Assembly (NCBI RefSeq): GCF_024521635.1 | Contig: NW_026250406.1 | Location: forward strand, 1,488,001-1,552,000 | Length of the DNA: 64,000 nucleotides | Direction of reading: 5' to 3' | From: Tricharina praecox | Taxonomy: Eukaryota | Part shown: positions 1 through 64,000 of the stretch, one piece after another | How positions within the stretch are numbered: the first letter of the stretch is position 1 | How the letters are laid out: every line of letters starts with the position of its first letter | Made by a program: the position numbers and the translations under genes | Notes under the pieces: generated by a model | The model's database searches: none | What the model was told of the DNA's origin: nothing | Seen by the model: the letters and a program-made list of their open reading frames with translations, nothing else

Positions 1-139
1 CGCCGTGCAAATCAGTTGGGCCTCCACGTTCACTTCACCGCCATTGTACAGGTGCTGTTCTCTTCTGATCAGTAGACTGTCCTTGCCCGCTGCTGTGAGC
101 GTGCCAACTGTGAACCACCCCGGTGTTACAGAAGCCGAG

Positions 140-630
140 TGAAGGGGCCGGCCGAGGGCAGCGCAGGGGAAGAGCCCAGGAAGCCAGTCAGGTCCTGGAC
201 GAGTCCATGGAGCACGGCGAGGCCAGAGAGGAGACCGGGCATCTAGTCGAGGCTGGGGAAGAATTTTGAGAGCAAGGGCGATGCTGGGGAAGAGCTGAGG
301 GAACTGGCCAGTCAAGAGCGAGGACGTGGCAAAATGGTGGGAATATTTTGAGGTCGCGGAAGAAATGAGGGAGCTAGGGCAAGGTTGGAGCAGTGTTGGG
401 GATGAGTTAGAGGTCACGGCAGAGCAAAGGAAGCCAGAGCAAGGCTGGGGCAAGTTCCGGGAACGGCTAGTCGACGGTGAGGCAGGGCGAGGCCGGCGAA
501 CGGTCTAGGGAACCAGGCCAACCTGGGGAATTACATCTAGTCAAAGACGAGTCTGAGGAAGAGCAGAGGGAACGGACCAGTCAAGGGCGATACTGAGGAA
601 TAGTTTGCGTAACGGGCCAGTCAAAGAACC
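140..630. repeat. Degenerate tandem repeat built on a G(C/G)CAGTCAAGGGCGAGG-like motif; related copy at 37590-37845
   Basis: Motif variants (gccagtcaagagcg, accagtcaagggcg, gccagtcaaag, ctagtcaaag) recur several times in a purine-rich tract. Confidence 0.55.
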
Positions 631-3600
631 ACGTGATATCAGTCAATAAAACTATATGGCAAACCCCACCTAACGTCGTGTTCACGGAACATCATTCATG
701 TTAGGGTGGAACGGCCTTCCACCGTTCCCTATGCACCCACCACATAAGTTTGGCAGTTGCGGTACCCTTGAGATAGTGTAGGATTATCTTGACTCCGGTC
801 AGCTGTGTAGCATAGGGTGTCTGGTTGTAGCGACCAAGGGCGGACACAGCAAATGCGTTATCCGGCCGGGTGCCGAGGGCTGCATATTACACATTGCCGA
901 TAATGCGACGGTATATGATTAAGTCTGCCTCGGAGTCGGCGTCAGAAATGCAGTCGAGCTTGGTTTTGTCGTGAAGAGGAGTCGGGGCCATATTAGCATC
1001 TTCCATACCGAAGCACCTTAGAATCATGGCGATGTATGCACTTTGACCGACGGTGATGGATCCATCCGTTTTCCGATCGATTTCAATGCCGAGGAACTGC
1101 TTCTCTAGGCCCACGTTTGACATCTTTTACTGCCGCATGAGGTGGTTCTTGACGTCCATAGCCCTATCGGAGGCCGAGTCCCCATGGAAAACAATGATAT
1201 CGTCGATGTACAGTAGTATCATTACTGCATCGTCCCGGATGTAGAGGTTGATGTCGGCCTTGGACTGTATGAAGCCGAGCGACAGAAGGTAGTCATTGAT
1301 CTTATTGTATCACTGTTTGGGTGCCTGCTTTAAACCATTTAGGGGCTTATTCAGGCGCAGGAAACCGTTTCTGGGTGTCTCGTGAAGCCACTCGATACCA
1401 TCCGGGAGTTGCATGTAGACTTCAGCATCGATTGCAGGGTTGAGAAATGCGGTAACAACGTCAAGGTGATAGATCTTCCAACCGTTCTAGTCAGCAAAGC
1501 TTAGCAGATATTTCAGGGTAATCAGCTTACCAACTGGAGCAAAGGTCTCATCATAGTTGTGTCCCTAGACTTGCTTGTAGCCCTTGATCACAAGTCTGGT
1601 CTTGTACGGGGGTAGAACCATCTGGGTTCCTCTTAGTTTTATAGACCCCTTTGTAGCCAATAGGCTTGCTCCCAGTCTGCTCCATAGGCGTGAAGACCAA
1701 GTCCGTAGATGGCCCCATCTACGGACTCGGTTGAGAACGGACCGCATAAGTCGGAGTGAACCAGTTCGAATGGAGTCGTTCTGCGTTGCATCGGAATACG
1801 GACGATTTTCTGCTCGTGCTTGGCAAGCACGCATACCTCACAGATATCTGTACCGTGTGTATAGCCGTCGATTAAAGTCTTCATTGCGGCTGCGTGTAAG
1901 TGGCTGAGCCGCTTGTGCCAGAGGCTGGATTCCATGGTTGACAGACGTGGAGTTTGTCTCGATGCGTGTACGGGAACTGACTCTGAAGGGGTGGTGCCGA
2001 GTAAAGCCTGAGGAGCGGAATGGATAATTCTGTCGAGTTGGTACAACCTCGCATTCTTCCGACCAGTCAATAGCGCGTTGCGATGGGAGTCCGATACGGT
2101 GCATTTGCCGTTGCCAAACTCGGTGGTTTAGCCGCGTACATCTAGGCTTCCGACCGGTAATCGCGAGTACCTGAAGGTTGGTGTTTGTAAGGCGTTCAGG
2201 CGGTGGTTTTGGACGCATATGAAGCCGTGATGCTCGACTCGAGTGCAGGTGTCGTCTCCCATGTTTGATCTCGATAGGGAACGCTAGCTTGCGGTAACTG
2301 ATAAAGTCTCGTTTGTCACCGTTATACATGTGGTGGGTTGCTCCAGAGTCGACAATGCATGTGGATGAGGCTACTTCAGAGGCCATATCAATGTTGCCTA
2401 GCTGGAGAGCACTCAGTTGATCGCGGAGCTCCTCGACCGGATTCAGCTGCGTCCGGTCAGTCGGAATCCCGGGGCCTTGCTGGATGTCAGCTAGTCAATC
2501 GATATTGTCATCATTCTCGTAGTTTGCCCGCACCAGAGCAGTCTCGGTGTTCGCCTGTAAAGCGGTGGCTGCCCTGTATCGTCTGAGAACATCTTCCCCC
2601 CGCTTCCGAACTTCGTAACACCGCTTAGTATGACCAGCTTCCCCACAGTAGAAGCATACAATGCTGCTGCTACGAGCATGCTTTCGACTATGGACCTGGG
2701 GTTGCTGATTCTGTCTGGCTGGTAGGTCCCTTCGGTGTTCGTCAGTATTATGGTTGTCCATACTACAGTTTGTGCACCGGTCCGTCTTTGGCTCGTCGTT
2801 GTGCTGCTTTCCTTGCCCATCTCGTCCACCTCTGACACGCAAGCCACCTTGACGACCTCTTCCGGATTGTCCGACTCGCCCCCCTCGGACATAAAGGGCC
2901 GTTCCCGATGTAGAGGCGAGGTTGCGATCGCCAATATTCGTTGAGCTGTCTTTGACTGTACGCCCAAACTCCGACAGTTCGTCTATAACGTGTTGCAAGG
3001 TGAGCTCTGCCGGTGGGAGTTTGCGGAGGAGATGGACGATCACGTTGAATGACTTGGATATGGAGGTGAGAATGTGGCTAATGAGGGTGTTGTCGGAGAT
3101 TTGTTCGTCACTTCCATCGCGTGGTTGTCAATATTGGATGAGGCGCTCGTAGTAGTCGGATATCTTCTCGCTGTCGGTGGCCCGGACTGTATACAGCTCT
3201 CCTGCATGCCTCGCGCGGCTCGCCTTTGAGCTGGAGCTATCGAACTCCAAATTTAGGACAGTCCACATCGTCGCTGTGTCATCAAGCCGTGTGATGTGCT
3301 GCATAATTTTCTCGCCCACCGAAAAGCGGATTAACTTCTCGCCTTCGGCCCGCCACATATTGTAGTCTGCAAGGGGACGGCCTGCGTTGGGTTGTTGCTC
3401 TTCTGCCGTGACGATCGCAAACGCGCCCAAAGACTTGAGGGTCACGTTAACATTGGCTTTCCAGTCAATGTAGTTCAGCTTATTCAGCTTCTCAAAATTG
3501 CCATGGTTCGACTTGTAGAACTCCTTCTTGTTGTCGATAGTTGCCATTTTTTCGTGTTTAGGCCAGTGGGTACGAGTGGATAGTATCAGGGTATTTTTGT

Positions 3601-3672
3601 TTGTTTCTTCGGGGATCAGGATGGAGTCAGGGAGGATGTGTGAGGAACCTGGTTTCTAGCATGGCTTATCCC

Positions 3673-3684
3673 GGGCTCATAACC
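3673..3684 (-). promoter_or_regulatory. Primer binding site GGTTATGAGCCC (internal initiator tRNA-Met type)
   Basis: Minus strand reads ...CCAACA|GGTTATGAGCCC, the copia-type PBS immediately after the LTR end. Confidence 0.8.
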
Positions 3685-3979
3685 TGTTGGAAATGGTAAA
3701 AAATATAATATTATAGATGTATCGTATTATGTCTATGGAAGATGGAGAGAAAGATAGAGAGCTCGACGGTGTAGGAAATAGGGGGTAGAGGCCCGTGCCT
3801 TTTACCTGAACTAAGCAGACGATTGAGATATTACATCAAGAATAAAGTGGTATTTTGAAATAGTGCACAGTTTCATAGACATAGCCGGAAGAAAGGCATA
3901 TGAAGAGGAAGGTGGGGGTACCTCGGATAGAGGCCTCTCGCCAACTCCCGTGAGAACGGATACTGGAAGTCTCTCAACA
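3685..3979 (-). repeat. 5' LTR of the Copia element
   Basis: Bounded by TGTTG (3685) and CAACA (ending 3979), directly adjacent to the PBS. No second LTR in the window, so the outer boundary is inferred. Confidence 0.65.
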
Positions 3980-4700
3980 TAGACAGTGATCTTGTATCAC
4001 GCGGTACACGCAATTTCGTGATTTTATGACAGGAGTGACCTTGATTTGGCGGGTCCGCACTTGACACAGGACGCCGGCATAGAGATAGGCGGAGCTGACA
4101 CTAGAGTAGGACAATGAGGCTGCTCAAGTGGAAGAACCGTGACTAATCCCGCCATTTCTTTACACACCCTCCTTCATGGCATGATCTGGTTTCTCCTGAG
4201 GATGCAGGAGGCAGGAGGCAAGGTGGAGAAGGGAATGGGAGCTGCTTTTAGTTACGATTGTTTGCTTAGGACTCTCTACTTCTACTGCTGGCACAGTCTG
4301 GGACGAAAAGGCAGGAAAAGCCACACCGGGCCACTCGATGAAAGTCCAGTTCGACAGTGGCATGTAACCAGAGTGTGTATGTCTGGTTAATGCCATGAAA
4401 CCCCAAGATCCAGATTGGTCACAAGCAATCAATGATCAAACAAAACCCATTGCGAATACGCTAAGTAACAGTGCTTTTGTAAGCAGTTACGAATTGTGGG
4501 GGATGCGGCATTTGAATCTTCTCCCGAACGACCAACCATCGTGACCCATATAGGTACATCCTCACTATTAATCACCGATTCACGAGCAAGAAGCAAAAAT
4601 GGAAAAGAAGCTTGTAATGGTGAAATGTAAAAGCCTTGATCTATCCCCAATTTTTACACCATCATTCCCGCCACTCCATTTTCCAGCCAAGCATGCAATC

Positions 4701-5264
4701 TTAATGAACCACCGCGCGCACCTTCAACTTGCTAGTCACATCGAAACTGAAGTAACCACCCGCCTTCGAGAGTTCCGACCAAGCACAGACATTCCTCACG
4801 CGGCTGATCGCCCAGACGACGAACTTGCAGTCGACGCGGGTGATGGATCCACACAGCGAGACTTCTCCGCCCTTCATGGTGACGAGCTTGCTGCACTTTG
4901 AGTCCCAGCGGTTTCCTTGCCAGCAAGCCTCCTTGGCGTCCAGGATCGCGATGCAGCCGTCGATCTCGTCGATAGACGGCGACGCCTCCGAGGTCTCGCA
5001 GGTGACGGAGTAGAATGGGTTCGGCGTGCCGGCGATGCGAGATATAAGTGAGAAGCTGTACGTTCCGTGGGTGAAGCTGGCGATCGGCGCCGGAGAGTAC
5101 GCCAATGTTTTCGAGGTCGGGTCGATGACCCCCGCGAGCTTGAAGATGTCGACTTCCTCAGGGATACCGGAGAATTCGGGAGAAACGTCGAAGCCGGAGG
5201 GAGCCGCCGTGGTGATGCTGGAGATGGTCCAGAGGACCATGAGGATGGAGGAATGCATACGCAT
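4701..5264 (-). CDS. Secreted protein with Cys-rich C-terminal domain (effector/toxin-like; paralog of 15662-16213)
   Basis: Intact 187 aa ORF, hydrophobic signal peptide (MHSSILMVLWTISSITTA|AP), acidic pro-region, domain CETSEASP..C..CWQ..SKC..GGEVSLCG..C..W..C. Confidence 0.8.
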   Translation of the reverse strand: MRMHSSILMVLWTISSITTAAPSGFDVSPEFSGIPEEVDIFKLAGVIDPTSKTLAYSPAPIASFTHGTYSFSLISRIAGTPNPFYSVTCETSEASPSIDEIDGCIAILDAKEACWQGNRWDSKCSKLVTMKGGEVSLCGSITRVDCKFVVWAISRVRNVCAWSELSKAGGYFSFDVTSKLKVRAVVH

Positions 5265-6775
5265 GTTCGTGTTGTTGAAGCTGTGCGATCTGCACCTCTC
5301 TGAGGGGGATAAGAGGTTGAGGTTGATGGTAAGGAGATGTTAATTTGATGGCGGAGAGAGGTGATTTTTAAGAATCAGGCCCCGTCGACGGGAATATATT
5401 AGCCGCAATTAAACCCTAGCGGTTTTGAGCCTAGCCTTTTGACTTCCAAAACAAACGCCAGTCGTTATATGTCGCCAGTGCAGACGTTTTTATGCGAATT
5501 TTCATTTCGGACTTCCCAGTGATCGAGTTCTTAACTCACTGTCACGGGTTCCGAAACATCAGCAATGGATATACGACATGAATAACGCCAAATGATCTGC
5601 CATGTTTGAACCTGACATCGCTTCCTAGGCTTCAAACAAAAAAAGCGGTGGCTAACGTCCCTATAAACAAGCAAAGCTTACGGCACGTATCTGTAAGGTT
5701 GCAAAGCATGAGGTAAATATAAACCCCTATTCACTATATTTTACACCTTGTCAAATAGAAGTGGAATTCGATGCTTATGATGTTCAATTACTGCACAATC
5801 TATCCGAACCGGAGGTCCTATATATATACACAATCTTGCCTCCCTGCCATAGTTCATGGCGTAGCATACCGATGACAATACGCGCTAATACATCGTCTGC
5901 CAGCATTGCTGTGGACTGCCGGCATTGCTACGACCGATTCCGGTCGCGTAACTCTTCCGGCATTCCTGGGATCGTCATCGACACATTCCGAACTTCCGGC
6001 TCTGGCACACCACTTCCCATTAAAAACATGACGCCGACCTTACGTGTAACGTGTGCAGGTCTTAGAGGCAGTCTTACGGAGGGCTGAGAGTCGAGACTGG
6101 ACGGATTCCAGTCGAATGGACGGACTAGATACTGGCGAACGCCGTTCGGGGTATGCGGTAATGAGGGAGACGAATTATATACAGCGCAGGAACAACGAAA
6201 GTTCAGTGAAAGTTTGAGGCGTTGCTCCTATGACTCAATAGGGAAGACTCATGACGCATGGCTCAACTTCATGAGCGACCAGGTGAAACAGAATCTTGAA
6301 CAGCGATGGTTAGACCGACTGGTATAATCACGCATACATCCTGGGGGTCCCTGGGGGTAATGCTGCCAAATAGCGCGCGGAAGAACTGTTGGCAGCAATG
6401 TCTGTCGCATATTTGTTGTTCATCGTCACATGACTTCGGCCGAAACACATGAATTATCACCCCAACGCTTCTTCGTCCAAGGCAAATTCACTGTCACGTC
6501 ATCATCGGGTTCACATATCAAGTTCAATAATCCGGGCGGCCGCCGGACGAGATTGGCTGTTTGAATCCGATCTCAGGAATCGTCGTGAAGCATGAAAACG
6601 CCGTGCGTCGTATTGAGAGCAGTTGTCGCACATACTGAAAAACAATATGAAAAAAGTACCCTCAACAGAAACCAATCAATCATGCACAATCCCCAACAAT
6701 CACCTGCCTCCCATCTTTCACCCAGTTCCGTGAATGAACCAATCATCCAACCCATATACAGACAACCCTCTAGAA

Positions 6776-7388
6776 TTACCCCTTAATCTTGAAAGAAGAG
6801 GGGTTTGTAGGTCAGCCTGAATCCAGCCGAGTTCAAACATACATCAAAGCACGTGATATCACTCGAAGCCTACTCACTTTTTGAAATCTCACAGTAACCT
6901 CGCCAATAGCTCCGTCTTGACTGATCGGCGGAAGATCAACCAGCCACTCCTCATTCTGCCGACTCTTCTCCAGTCTATTTGCACTCGATCCCCACGGAAC
7001 ACTCCAGTAAATGTTCACGAGTGGAATCTTGTGGGGGGGCTCCAGTAGGTTGGTCGACAATTCGATCTGCCCTTCGGTACCGGAAGAAGTACCGCTGCGT
7101 CCACACGCCCACACGGTATACTTTGCCCCACCCTCGATGACAACACCGAGCAGCTCATTCTTGGGCACTTCCTCGTCCTTGTTGCCTTGCCGGTAAAGCT
7201 TCCCCCAGAACAGACCCACGCCGGTGATGTAGATGGCTTCCTTATGGAGATTGTGCAGTGTGAGCCCGATCCACTGGGGATAACTGAACCGTCACACTGC
7301 CGTTAGTACAAGAGTGACCATAGATGATGGCACCGAAGTGAGCACGTCATGCTACTACTGGTACCATCAACGGGATGCCATACCCCAT
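6776..7388 (-). CDS. Aegerolysin-family protein (about 140 aa, 3 exons: 7388-7384, 7283-6878, 6787-6776)
   Basis: Spliced product MGYPQWIG..LFWGKLY..ACGRSGTSSGTEG..YWSVPWGSSAN..GAIGEVTV..IKG*. Introns GTATGG..CTAAC..CAG and GTGAGT..CTGAC..AAG keep the frame. Confidence 0.93.
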
Positions 7389-9115
7389 AGTGAACTGCAC
7401 TTCGGACAAATCTCCGTCCCATCGACCTATGCGCCTGCGGCTAAGCGCGTGGTTCTCTTCGATCCTCATGGTCGAGTTGAATTACCGACAAGGTTGCCTC
7501 CGAGTTGTACCGTTCTCCGACGAATCTCTACCGCAGAGTGTAGGTGAAGGCCGAGCGCCGATTGAGAGGGAGTATGTAGTACTGCTACCGTTGAAAGGAA
7601 CCCGAAACGTGATAATGACGTGGTGACCGTACGGACTATTTTATTAATGGATAGTGCTCGTCGCTTCGTTAACAGGACTAATTCCGCACCATCGGTGACA
7701 TCTTATCCTTATACACTTCCCTCCGGAGTCGCGGTATGTTATCTAAGTAATATCACGATCGCAGACTCGCAGCCGTGAACTATTTCCGGCAGTATCTGCG
7801 GGGTACCGTTTTTTGCAGCCCAAATTTAAATCCGAAACTTTGTAGGATCCGTTCGAACGTATCACCCTTCAGCAATGTGCGGGAAGGCTTCCGACGATTC
7901 TCATTGGTATATCTGAAGCCAAAGCACGTCCTAATGCTTGCAAGAAAAATTGGGTTGTTTTTCTTTTTTACGTGCATATGCAATCCGTGCATGTGCAGTC
8001 CGCGGGCAGGCGTCCATTCGAGAGTCGGCATATCAACTCTGGTCTGCCGACCGGCTACACCCTTTGGAATGAATTCGCCGGCGATCGAGACGAGAAAGAA
8101 TCGACACCCGCGGTTATGTACTGATTCATTCCCGGAGGAGGCGGCAGTTCTCGACGCGTCCGGAAACAGCCCATAACTGCGAGGTCACGGTGGATGTCGA
8201 ATATTGCAGCAGATCGGCCGCTGCCTAGAATAAATGTCAACATCTACAGTACGGTAGAGTAGTGCTCGACTCAAACCGCCGATTCTGCAGCCTCCCAAAG
8301 GACCGTCGGAGCCGTTCGTACCGTGTGCCAACCATCTGCCGACAGCCGATAGAATGGCAGAAATCCTGACGACAATCCTGCCATGCGAGACGGCGGTGCG
8401 TACACGGCGCGATCACTAAATAGCGCTGGCTTATCTGCTGGAACCTAGATCGGAGCAGCTGGAATCGCAGGTGGCAAACGGAAGACACTTGGCGCGCATA
8501 TACGTAGATGCTTCATGAGTAGTGGATATACTCTTTCCACCATGTCCGTAAATTGCTCAATCGTTTTCCACGATGATGAGTGTTGAAATTTGTGACTGGG
8601 ATATGATATTCATGTATACTAGTTTGCTCTTCTTTGCAGTCTTTAGTTGCTCGGTGTTTTTGTCGGTCGAAATTTTTCCGTCCTCCGATACTCATCGCTT
8701 CTCCTTTCCCGGAGACGTTAACTCGCATCTTCCCTCCCATGGAATGGGTGACATGTGACTTCCAAGCACGGGCAGTGGGGAGCGTATGGCCGTACCGAAC
8801 ACGTCGTGCCGTATCATTGGGGAAGGCCTTCAAGGATCCGAAGTATTTCTTGACTACGGAAATGATCTACAGTTCGGGCTCTGTCAAGCATACGTAGCGC
8901 AAATTAAACGATGGGAACTGTAAAAACAGCTGAAGGTTTGGTCCCGCTTTCTGCAGTTGTCGAACCACCATGATCGCCAGCTACCAAACCAAGACAAACT
9001 TTACTAATGTGACGGCAGGTGAGGCCGTTAGTGAAATGAGGCGGCGAAAGTGTCATCTCGTCTCTTCTGAACCACAGGCATAAAAACACGCCTGTGGAAA
9101 ACAAAAAACAACCAG

Positions 9116-9187
9116 AGGTCCTACCCGGAGTCGAACCGGGATTGCCGGAATCAGAATCCGACGTGCTAACCATTACACTATAGAACC
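9116..9187 (-). tRNA. tRNA-Gln (anticodon CTG)
   Basis: GGTTCTATAGTGTAATGGTTAGCACGTCGGATTCTGATTCCGGCAATCCCGGTTCGACTCCGGGTAGGACCT: cloverleaf, GGTTCGA T-loop, downstream T-run terminator. Confidence 0.97.
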
Positions 9188-11073
9188 ATGTCGGACCAGC
9201 ACAGACAAGCTTTATCAAGTACCAAAACTTGCGAACTCAATGTGGGCATCGTTCGTACTCGTCGTAGTTTTTAAGTTTCATAATTCATTATCCGATATTA
9301 TATCTATCATCAGCCTCACAGAATACGGAGAAGCGTATGCCGCCAGTAGGTTACTAGCGAGTACTAGTAAACACCAATCACCAGTCTCTAGCCCGATGAT
9401 ATCCTCACAATCTGCCAACATTGAAGTTTGCGAGCAAGTAAATTCTGTCGGAGAGCGCCTGGGCCGCCATCCAGTCTCGGCCAAATGCGACAAGCCGTCC
9501 GTCTAATGACTTGAGAGTTACTCTCGGGCATCGAACATTCATTCACCCATTGTCACCTGTCATGTATACGCGAAATAATATGTCCCAGCTCCAAAAGAAT
9601 CTCGACGTAAACGAATAAAATCCGGTTTCGACGTACCCTGATGGCTAAGTTTTAAGTCCTCATTGCTGACGCCATACGTGTCAAGTGGCGCAGGCCGTTT
9701 CCGTGGGACCGGCGCTGGTTTGGGCGGTTCAATGTATGCATGATGCACTTCGTGCATGCAGAATCCGCAGCATCCGATCCTCCGCTCGGCTATTGGCCCG
9801 GCCCGTGATTGGACTGCAGTATTGTGGGTTGAGGGATGCTATCCTCCTGAGTTTTCTCGGCCCCAGAAAATTGCGGTCAACTCATTCGGTCCAGTGTCGC
9901 GGCTTCGCAGCTTGGAAATCGACGGTACCGATACGGTGATCGGTGAAGTCCAGAATTGCAGAAGCTGGACAGAATTACTCCACTGGCCGTATTTCGCCTC
10001 AAAGAAGCTCGCCGAGAAGAAAGGATTATCATGGCTACATAGTACATGCACTGGTTGAGCTCTGACGTGATACGGCTAGATCGCACCGTGGGAAATTTGC
10101 TCACACCTGCGGCCTGCCTCACCTCTCTAGCCTGCACTTGTGGCGCGAGATTGTTACGAAAGAAATCTCCATGTTATTTCTAGGTCTGCCCCATTTTCTT
10201 TAGGCGAGTCTAATGGGTTTCTCTTAATCATTTTGATTTGTACGCCACCCGGTTGTGGCGCCCCGGCGAATTCCGTGCGAATTACTTACCGTACCAGCCC
10301 GGGATTGATAAGCTCCAGAGACTACAAATGTCTTTCGGGGCCTACTGTTCGGTGAACCTGTTATGGAAAGATTCAGATTCTCATGTACTACTGTTTGTTG
10401 CGCATAAGTACATTAATGCTGTATCCCTCTAAGCCTCAGAATCATACTACCTGTCACGAAAGATGCCTGCTGGCAACCGACGGCTCTGCTACATATGTCG
10501 GCCATCGCAATGGGTGACTACGATGAATGAGGATCGTGATGAATGTGTCCGTAGACTTTGATATAGTGGCTGTCATAATATCACGAACTTCCGCGCACCG
10601 CGTCATGCGAGATCACTCTCTAGGTCAAGAGACTTCCGTTTTCGGTTTTCACAGAGGTGATCAGCGGCCTCTATCCAAGGCCTCCCGTGCCTCCCTCTAA
10701 ATATGCCTTTCTTCTGGCTACGATCTACTGTACACGAGTTCAGAATACTACTTTTCTTGACAGTGGCGTCAACTGTTATGTCGCGTGCGATCTCATGATT
10801 GGCTGTAAACCATCCTGATCCGCAATGATGTTGTTTGACCGCCGGTCGACGTGAAGGCTGGCATTCACTCCGAGGCTTTGATCTCATAGTGTTCGCTCAT
10901 ATAAGTGCACGCCCGCTCGTCATTCCCCAATCGCTTCCCTCTTTTCTCTACACTCCTGCTCTTGCATCCTGAATCCCTACCTCGTGTCCTAGCATCCTAC
11001 TTCTGCAAAGATGTGCAACCCCCGCCGCCGTCCTCACCTATGCCGAAGGTTAAGACTCGGTAAAACTATTTTC

Positions 11074-11130
11074 CTGCTGCCGCTGCTGCCGCTGCTGCCG
11101 CTGCTGCCGCTGCTGCCGCTGCTGCCGCTG
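11074..11130. repeat. (GCTGCTGCC)n minisatellite
   Basis: About six tandem copies of a 9-nt unit. Confidence 0.9.
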
Positions 11131-12879
11131 CGGCACCATTGGCATAATAGGCGCAACGCCGGCACGCTGCAATGAATGCCGGCATGTTGTGTGTTTGAAG
11201 CGTTCGAAAGTCAAGAAACAGGGTTAGATGTGAGTCAAAAGCCTGAGCGAATAGCCGGGGTAGAGCATAGCAAATGAAGGAGCTTTGAGTGGGATTTAGT
11301 GCAGTGCCTATTGTGCGCATCACTGTGGTGAAGAATAACGTTGCTGCGGCCCCATCAGTAGAGGGGATGGCAGCCATGGGCGATAGCCAAAATACAAAAC
11401 TTCCAGTATCGACAAATTCGCAACTGAAAAGTAGTAGGAACATGGGTATTCGTGCAGTAGATAGTTCAAGACACAGAGTTTTAGGAAATCTGAGATTGGC
11501 AATCTTCAACAACGGTAGATACTACATAGCAGCACGAATCAAGTACAGGTTGAGCACATAATCACAAAATGTTTAATTCTCTCTGTTGGATGTGCTGGAT
11601 GGGTAGAAGAAAGTAAACAAATTTGGTAAAGCAATAATATCGTGAGCAGCGATATCCAACATCTCTCCATACCATATACAATCTCCTCGAACCACAGTAT
11701 CTGGGAATCAATCCCTCCCCCACTCGCAGCCTATCAAGACTATGAAGCACCAAAATTTAAAGACATGCCTGCCAAATTTTGGCGCGCCACTCTCCATTTC
11801 CCGCCATTCACGCACACCGGCTCCTTGGGTGATGATTTTGCCGCGCGCCTAAGGCCAACGTTTCGCCGGGAGACACACTCGAGCAACCACCTTCTTCGAA
11901 TCAGCAGTGGTCTCTGTAAACAGTGTTCAGAGCATCAATACTAGCCTGGACTTGGGATTCCGACTCTACAACAGCTGAGTGCAGCTCAGTCACGGAACTT
12001 TGATGAGAGCCGTCAGATACTTCGCGAAGACTGGTGGGAGCCTGAGAGATCTCACGGATCTCATCGGCATCCTCTGCAGTGATGAAGCTTCCGCTTCGGT
12101 GTGGTGGTTGTCAACCACGTGGACTTGAGGGTGAGCTCCCTAGTAGGAAGCGTTGGGAGCATCCACATCTAGATTGATGGGCAAGAGCTTCTGCATCTCA
12201 GTGCAGCTCTCCCATTGGGGAGTGGATGTTGAAACGAACCTCGAGAGTGATTGAGGACATCGAACGGCTTTCCTGAGAGGGTGACCCGAAGTCTGGCGAA
12301 GTGGGTAGACGAAGATACTACGGAAGCTTCTTCTATCACCGAGCAGTAGGTTCTCTGTATATGTACGCTCTCAGATACGTCTGAGTTTCTGTCCTCATTA
12401 CATGGCTGATACGACACAATTTCGCGAACGTCTAGTATAGCAGTCTTCACTTGGGTTTATCGCGACTGTTACATATGGAGGCATGGAGTCCGGAAGAATT
12501 CTCAGGTTTACTTCAAATCTCCAAGTATCATTTCTATCCCAGCACAGACGACGGCATGATTCTCTTCCATTGTGACCAAGTAATAACGTTGGATTATTAG
12601 AAGCTGCTACTAGTATAGTACGGGCATCGAATTGAATTGTGTACTGTCGTCGAGCTTCATCTGATCCTTTTTGGATCCCGTACAGATTGCACCGCCACCC
12701 CTACATAAATTACCTTAAAAGATCCACGGCCATCCCAAACTTACTTTCCTCAAACTACTACCCACTTCCAACGCTCGTCCCAAGATTCGTACTCAATTGA
12801 ACCTCCAAGCATCACACCAAATTCAAACGTACTGCTCACCCAAACTCCACCCAGTGGCGAGACCTGTGTCAACTCCGCA

Positions 12880-12987
12880 ATGCCCGTCTATTGTATCTGC
12901 TACTGCTGCGGCTCTGGTGTGACCGTAGAGTTTAGAAACCCTGAGATGTGCCCGCACTGCTGGCTGATTGTACCAGGTTCTGCTTAG
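12880..12987 (+). CDS. Candidate 35-aa Cys-rich micro-protein (zinc-ribbon-like)
   Basis: MPVYCICYCCGSGVTVEFRNPEMCPHCWLIVPGSA*; preceded by a TATA-like TACATAAAT (~12703), a C/A-rich leader and a possible 5' UTR intron (GTACTC..CTCAC..CAG, ~12789-12854). Confidence 0.35.
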   Translation: MPVYCICYCCGSGVTVEFRNPEMCPHCWLIVPGSA

Positions 12988-13302
12988 CGGCGAAGATAAC
13001 GGAGGAGGACATAGTTTAGTCGAAATTTGATATCGCGCACAGCATTTTCTTGATCCTCACGAGAACTGCTCTATGTACGGGGTGGTGGAGTGTTTCGTTG
13101 CAGCGGGGATGCGATGAAACTTGACTTATTCCATTTGAATGTGAAAGATCACAACTTGCTGGGCCCGTCCTGAAGAGGGCAGATGCTGCAACATCACACC
13201 TAACCATGCCACAATACCCCTCTCCAATATTCTGCACCACGTCCCGCGTCATCCAAAGCCATCGTAAAATACCTATATCAACAAAACAAAAAGATTATGA
13301 TC

Positions 13303-13374
13303 AGGTCCTACCCGGAGTCGAACCGGGATTGCCGGAATCAGAATCCGACGTGCTAACCATTACACTATAGAACC
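13303..13374 (-). tRNA. tRNA-Gln (anticodon CTG), identical to 9116-9187
   Basis: Same 72-nt sequence with different flanks and a downstream T-rich terminator. Confidence 0.97.
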
Positions 13375-13941
13375 GCGTGTCGTCTTACAAATAGTAGCAC
13401 AAACAGCCTCAAGCCCATCCGTTTGCATTGAGGTTGTAGGACTTCTCTTCCATTCTCGCGTCCTACATGCAACCGATTGCACCTCAACGGTCATTTCTCC
13501 ATGCCACCTACCACTTCTCTACTTCTTACCCCGCATATACGACATGTTGCGCCGGGCGACGAGCACGAAATGGTGTCATGTACTTCCGTCTCATTAATTA
13601 AAGAGGAACATACGAGGAGACAAAACAACTTATTGCGACGTGATTAGTGGTGATCAAATGGAAGACCTTGACCGGAAGGAGTAGCTCGTTCAATATCACC
13701 GGCCGAGTTGGATTATCCCGGACACAAATGATGCTTTCTATAGTTTGCGTATATTTCTATGCTCGTAGGTACGGTGTACCCAACTCATGATAGTTTGACA
13801 GGGAAAAAATCAAAAGGCTGCCTAGAATAACTGGAATCGTATATTGAATACATGACAAAGCCACCGGACAAAGGTAAAAGAAACCATCGATCTCTCATCC
13901 CTCCCCGCACAGCCTAACCGCGGGGGTGCCTTTCCAACGTT

Positions 13942-15460
13942 TTATATATGGGGAACCGACTGCGCCCAGTTGGGAAGATCATACGACCCAGCAGGCAGAC
14001 TCCTAATGCTCAAGAATGCCTCGACCGCAAGATACAGCATGGACAATGAGTAGACAAAACCGAAGTGCCACGTAGCATCGACCGCGAGAACCCATCTCCA
14101 ACCAGGGCTTTTGCTCACGTCCGCATCGACTGGCGCACGTCCATTCCTGATGGCAGCGTTGTTGCCTACCATCCATGCCGCGGTATACCTCGCTGTGCGT
14201 ATGTTTCGCACGGCAGCCCCAGGCGTCATCTTCGCTTCGCCGGCAAAGCGCAGTTTCCATGCCGCGTGGACGACAGCTTCGGTGAAGCTATCCTCTAGCG
14301 ATACCAGCCACGTGAGCACGGGGCACACGATGAGTCCGAAGCACGAGAGCTTCCAGAGGAGTGCCTCTGTGATCGTGGCAAAGTGGGAGTTCCATACTAG
14401 CAAGTGGAGGCTCCCGTTGAGTGCGCTCAGACTCATGCCGTAGAGCTCCGATCGGTGGCCCCGGTTGTAGATGAAGTTATTGAAGACACGATGGGACACC
14501 CGGTATAACATGTTGACGTAGTTGGACTTGGCACTTTCAATGATCAATGGCATGTTGCGGGAATACTGATCGGTGGGCGGATAAGCGTGGGATGAAATCA
14601 GTCGACCGATTGGGAGAGTCAAGGAGCTTGGGTGATCTCCAGGAACTATCGGGGTAATGTCATTGTCATCTTCAGTGCCCAGGAACACTTCAGACAATGT
14701 CAGTACTGAAGGGGAATCATTGGCCGTGGCCGGCATTCTACTGGCTTCTCCGGACCTCGCTGCTCCAGGATTCGCAGCCAGCTTCACGGTAGCAGTACTC
14801 AGCAGAGAGACATCCTCGATCCTCTCCTAATATGTTGTATCAGAGCCATTTGCCCCTTCGTCGGTCTGCGCGAGTGTTCTATCGGATCCAGGCGTCTCTT
14901 CAGTGACCACTTCATTTCCCGGAACAACGTCAAACAGTGTTTGCCAAAGCGTGTCGTCCATCGGAATCGGAATCGGCTGCGCAACATCCATGGGTTTATA
15001 CCCCCAACAGGCGTACATCGCGCCGGCATAGAAGATATGTATAACCACATGGATTTCCGCCAGGGTGACGGGTAGGTGATGATACCACCTCGCGGCGCAT
15101 TGTATCAGCATCCACAGTGCATGAAAGCTGACGATCGTTTTCGACACGCTGTCGGCCTTCCCCTTATCCTCGATTTGCTTCTCGTTGAATGGGTTCGTCA
15201 AGAACCTTGCCACCAGGTCGTCCAAGTTTTCTCCTTTCGCTTCTGCGCCAACTCGTTATCCTCCGATATGGCATTCGGCTCTAATCCCATTTCCTTTCTG
15301 ACCCAAATCGCAAGGTGCGCCCATATTTTTCCGGGAATTGCAGATATTCGTCCGAGAATCGAGAGCTGCGGTAATTCCGCCTGGATTTCTTCTGCCGTCC
15401 AGCGCCCAACGCTATCAAGCAGCCGCTCGAAGTCCTTCTGTGTTTAGCACTCGATGTACG
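13942..15460 (-). pseudogene. Fungal multi-pass membrane protein of an uncharacterised family; 5' truncated, frameshifted, with an in-frame TAG
   Basis: Family motifs IEDKGKADSVSK..LW..Q..AR..LP.TL.E..W.YKP.D, HLLVWNSHF..E.LLWK, LAVEAFLSIRSLP..Y..W..PHI. In-frame TAG at 14827-14829 and a frameshift near 15230. Confidence 0.8.
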
Positions 15461-15661
15461 CCACACTATATAGTTTAATATCCCGATCATATAATAAGTA
15501 TCAGATCTTCCTTCCAGAAGTAACGATACAGTGATATAGAGCCACTACGGTCACCTATTTCCAGTCACTGGAGATGTTCTGCTACGTAAGAAACGAACGA
15601 GAAGTACGACGAAAAACCACAATGTAATGCGCAAGTAGGTAGTTTTTTTATTTTTGCCCCA

Positions 15662-16213
15662 TCACTCCCGCTCCCCTTTTAGCCATTTCATTCCCCATAC
15701 TTTTCTTCCCCCGAGCATATAAAAAACGATAACCGTGAGTGCCGTCGTACCGTCCGGAAACTTAGACTTTTCACCGGCGCGTCCAAGCTGCTCGTTGCCG
15801 CACTCGAAGCGAATCTTCGAGGCCGCCCAGTGGATCCACTTGCAGCTCATGTCGAGCAGGTGGCGGCCGCAGATCCCGACCTGACCGCCCTTGTACTTGC
15901 CTAGCGTCGAACACTTGGACCCCCCAGCGTTCTTCTGCTGGCACGTGGCCCTTGCCACATTGGAGACCCTTGCAATCGCTTGGCCGATCTCGAAAAACGT
16001 CGGGGAGGCGAGCGTCGTCTCGCAGGTGAGCTTGCCGTTCTCGGGAACCTCGAGGTTCTCGATGCCGTCGATCTCCTCGAAGCTGGTCAGCATCGGCAAA
16101 AGCGAGGCGGTCTCAGAGTAGGACTCGAGCTCGGCGAGCGAGGTGGTGGCAGAGTCGGTCTCGCCGTGACCTCTGACTGGTTCTCCGTTGACGAGCCCGA
16201 CAGTTGCGATCAT
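15662..16213 (-). CDS. Secreted Cys-rich protein, paralog of 4701-5264; 5' end probably damaged
   Basis: CETTLASP..CQQKN..SKCSTL..GGQVGICG..SCKWIHWA..FEC aligns with the 4701-5264 domain. The signal peptide is short and abuts the hAT relic. Confidence 0.7.
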   Translation of the reverse strand: MIATVGLVNGEPVRGHGETDSATTSLAELESYSETASLLPMLTSFEEIDGIENLEVPENGKLTCETTLASPTFFEIGQAIARVSNVARATCQQKNAGGSKCSTLGKYKGGQVGICGRHLLDMSCKWIHWAASKIRFECGNEQLGRAGEKSKFPDGTTALTVIVFYMLGGRKVWGMKWLKGERE

Positions 16214-16239
16214 TGCAATGGGCTTGAAAATGTTGGAGG

Positions 16240-18095
16240 GCTCTTACCAATCCGAAGAAGAGGTCAAAAACCTCCTGGATTTGGACATTCGGAAAGCCGG
16301 TGATTGCCCAGGGGGATAACGAGTATTGGGCATGTGATTTGTGTGCGAACAGAACCGCTCCTAAGCAGTGTCTGGTCTCGTCTGGGACTCGGGGTCTGCT
16401 GCTCATCTCAACGTCAAGCACCAAGTTGAGGAGGGAATGTCATCAAAGAAGCAACTCTTGGTTACCAACCAGACATAGATACAGGAGTCACATAAAGCCT
16501 TGATGGTACGTACCTAGTAAGCTCACTTGGTGGTAGGAGAACGTGTTAACGTTTTCCCAGGTTCAAATGATCGCAGACTAGAACCTTTCCTTTGCGTTTG
16601 CATGCTCTCCCATGCTTCACGCCTATGCCACATCGCTTTGCTCGGAGGTTGCGCAATGCCTCCCGACCTCCTCATCCACTCTTCCAGGATGGACGATGGA
16701 AGTATATGAGGCCCAAAAGAAGGACACCAAGAAGATTCCCCGAACCGCTCTCGGCAAGATACACATCACACTCGATACCTGGAGCGCTTGGGTTCGTTCG
16801 CAGAACATCTGTGCGCAATGGGGTTTGACTTTGATTCGATTTAACAACGCCTCCGGTGTTCAGGCCACTTTATCAATCTCGCTATGATGTCGTTTTTATT
16901 CGGCTACTCATGGGAAGCAGTGCATGACCGCGGTTACCAAGCTGGTACTGATGAGGAAGTGGGAACTGGCGAAAGCGAGAACCACTGGGACGTGCCCATA
17001 ATAGCTCCATACATATCCGTGACAGCCCTGAACGGATCCGGGAATTTAAGAGCATCAGTGGAGGAAGTCTTATTCGCCGAGATTACGATGCCCGTTGGAA
17101 TTCATGGCTCCAGATGAGAGATTCAATGCTTTTTCGAAGTATGCGCACCGCCATCATTGCATATACCGCGAACCATATGGATGCTCTTGCAGACTATCGC
17201 CTCACCATAGCAGACTGGAATTCGTTAGAAAAGATGGCCGAATTTTTGCGGCCGTTTGAAGAGGCGACTCTCCTCACGGAAGCGCGGAAGAAGTCAGTTG
17301 CCGAGGTTCTGCCAGTCATTGACTATCTTCTGCAGGCATTAAAAACTGAAATTCAAGCTGCCGAACGGTCCGGAGATGTGGCTATGATTGGGAGGCTGAT
17401 AATTGGGTGGGAATTTTTGGAGAGATGCTACTTCCTTAGCGGCAGATCTCCTGCCTTTGTCGCCGCCGTCTTACTGCATCCCCGCCACAAGTGGGCGTAT
17501 TTCAACGGCAAATGGAGGGCACACTGGATCAATACTGCGAAAGGTTCGGTGCAAAAGCTGTGGGTTGCAAAGTACAAGAACAAACATGTAGCGGCACAAA
17601 ACCTACAGGGCGAACATTTGCTACACAACGAGGACGCCGCAGGATTTGAGCGCTGACTTAAAGGAAACAGGCAGGACGCTGCGCCAGTCGACGAGCTCGA
17701 AGACTATTGTTCACTGCCCTTGGAAAGGAATGTTCGAAACAGTCTTGCGGCAATTGTATGGTGGCTGGAAGGGCCGCAGCAACTTCGTTCTCCGAACCTC
17801 AGCCGAATGACAGTAGACGTTCTGTCTATTCCAGCCACGTCTGCTGAGGTTGAGCGGCTGTTATCTAAGTGGAAAATGATTCTCACTGATGGTCGGCATT
17901 CGCTAGGTACGGAGAGTGTTGAAGCTTTGGCGAGCATCAAGAGCTTCAATCGGTGCCCTCCCATCATGGATAGGTAGCATCAGTCAGGGTAGGAATCCAA
18001 AATTAGTACTGTTCACATCTTCCATCGCCCTTTCCGTGACCATTCAAAACTAGTACTGTATCTATCTTTTATTGCTCTTTCGGTGACCATTCAAA
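16240..18095 (+). mobile_element. Degenerate hAT-superfamily DNA transposase
   Basis: Fragments WACDLC, LPTSSST..KIHITLDTWS, LTIADW..L..FL.PFEEAT, AAVLLHPRHK..F..W, DELEDY, WW..PNLSRMTVDVLSIPATSAEVERLLS (hAT dimerisation domain). Stops and frameshifts; short direct repeats at ~17995-18095. Confidence 0.9.
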
Positions 18096-18492
18096 AAAGG
18101 ATGCATACTGAACCCATTATTGGAGGGTGTGCATCTCCATATCCAAAAATCGTGCAAAGCAGTGGGAAGCTCGGAAATGCCATTATCGAGGATGTTGTTT
18201 TTACATCACTCGCTGCTGCTTAGTCGTGTGAACGGTTGGAAACCCGGAGATGTTGTTACGGATAAGGTTCTGCGGCGGGCGGTCGAGACTGAGTGTGGAC
18301 GCTCATATGATTGCGCGGCGGGCCGTTGATACCCAGGGCTGACGAGGGCGAGGAACCTTTGGTGATAACTCAGTCTGTACATAAAGCGAAAGCTCGCCGC
18401 CGACGAGATTGTTGCTGCATCGAATGCATCATATTTTCCCGTCTAACGAGATATTCCAATAAGTCGTGACTACGCGGCGCACCACTCCTTCC

Positions 18493-18959
18493 CATAGGTG
18501 TCAACCGTCCGTCCGGATTTCCACAGGACTGATCGATTCCGTTCGGAGGATGAAATTTCCGGATACCCGCCAGGTACCTATGTACCTGATAGCATTAGCG
18601 TGCTGTGCCGACTACTTGTTTGCGGAGTACCGCGGTAGATACCAACAGAATTTTCAGAGCCATCAAACGCTGAGGGGATAGACACTGCTAGAAGTAGGAA
18701 CGGGGATGGTGTGAAAGTTCTATACCGTGAGACACTCCAAAATGGAGCCGCACAGCCACATATCCGCACACCGGCGCCACTGTGTGGCGCCCCACCGCAA
18801 GCAGTGTACTAGTGTCCCTGTAAATTCACGGCGCTGTAGGGGATCCGTCCTCATTTTTCCAGCCCGGAAGATTGTAGCCCTTGGTCTCCGCAGCTCGACT
18901 AATTCCGTCCCGGGCCGGGCAACCTCAAAGTCGGACGGGACGGACGGTTGACAGCCCTG
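18493..18959. mobile_element. hAT-type MITE, copy 1
   Basis: Imperfect TIRs CATAGGTGTCAACCGTCCGTCC / GGACGGACGGTTGACAGCCCTG; 8-bp TSD ctccttcc / ccccttcc; homologous to 57547-58120. Confidence 0.85.
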
Positions 18960-19949
18960 CCCCTTCCTCGACACGCTGACAATCATGTGTCAGAAATCTG
19001 GGGACGTTGGGTTGCGCTCGTAGGTGCGACGATGCTAGGAGTGTGTACATATGTAACAAGTAATCACCAATATCAGTTAGGAGAGGTCTCGTAATACTAG
19101 GTACTACAGGTCGGAATGGTTTCAACTATGTAGGTATCACGACTTTAGGCCCGAACATGAAATATGGTTCGTCTTGAATTGGTCTTGTCTCTAGGAAGTA
19201 TGAGTGAATATTGTATAGAAAACGTCTAAAGCCCTAGTGAGAGGACATACACGATGTGTGGTAGGTGGCAAATGCTTCACGCCGGCGCCATGACCGAGTA
19301 ACCGACTACGCAACGAGTACACAAGATACGACTAAGGAAAGGATCGAATCACTAGATATTACAATATTGGCATCATTGAAAGATGTGGAGAGTGGCTATA
19401 CTACATCTGTTGTGAGGAATAATGTACTTGTAGAATGAACAGCTTGTAGCTTGTTGCGTTTGCAGGAAATGGGGGCGAGGACCGTTCGTGCAAACGACTG
19501 GTAACTGAGTGAGATATTATGACACGTGTGGCTCGTGACATGAGTCGGCGCGGATCGCGAATGACAATACTCACTCGGTAATCAAATTTCTGGTGAAGAA
19601 CAGCATCTTGTATTAGACTAAAGAACAAAAGGTCGAAAGGTGCATGGTCAATAACTACACCATGTGTTACCCACTGTACGCGTTCTGTCCACGGCGTGGT
19701 CACGGTGGTGTTCATAGAGGTGGATATCACGAATGTGTTGCATATAAAGACATTGGTCACAGCTAGGATATTTTACACTAGTACAAAAAGGGTATCGTTT
19801 AGCGTCATTTCAAGTTACAAAGAAAATATCATTTTCCAGCATCCACGTTGACTCCAGAGCTACTACTATGTCATTTACGATGTAAAGTAATCCACACTGG
19901 ACCCCTCTAACGTCCGTCTGTCTCCTGGTTGCCATTCGGCGAGTTCCTG

Positions 19950-22900
19950 CCTGCGTTCCTGGCAGCAGCCTCTATGCGGCAGAAGAGGCACAACCGTGTC
20001 AAAGCGGTTCGGTGGCGGTGACGGGGCCACCACAGCGGCAAATCTTCTGTTTCCTCTTGTCTTTTGACCCTACCAGGTTGATGACTGGAGCTGTTGGCAG
20101 CAGATGTTCTCCCTGGAAGGGGAGCTTCTGCTCTGCTTTCCGGGCATCTTCTTCAGATCCTTGTTAGTCTTGGAGGCAGACGAGGGCCGGAGCCTATGCT
20201 TCTGTTCTGTGAGTGGAGGAGTATAATAGAGATAAGAGTAGGGAGACAAGGTGACGAACCCCCCGTGAAACCTAGCATCACCTTGATAGGCTGCTGAACC
20301 AGTCTTTCCTCGACCTTGGCCGAGGTGCCCAGGGGCACGGAAGATTTCTTCCGGACTGTGAGTGAAATCTGTAGTGGGGTCGAGACTCGAGAATAAGGAG
20401 GAGAGTGAGACGAACCCCCCAGAAGGAGAGAGCCTTTGCTCCTCCTTCGGACTGCAGGCACCGACGACATATTGTCGTTGGTCCTGGTGCGGGGGACGGC
20501 AAGTCTTCCAATCTGTGGGTCAAGGCTGTTAGTGGAGATCAGAGTAGGGAGACTGGGTGACGAATCCCCCTTGAAACCGAGCTCCTTGCTTGGTCGTCTT
20601 GTCGAAGTGGTTCTGCTCGGCCTTGGCCAAGCACAATCATGACCGCCATCTTAGCGTTGAAGGTGCCCAGCGGCACGGAAGAAATGCTCGGACTATCGGG
20701 CCTCGATCAAGTATTGTGGCGGCAGACATTGTTATATCTTGATGTTGTCTTGAGAAATGCTCGGACTATCTAGGCGCCGGGCAACCGGAATGAGCCCGGT
20801 TGATCATCACTTAGATGAACAACCGCAGCCTATCCCGTGGAGTCCATCGACTAATCGGTGGACTCCTCATCGGCGGCCCCGATAATGTATCGGGGCCGCC
20901 GGAGTCCGCTGTTGGTTCTGGGTTTCTAACATTCCCAGTAATGGCAACCTCTTCCACATGCGCTCGCCGCAGCAGCATCTGCGAGGCACACCCGTGAAAA
21001 AGCAGTAGCGAACATTTATCCGGCGGAGCCGCGGGCCCCCAGTCTCGGAAATGAAACCGGTTCTGAAGGTGTATCGGAGATATATTCGCTGCGCCCCCAT
21101 CCCGCGATGCAGTGTTTTACGCGGGTATTCGACATATTCAGTCAGAATCTGGTCGAGCCACCGGTGTTCCTTCTCGACTGCGGGACCGCGGCGCTGGCGC
21201 AGCAGTCCATCGATCCATCGGTGGGCTTCTCATCGGTGGCCCCGAAATTTTATAACCATGGTGGTGGTAGTGGTGGTAGTCAACATTTGTGAATTCACTG
21301 GCACGGGAGGATGACATGAAACGAATGGTTTTAGAAAAAGTAGATATTCGATAGTGCCAGTGGTAGGAGTCCACCACTCCCTGAGGCCACGGTGAACTTC
21401 TCATCGGGGCCGCCGGAAACCGGATCGCGGTCCTGTTGATCATCAAATAGATGACCAAAAGTAACTCGTCAGGCGGAGCCCACCGATTCGTCAGTGAGCT
21501 TACCAACGGTGAGCCCCGATCAAGTATCGGGGTCTCGGACGACAGATTGTGTCTGTCGATCTTCAAAGGAGACCAACAGCAACACATCGGGTGTCAGCCT
21601 CAGCCCCAGCCGAAGATGAAGCGGCGGCACTCATGCACGCGTCATATAGTCGCGAGAAAAGCCATGAGTGTACGCGCTTCCACCTGCCAGGCACATTCGA
21701 TGTTCTTGTGAGAATCCTCTGTGAGGCACATCCGTGTCAAAGGAGTAGCGGATATTTATCCGCCGGGCCCGCCGGCCCTCAGCCTCGGACATAAAAATTT
21801 GTTCCGAAGGTGTATCAGAGATATTCTCGCTGCGTCGCTATCTTGTGATGCAATTTTGCAGTGTGGTCGGGTGTAATCCTCGTATGTCCACCGTTACGTT
21901 TAGGAAACGGTTCTCCTCCGCTGCGAACCTGCGACGCCGTCGCGGGAGTCCACCGCTCCCTAGGGCCACTGTGGACTCCTCATCGGTGGCCCCGACAAAC
22001 TATCGGGGCCACCGGAAACCCGATCGGGTCCTGTTGATCATCAAATAGATGACCAATAGTAACTCGTCAGGCGGAGCCCATCGATTCGTCGGTGAGCTTT
22101 CCAACAATGATCCGCGATCAAGTATCGGGGTCCCGGCCGGACGCCAGAATGTGTTCTGTTGATCTTCAAAGATGACCAACAGGAACACATCGGGTGTCAG
22201 CCTCAACACCTGCCGCAGATGAAGCGGCGGCCCCACGCGCAATATAGACGCGAGAGAAGCATGCACGCACATCGTTTTGTGTGTACGCGGTTGCACCCGT
22301 CAGGAACACCTGATGTTCTTGTGAGGAGCCTCTGTGAGGCACATCCGTGCCAAAGCAGTAGCGGACATTTATCCGCCGAAGCCGCGGGCCCCCAGCCTCG
22401 GAAATGAAACCTGTTCCGGAGGTGTGTCGGAGATATTCTCGCTGCGCCGCCATCCCGTGATGAAGTATTGCAGCGTGTTCGCAGGTAATCCTGGTATATA
22501 TCTACGATTTGGTCGAGGAAACGGTTCTCCTCCGCTGCGAACCTGCGACGTCGTCGTAGGAGTCCACCGCTCCCTCGGGCCACGATGGACTCCTCATCGG
22601 CGGCCCCAATACATTTTGGGGCCACTGGAAACCGCACTTGCCTCTGGGTCTCTAGCATTTCAAGTAACGGTAACCTCTTCCAACGGATCGAGTCCTGTTA
22701 ATCATCAAATTGATGACTAGCAGCGACAGCAGGAAAACTCGCACTTGCAGGTGACAATATGGTCCTTGGGAATGGTTGACATCTTTTCGAGGATTTGCAC
22801 GTGGCAGGGGGTAGTGGTGGGCGTACTAGAGGTCGTGGTAGGGGTTGACAGCATTGCGTCGATAATAGTTGCTGGTCACTAAATTGATGACTAACAGCGA

Positions 22901-24300
22901 CTCGTCCTGCGGAGCCCACCGATACATCGGTTAGCCCCGACAAAATATCGGGGCTCCCAGGACCCCGGATGGTGTTCTGTTGATCATTAGGTGAATGAAC
23001 AACAGCAACACACATCGGGTATCTCGGAATGAGTGACTGCCAGCCCCGGGGGGCGCGCACCAGATGTACGCGCGGAGAAGGATGCTGAAAAGGACATCTG
23101 GTTGGCGGCTCCAGCCCGAGATGGTGTGGTAGACGCGGGTGGCGAACGTGAAAATGATGTCGGCGGGTCTGCCCTGAAGTCGACAGCGCCGGCGGGTCTT
23201 TCCACCCCGTACCAGTGGCACTGGCTTTGTTGAGGTGGGACGAGAATGTGCAGCCGATGTGACGTATATTCGGTGGCAGTGCCCGGGGGCAGGTAGATGA
23301 TTTCGACAGATCGATGGTGCCAGGGCACTGCCACTATCTCCGCTATTCGACACCGGGGACGGAAATTGATGGTTCCAACATCCTTGATGCAGAGATCTGT
23401 CTCTTCTTGTCTTTCAACCGACGTGACCGTCGAAGCCAATGATGACCAGGAGCTAGGCCGAACGCTTCTTGAAGGCGGGCTCGATGACGTACGCCCACGA
23501 GGGAGAACTCGTGTTCTTCATTGATGGGAGCTTTTGCTCCGCCTCCGAGGCACGTTCTTCTACGCCCGGCAAATCTGGCATGGACAGTCAGGGGGTTGGA
23601 AGACTTTCTTCCAATCTGTGAGTCAAGGTTATTAGCGGGAGAAACGAGTAGGGAGAAGGGGTGACGAACCCCCCCGCAACCAAGCATGGCCTCAATTGTT
23701 TCCTCGATCCAGCTCTGCTCGGCGTTGGCCAAGTTGCCCAGGGGCCCGGAAGGTTTCTTCCGAACTGTGAGTGGCATATGTTGGTGTAGATGAGAGTGAG
23801 GAGGAGAGTGAGACGAACCCCCTTGAAGGGGAGCTATTGCTCCTCCTTCGGGCAGCAAGCACCATGGACATATTGCCGTTGGTGCTGCTACCGGGGATGG
23901 AATTCTTCAACTCTGTGAGTGGAGGTGGTTAGCGGAGAGAATTGTAGGGAGACAGGGCGACGAACCCCCTCAACTAAGCACTAGCTTGATCGCAACCTGT
24001 ACACCCCTCTCCCCTCCAATCTCCTCAAGGCCACCAGAAGAAGCGTTGAATTCTTCTAAACTATGATTCGATGATGTTAGTGGGGAAGACAGTAGGGGGA
24101 GAGTGTGACAAACCCCGAACAAGGGGAGCGTTTGCTCCACCTTCACCGCCACAGTTTTAGTGGCACGCTTCATATCGAAGCGTTCCTTCAGACACTGCTT
24201 GACACTGAGAGTAAAGACTGTTGGTGTGGATAATGGAAGCGAGAGATGGTGACAAACCACTGCAGTTATTGCTAGTTGGCAGCCATCATTTCGGGAATGC
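19950..24300 (-). repeat. Internally multiplied, degenerate multi-exon sequence with repeated near-identical introns
   Basis: Eight 53-60 nt minus-strand introns GTT(C/T)GTC..(C)TAAC/CCAAC..ACTCACAG-like. Block 20200-20640 resembles 23600-24000; ~600-bp tandem duplication 21400-22000 / 22000-22620; three copies of a GAGGCACA..GCAGTAGCG..CTCGGA block. No intact ORF. Confidence 0.75.
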
Positions 24301-24329
24301 CCTCAGCATATGAATGGATTAGGACAAAG

Positions 24330-25560
24330 TTCCAGTTGGCTAAGGAGAAAAGCAGAAAGAATGAAGCATGAGTAGGAGGAAGTAAGAAGATTGTTGTGAA
24401 GAGAGGTGAGTAAAGAAGAAAGGAGGAAAAGTAGGGAGGGAGGGGGGTTCTTATAGAAAATCATGGAGATTTGGCCGACATCGTGGGCAAGCGCGCACGC
24501 ACAATCGTGAATTTCCGCTAGCGGCAGCGAACGTTTTGACATAGTATTGTCCGCGTGATCCAATTCCGTTACATAGTATCGTCCGCGTGATCGCGAGCAA
24601 ACTTCAAAGTGGTGTCGAGTGAGACTGAGAGTTAGCGCAAGTGTGAGGCATGCGAGCAAAACAAACACGAACAAACACAAACAGCCAGGAGCAAACAAAC
24701 AGCCAGGAGCAAGAAAACAGCCAGGAGCAAACATGCGAATGTTCCAGCAAAGCTCGTCACTCCGTAGGCGCCGCTCAAAAGGTTGACGGTGTTGAAAGTT
24801 AGATCTACAGACCTGAGCAGACGAAACATTACATAGGGGCAAGACACAGGAGGGCATCACGCGCATAGGTAGCAAAACAGAAATACTGGCCTCGAGGTAG
24901 TTATCGGTAGACGTAACACACTAATTCACCCTTCCTACCTCTGCTCTCGTACCGTGACAGCCCGCGGTGCACACGCTGAGAATTATGCCAAAGCACGCAT
25001 ATGTAGAATCGTGCGTACGATGCCATATTCGGTTCCCCCGACTCGCACCGTTTGTCCGACAGGGTCAGAATTGTCGAACTTAAACGTGCGGAAGGCTCTA
25101 GAAGACTCACGATCCGGAAGGGTCTCGAAGACTCACGATCCGGAAGGGTCTCGAAGACTCACGATCCGAAAGGCTCCACCGGGTCGAAGGACCTGGGTAT
25201 CTCCTCCGTAAGAGTATTCTGCCTTGAACAAGACGAACGTGTATATACAGGGCCTCTCTGGCCCGACGAAATAGAGAATCAACCGAACATTATCTATCTA
25301 TCTATCCATCCCTGTCCCTATCATCCATATTCTTGACAAGAATAGTCTAAAGCCAAGAACGTTTCTTCAAAGTGCAGAGGCAACGGTCACGACCCTCGAC
25401 TCCCAACTCTGTATCTATAGACTACGTACGATATCGACTCCAGGAGCGCCAGGATGCATCCACACCAGACGTCTCCTTCCATGTTCCGTGAGCCCTATTC
25501 GGCGCCCTTTGCGGCGTAAGCTCGCTGGGTGCACGAATACCATATAATCGTACACATTTT
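24330..25560 (-). repeat. Dispersed repeat B (promoter-like block), copy 1
   Basis: Co-linear similarity with 40720-41600; contains 19-nt (AAACAGCCAGGAGC-core) and 26-nt (CGGAAGGGTCTCGAAGACTCACGATC) internal tandem repeats; TATA-like motif followed by a pyrimidine-rich tract on the minus strand. Confidence 0.8.
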
Positions 25561-26309
25561 TCCTCCATTGTCAGCGACGGGGGCCCCTTGCGTCGCATGC
25601 TACAGGCAACGCCAGCGATGATGCTTTACATTCTGTATTCGGTCGCAGGGGGTTGGGTTTTTCCTGCTGGCGATCACACGCTCGGCGTGGTATGGGCAAC
25701 TGCGTCGCATGTGCGATGGCTGGCTGAGAGATGTGAGCGCCCGTTTGATGGCTTTGTTTACGGTGGGGTCTTTGGGCGTGGTAGGTTTGGTGCATGTATC
25801 ATACACACCTTGCAGCGTGTTCGAACATTCCGTTCCGCTCGATTGGTAGGAGTGCGCGCAGGTCATGTGCCCGTCTCGCCTCCGGCAGCTAGACTTGATC
25901 GTACATATCACACCTCCGCTACTCCCGACGTACGTGGTAGTAGTAGAACCTGCAGTTGCTGGTAGCCAGAGCAAACACACTCCTGCGGCAGCGAAGAGAC
26001 TTCTGCTCGCCCGCTCAGTCGACAGCAAGGCTCGCACTCCACCAACACAACCGATCGTCTTTGCACACACGCAACAGACAGCGGCTCCCACCACCCTGCC
26101 CCCCCGTCCCCCTTCCCCCCAGCCCAACCCTCCCACCTCTCCCACCTTGTCCCCCCCACGCCTCTCACCAGCTCCCCCCCACCTTCTCCCCCATACCGTC
26201 TTCCCCCACCCCTGTCGAGCGCCGCCACGTGACAGCGACAGCCGTCCCTCCACCGATCCGCCCTTCACCCAGTTCATCAAGGCATTCGCACATCCCACCG
26301 CCTTTCACC

Positions 26310-27755
26310 ATGCCACCCCGCGCCTCGAAAGACGTCAGCACACCCAGCAAGACGGACGCATGGAAGTCGCTACTCCGCTTCACCTCGAGCCGTGCGCGCT
26401 CGTTCTACGCGGAGCACATCCGTGCGCTGATTCGCATCTACGGACTGCGCGGGATCGGCGACGAGAATGGCCTCAGACTTCTGCACGATATCCTGTTCAC
26501 TGATCCTACTTGCGTGAAGCATTTCGCACAATTTCAGCACATGTGGGAGCACAGGAATGAGCGTAAAGGCCCGCACTTCGTCTGGTGGAGCGGGTTCCGC
26601 AGGTTCGTCAGTGACTGCTGCGATAAGACGCGCACTGCTGTTAATGCTATCGCCGTCGAGGCACCGGAGACGGAGGGTGAGAACGAGGGAGAGGCGACGA
26701 CGGTGAAGGAGCCCAAGGTGAACTTCTGGAGTCCGGCGGGAGCCAGCGGCACGATTGCGGGAGGCAAACAGTCCGAGGAGCAGGTTCAAGATCCGGTCAA
26801 GCGTGAGGATAGCGAAGCGCCCGAACCCAAGGAGACGAAGCAGAAGTGGTACCCACTCCCTCCGAAGCTCTTGCCGCCGCCGATCCCCGAGAAGGGCGAG
26901 GCGCCCGGGGTCGCTACACACCTCGTCCTCTTCCCCGCCAGCGTCCCCAGCGCACCCATCACTACCGCCATCGACACCCCCTTCATCGCAGTAATCGTCG
27001 ACCCCGACCGCGACGGCCACCGCTCCCGCCACGGCATCCCAGACTGCTACGACCTCTTCGACATTTACGCGCGGCGGGCGCTTTCGTCGCTCCCCTCACT
27101 TAGCATGCAGTGTCTCTTCGACGCCGTGTCCGCGCTCTGCAGCACGCGCCGCGCGCCCCGCGCCTTCTACGGCTGCGTCGTCCAGCCGCTCGAGACCTCC
27201 GGCTCCGGCTCCATCACCGACGACCGCGGGAACATCAACGCCGCCGACGAGGCGCTCGCCCGCAGCGTCGGCGCGACGTATAACTTCTCGTATACCAACG
27301 ATACCACCCTGCTGTGGAACGACAGGACGGTCGGCACGTTCTTTTCCCTCGCTACGTACGCGCCGCTGTGGGTCATCGTCGTTCTGCGACGGGATCCGAT
27401 CGCGGGCCGCGGGGATACCCCTCCAAGGGGAGCGCAGGTCACGTTCACGCCCACGGGCAAGCTCATCGTTGCGCCGGAGCTGCCGCCCGCTCCGCCAGTT
27501 TGGAAGAAGCAGAAGATGTACAGGGATATCGAGCATGTCGGCGAGCGGATCCGCAGGCTGCAACAGGAGTCCAGACGCTTGGAGGAGCAGGCGCAAGAGT
27601 ACGGCTACGACGAGGATTTTTGTTTTCCACACGAGCCGGAGTATGGGCCTGGATTCAGCAAGGAGGAGCATCGCAGACGGAAGAGGCGCAAGATTGAGAG
27701 CAAGGCTGTGGTGGAGGAGCTGTGGGAGCTGAGGAAGGAGGCAGAGGACGAGTAG
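26310..27755 (+). CDS. Hypothetical protein (481 aa from the ATG at 26310), probably nuclear
   Basis: Long single-exon ORF with GC-rich third positions, good start context (caccATG) after a C-rich leader, C-terminal coiled-coil and basic NLS-like RRRKRRK. No recognised domain. Confidence 0.8.
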   Translation: MPPRASKDVSTPSKTDAWKSLLRFTSSRARSFYAEHIRALIRIYGLRGIGDENGLRLLHDILFTDPTCVKHFAQFQHMWEHRNERKGPHFVWWSGFRRFVSDCCDKTRTAVNAIAVEAPETEGENEGEATTVKEPKVNFWSPAGASGTIAGGKQSEEQVQDPVKREDSEAPEPKETKQKWYPLPPKLLPPPIPEKGEAPGVATHLVLFPASVPSAPITTAIDTPFIAVIVDPDRDGHRSRHGIPDCYDLFDIYARRALSSLPSLSMQCLFDAVSALCSTRRAPRAFYGCVVQPLETSGSGSITDDRGNINAADEALARSVGATYNFSYTNDTTLLWNDRTVGTFFSLATYAPLWVIVVLRRDPIAGRGDTPPRGAQVTFTPTGKLIVAPELPPAPPVWKKQKMYRDIEHVGERIRRLQQESRRLEEQAQEYGYDEDFCFPHEPEYGPGFSKEEHRRRKRRKIESKAVVEELWELRKEAEDE

Positions 27756-30306
27756 AAGAGCGGTGGTGCTGGTGGATGGCATGGGCATTGGAGAATTTGA
27801 GATGGAGGGCTGGAGCAGATTACGTCATGGCACTGTTTTACCACGAGTGGAATCTGAGCGAGATCATGCGAAAAGAGAATCTTAGTAGTTGTTTGTACGG
27901 CTTTTACACAGTATCAAGTATCTACATGTGAGCGGCGAGAGTGCAGTGAATCGGTGATTAGTTATACTGGGAAACGTGTGTGCACTGCGGAACTGTGGGA
28001 CAGTGATGTCTTCCCCGCACAATCTGCAAACCAGTTGCCCACCTCCGGTGCCCGGAGATCGCCTGGCGATCATTAAAAGCTTATTTCGACAGCAGGCTTT
28101 TGATTTTTCCACGCGTCAAGGTATGCATAGTTTGGGGACGACTACGGTGAGTCGGGACTCGGCGGGTAGGTGCACGTGCGGTGTAAGTGGGACGGATAAA
28201 TGAGGACGGTGCCAGGCACGGTGGCTGGAGTCGCTTAAGAGACGAGGTTGAAAGAGGGAGGAAATGGGTGAAGCCAGAGAGCAGATAGGCGGCAAGCGAC
28301 GCGGAGAGATGGGGGGGCCAATGCCGTATGCGGGAGGACAAACAGTGAGGTAAACGATTAACTCACTCGAAGCCAAAAATCACAGCGGCATCGAGGTACC
28401 TGTAACCCCAGTCACGGCCAAAGTAAGTAGTGTGGCGATCCCGACTTAGGACGTGCGATTCATTTCTTCGAGAGAGTTGAAAAATGGCAGCGAGTGCGCG
28501 CGATGAATGTGGTTGCATCCAGCCACCGACCAGGTGATGACGTCAGCAGTCCGTATGCACGTGCAAACAACCGACGACCGTAGCCGCGAAGCCACTCTCA
28601 TCGCTATCTAGACCGTCTCCTCTCCACAACTATTTTGCAACCGTCCAGAAGCCTGCCGTATCCGGTGCGGAGGTGCGGAATATTTCCCGACTCCCGAAAA
28701 TCAATCGTGCGCGGGAGATTCAACGTGGCGCAACAATTCAGGCTGATCCTGATTCCTGACGCAGCCGGGAGTATGTCGGAAGAGAGCGGATTGGATTTTG
28801 GGCTTCGCTGTCACCGAGATACCTACTAGTAGTGCACGTACTCTAGATAAGCGAGTCCTGTGATCACCTCACTGGGGGGCCAATTCGAACTGTGTAGACG
28901 GACAGTCGCACCCGCGACCCGACGGGCCGGAGACATGATCCGCCTCTATCCGCCTCTATGGCACGAGATGGCGATGGCGATGGCGATTGTTTCTCTATGT
29001 TGGTGTGAGGAAGGGTGTCTCTCCGTAAATAGGTCAGCGCTGTGGTGAGTCGTGACGTCACGTGTTGTTCGTGGCACGCCTTGGCACTAATTTCCGCGAA
29101 GTACGAGGCGAGGGAGGCGAGGCCAGGCGAGGCAAGGCAAGGGTACGACACATCCGCTGGCAGAGACAGAGAGAGAGATCGTCCATTGACGAAAGCCCCA
29201 GCGACGACATAGAACTACCGATTACAGCGCCAGCCACTACTTCGATATCTATGTCGTTCTTCACCGGCAGCAGGCACGCCGCGCTGCCGGTACGCATCAC
29301 CGGCGACCGCAACCCTATCCCCGCCATGCCAAGCTGCCAACCCACTTCCGCATCACAAAGCTTGGCTTTCCAGACTCCAGCCAAGTTCCAACTATTACTA
29401 GCGTCTCCCCGCTTCTCGCGAGACCCCCGAAGCCACCGAAGCTGGGCCGTGGCCTGTCGTACCGACTACCGAATCGCATTGAGAGACCAGAGTCTGATGT
29501 TCCAGGGGATGCAAGGGGGGCCCGGATCAGAGAGACATCGACCCCACTCAAGTGCCGAAGTGTAATTGAGAGTCGATGCCAAGCGTCGGTCGGTCGGGAT
29601 ACCTGCTTGCTTACGGTAACAAGGAGCGCGGTGCAATAGCGGGTTACCGGCGGAAGCTCACGCTGGGTTGTGGCGAAGAATACGGCCAAGATTTAGGTGA
29701 GTCAAGATATCGTTGCCACTCTTGCAGAAGTCGCAGTCTTTCACTCGCGATTCGGGCTGTTTCTCTGAGCAACAGAACCTCCAACTGAGCCGTTCCTTAC
29801 AGATGCTATTCATGGGCACATCGCATCTGGTCATTAGTTACGCCGGGCTGGGGTGCCCCCTTCCTTCTGCAGCGGCGACACCGCCGTATCCGGCTGCATG
29901 CGGCGCCGAGCTCGTGTGGGCGATTCCGCCCATGCGCCCCGTGCGACGTGAGCGCATATGTACTAAGCCTTGCATATACCCAGCCAGCGAGCCAGCGAGC
30001 CGTCCCGCGGGCCGGTAGTTGGCGGACAATGCAGAGGCGAGTGGAGCAGGCAATATAGAGTACCAGCCTCGTGTTGGATTTGATGCTGCCACTTGACCGC
30101 ACGGAATACGCGTTGGTATTGTGCTGGAATAGCTTGGGAGCCGGCAGAGGGGTATATGTACCCACCGCAGCTCGCAGACGAAGAGGCGGATACCTTCCAC
30201 CTCCTCCACCCTCACCCTCACCAACGCATACCGCACACCTCCCCATCCCCACCACGCACTACCACGCACTCCTCCTCACCCCACCACGCACCCACCACCA
30301 CACACG

Positions 30307-30738
30307 ATGCAATCCCTCCACACACTCCTCCTCCTCATCTCCGCCGTAGCACTCACCCTCGGCGCACCCTCAGCCCGACCTCGAGGCACGATCCTCCCGA
30401 ACGAGTGCACGTCGGGCTGCGCCGCCGCGGTCTCCTGCCTGGCCTCATTCCCCGAATCCTGCCTCTGCTGGAACGCGGCGATCGCACGGTGCGCAAAGCA
30501 GTGCAAGCAGAAGCCGGCGCCGACGCCGGAGAACTGCAGAGTCAAGCCTGCGCCTCCGCCCACAACACCACCGAAAGATTGTTTTGCAGAGTGTCAGGGC
30601 GGACAGGCGTGTGTTCTCATCTGGCCACAGAGCTGCTATTGCCAGAATGGGATTAATCAGAGGTGTGCGGAGATGTGTGGTGTTAAGGGCCCGCCTGCGC
30701 AGGAGTGTCCGCCCCTGGAGGAGCCAGCGGTAGTGTAG
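30307..30738 (+). CDS. Small secreted Cys-rich protein with two 8-Cys repeats
   Basis: Signal peptide MQSLHTLLLLISAVALTLG; two repeats C-x3-C-x5-C-x4-P-x-SC-x-C-x-N-x5-CA-x2-C...C joined by a Pro-rich linker. Confidence 0.85.
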   Translation: MQSLHTLLLLISAVALTLGAPSARPRGTILPNECTSGCAAAVSCLASFPESCLCWNAAIARCAKQCKQKPAPTPENCRVKPAPPPTTPPKDCFAECQGGQACVLIWPQSCYCQNGINQRCAEMCGVKGPPAQECPPLEEPAVV

Positions 30739-31026
30739 GTGGGAGATGGTAGACGCGGCGAGGATGCGGGGTCACGGCTGGGCGGGGGGGTATTTTTCTT
30801 CGATTTGTTTTTTTTAATGCGCTTTTTCAGGGGTGATGTCGACGTCGATGTCCCTCGGTATCCACTGTACTGGAAGTCTGGGGAAGTCTGCGGTGATTGG
30901 ATTGTGCTGCGGATGTGGTCGGAACTGTGGGGTTACCGGGATATGGTCATTGGTCATTGGTGTATGTACGACAGTATGAGTACGAGTAGCAATCAAGAAT
31001 GCTTGGCATTATCGCCTCGGAGCTGT

Positions 31027-31199
31027 GGTGGTTTTGATGGTTTTGATGGTTTTGATGGTTTTGATGGTTTTGATGGTTTTGATGGTTTTGATGGTTTTGA
31101 TGGTTTTGATGGTTTTGATGGTTTTGATGGTTTTGATGGTTTTGATGGTTTTGATGGTTTTGATGGTTTTGATGGTTTTGATGGTTTTGATGGTTTTGA
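31027..31199. repeat. (GATGGTTTT)n minisatellite
   Basis: About 19 tandem 9-nt units, nearly perfect. Confidence 0.97.
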
Positions 31200-32149
31200 A
31201 CATATTGGCTCTCATCGTGAAATAAGGTTCGCTGCTGCAACTCGGCCTCGGTAGAGCTGGTACGGGTGTCGACAGGCCCGGGAGCACGCGGGAGGCGACT
31301 GCTTGACACTGACAGTGCGATGGCAGGCCTGGGGACCAGGGGTGCGCATCGTCACACGGTGCTGTACGACGTAGACAGAGGTAGAATACGAACCGGGTGT
31401 GGACACTGGTCGGAGCTGTGATAAATATAATCCATAACACTGCCCACGATACGGTAACTCCGGCTCTCCGAGTGGTTGAGGAGAATCACGAGAGTTGCGC
31501 GACCTGATCTAAGACCGGAGGTGCCGGCTGCCATCATTGGTCGCGCTGTGGAGTGCTACGTAGTACACATGGTCCTCTGCTCGTATTCTGATCGTGACTC
31601 GTCACTCGTGAGCACTGAGCATAGCCACAACGACCACCACGACCATCGGCAATCGTCAGACCTCAAGAAGCGAGAGTTGAGAATCGAGGATCGAGAAGCA
31701 AGCTCATAGAGTCGCGGGGGAGAACGACAACCTCCAGGTCCTAGCGGGGAATCCTCGCATCGCGCACACGAGCACATGACGATGAAAGCTGCCAGCCCCG
31801 GCTCCCGGAAGGGCCGAGGATAGGAATGCCCACCTTCCAGGCTTCGCTTGACTCTGGTGTGCACGCAACGTCGCACGGACTGTCGGACGCACCATGCCTT
31901 GTTTCCTTGGCTGTCACCTGTGCGGCGTGCTGCTTCGCAGCGAACATTCCCTATACGAGCTCAGGAGTCAGAACTGCATGCGCCGGCTGCATCCACAACT
32001 ACGTCGTGTGGAGTCGTTGACGACTTGATTTCTCAGTTGAGGGTATCTTCGTAGTTACTATTGAGCCGCTGCGATACACTGTTAAGTCAACCACCCTTCT
32101 GGAAAGTGTTCATGATTCGTCTTTCATGTACACACGAGTTCGGGACTCG

Positions 32150-32480
32150 GGAGTGCATGCTCTGCGCGGGAGCGGGACCCATCACCGGTTCTCACCCAAC
32201 AGTCACTGGTGCGGCGATAAGAGGGTGAAAAATCTGGTCGGACACGGCGGGTCTGTGGAATATGTTAAATTAGCTGGAGCTCTGTCCTGCTGCATCGTGG
32301 AGATAATTCCTCTTTCATGTACATACCAGGTCGGGTGTGCATGCTCCGCCTACGAGCCGGGACCCATCACCGGTTCTTATCCAACCGTCGCCAGTGCGGC
32401 ACGATGAGAGGAGAAATAACCTGGCCAGACACACGATAAGGGGGTACAATACGTCAAATTGCAGCTGGAGCTTCGCAGAT
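32150..32480. repeat. Diverged tandem duplication (~185-bp period)
   Basis: GGGACCCATCACCGGTTCT..CCAAC..GTGCGGC..GCTGGAGCT occurs twice. Confidence 0.7.
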
Positions 32481-33898
32481 AGTGCATACATGTATCCAGC
32501 TGGAAAAAAAAAGCGCAGCTCTTCACTTTTTTTTGGCACCCGACGAGGAAACTCCGAGTGCTTGCCTATTAATCCACGATGCAACACCATCCTCCATTCT
32601 TCGTACAGACCCAGCCAAGAGCTGAGTGCAATCGGATTATCAGAACCGCCGCGACACCCCTAATGACAAGACGTACAGGACGATGATTCGATCCGCACAC
32701 GGAACCTTCACAGACCGCCCACCCGCGGCCGGCCTTTGAACAAAGTATATACTTCGAAATCACCATTGCTGCCATTGATAGTTATCACCGCTGAGTCGTA
32801 GCCGCCCCCATCTCTCACTACTGATCAAAAACGATAAGGCAAACAAGAGATCAATCGCTGTAACTAGCATGTCGACGATCACCACGGGTTCGCAGCCTCG
32901 CACTCTAGTCATCACACTAACTCAGGTGCTGCCGACGAAAATATCGTAGCCACAATACAAGTACAGTCATTTTCGCATCTCCGCCTTCATTTATCCGCCT
33001 TGACTCACCTATCCGACGTGCGAGCATCACCGACTCGCACTCAGGACCTCCGGTTCTACCGGTTCTTCCAGTCCTTCCAGTCCTTACAGATCCGCATTCA
33101 ATCCTGGGTGGTCGGCCGTCGCGTGACCTGTCGCATCCACCAAGAGTCCACCAAGAGTCCACCAAGTCCAACGAGTCGATCGATCAAGAACCAAGAGTCG
33201 ATACCGAACCTCTCTGGGGCCGGGTCACTCTGCGACCGGCCTTAGCTCCCATCACATACGTTCCGGCATTCGCCACCCGTCTTCGGCCCGTAGTCCTACG
33301 ACTGACTCCCAAGATCCCGGAAATCAAGTACTCTACCTTGAATACGGGTATTCTCCCATAGCACGTTTCACCTAGACAACGCATGGTAGATAGCGATCCC
33401 TGCCGGCTATCTGGGGTATGCAGTTCGTATCATAGAGTGGGTGTTACCGGGCTGCTGGAGTTGGAGGGATATATAGGTATCCTGTAGGCATCACCGGAGG
33501 TGCAGCTGGCTGGGGATGTCAGGCGGTGTGTCATTATGTCTGCAGTGGTTGGGTGATGGTTCATGGTCCTCGAGCACCGCTGTGCGCAGTCCTGCTCATC
33601 CACCCGCAGCCTCCGGTGCTTCCGTCTATATCCATGGGTGCGTTGCGTGGGATGACCATGATGGTCAAAATTTCCGTATCCGGGTGTGCCGACTGTCTGC
33701 AAGCTGCAGCCTGTACCAGCTATTTTCACGGGTTTCGCAGGACCAGCTGTTTTCGCGGGTTTCGCAGGTTTCGCGCGTGGGAAAATTCCAGCAGCAAAAT
33801 CGCTCTGTACAATGTACATCACGTTTACATTTCTATGTACTACTTCTCTCCCCGTTAATTATACTCCCGGTCATCCACCCACCGTGCTGCTGGTACGA

Positions 33899-34968
33899 TC
33901 AGAAGAATGTCCTGCCCTTGCGACGAGCGTACTGCTGGGAACCCCGCGCATTGCACGAAGCCACAGTAGGAGTGGTGGTGGCAGTCCGAGCGACCGTAGA
34001 AACCGCAGTCCTAAACGTTACCAAAGTAGACGCCGGCACCGCCGGGACCTGGAAATCATCCGCCTTCTCTACCTCCTCCGCCTGCGTAGCGTTCCTCCCA
34101 TCCTCCCAAATATCCGTCTGCGCGCCATCGGCGAATCCATACAACGGCTCAGCATACGTTGGCGCATAATGGCCGGGCTCGAACATATTCATCCCCTCCC
34201 TATTCATCCAATACATCGGCTGTTTTGCGCCAGTCATACATCCCTCCGTCGCATTATTCTCACACTTCCACGGTGCCGCCGGCCTCCCCAGCTTCCTTGT
34301 ATTCGTCGCGCCGGTAACATTGCACACGAAGGGCGTCATGTACATCTGGTCCGTCCCGCCTGCGCTGGCGTGAATCCAGAACCAGGCGCACATGCAGCGG
34401 TTGTTGGGGCACGCGGGGAGGTCGGGGACGGCGAAGGTTTCTAGCTGGCGCGCCGGAGAGTCGTACTTTACCGAGAAGACGACGAAGTCCGCCGGCATGA
34501 CAGTGTGGGAAGTGGATTTGTACGCGATTGCGAGTGCGGACCCCGCGACATCAAGGCGGGAAGGCGCGTGCATGTTGCCCCAGCCGTTGGTGTTGGTCCA
34601 TGGGTTCGGTGCTGCGGGGGTGGGTTAGCAGGGGAGAGGGTGCGGGAGGAAGGGAGGGAGGTACCTTCGCGAGGGTTCTCGTCGTACCAGCCGTGTCCGA
34701 GCGGTGTGTGGCCCTTGTTCGAGGAGATCATCACGTCGACAGTGGAGTTGGGCTTCAGCTCGAAGACTTCGCCGTCTGCGGGCGGTAGGTCGAGCGCGCC
34801 GTGCCACCACCACTGGTTGAAGGTGTAGTCCTGAAGCGGCTGCGAGGCGTTGTCGCTGTTGATGTTGGTGGGGTCCAGCCCGAACATGGATGTGCTCCAC
34901 ATCGAGAGGTGCCCGTTCACGCCGGCGAGTAACGGGAGCGATGTGATGATGGTGCGAAGGATGGTCAT
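33899..34968 (-). CDS. AA14-family lytic polysaccharide monooxygenase (338 aa; exons 34968-34665, 34611-33899)
   Basis: Signal peptide ending VNG then N-terminal His (HLSMWSTSMFG); PLQDYTFNQWWWHG.LD.PP; second His in GNMH; ALAIAY; DFVVFSV; C.CAWFWIH; QMYM (axial Tyr). One 53-nt GT-AG intron restores the frame. Confidence 0.9.
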
Positions 34969-35994
34969 TTCGAAGGAGCGAGTGAGTGAATGAATGAGAG
35001 AATGAAGGAAAAATGAATGAGTGTAAAGTAACCGAAGTATCGCGCGATAAGAGAGTGTGGTCCGGTCCAGCAGAGCGTAGAGAGCGAATGTCGAGCAATA
35101 TCCCCCCCTCATATCGACGGTCAGAATATGCTTAAATACCTCGCCCAATAAATCGACCAATCTCTCCATTCTCCGAGCTCCGGACGATTGATTTCTTCTT
35201 CGTAGATTAGTTGCTCCTCTCCGCTCCGCTGGTGCATCAGCTCACTAGTAACAGCGATCGTCTCACAGTCCTGGTAATCTCATGATGTCGGCACCGAGAT
35301 ATGCATGTCGCCTACCTTCATAATAACTTGTTTCACCCGACGGTAACTAGCGGAAAGACTGGGCGCGCTCACTTGCCGGGTGCGCATCTTAAGTTGACAA
35401 GGGACAGGAATTTGCGGATCATGCTGTCATCCTCCAATTCTACACGTCTGTAACTTGGAGAACCCGCCGAGAACCCGATCCGAAGTGACACAGCACGAGT
35501 GCAGTGATTGCTACGAGAGCATGGGTGGGGACGGGGATCACTGCGCTGAGACCACCGAGACCACCGAGACCACCGAGACCACCGAGACCATCGAGGCCGC
35601 CGAAGCTACTCCAGCGTTCGATCTCAGGTGAGCACGTGGGCGGCTATGAAACGTCTCGCGGGTGATCTCCGCCCCTCGCCAGAAGCGCCACATGTCAATT
35701 CATAGACGAAGGCTGCGGGTGTGCGGTCAGTGTAGTCAGTTATACCGACCATGGCAATACAAGGGCTCTGCATGGTTCATGTCTACGGTCTCGGTAGCGG
35801 GCTCGGTTCAGCAATGTATCTATTTCCCGTCGCATCACCGCCGCATGCAGCCTTACGGCGAAAGCGGGTCGGGCTGATGGCGCGCGGGGATGAGTGCTCC
35901 ACCATGACTGTCGCGACTCTGCCTATGATATTGTTGTCATGAACGATAGGATAAACAGCGGGGTGTTAATAGCACATTAATACGATCAAGCTAT

Positions 35995-36695
35995 ACAGAC
36001 AGAGTTCGTCATAAACTCTCCGAAACCTCGCATGCGAAGCGCTGGAATCGTCCTGTTTTGTCATAACCACCACTTATTCTGTCACGCAACGACGGGAAGG
36101 GGACATCACTGAGAGTACCACATTCTCAACCAGCCGTCGCGGTCAACCCGAGGCGAAGTGGGAGGCGAACGCTCACATTACAACTCACTCGACTGCCAAT
36201 TCACCACCCGGCACTGTTCGATACCGAATGACGCTTCACTTGATCCAAAACATCACGCAGACTAGGTAGGAGGAAGGAAATTTATCAATTTAACGAAGTA
36301 ATAAGAAAATGCAAGTAATTTGAATACACAGTAAAAAGAAACGATCCACAGTAAAAAGAAACGATACACAGAAAGAAAAAAACCAAAACAATGTTAATGA
36401 GCTGATGCGGTGTAGGTGGCGTTGTGCGGGGTGTTGGCCGCTTCATGGTCGAGATCCATGGCGTCGTTCGGATGAAAGTCGCGAGCGTCGTTTCCGACGG
36501 TCGAACTTTCTCTTGATCGGCATTCTGGGGATGAGGTGCTAAGTTGCGGATGTTTTGGTCGTTGACTTGGGTAGCTGTAGGAATGTTGCTCGCGGGGCGT
36601 CGGGGCGCCAGGGCACGGGCAACCTGAAGGAGTCGAGATCCGGAAGTGAATCCGGATCCGAAGTGCTCCACGGGTAGTACATCCCACTCGGTATA
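35995..36695 (-). repeat. Dispersed repeat C, copy 1 (direct duplicate of ~39450-40195)
   Basis: Co-linear similarity; both minus-strand ORFs share TTPWISTMKRPTPRTTPPTP and LLQVARALAP. Confidence 0.85.
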
Positions 36696-37589
36696 CCGGT
36701 CGAAGCCGGTCTCCCGGGAGCTGACCAGAGAGAGTAAGCACTCGTTCCTGGGTTGGTTCTGGAAGCGCAGCGAAGACCTCTCGTAACCTTTCCATGTCAG
36801 CACGGTCGAGACGCCAGCACCGTGTCGGTGTACGAGGGGAGATCAACGGACCTGGCCTGCATGGCGTGGACGTTGCATTCTCCCGGCGATGTGTGGGGGG
36901 CCACAACATGTGGTCCGCGCAGCGCGGATCTTTGATCTCGCTGTGCGATTATTTTTGCTGCCTGGGCCGGTGGAAGATATTGTGCTTGAGGTGCTGGGAA
37001 AGCCGGCAAAGAAATGGGATGATTGTAGCTATGATGGAGGATATGTCGCAGGTACGAATAACGATACACCGCCAGTACGAAAAAGACTGAATCATAGCTA
37101 ATGAAGTTGATGCGTCGCAGCTACGAAGGAAGATACGTCGTACGTACAAATAAGATGAATCTAAGCTACGAAGGAGGATGTTATAACAATTGAGAAAATG
37201 TCGGCTGCGCTCTGTGAGGAGGATTTGGTGCAATAGAAGGAGTCTATATTAATGAGTTGCTTCTACTTACTGTTCTAAGAATGTTTCTGCAAAATCAGCT
37301 TTGTGTAACCCGACGGACATCAGGGGAATAAAAAGATCCGTTGCGGGCGTGTAGGCGGTCCTGACTCTAGTAACGCTGGAAACGTCCTGGGGCTATTGCA
37401 CAGAGTGAATGCCTAGTCATTTCCAGATATGAACGAACAATGCCCAGTCATTTCCAGATACGAACGACCAATGCCCTGGCTATTTCGTGTGTGATTGGAG
37501 ACACCTATGTGCCTGCGTTACCTCTCGATCCTGCGTGTCCTCTCGTTGGAGTGGTCAACCATCCAGAAACTCCTACTCTTCATGGTGTC

Positions 37590-37845
37590 TTAGTCAAGGG
37601 CGAACGCGGCGAGGCGGCTAGGGAGCACGGCAGGGCCACGGAAGAGTCCAGGGAGCGGAGGCTAGACCGAGGAAGAGTCGAGGGCGCCAGGCGAGGCCGC
37701 GGAAGAGATGTTCGAACAGCTAGTCAAGGAGGGCGTGGCTAGGGAATAGTTGTGGGAACGGGCGAGTCAAGGGCCAGGCAGGGCAAGAGTGTTGGGAACG
37801 GGCCAGTCAAGGGCGAGGCTGGGGAAGAGGTCTGGGAGCGGACGG
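37590..37845. repeat. Degenerate AGTCAAGGGCGA tandem repeat related to 140-630
   Basis: tagtcaagggcga, tagtcaaggag, gagtcaagggcc, ccagtcaagggcgaggctggggaagag. Confidence 0.6.
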
Positions 37846-38000
37846 GGTGTAGATACTACTATTGTTCAGGTAGGCCACATGCTAGCAATAAATAACACTA
37901 AAATCAAACTGATTTCTGCATGTGATGTTTCGCCCAAAAGCGTTCCAACGAACGTTCACCCACCCCAGCTGACGTTGTTCTCAGGTGATATGGTGGCGTG

Positions 38001-39157
38001 TACGGCGGTCGAAAGTGGACAAATAGCCAAACATGTGCATTGTGCATTTGACATTTTGCATTTGACATTTTGCAACGCACCGTTTTGCGACACAGCGCTG
38101 GTCGCCCCACCCCACACCACAACAGAGCGGCCACCAAGACAAAAAGAGAGAGAAAAAGAGATAGCAAAAGAGAGAGGAGAAGAGAAAGAAAAAGAGAAAG
38201 CTTAGGGGAGAGAAAAATAGAGCGGAAAAGAGAGCGGAAAAAAAGAGCGAAAATTGCGAGAGAACGGTAGGTGTTGGCGAGGAGCGGAGTTTGGTGGGGT
38301 GAAGATGGGTTAGGGTTTAGGTGTCACAGAAACTAGGTAGGCCGAATGGATAAAACGGTGCCATCTCCACCATTAACCGTACGTTTTTGTTTGCGAAGCA
38401 TCACCGTCACCACCACCATCACCACCCACACCGCTAGTACTGCTAACACCGCTAGATCTCTTCCTCCGGAAGAATAGACCGGACATGCTGATTGACATAC
38501 GGTGGTGCCCCGCTCACAAGGATGTCCCTGGCAACGAAAAGGCAGACGAATGGGCGAAGCTGGCAGCAGAGGAGCCAGCAGCCGATACTCAGGAGGCGGA
38601 CGCTTTCTGGGAGCGGACGAGCTCTGGGAGCGGGTAGCGGGGAGGCAGGGCGAGCGTTGTCTCCTGTTAGGGATCGGGCTGGCCCCTCCGAGTAGGAGCC
38701 TGCAACCTGTATTATCAGATATCACTCGGAGTCTCAAATTTGATGATATCAACTACTTCTGGGCTCCTTCCAGTGGCGGAGGAAGCTGTGGAGGTGATGG
38801 TGGTGATGACATTGCTTTACCGTATGTCGCATAGTCTCTGCGACATCTAAACCCTAACCCATCTCCACCCCACCAAACTCCGCTCTTCACTGACACCCAC
38901 CGTTCTCCCGCAATTTTCGCTCTCTTTCTCAGCTCTCGTTTCAGCTCTCTTTTCAGCTCTCTTTTTCTCTGTCTTTTGCTCTCTATTTTCCTCCCTCTTT
39001 TTGTCTCGGTGGTCGCTCTGTTGTGGTGTGGGGTGGGGCGACCAGCGCTATGTTGCAAAACGGTGCGTTGCAAGACGGCGCGTAGCAAAATGTCAAATGT
39101 AAAATGTCAAATGCACAACGCACATGTTTGGCTATTTGTCCACTTGCGACCGCCGTA
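38001..39157. mobile_element. Non-autonomous foldback element with ~335-bp terminal inverted repeats and captured internal sequence
   Basis: 38001-38335 is the reverse complement of ~38830-39157; ends TACGGCGGTCG..CGACCGCCGTA; GCGTG flanks both sides; the interior encodes an RNase H fragment. Confidence 0.85.
38491..38580 (+). pseudogene. Fragment of non-LTR (LINE-type) RNase H domain
   Basis: Translates as IDIRWCPAHKDVPGNEKADEWAKLAAEEP, the W.PAH...GNE.AD..AK RNase H signature. Confidence 0.8.
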
Positions 39158-39449
39158 GCGTGGGTCCGTTCACGCTCTCCCAACTTACTTGACCCGCCGA
39201 ACATCGCAAGCTGTATACACGCAGCCGGCTACGTTCATGGTGATTTTTTTTTGTTTAATCATTGATTGCATGCGACCTAACTAGATCGGTGAATTTGTTT
39301 TCCCTGATAGTCGGGGTGCGGGCTAGCGGCGACGGGCGACCCACCATGACTGCTGGTACTTTACCTCCGATACTATGGTCAAAAACGAGCGGCTAAACGG
39401 CGGGTGAGAATCTCGCGTTCAGCTCATTATTCACATGGAGTTATCGTCA

Positions 39450-40195
39450 ACGACATCATAAATTCTTCGCAACCTCCCATTCGAAGCGCAGGAATGGTGC
39501 TGTTCTTTGTGTAACCACCGCTTATCGTGCGCCGCGATGACGGGGACGGCACATCATTGAGAGTAGCATATTCTCAACTAGTCGTCGCCGTTAACCCGAG
39601 CCGAAGCGGGAAGCAAACGCTCACTTTACGACTTACTCTACTACCAATCCACCACCTATTACTGTTCGACACACACACCGACTGACGCTTCACTTGATCT
39701 TACGTATCAGGCAGACTAGGTACCTGGAAAGAAACTACATAAATCAATGTAAGGAAATAATGAGAAAATACAAGTAGTATTGATACACAGTAAAACGAAA
39801 CGATACACAGTGAAAACAAACGATACACAGAAAAAAGAAACCAAAGCAATGTGCCTAATGATCCGACGCGGTGTAGGCGGCGTTGTGCGGGGTGTTGGCC
39901 GCTTCATAGTCGAGATCCATGGCGTCGTTCGGGTGAGAGTCGCCAGCCTCGTTTCCGCCGGTAGGAACGTCGTCGTTGAACTTTCTCTTGATCGGCATTC
40001 TGGGTATAGGTGCAGGTAATGAATGTTTTTGTCGTTGACTTGGGTACCTAGTTGGAGGGATGTTGCCCGCGGGGGCGCCGGGGCGCCGGGCGCCAGGGCG
40101 CGGGCGACCTGAAGGAGTCGGGCGACCTGAAGGAGTCGAACTCCGGAAGTTATTCCGGATCCGAAGCTCCACGGGTCGCCCATCCCACTCGGTTA
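39450..40195 (-). repeat. Dispersed repeat C, copy 2
   Basis: Direct duplicate of 35995-36695. Confidence 0.85.
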
Positions 40196-40719
40196 TCCGA
40201 GTCGTAGCTCGGCATCGAACGATGTAATGAAAAAGACAAAAGGAGTTTTGGCGAATTCATCGCGTCCATAACATCAACTGGGGCCGCGATGCCCACCGGG
40301 GCGCTGGGGCCGGGCGGCAGAGCCGCCGAGGTGGTACAGGACGAAGTATGCATCGGTGATCTCCGCACCACGCTTCTTGCGGCCCTTGCTAGCGCGATAG
40401 CCCCGGACACACAGTCTGTTTGCTCCCTGTTGCCTGCTGTTCTAGGTTCGGTCAGTGATGAGCACAGGTGAGAGAAAGGATGTCGACTTACATGCCGGAT
40501 GGGTGGTAAATCCCCTGTGGGAGTGTTGTGCACGGCCGCGGGGGCACCGAGGCGCTAGGGCACAGGGGGCAGAGCCGCCGAGGTGGTGGGGGCCAGGGCT
40601 CCGGGCAAACAGTCGATTAGCAGCGCGTCCGCTGCTGTCCTAGATTCGTTCAGCGATGAGTACGGGATACAGGAAGTGATGTTGACTTACATGCCGGATG
40701 GATGCGATATCCCCTGTGG

Positions 40720-41600
40720 GAGTGTTATGTTGGGGTGAAGGAGAGAGATGGTATAAAAGGAGGAGGAAGTGAGAAGATTGTCGTGAAGAGAGAGATAAGT
40801 AAAGAAGAAGGCAGGAAAAGAAGGAAGGGAGGGGGGCTGTTATAGAAAATCCTGGAGGAAATTTAGCCGAAATACTTGGCACGCGCACACTCACAATTGT
40901 GTTTCCGCTAGCGGCTGCTAATTTTCTCACATAGTATTCGCCGGGTGATCGCAAGCAAACTTCAAAGTGGTGTCGAGTGAGACTGACAGTTAGCGCGAGT
41001 GTGAGGCATGGGAGCGAAACAAACACGAGCAAACATGCGAAGTTTCCAGCAAAGCTCGTCATTCTGTAGGCGCCGCTCAAACGGTTGAAGGTGTAGAGAG
41101 TCAGATCAACCGCCTGGGGCATACCAAACGTTACAGTCGGGCAATATATTACAATACAGGAGGGCATCACGTGCATAGGTAGCAAGGCGTCGGTATCAGT
41201 CTCGAGGTAGCTATCCGTAGACGTAGTACAGCAAGCCACTCTTCCTCGTCCTCTCCTCTCCAAGCAGGACCACCCGCCGTGCACACCCTGAGAATCATGC
41301 AAAAGCACGCATATGTAGACTCGTGCGTACGATGCCATATTCGATTCCCCCGACTCGCACGGTTTTTCGGACATAGTGAGGATTTTCCAGAATTAAGTAC
41401 GTTTCCAGACGGTGCAGAGGCAACGGTCACAGCTCGCGACTCCCGACGCTGTAGAGTCTACGTACAATATTGACTCTAGGAGGGCCGAGAGCCAGATGTA
41501 TCCACATCACACAACTCCTTCCCAGCTGCGTGAGCCGTTTGCAGCGCCCTTTGCGGCCATCGCTCGCTGGGTGCACGCATAGAATATAATCGTACACATT
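40720..41600 (-). repeat. Dispersed repeat B, copy 2
   Basis: Co-linear with 24330-25560 (e.g. CAAACTTCAAAGTGGTGTCGAGTGAGACTGA, GGAGGGCATCAC, GTACGATGCCATATTCG). Confidence 0.85.
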
Positions 41601-41839
41601 TCTGCGCAAAAAAGATGTACTAGAATCGAAGCCGCTACGTATGTACCCAGGATGCGATAATCGAGCCCTGCGAAGTGGCGTCGTGGCTGCGTACGCCGAC
41701 ATTCCCGTAGCCTCCGGGAGGTAGCAGGAACCAGATATCCTCGACGAGACGCAGCTGTACGCGTGCGATCGCGACCACCCAGTCGCCCACATGCGAATCA
41801 GCGGAAATTCACGATAGTGTGTCTTCCAAGCATGTCGGC

Positions 41840-42240
41840 CAAATCTTTGCTGCTGGACGCATTCGCTTGTTTGTGCGTGCTTGTGCATGTTTGTTTTGCT
41901 CGTTTATGCATGCTTGTGCATGTTTGTTTTGCTCGCAGGCGTCACACTCGCGCTAACTCTCAGTCTCCCTCGACACCACTATGATATTTGCCCTCGATCA
42001 CAGGGACAATTCTATGAGAGAAAATTGGCCGCCGCTAGTAGCGTAAAAGCACAACTGTAAGTGTGCGCATGCCAAGGATTTCGGCCAAATCTGCTGCCCC
42101 CAATTCTTATAAATACCTCCCTCCCTTCCCCCTCTTCCTTCTTTTTACTTTCATCTTTCATCTTTCATCCTCTTCACCTAACAACATCACAACCTTCCGA
42201 GATCTTCATACAGATACGTTTTTCCTTTCTTCAACCTCAT
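41840..42240 (+). promoter_or_regulatory. Inverted partial copy of repeat B with TATAAATA and CT-rich leader (putative promoter)
   Basis: Reverse-complement similarity to ~40770-41040; TATAAATA at ~42108 followed by a pyrimidine-rich tract and four GT-AG introns. Confidence 0.6.
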
Positions 42241-42242
42241 TC

Positions 42243-43530
42243 ATGATGAAGCACACCTACCGTGCATGCGCGAGCTGCTCACTGGTTTGTCACCCTCTTC
42301 CCTTTTTACTCCCATCCATACCAACCGCCTCAACTCACAGACTCGAAGGAGTTTTCGAAGCAACATCAAGAGCATCTCGGATACAGGTTGTCCATCCAGA
42401 ACCTCTTAGCGGGTACGCCACCCTTTCACCCTACTACTGCAATCCATACTAACAGTCTCCACTCATAGGCCGGAAGCAGGTCTTCCGCCCCAGGCAACCT
42501 CCCCACCCCCCACGAAGGCTGGGCAACTGCCCCCCTTCAAGGGAAAGAACTTGTGTTCTTCCTCGGGGAGGAGGGTATTTTCTGTGTCAGCGAGGGTTCG
42601 TCAATCCCTCCCCCTACTCTTCTCGTTCATACTAACATTCTCCACTGATAGGTCGGAAGCAGGTCTTCCCCCCAGGACACCCCCCCGTGAAGGCTAGGCA
42701 AAACCCCACCTTCAAGGGAGAACTTATGTTCTCCCTAAGGGGGGAGGGTGACAGCTATGCGCGAGGGGGTTCGTCAAGCTCTCGCCCTACTATTCTCATT
42801 CATACTAACATTCTCCACTCATAGGGCTGAGATGAGACCGACGTCGCGTCACGTGGAGGCTGGGTGGTCCTGGACCGACCATTCAGGGGATAGAGGATGA
42901 CTTTCGAAGAAGCTGCGAGACTGAAGAAAGACCAGCCCAAAAATTTCCGGTTACTGTACTGGAGACGCAATTTCCAGAATTGCGATAAGAAGCTCAGCGA
43001 GCAGGGCGCCGATTCTCTGACGATGGAGGATCTTCGGATGCTTAAGCAGGGTCTGGACCGCTTGGCATATATCAAATTCGAAGAAGACGCACTCGAATGG
43101 GTCGACAAGATCGGAATCTTGTCGACCCTGCATCTTCTTACTACAAGAGCTAACTTCGATGACGATACCCTGGAGATGGCCACCACCCTTCGTCAGCGCT
43201 GGATGGAGAAGAACTTCAATCCTGGTCCGATTTCTTCCAAGGAAAAGAAAGCGCCTCCGAGTCCGAGTCGGAAGCCGAGAACATCCAGCCGGTGAGTTCC
43301 GGGGCATTTGCGCAGTCCCTAATGCACGGTATCTTGCGATACCGTAATGCTCGCGGCCACATGACGATGAAGCTCGACCCGAGAGGTCATAAGAGAAGGG
43401 CAGATGTCTTCGGACAACATGGAGGTTCGTTCCGGCACCCATACACCCATGCGAGAGCTTTGCTGACATGTAGAAGCTGCGTCCGATTGACCCCAATGGC
43501 ACAGTGGGTCGGGCTTCGCACCAGGGTGCG
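42243..43530 (+). pseudogene. Multi-intron leader followed by a truncated, frameshifted SRA/YDG-like protein fragment
   Basis: Four 56-nt introns (42285-42340, 42413-42468, 42596-42651, 42769-42824); ORF 42897-43295 (..A..L.QRW...F.P) then LMHGIL..KLDPR..A.VFGQHG..LTP..QW, resembling the entry into fungal SRA/YDG domains (HGI..LD..A..GHNGL..G.WW). The domain core is absent. Confidence 0.45.
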
Positions 43531-44256
43531 AAGGTTGGGTGAAGGGCCCAATTGTCACTATGGAGCCCCTCGGGAGCGTTGTGCTAGTCTGTGTTCACGC
43601 TGTCTTTCTTAGAATAATTATTCTTCATTTGACATGCTACGAAGCTAAATAATACACTCCATGTTTGATCGCTTTTGACATACTCTTCCAACGATGTAGA
43701 CTCTCCAGTAGTTCGAAATGGGAACAACTGGGGTGGGAGGGGAGAAGTTCTGTCCCAAACAGCTGTAGGAGGACGGGATGAAAGTAGTCTACCGTTCCGC
43801 CAACCGCTTTGCCGGACAAGGTGTGACTGCACTCGACTGCAGTCCAACATGGGGAAAAAGAGCCACTCTTTTATGTACTTCCTCCACGAAAAAATACAAT
43901 AAAAATGTACATAATTTTGTCACAGCGGATCTAAACGAGCGAGTGATGGAGAGTGTGAGAGAAGTTGATGCTTAGATACAGATGAAAAGGAACGGGCAAT
44001 AGAGTGAGTTTTGTAAGGAGATACAGAGAAACAAAAAGCGAATTCAGTCATGTGTGGATTCCAACGTCATGCCATGATATATCCCCTCGAGATATCACTA
44101 GTCGATCATTTATCGTCGAGTCGGCCATTGAGTCGATCACCTTAGTCGATCGCATGACCGATCACTCGCCCGCCGCCCTGCTTGGTGCTCGAGGACATTC
44201 GAAAAGATCCCTTCACCGACACATACAAGGTACGACAGAGCCAGATGCCAGCAAGC

Positions 44257-46983
44257 TTAGGTGTACTGTATATTCACAGCCCCATAGCATTGTCCGTCAA
44301 ATATCAACTCGAACTTCCAGACCTACGCGAGCGAGTGACTGCGTCAGCTACACGTGATCCATGCGTACCGCTGGAAATATTGAGCTCACCTCGTTCACCA
44401 GCGTCATGCGATGTTTGAACTCCACACGATAGAGCGTATCGCCATTTGTGCAGCTACTCTTCACGAATTTGCGGCGGGGGACGGATCCGAGGTCCGAGAT
44501 CAATTCACCCACGCGATAGACGGCTTATGTGACAGATGGTTAAGGTAGATGTTCGTTCAAACGCGAGTAGTGGGGAAGCATTGTCACATACCTGGCCGTT
44601 TCTGCCATTTGTAGACAGGGGCATCGTCGAGATCGCACGCGTAGAGGTGCGACTCGAATTTGAAATCTGGCTCCTCGCCGGGTGGGGCACGGACGTGGCG
44701 GCGAAAGGTTCGGTGGGATTGGCCGATTGCCGTGCCCTAGATGGCTGCTGTTATTCCTCGTCTCTTCACGCCGGTAGTGGTTGCTTTGAGATACCGCGGA
44801 GATAATACCTTCACAATGTACCAGTGCATCTTATCAGAAACCTTCAAGACGTCCTCATACGGACATCTGTAAATATGACCCAGTGCTTCTGGTAAGCTGC
44901 AGTTTCGGCTGTTATAGCTGCTTCCGTAGTGCCTTGTGGCACGTCTTGCCATCACGATGGAGCCGTCAAACCCTCGGAGGAGCGCGCCGCGCGCTATGGC
45001 GGTTTGTCTGTGCTCGATGTTATTTCCGGGATCCATCAGGTTTAAGGTGAAAGCTAGCTGTCATACGCGTTCACGGGTTGGAGCACACTGATCCTCTTGC
45101 CGCGGTAAGTATGACCTTCAAGACGTTTCAAGAGGTACCCGGAGGAGCCGAAACCACCGACGAGAAGGATTCCCTAAGATCTTCGATTAGGATATCGACA
45201 TCATTCTCTTGTCCGCGAGGTTGGGAATACACACCTTGACCCTTTCCTCCTTTGCGCGTACGTCCTTGACTTGCTGAGACACGAGCGCGACAATTTGATC
45301 TATCACGGGATCAAAGATACTCAGAACGTCCTCACTTGGGAAAAATGATTGTCAGCGTCCATTCGGACCATTCCCATGAGACGTTTCCGCCGATGACGTA
45401 CTATTGCATATTGTGCCATCCTTCACCGATTTTCAGTTCTTCGTTATCGGCCACGCCGGGAACGTTTATATCGTAATTTGAGAACGGTGCCTCGTTTCCG
45501 AACTTCAAGACTGCCGTGAGCCCAGTGATATTGGTTGTGGAGGGAAGAAAAAACAGACTTTGAATTTGACCGTTTCCTCCCAAGATCGCATCATCGCCGC
45601 TCTTGACCTCGGCTAGAGCCATACGGATCCACGATTCAGCGGGCGCGCAATTAAAGGATCGGAAAAATTGGGTACACACCATCATAGCATCGAAGGTTTC
45701 ATCCCCCAGAATCCGCCGCATGTAGTCTTCAAAGTTCTTGTCAAGAAAAGTGCTTCCGCAAAGGGCACCTAGTAGAAGAATGCATGGGTAAGTATGCTGA
45801 TAAAGGAGTACCTCGAACGGGAAGCAACACGAACCTGTGCCAGCCACGACCTCGTCCACTTGTAAGGGGTTATTCCCGGTGATACTGTAGGAGATCAAGT
45901 CGCTTTTGTTCGTTAATCTTGTACCGACTAAATCGGATTACCGTATGAACGATGTACATACACCGTCCCCCCTCCAGCATCACATAGGACAAAGGCATCC
46001 CCAAGCTGATCGAAAGTCAGTGAGCTGCTCAGTTCGCCATACCAGACGGTAGACAAAGTGCATAGTCATGAGCCGCATGCAGAGGATTCAGTACGTACCG
46101 AGAGATTATTCGATTGGATAACATTTAGCGCGTACGTAGCGCCGCATTCCGGCTCACTGATGAGCTCAAAATCCATGCCCCGTTCGCCAAACCCCGCCTT
46201 CCTTGCAGCTTGGATCATCAGATCCTTCGCGGAATCGCTCCATATTGCGGGCACTGTCAGAACCCATTCCACCTTGGATTGCAAATCCTGCTACATCCAG
46301 TAGGTTCTCTTGATACTGTCGAGGGTAGTCTCCCTAACTTTGGACAGAAAGTCACTCACCACCGTCACGATTCTGATATCCAGCCCCTTTAGGATCTCGC
46401 GTGCAGAATCGACTGAAGTGGCGCAAGACGCCGTCGCAATTTGGGATGGTGGCCGAGTTGGCTCCGCAGAGCTGGATACACTCAACCTTTTCAATGCCTC
46501 ATCCACCGTTGTCGATCTTTTCGCTCCGCTACCGCGGGTATCCCACCTCGATCCTTCGTGCTTCCCCCGGTGGGTAGACCGCCGGGCTTTGGAACCAGAC
46601 CCAGCACCCCCGTCGTGGCACTCCTGCTGCAGCAGAAGCTTGAACCATTTCAGCGGGCCTGATCCTGGCGTCGGCCTGCTCCTGGAAACCTCATAGCCCC
46701 ATCTGATGCCCTCCGGTGTGTATTCGATTTCGGTTGGCACTTGGTTCGCCGAATTCGCGCCGACGCTGGCGCCCGGCCATGTCTGGACGAATTTTATGTC
46801 CTGTCGGCTTTCGGAATGCGCAAACACAACCGATGTATACCTGCTACCGTTAGAGACGGGGAATGAAGGCGCAGGATCAGTGAAGAGACGCAACGTAGTT
46901 CCGAAGTCGAGGCCGACAACCAATTTGCTGCCTTTCGGTTCTTCCGCGACGCGATCGCCAGCTCCGGCGCTTCCGTTAACCAT
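44257..46983 (-). CDS. HSPA12-like fungal Hsp70 (actin-like ATPase), multi-exon, one in-frame TAG at 46291-46293
   Basis: VVGLDFGTT, TWPG, VPTEIEY, WFKLLL, VLTVPAIWSD, ISEPE, CDAGGGTVDL, LCGS, LVGGFGSS, AIARGA, RHYG; canonical introns traced to a TAA at 44257. May be a pseudogene. Confidence 0.88.
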
Positions 46984-47403
46984 TTCGCGTTTTCGAACCG
47001 TGCGGATATCTGACGATGGATCGATCTGGTCTGGGCCAACCGGAGGAATGCAGCTGAAAGAGTAGTGACGTGAAGGACTGACTTGGTGCTGTTGTGAGCT
47101 GTCAAGACGTCGGTCGCGTGCGGGGTACTTGGCTATTTGTTCGGTTCTCTTGATTGGCTGCCTAGGTGGGTTGTACAATTCTGTGTTTCAGCCGCAGACC
47201 GTAATCGCGTGTCTAGAGTATTATTGCGGATGGGCTGCGGGGTAGCGGCTTGTGGTAGCAAAGTATACAGGCCACTTCCCCTTCGCATCCTGAACCTAAG
47301 AGAGCAAGTTCATCTCACCCTCCGCTTCCACTAAAGTACCAGTACACCGAAAGCTAAACATCTCCAACGCAGATATAGACCTTCACCGGTTCAGCGACGA
47401 TGA

Positions 47404-48792
47404 ATGCTATCGATGGAGCCGAGACGCACGCCAGCGAAAACAGCGTCACTACCTGACCCGCACTTACCCCCTCAACCGGGCCAGTCGATTGCGAGCGCGG
47501 GAAGACGATCAACATCGACGAATGAAGTTCAAATCAAGTTACAAACAGCAATCAGGGCCCCTCTCTATGGACACGAATGTCTGACTGGGATTACCGCCCT
47601 CGACATCCCCTGGTGCGTCCCTCCCTCGGCTTCAGCAAGCACCCCCTCGGGGTTTTTTGCGGAGACCCCCGACCACCCACAGCGCAGTATGTACGATGGG
47701 GAGGCAGCGTAATATTGGTACGAGAAGTTTCAAAAAGAGAGGAAATTGAACAAGCGGCTCAAAGTGACGAATTCGGAATTGCGCGATACCGCGAAAGCAC
47801 AGTCCGATGGGACTGAGAAGGAAGCAGAGAAGTATCTACGTCAGCGGGAAATGCTGGGAAAACTCCGGACAGCACACGTCAGGGCTGTCAACAGCGTCGG
47901 CTCGGGATTGGAGCCTATTGCGGATGAGAGTTTTGTGCGGCGATTTCGAACGTTGCACCATGAGGTTTGGCGGGCCTGTATGCTCCGAATATGCAGTGGA
48001 GACGTTTCTGACATTATCTGTAGATCCACAGCTGGTGTCGCAATGGCTTCAAGCAAAGCAGCTGTGCCGCGCCTCTAACCGAGGTTGAGCCACGGATTTT
48101 GGCACAGCACCTCTTTTGGGGGAGAGTTCACGATATCCGCCTCTTGAGGCTTTCTGAACTTATCGACTGCGTAGCATGGGCATTTATGGGGAAGTTTATA
48201 TTCTCCGTCTGGATGCCAGGATGTGACGTGGATATCCTGAAATGCATCAAGGATCTCGAAGCACTTCTCGAGCAGGGTGGTACGCTACGCCCATCTCACT
48301 TCTATTTCGATATTCCTGCTAAGCGGTTCAGATTCCACCTTAGGTAACGAGAAAACAGCCATCTGGCGCTCCCAAACGGCCTCCCTTCTCTTTCAAAATC
48401 CGCGACTCAAGCAAACTCTGGAAGACGTTTCTTCACTGTCGTTAGAACTCATCGCCGTCCTCTGCTCCATTCCACAGCATGCAACCTTGCAAGAGCAGCT
48501 TCTCCCAGCCATTGGAGGCTCTCTCCGCTCAGTCCGCTTCCTCGCCGCGGAGATGAAATGTCAGCGTGGGAGCTTCCGGCTGGATGACAGTGTAGGAGTG
48601 GGCGATTTGTTCGATGAGGAGACGATGCAGGATGTACGGTCCACCGAGATGGAGGAGGGAACGCAGGCGATTGTCGCTGCAGTGCTTTCCAAGGGGTGGA
48701 TTCGGATTCCGCCGAAGGAGGTCGACTTGGTGGAACAGAATATTTGTAAAACGCGAGTTGTGATCAGTATTCTTTCTTTCGTACATTCGTAA
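47404..48792 (+). CDS. Coiled-coil protein with GrpE-like C-terminal motif, head-to-head with the Hsp70-like gene; in-frame TAA at 47710-47712
   Basis: Two GT-AG introns (~47966-48023, ~48280-48331) join the ORFs; C-terminus GDLFDEETMQDV..IVAAVLSKGW..ICKTRVVI. May be a pseudogene or start at a later ATG. Confidence 0.7.
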
Positions 48793-49111
48793 ATAGCTAG
48801 AATCTATTTTAAGGTTGCAGAAGCATAAATGCGGTACCTGTTACTAACAGGGAGTTGACAAATTCGAGGAAAATGAGCGGTGGCACCGCCGGGTCGTTGT
48901 ATCATGGGCAGCTTGGGTAGAGTTTGTCACTGGCCTGGAGGCCTGGCCAAGCATATCTTAGGTACGTGAAACCGTCACGACTCACCCGAAGCCTGAAGGG
49001 CACCTTCTATTTCGGTACATGTGAAAGTGCCGAGTCCACAATGATATCCTCTTCTACATCACTGCAATTATTCCTCTGCACATGACCGCCCCTTATCGAC
49101 TCCACCAGAGT

Positions 49112-51632
49112 CTACCCCGAATGTCCGCTCAGGTATTTTCGGACACAGGTGAACCGTGTCTCGACAGCACCATAGCGCTTTCCCTTACACATTAATTCGT
49201 ACGTCCAAACCTACACGAGTAACTCCATTAGATACGCGTAGCCGAGTGAAAGAATATCATCAATCTCACCTCATTACTCAATGTCATTCGAAGTTTGAAG
49301 TGTACGCGGTAATACTTCTCTCTGTCAATGTTTGTTAACATCTTGAACTCACTGCGCGGGATTCTGCTAAGGTCTGCTTCCATCGTGCACACTTGATAGA
49401 CGGCTACAGCAGTTGAGCAAGTGTTCTTGCAAGATTTTTTAGGATCAAAGAAACACTACCGCTCGGGTTCTGCCATATGAAGGCAGGGGGATCGTCATCA
49501 CAGGCGTGTAGCTTCAAACTGGTGACGAGATTCGGCTTCGCGTTGGCGAGGATTTCTAAATAGCAACCATACTCAGACCACCCTGATGGCTCAATTAGAG
49601 CGCCCTGAATGGCGGCTCTTGGTAGACTATTTCCGACGTGCCTGCGTTTCTAGGAGTATAGGAGTAGGGAGGCGGATACCTTCCGGACATACCACTCCAT
49701 CGATTCATGGACCAGCACACTCTTGGACCCCTCGCTCAGGTAGGTATGAGGTCGCATCTCCATTGCGCCGGTAAACGGTGTACCAAAGCTGCCGCCGTAG
49801 TACCGGGGCGCACGGCGGGACATCACTATCGAGCCATCGAAGCCTCGGAGTAGTGCTCCTCGGGCTATTGCGCTTCGAGTGTTTATTGTTACATCTGGAT
49901 GGAGCCGTTGAAGTACGCGAAAGGTGGTAGCGGTCTGAGGTCTTACGCATTAACTGGTTGCAAGACCTCGATCATTTGGCTGCCAAATTTGTCTTCGAGG
50001 CGCTTCATCAGATACTCAGAGGAACCGAAGCCTCCAACGAGGAGGATTGTCTATGTACGAATCCTTAGTTAGAGAATCCTGGGGTGCTATTGAAGGCGCA
50101 ACAAACCTTCACGCTATCGCCTTTCTGCCAAACCTTTGACACCTGCCGCGATACCAGGGCAATAACCCGATCTACTACGTGATCGAAAATCCCCTTGACA
50201 TCCTCACTGCGAGATCTCAGCTCATACTGAGGTCGGGTTCAGGGGGTGAGCTTACTATTTCATACTATGATATCCATCTTCAAAGTTCATTTCCTCGCTA
50301 TCAGCTACCCCCGGAATGATGACTTCGAATTTCCCAAACGATATCTCGTTGCCGAACTGCGAATATTTTGATCGTCAATGGTGAGCCGCGTACTGTCATC
50401 CGAGTGTGGCAATATGGAACCGACCTTGAATTTGACCGTTTCCTCCCAGGAACGCATCATGCCTTCTTTCGACCGGGGCTGCAGGATTTTCAGCAATCGA
50501 TAATATGTAACTAGTGGGGTACCTTGTAATTTAGAGACCTTCATAGCATCAATCATTTTGTCCCCCAGAATGCGCCGGATGTACTCTTCGAATCGCTGGT
50601 CGTGAAAGACGCTTCCGCAAAGAGAACCTGGGAGGAAAGTTAGCGAGACGCCACCCGGGAATGAAATGACCCCAGCCGGCACCAGCCACCACCTCCTCGA
50701 CTCGCAGGGGATCGGTGCCAGTGATCTTGTAAGAGATCAAGTCGCTTGCGAGCGTTAGCTATTGACAAACGATGGTGATATCAAGTTATGTGCACTGTCC
50801 CACCTCCGGCATCGCAGAGGACGAAAATATCACCGAGCTGTGTACAATATCAGCAGTTATGCGGCCCACCAGAGATGCAGTGTGATCCCCGCCGAAACGT
50901 TTGCGGAGTTTGAACTCACCGAGAGATTGTTTGGCTGAATTGCCTTGAGCGAATACGTTGCACCACACTCGGGCTCACTAATAAGTTCAAAGTCCAACCC
51001 TCTTACGCCAAGCCCGGCCTATCTGGCGGCCTGAATCATCTGCTCCTTTGCCGAGTCCTTCCATATCGCTGGCACGGTCAAAATCTACTCCACTTTCGAC
51101 TCCTCCTCGTTCTCCATCCAGTAGGTTCTCTTGATACACGCCAACGTTGTCTCCCTGATGTGGACAAGGAAGTCTGCGACGGCCTTCACAGGCGTAATCC
51201 CGAGCTCCTGTAGGATCTCGCTCGACCGCTGTGCTGGCTTCGCCGCCAATTGAGAGCCGGCATCCGGCCTTTGCAGCAGGAGCTTGGACCACTTCAGCGG
51301 ACGAGGCGCCGGAGTCGTTGCGGCATCAGAAACTTGATAACCCCATGATCTCTTCTTGGGACTCTGTGCGTAGTCAAGTTTGGTCGGGACTTGATCCGCC
51401 GAATTGTTACCGATGCTTCCGCCGGGCCAGGTGTTTACGAGCTTTACCTCCGATTGGCTTTCGGAGTGCGCGAAGGCTACCGATGTGTATCTAAAGTGGG
51501 GATCATCGTCAGCATGTGAGTTTGAGAGATATCGACGCACGTTGTCCCAAAGTCCAGGCCTACGACAAACTTGGGAGTCTTTCGCTCCGGCTCTACCGGA
51601 GCGATCGAATCGTTGGAGGACGCGTTACTCAT
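49112..51632 (-). pseudogene. Second HSPA12-like Hsp70 paralog with two in-frame TAG codons and some non-canonical donors
   Basis: Same motifs and similar intron positions as 44257-46983; KVE*ILTVPAIW (TAG 51085-51087) and QAAR*AG (TAG ~51019-51021); two donors read GC. Confidence 0.82.
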
Positions 51633-53727
51633 TAGTCAATGATGTCAGAGTTCCGCGTTAGCTTGCAATGAATTATTGAAGCAAAGTCTTCAAGGAGTAC
51701 TGGTGAACAAAAGGTGACAGGCAGCTCTAAGCCCTGGTAGAGAACGAAAAGTAAGGAGTTGATCTTGGGTGTGCGGGGTTGTGTAGACGGCTCTTTTGCT
51801 AACATGAGCAAAGGTCTCCTTTCGCGCAGTTCACCCTGCATTCCTACCGTACTTACGCGAGAGGGATAACTACGTGCGCGGTTGGCGAAAGATGCGGGGT
51901 TGATGAGTACTTCGGTCTTTTTGATTGGCCAACTGTCTCTGCATGTTTCGTATCTGCATGCACTTCGTTCTGTGTACCCAGGCTGCCGAATGACGCGCGT
52001 GCAAGGCGACCTAGTTCGCGATGCGGGGCTCTACTCTGAAATGTGAGTGTCCACCTGGAGATAATTTCCCTGGATCAAAGACAATAATAACCCGTATCAA
52101 GCTTCCAAAGAGTCAATAATGAAGGGAAATTCATCTCCGGTAATGTAGCCATTCAGCTGAACTACGATGACAAAAAGGATCGGACAAAGCCCGTTTTACA
52201 CCAAAAATGCCTCATTTTCACGAAACCTAAACCTATCCTCCACCCGCTCGACAAAAATCATCTCTTTCACAGAACCGTTAGAACCACAAGCTTCTTCGTC
52301 ACTAACAGCTTTGACGACTTTCATCATGGATTGGGGCTGTACGATGTTGTATTTTGCAGGAGTTGAAAAGTGACATTACGTTTTGTAAGGGGCTCCCATA
52401 CAAAAAGCTACTTGGCAACCATTACCTTTTCCCTATTTGGTATTGCTCAACACCAACAATTCAAAACTTCGTGCCCAGTTCTCATATCGTTGTCTGTGTA
52501 GTTATAGGGGTCTCTCAATCGTCTCTGATTCTTTTCGATGCGTTGGGGTTGTTGTATCAGTGGTTGAAAATGGCCACTTTGGGTGAAAACTGGGCTTTGT
52601 CCAACTATTTTTGTCCTAGTACTATTAATCCTCGTCACCAAACACTGTTGATGTGATACCTATGATGCACACAGGCGGAAGAGACAATAATGTTACTAGC
52701 GGCAAAGGTTCAGGTAATGAAGAGGCAGAGGGCCAATTCAGATCAGTGCAGGCAACAGCTCAGCCCAATCAAAGCCAGTCCGCAGCCCGGCGCGTGTAGT
52801 AGAGAGTGATTTGCAACGATCCGTTCACTGCTAGTCTCGTCGAGGGCGATCCGGCCAGCTCATTGTGGCGCTGCCTATATCCAAAATAAATCACACACAT
52901 AGGAGGACTTCAGTCCTTCGTCTCACCTGCGTGAGCCTGTTTCCTATCGATTGTTGTAGGGTTACCCTACCAACTCTAGGATCCAGCCCGCCCAACGCCA
53001 ACTGATAACCCGGGCTGCGCTGCCAGCCCATCGGCTCCAACCCGAGCTATCAGATCAGCCCACCAGCCCCAGCCCAGCCCATAGGATTTTCGGGCGGTTA
53101 CCTGCACTGTCCAGAATGGCGGTCGGGAATGATCACGTAAGCAAACGCCTTCGAAGCCGACCGTGAATGGCGGCCAGGGGGCGTCCCGACCCCCGAGCGA
53201 CTCAGTAGGATGGTCGAGCAATTGTACTCTACTACCAGCGAGAAAGATGATGCCTGCAGCACAGAAAAAGGAGGCAAATCATGTTCGCGAGAAGCAGATT
53301 CTGGTCTGTTTTTTTGTTTTATCATCGTAAAATTCAACCTTATCAGATCATGGCTGTACACACGCCCGTTGCACCCCACTATCTCCGACCGCTGGCCACG
53401 AGCTCGATGTGGGTTCCATATTGCTCTCCACCCTGCTCATCCGCGTATAGAGAGACAGACAGACAGAAAAAAGGGACAGGACATTCCGAAGAAGCTGCGA
53501 GCATATGGATGCCACTGTACAGCAGCACACATCCGAGTGATCGTTCATGCAGCTCGCTTACATCCTCGCAATTTCGGCGCGTCCACAAGCCAACCACAAG
53601 CCAATCGCGATTCCTATCCTTGCATCAAAACGGGAAGCCTCGGGTAGATACTGATTTATCAGGATCCCCGAGTCGCACTTTGGCGTCGCCAACCACGCAT
53701 CACTACTCGCTCGCCATAAACGCCACC

Positions 53728-54243
53728 ATGAGCCTCGACATCTCCGCCCTCCACAAAGACTTCACCTCTGCACCATGGGTGATGTCGATTCTCACCGCGG
53801 CTACCACTGAGATCGTCAGTTTTGCCTTCGTCGGCAGACCCAGATCCAGGGATGGCCATGAAGACTCCCTTACCGCGGTAACCTTCAACACAGACGACAC
53901 GTTCCGCGCCTACCTTCCCGTCGCGACACCGAGCGAGACATGCACGTTTATATCCGTGGGGGATGGACTGAATGGGCACGAAGGCATTCTACACGGAGGC
54001 GCGGTGTCAGCGATCCTTGACATCGGATTAGGCGCGCCGGTAAACACGATCGCTTTCACAGCGTTTCTAAATGTTACATTCAAGAAGCCGCTGCCAACGC
54101 CGAGGGTCGTGGTGTGTCGCGCGAGGATTACGAAGAGCGAAGTGCGGAAGAAGTGGGTCGCTGGTACGCTCGAGGATGGCGAAGGGACCGTATATGCGAC
54201 GGGGGAGTGCCTGTATGTTGAAGCGAAGCCGGCGAAGCTGTAA
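53728..54243 (+). CDS. Hotdog-fold (PaaI-type) thioesterase with PTS1 peroxisomal signal
   Basis: 171 aa from caccATG; GLNGHEGILHGGAVSAILD, TAFLNVTFKKPL; ends in AKL. Confidence 0.9.
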   Translation: MSLDISALHKDFTSAPWVMSILTAATTEIVSFAFVGRPRSRDGHEDSLTAVTFNTDDTFRAYLPVATPSETCTFISVGDGLNGHEGILHGGAVSAILDIGLGAPVNTIAFTAFLNVTFKKPLPTPRVVVCRARITKSEVRKKWVAGTLEDGEGTVYATGECLYVEAKPAKL

Positions 54244-57200
54244 GATGAGCCAGGGAGCGAGGGCTGGAGGTTATCCAAAGGGACACATTAGGACGCTGAG
54301 GTGAGCGCAGCGGCAATGGAAACTATGTAGATTAGATGGGTTTTGGTATGATGTCGAGAGAGAGAGAAAACATCAATTTATACGCATAAATCAGCACTTA
54401 CCAGACTTCCGCAAACGTGTCGAGTAGACCTTCGTTTTTTCTATAATCATTGACTGCATGCGACTCATCGAGAATATAGTAATGTAAACACTCTGTTTCC
54501 ACGACATTGTGGGCTTCGACTCTCGTAAAGCGGCTTCGTGCGGCTTCTCCTACCCACCGATCTCGCCTTTCCCAAAGAGTGACGTAGGGCAAACCAAGAA
54601 ACCGAGGGAAGGAACAGAAACTAGAGTATACTAGGGACATCGTCATCTCCGGACATCACATATTCTGACAGTAATTTAGCAGAGAGCGTTCTGGATCACT
54701 ATTCGACATAAGGAAAAACAAAAACTTCGATGGGTGCGCACAGGCGTTTCTACTGCTGCCTGAACTGCACAGGGCGCCACATAGCCATTGAATACGCACG
54801 GTGCCATGTGACCACAGTTGTCCATTCTTGACTGCAGTTGTCCATGCCTGACCGCAGCCTCCAAGTATGATCTCAGTTAGCCACGCCGGTGCTGGACACT
54901 GCGTAATACTCTGACTAAATAGACACGATGCCTAGATTGATAGCAGTGCATGAGTGATCGCAGCCGACCCCGCATGGTAATACGTTAGCGTCAAAGAAGC
55001 CATTGTGCGGCTAATTCAAGAAGTAGCAGTCACAGCCCACAAGGACTTGTGATGAGCGCTTGCCATCTTCAATGCGCTAGCGGGTTGCAGCTTGGTTTCT
55101 TCCTCTCTTTCTCGTCCTCTCCCTCCTTCACCCGTACATATAACTCCAACATCATCCTCCAACCACATCACTTTGATGAATCACCTCCAAAATCATCCTT
55201 TCACTCCATCATTATAATGCATCAAGCTTCAGAAAAACATTCCGCAACATCTGTCACCCACAACCACCGATCCTAACACCACCACCACCATAGAAACAAC
55301 ATGGCAGACGCAGAGCCCGCTCGTAACATGACTCCAGTCCCGGAAATTTTCGATGTCCCGACAGCGGCGATAACGGACGAGCCAGGTAAGTGCAGTCTTC
55401 CAGCTGCGGCGGTGCATGGGCGAGTGCTAATGTATGCCGTGGCGACCGAAGAGCCGAATAAGGAAGCGACATCTGTCGCTGAACACAATGACACAATGGA
55501 ACAGGGAGGCGCCATGGACACGTCCATGGACGATGTCGATGGCGATGACACCCCCGGCAAGGAGACGCAGCCGACATCTCGGAAGACGAGGACGCAGACG
55601 AACCCCAGGTCGCCCCCCTGAGGGAAAACTACACGCACGAGAAATTGTGCGTGTTGCGTTTCCTCAGGGAAGATCTGGGGAACGCCTGGCGCTCAGTCGC
55701 GAGGATGTATAACCAGTACTGGTATCTGCAAGGACGCACTGTCCTCGTGGTATAAGAAAGCGGTACCTAGCCACTGCGTTTGCGGTCATGATCGCAAACC
55801 CGGTGAGTAGCTCATGATTCCGGATTGGTCGTCGTTTTCCTCTGCTGGTGGCTGATCGAACATAGGAAACCGAAGAGGTCAAAGACCACAGTGGGTGGTC
55901 TCCGTCTCCCACCTGCGCCCCGGCGCCCTCGCGGCCTTCTCCGCCGCTTTTCAGGTCAATATGACCACCTCAAGCCCCGTACACACCGAGACGGAATCCC
56001 GCTAAACCCCGACGAGTGTAGAACCCAGAACGCAGTTCTCAAGCACTTTGGCAACGTCACGCACCAGCACCACAAGGCCATCGAATTCCGGGTTGCAATA
56101 GTTCGCAGGTTCCGGGAGGAGCCCAACCTCATTACAATGCCACTACACAGCGAGGAAAACAAGAAGGCTTTCACTAATCGAGTGACTGCGTGGAGGTTGT
56201 GGGCCCCAAGGTCACGCCCCTGCGCGATCTAATGCACGGCACAATAGTGAGTCTGGCCTTTCGCGGCAAAGAATGTCGTCTCGCAGGCAACTACGTGGTG
56301 TACTTACTTGTGACGGTGATACGCTCGCGTCTCGCACGTCCGAATACGTAAGGCATCGACTACTCCGCTGCCATGAAAGCAGCCATCAGCACAACTACGC
56401 AAACATCAACCGGCGGCAATTTCGATCAGGGTGCATACACTGGCTTTTTCTTCATCGCGTTCAACCCGCCTGGATGTTGCTCTGTAACTTCTCGTGACTA
56501 ACTCGGTGAGTAGCTCATGATTCCGCGCTACTCGCCTTTTTCATCTGCTCATAACTGACTGAACCTAGAAAACAAGGAAGGAAAGGAGGATAGTTGACGG
56601 TCTGATAAGGCCTAGGTAGATGGAAAACGTTGCTGGGTGTCAAGGTACTAAAAGTCGATTGTCTTTCGCATTATTATTTTCTTTCATGCTTATGCGAGTG
56701 CGAGTAGTTTAGCGATGCTGCGAATCTACTATTGAGTTACTTTGAAGGTCCAAAAAAAGATTTGGTCTCGCGTTGCTACCGTCAATTGATCACTTTCCTG
56801 CTACCCAAGTATGTCTACATCGGACAGTGTGTCGACGCGGAGTGGCGATGCCGACGGTCAAGGCCCTACATGGCACCGAATTTGGCATATTCCCGAAAAG
56901 CGCGGGTGCTCGAGACGGAGGGCGTCGACCTGGATTTCTCGGTCAGGGTGAGGAGCCGCAACGTCGATTACGAGGTTACCCGTCATTGCGCACAAGATGG
57001 CAACATCCTTGAAGGCCGGGTGGTAGCATGCCAACGTACATAGATTGTCTCCATCATCATCGACGCCATTGGCGCGGATTCGACGCCTTCAGTATCCGGC
57101 CCGGTCGATTCGTCTAGTTCCTAGCTAGGATGCCCATTGTTCACATCACCCATGTGGACGCTAGGGAACGAGCCCCATCCTCCGCCACCACATGGATTCA

Positions 57201-57546
57201 CCAAGCGTAGCAACTTCTTAGGAGAACCTACGCTGAGTGGCGAAACCTGGATTCTTTCCAGCGGCGTCACAACCTGAAAGGTCAAGGCTCTAGACCCGCC
57301 TCCCATCGCCGCGGCCAAATATTCTCCGTACACGTCTGTAGCAGCCTGTGTAGGGGGTCTAATGTCGCGATGATGCTCTGTTGGTGCGAGAGGTGCCACG
57401 GAAGTCGAGGTATTCGTGGACTCCCGGAGTGCGTCGATAATCATCAAAGCTAACTCGGTCAGGACTCGGAACGGGAACAGCGGGTTACTGCTGTGGGCGA
57501 ATGGTTCGTTCGGAGAATTGAATGCGATACCTGAGGGCCTAGTACA

Positions 57547-58120
57547 CAGGGCTGTAAACCGTCCGTCCAGACGACCGTCCACTAGTGGACGGTAGTCCCG
57601 TCCCCTCCCGTTCCTTCCCGTCTCAGGCAGGCTTTCCAGAGGACTGATCCATTCCGTCTGAAGGATGAAATGCCAAGATACCCGCCAGGTACCTATAGGT
57701 ACCTGATGGCACTAGCGTGCTACGCTGACTACTAGTTGGCCAAGTACCTAGTATATAGCGCGGTGACTACCAACAGAATTTTCAGCGTCGAGCAGAATTT
57801 TCAACGTCGTCAAACAATCGACCTCAGGGGATAGAAAGTGCTAGAAGTAGGAATGGGGATGGTGTGAAAGTTCTATCGTGAGAGACACTGCGGAATGGAG
57901 CCGCACAGCCGCACAGCCACACATCAGTACACCTGCGCCACTGTGTGGCGCCACGCCGCTTGCATTGCCCTAGTGTTCCATTCAATTCCGGGCCCTGTAG
58001 GGTATCCGTCCTCATTTCTCCACCCCGGAAGAGTGTAGTCCTTGGCCTCCTCACTCCGACTAATTTCGTCCTGGGCCGGGCAACCTCAAATACGGACGGG
58101 ATGGATGGTTGACAGCCCTG
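57547..58120. mobile_element. hAT-type MITE, copy 2
   Basis: TIRs CAGGGCTGTAAACCGTCCGTCC / GGATGGATGGTTGACAGCCCTG; imperfect 8-bp TSD ctagtaca / catgtaca; homologous to 18493-18959. Confidence 0.85.
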
Positions 58121-58981
58121 CATGTACATATGTTGTAAGCCACAGGGCAGAATTGTCCGTCTTTAAATCGAGTTGAGCATCTATAGATGGACTGGCCCCA
58201 GTATAGGTGAATCGGATCCAACACCTGGACGGACCAGGCGTGAATTGTATCGCGGTTGCTAGGCTGGACCAGGAGCCGGATAAGCCAGTCCAGTAGTAAA
58301 GTATCTCTCCCTAGGCCAGGCTACCGATACCATTCTGCCCAGTGGGCTGGCCCCCTGTGGTAGATAGGCATGCCGAACCCGAAAACCAGCTAGTAGTATT
58401 ACGCACTCGAGATCACTGCTGGCTATACATTTACAGTATCACTTTGGCACAACGTTTGGCATTACCAATCCCCTTCAACCATCAACTGAATTCAACTATC
58501 ACCAACAAAACAAACATTGCATTCAGCGTAAACGCAGCAGGACAAACTTTTCTTCTGACATCCGAATCCTCCTCTATCCCAGAACCGGTCCTGCGACTCT
58601 ACTATCGCTTCTCCTCTGTGCAGCGTAATTGCACAGCCGTCGCTAGAAGTAATGTTTGGTGGTGAAAGGTGAATCGATGATCTAAAACTGTGGTCGGTGT
58701 AGGGGAACGTGTCGATGCCGCTATGTGTAAAAGTGTAAATTTTTTTTGCCGTAGTACTGTATTTGCGGGGCCGCTGGATGATTAAAGTTACTGTCAGCGT
58801 TGTAAATCCATATTTGAAAGGAGACACTGACCGGAAACGAGCTACGATCTAGGGAACAGCTTGCAGGTCCTCTCGCAGCGCATACACGACGCCGACGACG
58901 AGGAGACTGCCCATTTGGCCTACCATCCCCAGTCAGTCCGTGGAATTGTCAAGTAGGATCAGTGCCTCACCAACTTTAGAG

Positions 58982-59350
58982 TCAACTTCTCATGCCAGTC
59001 TGCCAAGACCACATCCTCATCTCATACAATTGCATCTGCTGATCCCACGTGTCGCGGTAGAGCCTACGCTGGTCGCGGGTACCAAGGACATACCTGGCTA
59101 GTAATAACTGATGCCTCACCCGAGACAGCCGAAGCTCCAGACCCGCTTCATCTTGCTGCGACCGAACCATCGCACTGGAGGTCTGGAGAAGCCTGCGCAG
59201 GGTTGCTAGTGGGACCAGATCGCAGAGCTCTCGGTTCGTCCGTGAGGTGAGACGGAAGTTGAAGAACTCGTCGATTCCATCGAGGGCTCCGATAATCATC
59301 AGTGCGACTTCGGTGGGAACTGGAAGAGCGGGGTGTTCCTGAGGGCTCAT
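58982..59350 (-). CDS. Small protein with an N-terminal F-box-like motif
   Basis: 122 aa ORF, LPVPTEVALMIIGAL..F..FRLTSR; C/A-rich leader; related remnant (LTELALMIIDAL) at ~57430-57470. Confidence 0.45.
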   Translation of the reverse strand: MSPQEHPALPVPTEVALMIIGALDGIDEFFNFRLTSRTNRELCDLVPLATLRRLLQTSSAMVRSQQDEAGLELRLSRVRHQLLLARYVLGTRDQRRLYRDTWDQQMQLYEMRMWSWQTGMRS

Positions 59351-60619
59351 GACGGCGATGTAGGGATGTTGGTCAGATGTGTGTTGGATTGGCTGGCAAG
59401 ATCAAGGTAGTGTCGGGTGGTGATGGACGTAGTAGGTTGGGATGTCGGCAATTGAATGCTGTAGTAAACTATTGGATTTCAGGCAAGATCAAGATTGAGC
59501 GCTGGTCTGTGAACTAACTACAACATAACGCTAGCGCAAATACAATTGAATGGAACGGGTGCCCAAAGCGATCTCCAGAAAGCAGACCAATACCCGCAAT
59601 GAAAGAAATTATGAGAGAGTGCAAAAAGTAATAACCGTGACAACAGTCACAGCCCTACTTTGGAGCCTGCAAATCGACTCTTTTACAGCCACTTTCCCAA
59701 AGTCCCTACCCGAGTACATACAATGCTTGGGGGAGCGCTATCCACATTCCGCAAAAGGAAATCATATTGGGTCCCAAGGGGCTGCAACATCCCAACTCTC
59801 AACGTGCAATCAACACGAGCGGCTGACCACGACCTGTCAGATTACGGCGTTCAAAGCACATGAAGGAAGTGGGAACTCTCCTCATGTCCGCTGTAAGGTG
59901 ATGGTGAAGTTTCAAAGGAGCACTCAGCACTGGTTTGAAGGAGTCCAGGACTCGGTCACGCGAACTGTATGAGGAGGAGGAGATATGTCTCGCTGTCGGG
60001 TCTACTGTCTGGTCCCGGCCACGGGTATCTCGACCAACGGCAGAAATATTGTGTTTCACTAGAAGGGCCGTGACCCGCAGTAGAAGAAGAAGCAAGGAGA
60101 AAAACAGTTATATATCCCTACCAATCCTCCTACCTATCTCATGAAATTCGGCACCATCATCCTGGATGTAACATGTATACTCAGATGAGGATTGGAGTCT
60201 CTTGTTTCAGCTTCTGCTCTCTCCACTGACGAAAACTCGCTGTCAACCGAGCGGATTTCCTTTATTTGACTTTCTTTATCTCAAATGTCGAGCGTCACGT
60301 TCATCATCAATCTCACAAGATTGGATTTATCGTCTCACACATGAAGGGGCTATTAGTGCGACATTCCGCAATCCCGCTGCTCGGATATATTAATTTATGC
60401 ATAAATTACCAATGATGAAATGAAGAAATCAGTAGGATACGCTACATCTTGCAGAAAGGCTTTTGATACACATCCTCGATGATTTGGCTTTTCTTTCTTC
60501 AAGTGAAAACGTGATGGGACGGGCACGTACCGCGCCACATGATGTGGCTCAGTATAGGATAGCGCTCATTCGACAGGGGAGTCACCGGGTCGCTCAACCC
60601 CCGTCCCGGCAACCATTCA

Positions 60620-63600
60620 TCTTCTCTCCTCTTCACTTCACAACACTACAATAGAAAAGAAATTCCGAAAGGTACGATCCACCCCATCCGCATTTAGCCT
60701 CACATGTCACCGGTCTCGGCCGAGCGGCCTTGAATCAACTCTCTACAACATATTTGTTCGGGGGCAATCCAAAATCGATGACTGACAGCCACCAACAGGT
60801 GGTACGAGGGAAGCGATCAAGGCTTGTCGCTGTTTATCCGGAATCATTAGTGATTTATCGCTCAAGTTGAGGAGCGGTTAGCTGCTCAGTTTAATGCGTC
60901 CCATTGATATCCTGTATGTCCCGAGATGGTTTACTAACTTCCCACCAGGTCTACCCTTCTCTACAGCCCGTAGTCACAGCCGTCATCGATGATAAAACTG
61001 GAGCTGAGTCTACCGAGACGTCAGATGAAGCCAGCGCTGGCCGCAAGCCGTGGAGATACGTGAAGAACCCTCTTGCGTAAGGCGAAGTGCTTTGGCTTGT
61101 GAATTGTGGTAATCATCCTCGTTGCATCTTCATACCTGCGTCAATTACTAACGCTTTTAAAAGGTCTACCCTCCTTCAATGTCAATAGTTGTAGCCAACC
61201 AGGGTACCTTTCAGGCAGGGCCGCCAAGCTGTCACAGTATGATGGCGCTTCTTCAGTGCAGCCAATCTAGGATCGGTGAAGAAACTTATCACGAGAGGAG
61301 ACCTGTCATCGCTAGCAAAGTGCTGTACGTAGGAACTGTATCTTCGGGTATCTGTGTTTGTGCAACTTACTAAGAACCGGAAGGTCTACCCCGCTTCGTT
61401 GCCTTGGCCGCAGATACCTCCGTAGTAGTAGTATGACTGGAGGAGCGGCTTCCCAACATCGGTGATTCCGCTCGTTAGCCTGCATGTCTCCGAGGTAGGT
61501 GACGAATAGATGCATCGCATAGTGGGCGAGGAGCTCTGGCTGGTGAAGTGTGGTAAGTATTGTATTTGGGACGGCCATATCGGAAAAAGGTACTAACGTT
61601 GCAGAAAGGTCTACCCTCCTCCACGGCCCGTCGCTGTAGCCACATGCCGTGACATCATGGGAGCTCAGAGCCTGCCGAGGATTTCATCCTCCCTCGGGTC
61701 TGCTTAACCTGAACCTGTCAGGGTTGGTGAAAGCCCACGAGGATCCAGGTGAGAAGTCATGGCCGGCGACGCGTGGTACGTACCCTATGCGTTGGTAGCC
61801 TTTTTTGTAGAAATGTAACCTGTCGACAAGGTCTACTCTCCTTCACGGTACATCCATAGCAGCAAACGTCTGCAAGAATATAAGGTAAGCTCAAGCAGCT
61901 AAAGGTCTGATGATGCCGCCTCTCAACCTCAACCTATTTAGAACACCACATGGAGAAAGGCCACGATTGGAACCGGAGAAGTGTGGTAAATATCCTTTGC
62001 TTTGCATAACCGTTCTAGGACAAGAAACTGACAATTTGATAAGGTCTACCCTTATTTACGGTCCAGACTCCATAGAGGCGGCTGCATCATGCATTAGCAT
62101 GGCGGAAACTTTCAGCCCACCAAAGATCTAACACTTGTTTGGCACAGTGGCACTACATAACCGGAACCTGTGATAGTTGGTAAGGAACCACGGTGATCAA
62201 GGCAAGGAATGATGGCCGGTGAAGTGTGGTAGGTATCCTCTGCTTTGTTATCCCGTTCATAAAACAAACTGACATGGCGATAAGGTCTACCCTCCTTCAC
62301 GGTACATCTACAGCCGCAAAGGTTTGCAAGAACAAAACAGAAGTTCAAGCAGCTAAAGGCTTGATGACGCTGCTTTTTAACCTCAACCTACTTAAAAAAC
62401 CACATGCAGAAAGGTGAAGATTGGAACGAGAGAAGTGTGGTAAATATCCCTTGCTTTGCATGCCCGCTCTTGGATAAAGAACTGACATGTCGATAAGGTC
62501 TACCCTCCACGGGGTAGCGTAGCCGCTTTCACTTGCAAGTACAAAACCGGAGCTCGAGCTGCTAAAGGTCTCATGATGCCGCTTCTGAGCCTCAACCTAT
62601 ATGAAGAATCAAATGGATGGCGGCCAAAGATTATGGCCCGCGTAGTATGGTAAATATATTCTGCTTTGAAAGCCCGTCCTTGAAGAAACCATTAACATGA
62701 CGGTTAGGTCTACTCCCCTTCACGGTGCTAACATCGCCGGAAACCGCTTTAAGAACAGAACAGATGATCAAGCAGCTAAAGGCCTGATGATGACGCTTCT
62801 TAGCCTAAAACCGCTTGAAGAACCAGGTGGAGAAAGGCCAAGATGGGGATCGGCGAAGTGTGGTAACTATCCTTTTTGAATCTTCATACCTGTGAAAAAT
62901 TACTGATTCTGTGAATAGGTCTACCCTCCTTCATGGTCAACAGCTGTAGCCAACTACTGTGACGCGCATGCTGCCAAAGCTGTCAGATCTCGGCTTTTCT
63001 CAATCGCCGATGATTGGGTATGGGTGACGATCCCTATTTCGAGAGACTCGCAGTCATCGCTGGCGAAGTGTGGTATGTAGAAACCCTTACTCGGGTCTCT
63101 ATGTTCGTGCACTGTACTAAAATAGCAAAAGGTCTACCATTCTTCTTTGCCTTGGCTGCAGATACCTGCGCAGGACGACATGAGTGCCGTCTTCCAGATA
63201 TCAAAGATGATGTTGCTCGTTAGTCTGCATCTCTCCGAGGGTCGAAGGTGGGGGACGAATCACCTCGTGATGGGCGAGGAGCTCAGGCCGGTGAAATGTG
63301 GTAAGTATCCTTTTTGAGAGGGCTTTTATGAAAAAAGTGTGTTATCTCTTCAGGAATGTCTACCCTCCTTCACGGTCCATAGGGTCAGCCACCGGCAGTG
63401 GCAAGACGGTAACCCTCAGCCTACCGAAGAAGATACACTCCGTTGGCATTCCTCAACCTGAACCTATCAAAGTTGGTGAGGAACCGCATGACTGATCATG
63501 GTAGGGAATCATGGCTGGCGAAATCTGATAAGTTTCCTTCGCTGTGATTTCCCGTCCTTGCAGAAAACTCACCATGCCGATAAGGTCTACCCTCTTTCAC

Positions 63601-64000
63601 GGTGAATATTAGCCGCTATGGCCATGCAAGTCCAAAACCGGAGCTCGTGCTGCTAAAGGTCTCAAAATGCCGCTTCAAATCCTCAACCTACATGACGAAC
63701 CAAATGGATCCGGGCCAGAAATTATGGCCAGCGTAGTATGGTAAATATCGTCAGCTTTGAAAGCCCATTCTTGAAGAAACCACTAACATGTCGATAAGGT
63801 CCACTCTCCATCACGGTACGTACATAGCCTGAAATATCTGCAAGAAAAAACTAGTAGCTCAACCGGCTAAAAGACTGATGATTACATTTATGAGTCTAGA
63901 ACTCTTTGAAGACCCACATGAAGAAAGGCCAAGTCTTCAAGATAGGGACCGGCGAAGTGTGGTAAGTTTCCTACAGTCTGGTTACGTTTTTGCAGACATC
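60620..64000 (+). ncRNA. Putative spliced non-coding RNA: two unique leader exons then at least 14 tandem repeated exon-intron units, running off the window
   Basis: Exons 60949-61108, 61164-61324, 61384-61552, 61609-61775, 61831-61985, 62044-62228, 62285-62439, 62498-62649, 62708-62862, 62919-63072, 63132-63300, 63358-63527, 63585-63740, 63799-63961 start GTC(T/C)AC and mostly end (G)AAGTGTG-like; separated by 55-59 nt GTA..CTRAC-like..AG introns. No continuous ORF. Transcription is inferred, not shown. Confidence 0.7.

Follow-up and report, generated by a model that had tools for sequence, protein, structure and literature searches.

An HSPA12-type Hsp70 gene beside a putatively GrpE-related partner in Tricharina praecox: a probably inactivated copy of a Pezizales gene pair

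The window analysed here, a stretch of 64,000 nucleotides from contig NW_026250406.1 of Tricharina praecox, contains two divergently transcribed genes, annotated as KAI5856586 and KAI5856587. An HSPA12-type Hsp70-like gene (BZA05DRAFT_204555; 44257..46983, minus strand) is organized in 13 exons, with a 645-codon frame broken by one TAG, and its twelve CT..AC joints are documented by spliced contigs from the sequencing runs X2 and X3. Its partner (BZA05DRAFT_204567; 47404..48792, plus strand) has introns at 47965-48023 and 48280-48331, with GT..AG joints in the same two runs. Between the start codons of the Hsp70-like gene (46983, minus) and of its partner (47404, plus) there are 420 bp, as the sequence-only reading of this DNA had estimated. 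The intergenic region (46984..47403) holds both 5'UTRs and is a candidate shared promoter. On the minus strand, transcript contigs extend to 47108/47117; on the plus strand, they begin at 47302 or earlier, and a partner 5'UTR intron (47308-47372) is seen in X3 as a GT..AG joint from 47307 to 47373. A second, decayed Hsp70-like copy (49234..51581, minus strand), located by tblastn with P0007 and the copy-1 exons, is convergent with the partner and lies 442 bp past its stop codon. The window has few recognizable domains, and a decayed copia-type gag is found at 1841-3655.

The spliced translation of the first Hsp70-like copy contains the motifs DFGTT, DAGGGTVD and LVGGFGSS. Pfam HSP70 gives 18.8 bits with its annotated model (P0003), against a cut-off of 20.6, and 39.1 and 43.9 bits with the Wilcoxina homologues P0004 and P0006, while NCBIfam matches to DnaK/HscA fall at the positions of the nucleotide-binding domain (NBD). 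By Pfam, NCBIfam and motifs, the Hsp70/actin-fold NBD and the phosphate-binding motifs required of an HSPA12-type protein are present. Pfam coverage is restricted to NBD positions (about 130-370 of 599), NCBIfam coverage likewise stops at ~370 of ~600, and a canonical substrate-binding domain or lid is absent from the matches to either collection. Source names among the 120 relatives listed include 'Heat shock 70 kDa protein 12A-like', '12B' and 'heat shock 70 kda protein 12a'. The HSPA12 assignment, first made from the sequence alone, is borne out in that it rests on the motifs, the profile coverage and the names of relatives. The family is found across Ascomycota (3406 proteins at E<=1e-30 among 8000 candidates scored) and is multi-copy, with at least 11 members in Wilcoxina mikolae, at least 10 in Rhizina undulata and at least 6 in Trichophaea hybrida among the matches listed.

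The partner consists of a long, variable and disordered N-terminus, a helix of ~70 residues, a helical domain of ~170 residues and a C-terminal beta domain of six strands. In the intact relative P0002 the long helix is predicted to span 68 residues; in the window, most of it precedes the internal start that remains after an in-frame TAA. This internal ATG, at 47851, is where the annotated product begins. As had been noticed earlier, the protein ends in ...GDLFDEETMQDVRSTEMEEGTQAIVAAVLSKGWIRIPPKEVDLVEQNICKTRVVISILSFVHS* after the predicted helices. The GrpE-like beta domain (48571..48774, plus strand) has six predicted strands and an AF2 model of exon 3 with a pLDDT of 92, and its motifs read G-D-L-F-D-x3-M-x-D-V ... 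V-x-x-V-L-S-K-G-W ... I-C-K-T-R-V-V-I. We collected 180 representatives of the partner family at E<=1e-3, including the homologues P0001 and P0002, and the 15 that carry a species name all belong to Pezizales. No Pfam family was matched by the window partner pieces, P0001 or P0002, and PADLOC and NCBIfam gave no match to the partner. In the ESM Atlas, its closest clusters consist of Ascomycota proteins without a name (score 0.95); of the clusters that are named, GIL1_IRKI_C (0.84) and MIEAP (0.80) come nearest, both under the level at which the tool offers more than a lead.

GrpE is the nucleotide-exchange factor of DnaK, and the sequence-only reading had proposed that the partner is a divergent cofactor with the GrpE fold. 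When a profile of the partner C-terminus (76 sequences) was aligned with 32 bacterial GrpE sequences using hhalign, a match of 54 columns was obtained (probability 80.6%, P 1.3e-5, score 38.9), and this match lies within the beta domain of GrpE. None of the 402 controls with shuffled or reversed profiles exceeded 19.4, with 13.6 and 14.2 for the reversed profiles and 19.4 as the maximum of 200+200 column shuffles; the score with the unrelated Hsp70L profile was 13.3. When the alignment was cut a second time, separately, the same columns matched with a P of 3.5e-5. We find moderate but not decisive support for a C-terminal beta domain with the GrpE motifs G-x-x-F-D-P-x-x-H ... G-Y ... R-P-A-x-V. 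At the level of family assignment, the Pfam GrpE (PF01025) cut-off of 25.8 bits was reached by none of the partner pieces tested, and in only one of 21 C-terminal pieces (P0140; E 0.013, 15.6 bits) was GrpE the sole match. GrpE was also absent from the 25 families that 105 partner members matched most often, and from the 4 and 28 weak matches returned when PDB sequences were searched with partner profiles. A GrpE HMM run against 277 collected proteins placed partner-family members in all of the best 40 positions, but several of these were coiled-coil-only fragments and the best score was 11.1 bits, so that this result counts for little. The helical region (P0002 residues 95-355) gave no hhalign match to GrpE (score 17 over 1 column).

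Structural comparison points in the same direction. Foldseek with the exon-3 model returned GrpE or GrpEL1 in 8 of the 9 best PDB rows, from 7 entries, with weak scores (best E 0.011, TM 0.23-0.30). With VIA-align, GrpEL1 held rank 1 of a wide search (Z 5.8) and GrpE entries held ranks 3-7 of a second look, in which the beta domain fits M. tuberculosis GrpE (8gb3_E) with 55 residues superposed at 2.8 A. The VIA-align Z values as a whole (4.8-6.0) are in the weak range and tied with helix-only rows. For the full-length model (pLDDT 81), GrpE 4ani_A was the sole listed match that runs from the long helix through the beta domain, with all of its 156 residues aligned to model residues 130-425 (Z 6.0, rmsd 6.2). 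The resemblance to the proposed GrpE fold is confined to a beta domain of ~60 residues; Pfam GrpE failed, and the helical domain has no GrpE counterpart.

The partner is linked to Hsp70-like genes beyond T. praecox. For nine of the 15 members assigned to a species, the accession directly precedes or follows that of an Hsp70-like gene from the same contig, in six species (T. praecox, Sphaerosporella brunnea, T. hybrida with two loci, W. mikolae with two loci, Ascodesmis nigricans and R. undulata); here adjacency is deduced from GenBank accession order, not from a reading of the DNA, and the pairs are not independent, several being duplicates or mutual orthologues. In Rhizina, the locus tags 001156-001159 run partner, Hsp70L, Hsp70L, partner. 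For a further three of the 15, the contig also carries an Hsp70-like gene, and the other three have none among the 120 matches listed. Ten partner loci were found in metagenomes, and in all five whose downstream flank extends for 3 kb or more an Hsp70-like gene follows 2.0-2.1 kb downstream. These five represent two distinct loci, in both of which the Hsp70-like gene is on the same strand as the partner. Of the head-to-head synteny that had been suggested, the linkage is kept in other genomes, but the orientation is not the same everywhere, being tandem in these two metagenome loci; with a divergent arrangement here and a tandem one with a 2-kb spacer there, co-regulation from one promoter would not be general. 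A profile search of genome contigs with the Hsp70-like profile gave four bacterial loci. In two of these (L001 and L004), the ORFs directly downstream matched no significant Pfam family and no GrpE, nor did they match the fungal partner profile by hhalign, in what is a small test. The structure comparison with GrpE and the linkage survey had been set beforehand as the tests that could refute the reading, and neither went against it.

It could be argued that the partner is instead a lineage-specific coiled-coil adaptor, scaffold, client or co-duplicated neighbor that has no exchange role, its likeness to GrpE being too remote or convergent. Scores from structure comparison are in the weak range and level with those of unrelated helical rows, no family threshold is reached, and the large middle helical domain lacks a GrpE counterpart. 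The partner also diverges fast: across the same 9 pairs, its identity is 20-49%, compared with 36-96% for the adjacent Hsp70-like proteins, and between Trichophaea and Wilcoxina it is 37% against 96%, a contrast from which we do not conclude that orthologous partners evolve fast, since the true orthologue may be hidden by the 50%-clustered library. More generally, the divergence may be overstated, as the representative library hides relatives more than 50% identical and positional orthologues were perhaps not the ones compared. Against such an adaptor, the hhalign P of 1.3e-5 stands above all 402 controls and was repeated with the second alignment, two aligners independently put GrpE first among the matches that cover the beta domain, and the neighbor is precisely an Hsp70-family ATPase in the six species and the two metagenome loci. 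On balance, we consider an adaptor or neighbor of this kind unlikely, though it deserves to be taken seriously.

Both genes in the window carry a premature stop. An in-frame TAG (46293-46291, minus strand) occupies codon 213 of 645 in the Hsp70-like gene, and an in-frame TAA (47710..47712, plus strand) occupies codon 103 of about 424 in the partner. Runs X2 and X3 are taken here as RNA because their contigs show GT..AG joints, which are missing from the DNA runs X1 and X4; none is on record as RNA. Spliced contigs from X2 and X3, which come from two studies, span the exon 46099-46838 and the stretch 47302/47373-47962 and leave both stops unchanged, and the soil-metagenome DNA run X1 retains the TAA, its 4 differences in 46660-48346 all lying elsewhere. 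The stops are therefore real and not assembly errors, which agrees with the one nonsense codon per gene that was read from the sequence at first. The annotated model P0003 places an intron at the TAG; this intron is unsupported, since the exon 46099-46838 is continuous in X2 and X3. The TAA replaces a conserved glutamine (AQ[YF]WY in P0002 and in 5 of 5 metagenome relatives), and the TAG replaces a glutamate, for which the window paralogue has GAG and Wilcoxina P0004 and P0006 read E. Upstream of the TAA, a 2-nt indel is seen behind 47594 in X1 and X2, and this polymorphism indicates that the frame before the TAA is not conserved within the species. Given that transcription and correct splicing are seen for both genes, each with its stop present in independent runs, the pair has most likely been inactivated recently, or at best yields truncated products. 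RIP was considered as the cause of the stops and rejected: over three genes, TpA/ApT is 0.53-0.70 and (CpA+TpG)/(ApC+GpT) is 1.11-1.28, like the rest of the window, and GAG to TAG is a transversion.

Truncated products bring up the question of whether the window genes remain functional when shortened, with the partner translated from the ATG at 47851 (276 aa, lacking the long helix) and the Hsp70-like gene as a 212-residue N-terminal fragment or by read-through. Indeed, spliced mRNAs of both genes occur in two runs, the frames are open apart from the single stop in each (645 and about 424 codons), and synonymous and non-synonymous strain differences number 7:5 for the Hsp70-like gene and 7:9 for the partner, among the differences listed. 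However, the 212-residue fragment would stop short of the nucleotide-binding motifs DAGGGT and GGFGSS, the frame before the TAA is unconstrained as judged by the indel, the intron that would avoid the TAG is missing from the transcripts, and the neighboring paralogue has already decayed. Function in shortened form is thus improbable, and recent inactivation is the reading we retain.

The neighboring paralogue shares 32-77% protein identity with copy 1 and is more decayed than the window pair, with at least two in-frame stops (...SKVE*ILTVPAIW and ...QAAR*AGLG) within the equivalent of a single copy-1 exon. A duplication had been inferred before for this region, and it holds for the Hsp70-like gene but not for the partner, of which no second copy is detectable within the 64-kb window. 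Pseudogenes side by side, together with a multi-copy Hsp70-like family and a partner that diverges much faster than the ATPase, would fit a fast-turnover module for defense or non-self recognition, in which the ATPase serves as effector or motor and the partner determines specificity. In neither protein, however, is there an NLR, HET, toxin or other recognizable immune domain, PADLOC found no match for the fungal proteins, and the fast divergence may itself be overstated because the representative library hides relatives more than 50% identical. We regard a defense role as very unlikely. Such a role would be compatible with a GrpE-like mechanism.

Taken together, the locus is probably one copy of a two-gene module that is conserved in Pezizales and consists of an HSPA12-type Hsp70 ATPase and a dedicated partner with a beta domain remotely homologous to that of GrpE, and this copy has most likely been inactivated recently. 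In such a module, the partner would dimerize through its long helix, and its beta domain would dock on the NBD of the neighboring Hsp70-like protein to control ADP/ATP exchange, while the fast-diverging helical parts may recruit clients. The wider proposition that HSPA12-type Hsp70s work with an exchange factor or adaptor of their own, encoded in the genome and derived from GrpE, that the Pezizales pair is duplicated, diverges and is lost as one unit, that T. praecox lost both halves together, and that the helical part sets client or target specificity is a tentative one, which we see as possible but somewhat doubtful. If the stops do inactivate both genes, the window presents a natural knock-out of the two, consistent with genes that are useful only together. 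The function of HSPA12 is described as unknown in a passage of a 2026 review (PMC13580251), and in the literature searched, mainly at the level of listings, we found no report of a GrpE-like partner dedicated to it. A conserved GrpE-like neighbor would provide a handle on the role of this widespread Hsp70 branch.

Two known systems are close to the pair described here. Like the atypical Hsp70s of the HSPA12A/HSPA12B type, the window Hsp70-like protein has DFGTT, DAGGGT and GGFGSS, and its relatives are named HSPA12A-like or 12B; it differs in having a conserved neighbor, whereas HSPA12 is not known to have a cofactor, and, in the window copy, a premature stop. The partner resembles GrpE, Mge1 and GRPEL1 (PF01025; PDB 1DKG, 4ANI, 3A6M, 8GB3, 9BLS) in its predicted order of a long N-terminal helix, further helices and a six-stranded beta domain, in the alignment of that domain to the columns G-x-P-F-D-P-x-x-H-E-A-V ... 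G-Y ... R-P-A-x-V-x-V, and in that its gene adjoins one for an Hsp70-family ATPase while its best beta-domain structural match is GrpE. In contrast to these factors, the partner stays below the Pfam threshold, has a long disordered N-terminus, and replaces the short helices of the four-helix bundle with ~170 extra helical residues that do not align. Moreover, the Hsp70 beside it is of the HSPA12 type and not of the DnaK type, and for the partner dimerization, Hsp70 binding and a role in nucleotide exchange are putative.

The pair lies on a 1.72-Mb contig of Tricharina praecox (Pezizales). The HSPA12-type Hsp70-like gene is encoded on the minus strand, with its ATG at 46983 and its stop at 44259-44257, and is deposited as hypothetical protein BZA05DRAFT_204555 (KAI5856586, 615 aa), and its coiled-coil partner, which spans from the ATG at 47404 to the stop at 48790-48792 of the plus strand, as hypothetical protein BZA05DRAFT_204567 (KAI5856587, 276 aa). 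The genes are divergent with 420 bp between their start codons, just as the sequence-only reading had placed them. Twelve CT..AC joints in the Hsp70-like gene and two GT..AG joints in the partner were found in contigs of X2 and X3, two public runs from two studies that were taken as RNA, with X3 providing an additional joint across an intron in the partner's 5'UTR (47308-47372). Given that the splice joints of both genes are absent from the DNA runs X1 (a soil metagenome) and X4, both genes are transcribed and spliced.

Once its exons are joined, the Hsp70-like gene has 645 codons in frame, interrupted by a single TAG at codon 213 (46293-46291); the partner likewise has about 424, interrupted by a single TAA at codon 103 (47710-47712). 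The nonsense codon proposed earlier for each gene is genuine in the transcript contigs: those of X3 are identical to the window, the differences of X2 fall away from both stops, and the TAA is also present in X1. The TAA takes the place of the glutamine of a conserved A-Q-[YF]-W-Y motif, which is Q in the intact relative P0002 and in all five metagenome relatives. The TAG takes the place of a glutamate: the window's paralogue has GAG at the same codon, and E is found in two Wilcoxina homologues, P0004 and P0006. The deposited 615-aa model of the Hsp70-like gene (P0003) bypasses the TAG by an intron (46291-46400) that has no transcript support, and is also mis-spliced near DLISY, where DLISYS is lost via an alternative splice site (45903-45961), likewise without transcript support. 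Thus, the database protein conceals the interruption of the gene. The deposited partner begins at an internal ATG at 47851. In addition, two extra nucleotides (CG) behind 47594, present in X1 and X2 but not in the window or X3, are a polymorphism that shifts the frame in what was formerly N-terminal coding sequence of the partner; 5' of the TAA, the reading frame therefore varies within the species.

Paralog duplication had also been suggested from the sequence, and a second Hsp70-like copy was indeed found in the window at 49234-51581 (minus strand), in which a single conserved exon holds two or more stops; no second copy of the partner was detectable in the 64 kb. Taken together, the single stops in two frames that are otherwise open, each stop shared between runs, the frameshift polymorphism 5' of the TAA, and the more decayed paralogue adjoining indicate that the pair in the window was most likely inactivated recently. 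Among the strain differences listed, a partial set, the Hsp70-like gene has 7 synonymous and 5 non-synonymous changes and the partner 7 and 9, which neither shows nor excludes residual constraint. RIP was considered as well, and the dinucleotide indices carry no signature of it.

Several other features lie around the module. At 1841-3655 (minus strand), three open frames divided by stops follow one another in a single phase, and the final one matches a copia-type gag (PF14223, E 7e-7); together they look like a decayed LTR retrotransposon. Near-identical long stretches common to the ORF translations of 36285-36948 and 39716-40256, and also to those of 37904-38323 and 38835-39158 (e.g. ...TTPWISTMKRPTPRTTPPTP...), point to a local repeat, dispersed or tandem, upstream of the module. 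An AA14 lytic polysaccharide monooxygenase fragment lies at 34471-35241 on the minus strand (PF22810, E 2e-19) and a 4HBT thioesterase-superfamily domain at 53251-54240 on the plus strand (PF03061, E 5e-5); most other long ORFs of the window have no Pfam family match.

The spliced translation of the Hsp70-like gene contains the motifs DFGTT, DAGGGTVD and LVGGFGSS, and its matches to Pfam HSP70 and NCBIfam DnaK/HscA are confined to positions of the nucleotide-binding domain. A profile built from 17 relatives matched 3406 proteins at E<=1e-30 among 8000 candidates scored, spread across Ascomycota, some of them named HSPA12A-like or 12B by their sources. The family is multi-copy in Pezizales, with at least 11 members in Wilcoxina mikolae and at least 10 in Rhizina undulata among the matches listed.

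The partner has no match to any Pfam family. A word-indexed search returned only the window's own partner and one relative, P0002 (437 aa, 57% identity), and an exhaustive HMMER scan over 1.84 billion representatives returned 180 relatives at E<=1e-3 (91 at <=1e-10, 21 at <=1e-30), many of these representatives being fragments. Species names were obtained for 15 members, all of them Pezizales (Tricharina, Sphaerosporella, Trichophaea, Wilcoxina, Ascodesmis, Rhizina and Geopyxis).

GenBank protein accessions run in gene order within one genome submission, an assumption that we checked on the window's adjacent pair and on sequential Rhizina locus tags. On this basis, 9 of the 15 named partners have an accession consecutive with that of an Hsp70-like gene on the same contig, their adjacency being inferred from accession order: KAI5856586/87 in the window, KAA8895127/28 in Sphaerosporella brunnea, KAF8541133/34/35 (an Hsp70-like gene on either side of the partner) and KAF8542986/87 in Trichophaea hybrida, KAF8243916/17 and KAF8242418/19 in W. 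mikolae, TGZ81552/53 in Ascodesmis nigricans, and KAL7275879/80 and KAL7275881/82 in R. undulata. Three more have an Hsp70-like gene on the same contig, including Geopyxis JGI ids 638388 and 638392, and three have none among the 120 matches listed out of 3406. In R. undulata, two partner genes enclose two Hsp70-like genes in the series RUND412_001156-001159 (P0058, P0183, P0191, P0056), a mirrored double module whose partners are just 40% identical. Scanning metagenomes with the partner profile gave 10 loci, and in all five that have 3 kb or more of flank on the downstream side an Hsp70-like gene lies 2.0-2.1 kb downstream on the same strand. None was seen in one locus with a 1.4-kb flank or in four short contigs (2.2-3.5 kb); the five linked loci and the 1.4-kb-flank locus represent two distinct loci, each from three samples. 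Conserved pairing of the two genes is therefore well supported in named Pezizales and metagenomes, but the head-to-head orientation is not conserved. Across the 9 pairs, identities are 20-49% for partners versus 36-96% for Hsp70-like proteins, and their distance matrices are correlated (Mantel r 0.65, reached by 13 of 5000 permutations), which fits co-duplication, with shared phylogeny contributing too. Among four bacterial loci, two small ORFs overlap the stop codon of an Hsp70-like gene, one of 227 aa in a Streptomyces genome (L001:7355-8038) and one of 133 aa in a Hydrogenedentota genome (L004:7401-7802); neither has a significant Pfam family or detectable kinship to the fungal partner.

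In the AF2 model of intact P0002 (105-sequence alignment, pLDDT 81.3), the N-terminus is disordered and is followed by a helix (106-173), a helical domain (182-354) and six strands (359-425). Exon 3 of the window's partner was modeled as a domain of 152 aa (76 sequences, pLDDT 92). Foldseek found no match in the PDB at E<=1e-3; for the exon-3 model, GrpE or GrpEL1 made up 8 of the 9 best rows, from 7 entries (E 0.011-0.23, probability up to 0.87, TM 0.23-0.30). With VIA-align over 48,161 chains, GrpEL1 (9bls_B) ranked first for this model (Z 5.8, rmsd 7.3, 99 residues aligned). 1dkg_B and 3a6m_B came in at ranks 15 and 26, and most of the other rows listed cover helices alone. A second look placed GrpE entries at ranks 3-7, 14 and 27, with 55 residues of the partner's beta domain superposing on 8gb3_E at 2.8 A. 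For the full P0002 model, 4ani_A was the sole match among those listed to reach from helix to beta domain (Z 6.0, 156/156 residues aligned), all these Z values lying within the range where, by the tool's notes, chance arrangements occur. The ESM Atlas gave GIL1/IRKI C-terminal (0.84) and MIEAP domain (0.80, commonest in molluscs) as the nearest named clusters for 48334-48789; a passage of the review PMC13580251 describes a massive expansion of HSPA12 genes in bivalves, which may be coincidental.

Aligned by hhalign with a GrpE profile of 32 bacterial sequences carrying PF01025, the partner's C-terminal profile matched 54 columns of the GrpE beta domain (probability 80.6%, P 1.3e-5, score 38.9). 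Controls scored far lower: 13.6 and 14.2 with reversed profiles, at most 19.4 and 19.2 in 200 column shuffles per side, and 13.3 for the partner against the Hsp70-like profile. A differently cut partner alignment recovered identical columns (P 3.5e-5). The helical region alone (95-355) gave no match to GrpE, GrpE is not among the 25 Pfam families most matched by 105 family members, and it is missing from the matches listed in partner-profile searches of PDB sequences; Pfam GrpE was the sole match of one C-terminal piece out of 21, at E 0.013 and short of the cut-off. As two kinds of evidence agree, the C-terminal domain is probably a remote homologue of the GrpE beta domain, with moderate support from profiles and predicted models. 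Of the GrpE-fold cofactor initially proposed, it is the C-terminal beta domain that finds moderate support in hhalign, Foldseek and VIA-align.

At the level of search results, we found no description in the literature of an HSPA12 paired with a GrpE-like partner, and the function of HspA12 is given as unknown in part of the same review (PMC13580251). By analogy with GrpE, the nucleotide-exchange factor of DnaK, which docks on lobes IB/IIB in 1DKG and 4ANI, the homology of the C-terminal domain and the identity of the neighbouring gene suggest a putative nucleotide-exchange role for the partner.

Follow-up and report, generated by a model that had tools for sequence, protein, structure and literature searches.

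A tandem array of exon-intron modules as a candidate multiply spliced non-coding RNA gene

What kind of locus is built from tandem exon-intron units that keep their splice signals and hold no reading frame? The question is raised by the last part of a 64,000-nucleotide stretch of DNA (the window), probably from a fungus of the Pezizales, where 14 modules lie head to tail on the + strand between 60949 and 64000 (Table 1). Because the splice signals and the exon tips are constant and no protein is encoded, we read the array as a multiply spliced long non-coding RNA (lncRNA) gene that would be selected for its splicing and for a 33-nt motif at each exon junction, a reading to which we assign a probability of about one half.

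Anatomy and splice signals of the array

Each module is an exon of 152-185 nt followed by an intron of 55-59 nt, begins with a GTCYAC motif (the unit starts and successive periods are those in Table 1) and repeats with a period of 210-241 nt. The preliminary description had listed at least 14 exon-intron units with a period of about 215 nt, 14 exon lengths and introns of 55-59 nt, all of which we recovered: 14 unit starts were located, the exon lengths listed there are exactly those of Table 1 and the intron range is true of all 13 complete introns. Intron length is nearly constant (57.1 +/- 1.3 nt) compared with that of the exons (162 +/- 8.7 nt). Upstream lie two putative unique exons, neither of which contains an ATG, as had been stated, and a pyrimidine-rich tract that matches the rest of the window only in one low-complexity, CT-rich stretch of 36 nt, a match of this kind being the sole similarity between the array and the rest of the window. 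On the + strand, GGTCTACY is present 12 times in the array and once in the rest of the 64 kb; the - strand has two copies. Given this distribution, the array is not a chance pattern. The two halves of the exon-junction motif, sought elsewhere in the 64 kb, were found in the array only, and a search of the window for an intronless (processed) copy of an exon junction found none. Tandem Repeats Finder, run on the window, missed the array, whose copies have diverged too far for it.

Module types recur in blocks, with the order B-C-D-A appearing twice, and the block formed by intron 1 and modules 2-4 is duplicated as intron 9 and modules 10-12, the two being 61-73% alike; the introns of modules 1 and 9 resemble each other at an identity of 0.73. 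Block copies that are only 61-73% alike point to old duplications, through which the signals have nevertheless been retained. The array continues past 64000, where a contig of a relative about 4% different (sequencing run X2) goes on to fit the sequence from 62272 onward, that is, a further unit, which resembles module 7.

The splice signals, previously described as kept, are indeed present as 13 of 14 GT donors and 12 of 13 AG acceptors; two junctions are broken, in that the donor of unit 12 reads ATAAGT and intron 11 ends in AAT and lacks a branch motif. Module 12 is probably a dead module, which would be skipped within a 284-nt intron (63301-63584). A branch site had been claimed for each unit, and this needs to be narrowed: a strict YTRAY stands in 8 of the 13 introns, in all eight so placed that the branch A is base 13 counted from the 3' end, four others carry one-base variants (CTAAG, GTAAC, CTAAA and CTCAC) that the intron alignment puts at the same place, and intron 11 has none. 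The donors match GGTAAGTAT, a 9-mer that we take to be the U1 complement, at 6-9 of 9 positions (7 or more in 11 of 14). A donor without G at +5 is weak by consensus, and this base is missing from 6 of the 14 (GTAAAT four times, GTAACT and GTAATC once each). Of the intron-like patterns in the array, 16 lie on the + strand and 4 on the - strand. The array hence shows the canonical spliceosomal signals and the geometry of its host that are expected of a spliced lncRNA gene, the host being represented by a single genuine intron (n=1), from the AA14 LPMO gene that the contig also carries, whose build is that of the array introns: GTACCT..GCTAAC..CAG in 53 nt, with the branch A as base 14 counted from the end.

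Two side observations concern other genes of the region. The LPMO ORF falls into a fungal AA14 cluster of the Atlas that leans towards Ascomycota, and a 330-aa thioesterase-like ORF of the window has one ENA protein match, at 64% identity.

Table 1. Features of the array and its upstream region, with exon and intron lengths and, in brackets, donor, branch site and 3' end of each intron
Feature	Position	Strand	Structure or basis	Period to next unit (nt)	Exon length modulo 3
Pyrimidine-rich tract, putative transcription start region	60600..60650	+	read from sequence		
Putative unique exon 1	60620..60671	+	splice signals; 5' end approximate		
Intron after unique exon 1	60672..60798	+	127 nt (GTACGA .. 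GACTGAC .. CAG)		
Putative unique exon 2	60799..60876	+	splice signals		
Intron after unique exon 2	60877..60948	+	72 nt (GTTAGC .. TACTAAC .. CAG)		
Module 1 (own exon subfamily)	60949..61163	+	exon 60949-61108, 160 nt; intron 61109-61163, 55 nt (GTAATC, TACTAAC, AAG)	215	1
Module 2 (subfamily B)	61164..61383	+	exon 61164-61324, 161 nt; intron 61325-61383, 59 nt (GTACGT, CTAAG variant, AAG)	220	2
Module 3 (subfamily C)	61384..61608	+	exon 61384-61552, 169 nt; intron 61553-61608, 56 nt (GTAAGT, TACTAAC, AAG)	225	1
Module 4 (subfamily D)	61609..61830	+	exon 61609-61775, 167 nt; intron 61776-61830, 55 nt (GTACGT, GTAAC variant, AAG)	222	2
Module 5 (subfamily A)	61831..62043	+	exon 61831-61985, 155 nt; intron 61986-62043, 58 nt (GTAAAT, AACTGAC, AAG)	213	2
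Module 6 (subfamily D)	62044..62284	+	exon 62044-62228, 185 nt; intron 62229-62284, 56 nt (GTAGGT, AACTGAC, AAG)	241	2
Module 7 (subfamily A)	62285..62497	+	exon 62285-62439, 155 nt; intron 62440-62497, 58 nt (GTAAAT, AACTGAC, AAG)	213	2
Module 8 (subfamily A')	62498..62707	+	exon 62498-62649, 152 nt; intron 62650-62707, 58 nt (GTAAAT, CATTAAC, TAG)	210	2
Module 9 (subfamily A)	62708..62918	+	exon 62708-62862, 155 nt; intron 62863-62918, 56 nt (GTAACT, TACTGAT, TAG)	211	2
Module 10 (subfamily B)	62919..63131	+	exon 62919-63072, 154 nt; intron 63073-63131, 59 nt (GTATGT, CTAAA variant, AAG)	213	1
Module 11 (subfamily C)	63132..63357	+	exon 63132-63300, 169 nt; intron-like 63301-63357, 57 nt (GTAAGT, no branch motif, ends AAT)	226	1
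Module 12 (subfamily D)	63358..63584	+	exon-like 63358-63527, 170 nt; then 63528-63584, 57 nt (ATAAGT for GT, CTCAC variant, AAG)	227	2
Module 13 (subfamily A')	63585..63798	+	exon 63585-63740, 156 nt; intron 63741-63798, 58 nt (GTAAAT, CACTAAC, AAG)	214	0
Module 14 (subfamily A)	63799..64000	+	exon 63799-63961, 163 nt (starts GTCCAC); intron from 63962 (GTAAGT), cut by window end		1

Coding capacity and the related gene models

The array codes no protein on either strand. Its lack of a reading frame, noted in the preliminary description, is confirmed by the 2401-nt spliced product, which has 40, 30 and 38 stops in its three frames versus about 37 expected by chance. The minimum number of stops plus frameshifts in this + strand product is 16, compared with 18.2 +/- 2.4 in shuffled sequences (26% of which are at or below the observed value), and the unspliced array gives 28 vs 27.2 on the + strand and 27 vs 26.2 on the - strand, while two control regions of the window that do code for protein give 4 vs 7.9 and 7 vs 11.0. 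Exon lengths fall in all three phases, again as described (Table 1), and the commonest class is 3n+2 (8 of 14 exons), so that no single frame is kept across successive repeats. A Pfam search with 33 ORFs of both strands returned sub-threshold noise and nothing above the cut-off. Coding on the minus strand was considered and rejected: many units do have one frame that stays open across the conserved junction, yet spacer lengths are spread over every phase and the strand scores no differently from shuffled sequence. The array, like a spliced lncRNA gene, therefore has no conserved ORF, and it lacks what marks a repeat-protein gene or recent pseudogene, namely an open or near-open frame with consistent exon phase and homology to a protein family or an intact relative.

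A profile search with the translations of six subfamily-A units against 1.84 billion representative proteins gave two matches, the related protein P0001 (E 3.8e-13) and P0002 (E 7e-4), a low-complexity repeat protein that is unrelated. The former is the Tricharina praecox hypothetical protein BZA05DRAFT_422978 (XP_051334593.1), of 210 aa, which has a 217-aa paralogue in the same species, BZA05DRAFT_421631, also annotated as 'hypothetical protein'; the first 136 residues of the two are identical, probably through a recent DNA duplication and not through selection. Like the window, both models run through unit 1, B, C, D and then A' or A (A' in BZA05DRAFT_422978), and they share its exon tips and its junctions (AKCG|LPSFT; REVW|STLLHG), the first of which, in BZA05DRAFT_422978, is the canonical junction translated. 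The best match in the window of the A-type unit of T. praecox protein P0003 is module 5. The models, compared here as proteins, differ from the window in being annotated as coding, in covering only about five modules, in skipping parts of modules and in having their own start codon. BZA05DRAFT_422978 begins with MKSQ|RSTLL; judged from the protein alone, the end of an exon resembling exon 2 would here be spliced to unit 1 at the canonical acceptor. Exon 2 of the window offers nothing that corresponds to the start Met of the model, and in the window the frames of the model carry stops (e.g. RSTLLYSP*SQ). As we read the alignment, the model would remain open only by using internal acceptors, at the cost of most of the C and D units, and on this comparison it amounts to a patchwork drawn from an array that has the module order of the window. 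Pfam assigns BZA05DRAFT_422978 to no family, searches for structure records and look-alikes found none, the Atlas gave no usable match, and no longer relatives were found, which by the caveat of the search tool is weak evidence. An intact repeat-protein relative, which by the preliminary description would speak against the non-coding reading, is absent from the 1.84 billion representative proteins.

Arbitrary-frame translations of the window are 59-65% identical to the T. praecox models, and we estimate from this identity that the related arrays are about 15% diverged from the window at the DNA level; with one related species and this divergence, cross-species support is shallow. The stretch itself is present in four sequencing runs, none of RNA and all of soil-metagenome DNA from one study, in which the assembly fragments at the array; among the metagenome DNA contigs placed on the stretch, none spans the whole and none skips an intron. 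Motif scans returned no arrays, with five single chance matches in metagenome contigs and one, in a bacterial MAG, in genome contigs. The preliminary description knew of no published fungal locus of such architecture. We found no paper on one, nor one about the array locus among the titles of the T. praecox literature, but the architecture is present in the public T. praecox genome, where two annotated models lie over related arrays, and hence the locus is not unique.

Conservation pattern, proposed mechanism and rival readings

Mean pairwise identity between modules is 0.78 in the first 18 nt of the exon, 0.70 in the last 15 nt, 0.56 in the exon interior (0.50 when shuffled) and 0.60 in the intron (0.49 when shuffled), the closest pair reaching 0.80 in the exon interior. 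Across the 71 between-subfamily pairs, the GTCTAC columns score 0.89-1.00, the GAAGTGTG|GTA columns 0.55-1.00 and most others 0.2-0.45. Conservation is thus focused, as proposed earlier, on donor, branch site, acceptor and exon tips, with exon and intron interiors drifted between subfamilies. The description of the interiors as highly diverged holds in that their identity between subfamilies is near random, except that a weak mid-exon patch survives. RIP was considered as a source of the divergence and rejected: the (CpA+TpG)/(ApC+GpT) ratio is 1.14 in the array and 1.13 elsewhere in the window, and the substitutions are not biased towards transitions (200, vs 238 transversions). TpA/ApT is somewhat raised in the array (0.95 vs 0.72).

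Searches for structure gave little. Rfam has no match at E <= 1 in 58000-64000, the exon folds are no more stable than shuffles on either strand (mean z +0.28), the spliced junctions and the unspliced tip-intron-tip pieces fold with z about 0, and adjacent or same-exon tips pair no better than permuted partners do (p 0.41 and 0.88). RNAalifold finds 0 consensus pairs in the 13 introns +/- 10 nt, so that the introns are not mirtron-like. SnoRNA-like boxes occur, with TGATGA in subfamily-A interiors and CTGA in the intron, and a box C/D snoRNA, assessed by eye, was rejected since it has no terminal stem, would straddle the donor and lacks the motif in the other subfamilies. The 3' tip of the exon resembles what we take to be the tRNA A-box consensus, a reading that was dropped because ARAGORN finds nothing there; its only calls in the window are two tRNA-Gln genes, both distant from the array, and the units show neither the tRNA-like fold nor the gene call of tRNA- or SINE-like Pol III units.

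We now put forward a hypothetical mechanism in which a + strand transcription unit would open with the two unique exons and run on through at least 14 tandemly duplicated modules, each consisting of a ~160-nt exon and a minimal 55-59 nt spliceosomal intron. Two groups of positions would have been kept, one read by the spliceosome (an extended U1-complementary donor, a YTRAY branch at a fixed distance, the AG and a fixed intron length) and one comprising the first ~18 nt and the last ~15 nt of every exon. Splicing would join these exon tips into one motif of ~33 nt per exon-exon junction, and the mature RNA, with at least 13 copies of the junction motif and freely drifting spacers of ~125 nt between them, may be a multivalent platform, or a decoy, to which a sequence-specific RNA-binding factor binds. 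Transcription, splicing at the sites in Table 1 and the role of the junction motif are what we infer from the pattern. A more specific proposal, that the functional ~33-nt element is absent from the DNA as a contiguous sequence and that splicing manufactures the multivalent binding array, is tentative and has in our view a modest chance of being right; if true, it would account for a conservation that is confined to splice signals and exon tips. The earlier suggestion of selection on a spliced RNA rather than on a protein is partly supported, by the missing frame and by the conserved signals and tips, and is tempered by the two broken junctions and by a locus that is not unique. Counterpoints to the non-coding reading are that the annotators of T. 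praecox modelled related arrays as protein-coding, that no stable or conserved fold was found for exons, junctions or introns, and that adjacent exon tips show no specific pairing.

Any alternative must account for the same distribution of kept and lost positions. The array could be the decaying remnant of a protein gene that grew by tandem exon duplication, with splice signals and tips the last to erode, as would fit the 210 and 217 aa that the T. praecox models read through related modules, a peptide-like stretch (AAKGLMMPLLSLNL..) in one frame across six subfamily-A units, a stop-free frame in 5 of 14 exons (about 3 of 14 computed by chance), an open stretch of 140 codons across modules 8-9 and the 8 of 14 exon lengths in one phase class. 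That class, however, is the one that breaks the frame between successive repeats, and stops and frameshifts stand at random expectation in every frame on both strands, so any gene death would be ancient, whereas neutral decay would not spare the donors, acceptors and branch positions that survive amid randomised interiors. With the T. praecox model, as we read it, open only via internal acceptors and its ATG missing in the window, and with no Pfam family, no other relative among the 1.84 billion proteins and no longer relative found, we consider a decayed gene unlikely. That the array does code, for small and rapidly evolving proteins of the T. praecox kind made through alternative splicing, appears very improbable: gene models do exist in public annotation and their first 136 residues agree at two loci, but this identity probably stems from a recent DNA duplication, the window lacks the ATG and has stops in the frames concerned, and no family, structure record or look-alikes were found.

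Satellite-like DNA, with monomers of ~215 bp and boxes acting at the DNA level (protein binding, chromatin), would make the intron look a relic of the ancestral unit that was duplicated, now unspliced. The head-to-tail arrangement and the recurrence of monomer types in blocks, as in higher-order repeats, agree with this, as does the break-up of the assembly at the array in metagenome runs, and the spliceosome has no need of GTCTAC at the exon start, where the most invariant columns lie. Nevertheless, the conserved positions are strand-specific and have spliceosomal geometry, introns hold to 55-59 nt while exons range over 152-185 nt, two unique exons with canonical introns lead in on the same strand, the motifs are found nowhere else in the 64 kb, and the copies are not the homogenised, highly similar ones of a satellite or higher-order repeat, as block copies differ so widely; this explanation seems to us quite unlikely. 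The array might also belong to a larger gene with coding exons beyond 64000, as its untranslated, multiply spliced leader or in some other role, as the window ends inside an array that continues and the first two exons have no ATG. A spliced product with 53 ATGs and a first ORF of 24 codons would be hostile to downstream translation, however, and both T. praecox models end within arrays with no conserved coding part after them and no longer relative found, making a leader improbable.

Comparison with known systems and significance

The non-coding reading has partial parallels. The mammalian snoRNA host genes at SNORD116/115 and 14q32 have repeated non-coding exons, as does this array. C19MC has 'conserved and tandemly repeated exons' (PMC7692494), and SNORD116/115 and 14q32 are tandem snoRNA arrays (PMC3528689). 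These small-RNA hosts and the array are alike in being non-coding, with many tandem exon-intron modules and exons that have no ORF, a Pol II transcript being putative in the fungus. The hosts differ in carrying a miRNA or snoRNA payload in long introns, the exons being by-products, whereas the fungal array has minimal introns, no Rfam match or consensus fold, no embedded snoRNA or miRNA precursor per unit, and its strongest conservation in the exon tips. The proposed mode of action resembles that of multivalent decoy lncRNAs such as S. pombe meiRNA, with its Mmi1 sites, and NORAD, with its Pumilio sites, in that many copies of a short motif would sit on one RNA; their motifs are contiguous in DNA, whereas that of the array is unrelated, its binding is putative, and it would be assembled by splicing. 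Genes for tandem-exon-duplication repeat proteins likewise grow by duplicating an exon with its intron, but the array has no open frame, mixed phases and no family match. Satellite higher-order arrays, such as alpha satellite with its CENP-B box, share with it monomers of ~200 bp, diverged types in a set order and short invariant boxes; the array differs from them in its strand-specific splice geometry, its unique leading exons and its lack of homogenisation.

Fungal lncRNAs are known mostly as single, poorly conserved transcripts, and we know of no described kind of RNA gene with an element assembled at its exon junctions. The two public 'hypothetical protein' models of T. praecox are flagged here as probable mis-annotations. 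Old duplicates that each keep only splice signals and exon tips would be a clean natural experiment on selection in non-coding RNA, and a motif that may be assembled by splicing is a directly testable hypothesis in Tricharina praecox, which can be cultured.

Anatomy of the array and its splice signals

The tandem array of at least 14 exon-intron units claimed in the preliminary description is borne out by 14 head-to-tail modules, each made of one exon and one short intron, that run on the + strand from 60949 to the end of the window, with measured periods of 210-241 nt where ~215 nt had been given. With the donor set at the conserved ..GTGTG/GTA, the exon lengths listed there (160, 161, 169, 167, 155, 185, 155, 152, 155, 154, 169, 170, 156 and 163 nt) are reproduced exactly, and the 13 complete introns span the same 55-59 nt as claimed; intron length is 57.1 ± 1.3 nt versus 162 ± 8.7 nt for the exons. 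The repetition is far beyond chance, because GGTCTACY is concentrated in the array (12 occurrences, versus one elsewhere on the + strand and two on the - strand in the 64 kb scanned), and the array was not detected by Tandem Repeats Finder because the module copies are too diverged. It extends beyond the window, as a 381-nt contig from X2, a soil-metagenome DNA run with a slightly different relative, covers 63841-64000 and then runs into sequence that matches the window from 62272, a further module. Neither of the two putative upstream exons contains an ATG, as had been stated.

Features of the array and the surrounding contig (window coordinates; modules by their GTCYAC starts, grouped by pairwise identity)
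Feature	Position	Strand	Description
Putative unique exon 1	60620-60671	+	then 127-nt intron, GTACGA..GACTGAC..CAG, canonical signals
Putative unique exon 2	60799-60876	+	then 72-nt intron, GTTAGC..TACTAAC..CAG, canonical signals
Module 1	60949	+	subfamily of its own
Subfamily A	61831, 62285, 62708, 63799	+	modules 5, 7, 9, 14
Subfamily A'	62498, 63585	+	modules 8, 13
Subfamily B	61164, 62919	+	modules 2, 10
Subfamily C	61384, 63132	+	modules 3, 11
Subfamily D	61609, 62044, 63358	+	modules 4, 6, 12
AA14 lytic polysaccharide monooxygenase (LPMO) gene	33902-35241	-	at least 2 exons, Pfam 5-100 + 116-337; 53-nt intron 34612-34664
Two tRNA-Gln(CTG) genes	9115-9187, 13303-13374	-	4 kb apart; ARAGORN

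Splice signals had been described as retained in every unit, which holds for 13 of the 14 donors (GT) and 12 of the 13 acceptors (AG) but not for the donor of module 12, which is ATAAGT, nor for intron 11, which ends in AAT. Together with the preceding base, the donors match GGTAAGTAT, the 9-mer fully complementary to the 5' end of U1, at 6-9 of 9 positions, 11 of the 14 at seven or more. The branch site claimed for each unit is a strict YTRAY in 8 of 13 introns, in all eight of which the branch A is the 13th base from the intron 3' end; four introns have, at the equivalent alignment position, a variant that differs by one base (CTAAG, GTAAC, CTAAA and CTCAC), and intron 11 has no such motif. 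The two splice defects flank module 12, and we therefore infer that this module would be skipped inside a 284-nt intron. Its decay may have gone further in the window's lineage, since the one contig of the X2 relative (depth 5.4) has C at 63516 and G at 63525, in the 3' tip of the module, nearer the array consensus. The array introns share the host's own geometry, as judged from one reference intron, that of the contig's - strand AA14 LPMO gene, which is similarly built (GTACCT..GCTAAC..CAG, branch A 14th from the end, consistent reading frame).

The stretch is matched in four soil-metagenome DNA runs from one study, with no RNA run among the matches; contigs of the run X1 are near-identical to it, those of X2 are a variant, and none of the metagenome DNA contigs placed on it is intron-less. 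Upstream of the array, a ~50-nt segment (59872-59924) is common to several different metagenome contigs, which continue into unlike sequence on either side; in X1, X2 and a third run, X4, loose contig ends lie ahead of 59872 and past 59912-59924. The segment resembles a short dispersed repeat or else a conserved part of some multi-copy gene. Farther away, 20000-36000 has a G+C content of 0.55-0.57 versus ~0.50-0.52 elsewhere, and both strands carry long, overlapping frames free of stops (e.g. 25947-27755), including one of 602 codons that has no Pfam match. The AA14 LPMO gene marks the contig as fungal, and Atlas neighbours of its ORF are eukaryotic, mostly Ascomycota.

Module history and uneven conservation

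The block of intron 1 and modules 2-3-4 is repeated as intron 9 and modules 10-11-12, and because the copies are only 61-73% identical the duplications are old. Conservation along the modules is uneven, with a mean pairwise identity of 0.78 in the first 18 nt and 0.70 in the last 15 nt of the exons, 0.60 in the introns (shuffled 0.49 ± 0.03) and 0.56 in the exon interiors (shuffled 0.50 ± 0.02); the interiors are diverged, as had been noted, but a weak mid-exon patch persists. Computed from the 71 between-subfamily pairs only, column identity is 0.89-1.00 in GTCTAC, 0.55-1.00 in GAAGTGTG followed by GTA, 0.82 and 0.76 at donor +6 and +7, 0.89 and 0.73 for the branch T and A, and 0.89 and 0.73 for the acceptor A and G, with most remaining columns at 0.2-0.45. 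RIP was considered and rejected, as (CpA+TpG)/(ApC+GpT) is 1.14, like the rest of the window, and 200 transitions stand against 238 transversions, no excess. This pattern would not be the product of neutral decay or of whole-unit homogenisation, whereas selection on splicing signals and exon tips would give it. As the best-supported reading, with a probability of about 0.5, we propose that the array is a gene for a non-coding RNA with many splice junctions, built by tandem duplication of exon-intron modules, in which selection keeps splicing and the exon tips that form the junctions.

Related gene models, coding capacity and alternative readings

Six subfamily-A translations (alignment A1) were made into a profile, and its search of 1.84 billion representative proteins at E ≤ 0.001 gave two matches, P0001 (E 3.8e-13) and P0002 (E 7e-4), the latter rejected as an unrelated low-complexity repeat protein. 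P0001 is the Tricharina praecox hypothetical protein BZA05DRAFT_422978 (XP_051334593.1, 210 aa), and P0003 is a second T. praecox model on a different contig (BZA05DRAFT_421631, 217 aa); they are identical over their first 136 residues and then diverge, on contigs of 59 kb and 527 kb, which suggests that the 5' part of the array was recently duplicated or that the region was assembled twice. By tblastn, P0001 follows the window's module order. It begins on module 1 (15/23 identical, where the window has a stop), goes on to a B module (59%, and 12/12 at the 3' tip of that module), takes in the final portion of a C module and a portion of D, and then covers an A' module (67%) before entering one more module. 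In P0003 an A module follows D, like modules 4-5. Both 'AKCG/LPSFT' and 'REVW/STLLHG' in the models are the canonical junction translated, and the initiating 'MKSQ' of P0001 has no ATG counterpart in the window's exon 2. As we read the tblastn matches, the models stay open by entering the B, C and D modules internally and omitting most of them; they have no Pfam family and no Atlas look-alike, and no longer relatives of P0001 were found in a search of limited weight by the tool's own caveat. We take both models to be patchworks that gene calling put together across a non-coding array. DNA identity between the window's organism and that of the models is roughly estimated at 80-87%, from the 59-67% identity of arbitrary-frame translations. 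Array motif scans of metagenome and prokaryote collections gave single chance matches only.

The absence of a reading frame, claimed earlier, is confirmed by 40, 30 and 38 stops in the three frames of the spliced 2401-nt product (~37 expected at random), which stays open for 140 codons at most. All three phases occur among the exon lengths, again as described, and the commonest class, 3n+2 (8/14), is unable to hold one frame across successive repeats. That the array is an anciently dead repeat-exon protein gene, a reading to which the open T. praecox models might lend themselves, is rather unlikely beside the read-through score, the fewest stops plus frameshifts found by dynamic programming: on the spliced + strand it is 16 versus 18.2 ± 2.4 in within-exon shuffles (26% at or below the observed value), and observed versus shuffled values are 28 and 27.2 for the unspliced + strand, 27 and 26.2 for the - strand, and 4 and 7.9, 7 and 11.0 for two control coding regions of the window. 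Coding on the - strand was rejected: one frame is open across the conserved junction in many modules, but the spacers differ in phase and the read-through score is random.

Genuine small, fast-evolving proteins are a very improbable reading. The predicted spliced RNA offers 53 ATGs, a first ORF of 24 codons and a longest ATG ORF of 128 codons, and none of the 33 ORFs of at least 40 aa on both strands matches Pfam above cut-off. Those same ATGs weigh against the array being an untranslated leader whose gene lies outside the window, a reading that the continuation of the array past 64000 would permit and that we consider quite unlikely. A satellite-like DNA array with boxes acting at the DNA level would share the head-to-tail repetition, and is unlikely beside the 16 matches of a loose intron pattern on the + strand of the array versus 4 on the - strand.

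The predicted spliced junction and known systems

In the non-coding RNA that we propose, splicing would abut two exon tips to give one ~33-nt motif per junction, a putative binding site. Joined or separate, the tips are absent from the rest of the window. Stable exon folds are absent (mean z +0.28 on the + strand, +0.25 on the - strand), z is ~0 for the junctions as spliced and likewise for the unspliced tip-intron-tip pieces, and RNAalifold on the introns gives 0 pairs. The duplex energy of an exon 3' tip is -9.0 with the next exon's 5' tip and -8.5 with that of the same exon, versus -9.1 for other pairings and -10.4 for shuffles, and tip-tip pairing is no better than permuted (p 0.41 and 0.88). 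Rfam gave no match at E ≤ 1, and ARAGORN found nothing in the array.

The hosts of SNORD116/115 and 14q32 have repeated exons and are comparable to the array. The nearest known architecture is that of C19MC, a mammalian small-RNA host transcript with conserved, tandemly repeated exons (PMC7692494); SNORD116/115 and 14q32 are tandem snoRNA arrays (PMC3528689). These mammalian hosts carry their payload inside long introns, whereas the array introns are minimal and empty. No fungal locus with such an architecture was found in the titles and some passages of the literature, in line with what had been claimed. The anatomy of the array and its pattern of selection are striking and reproducible, and it is from the sequence that we infer the RNA.
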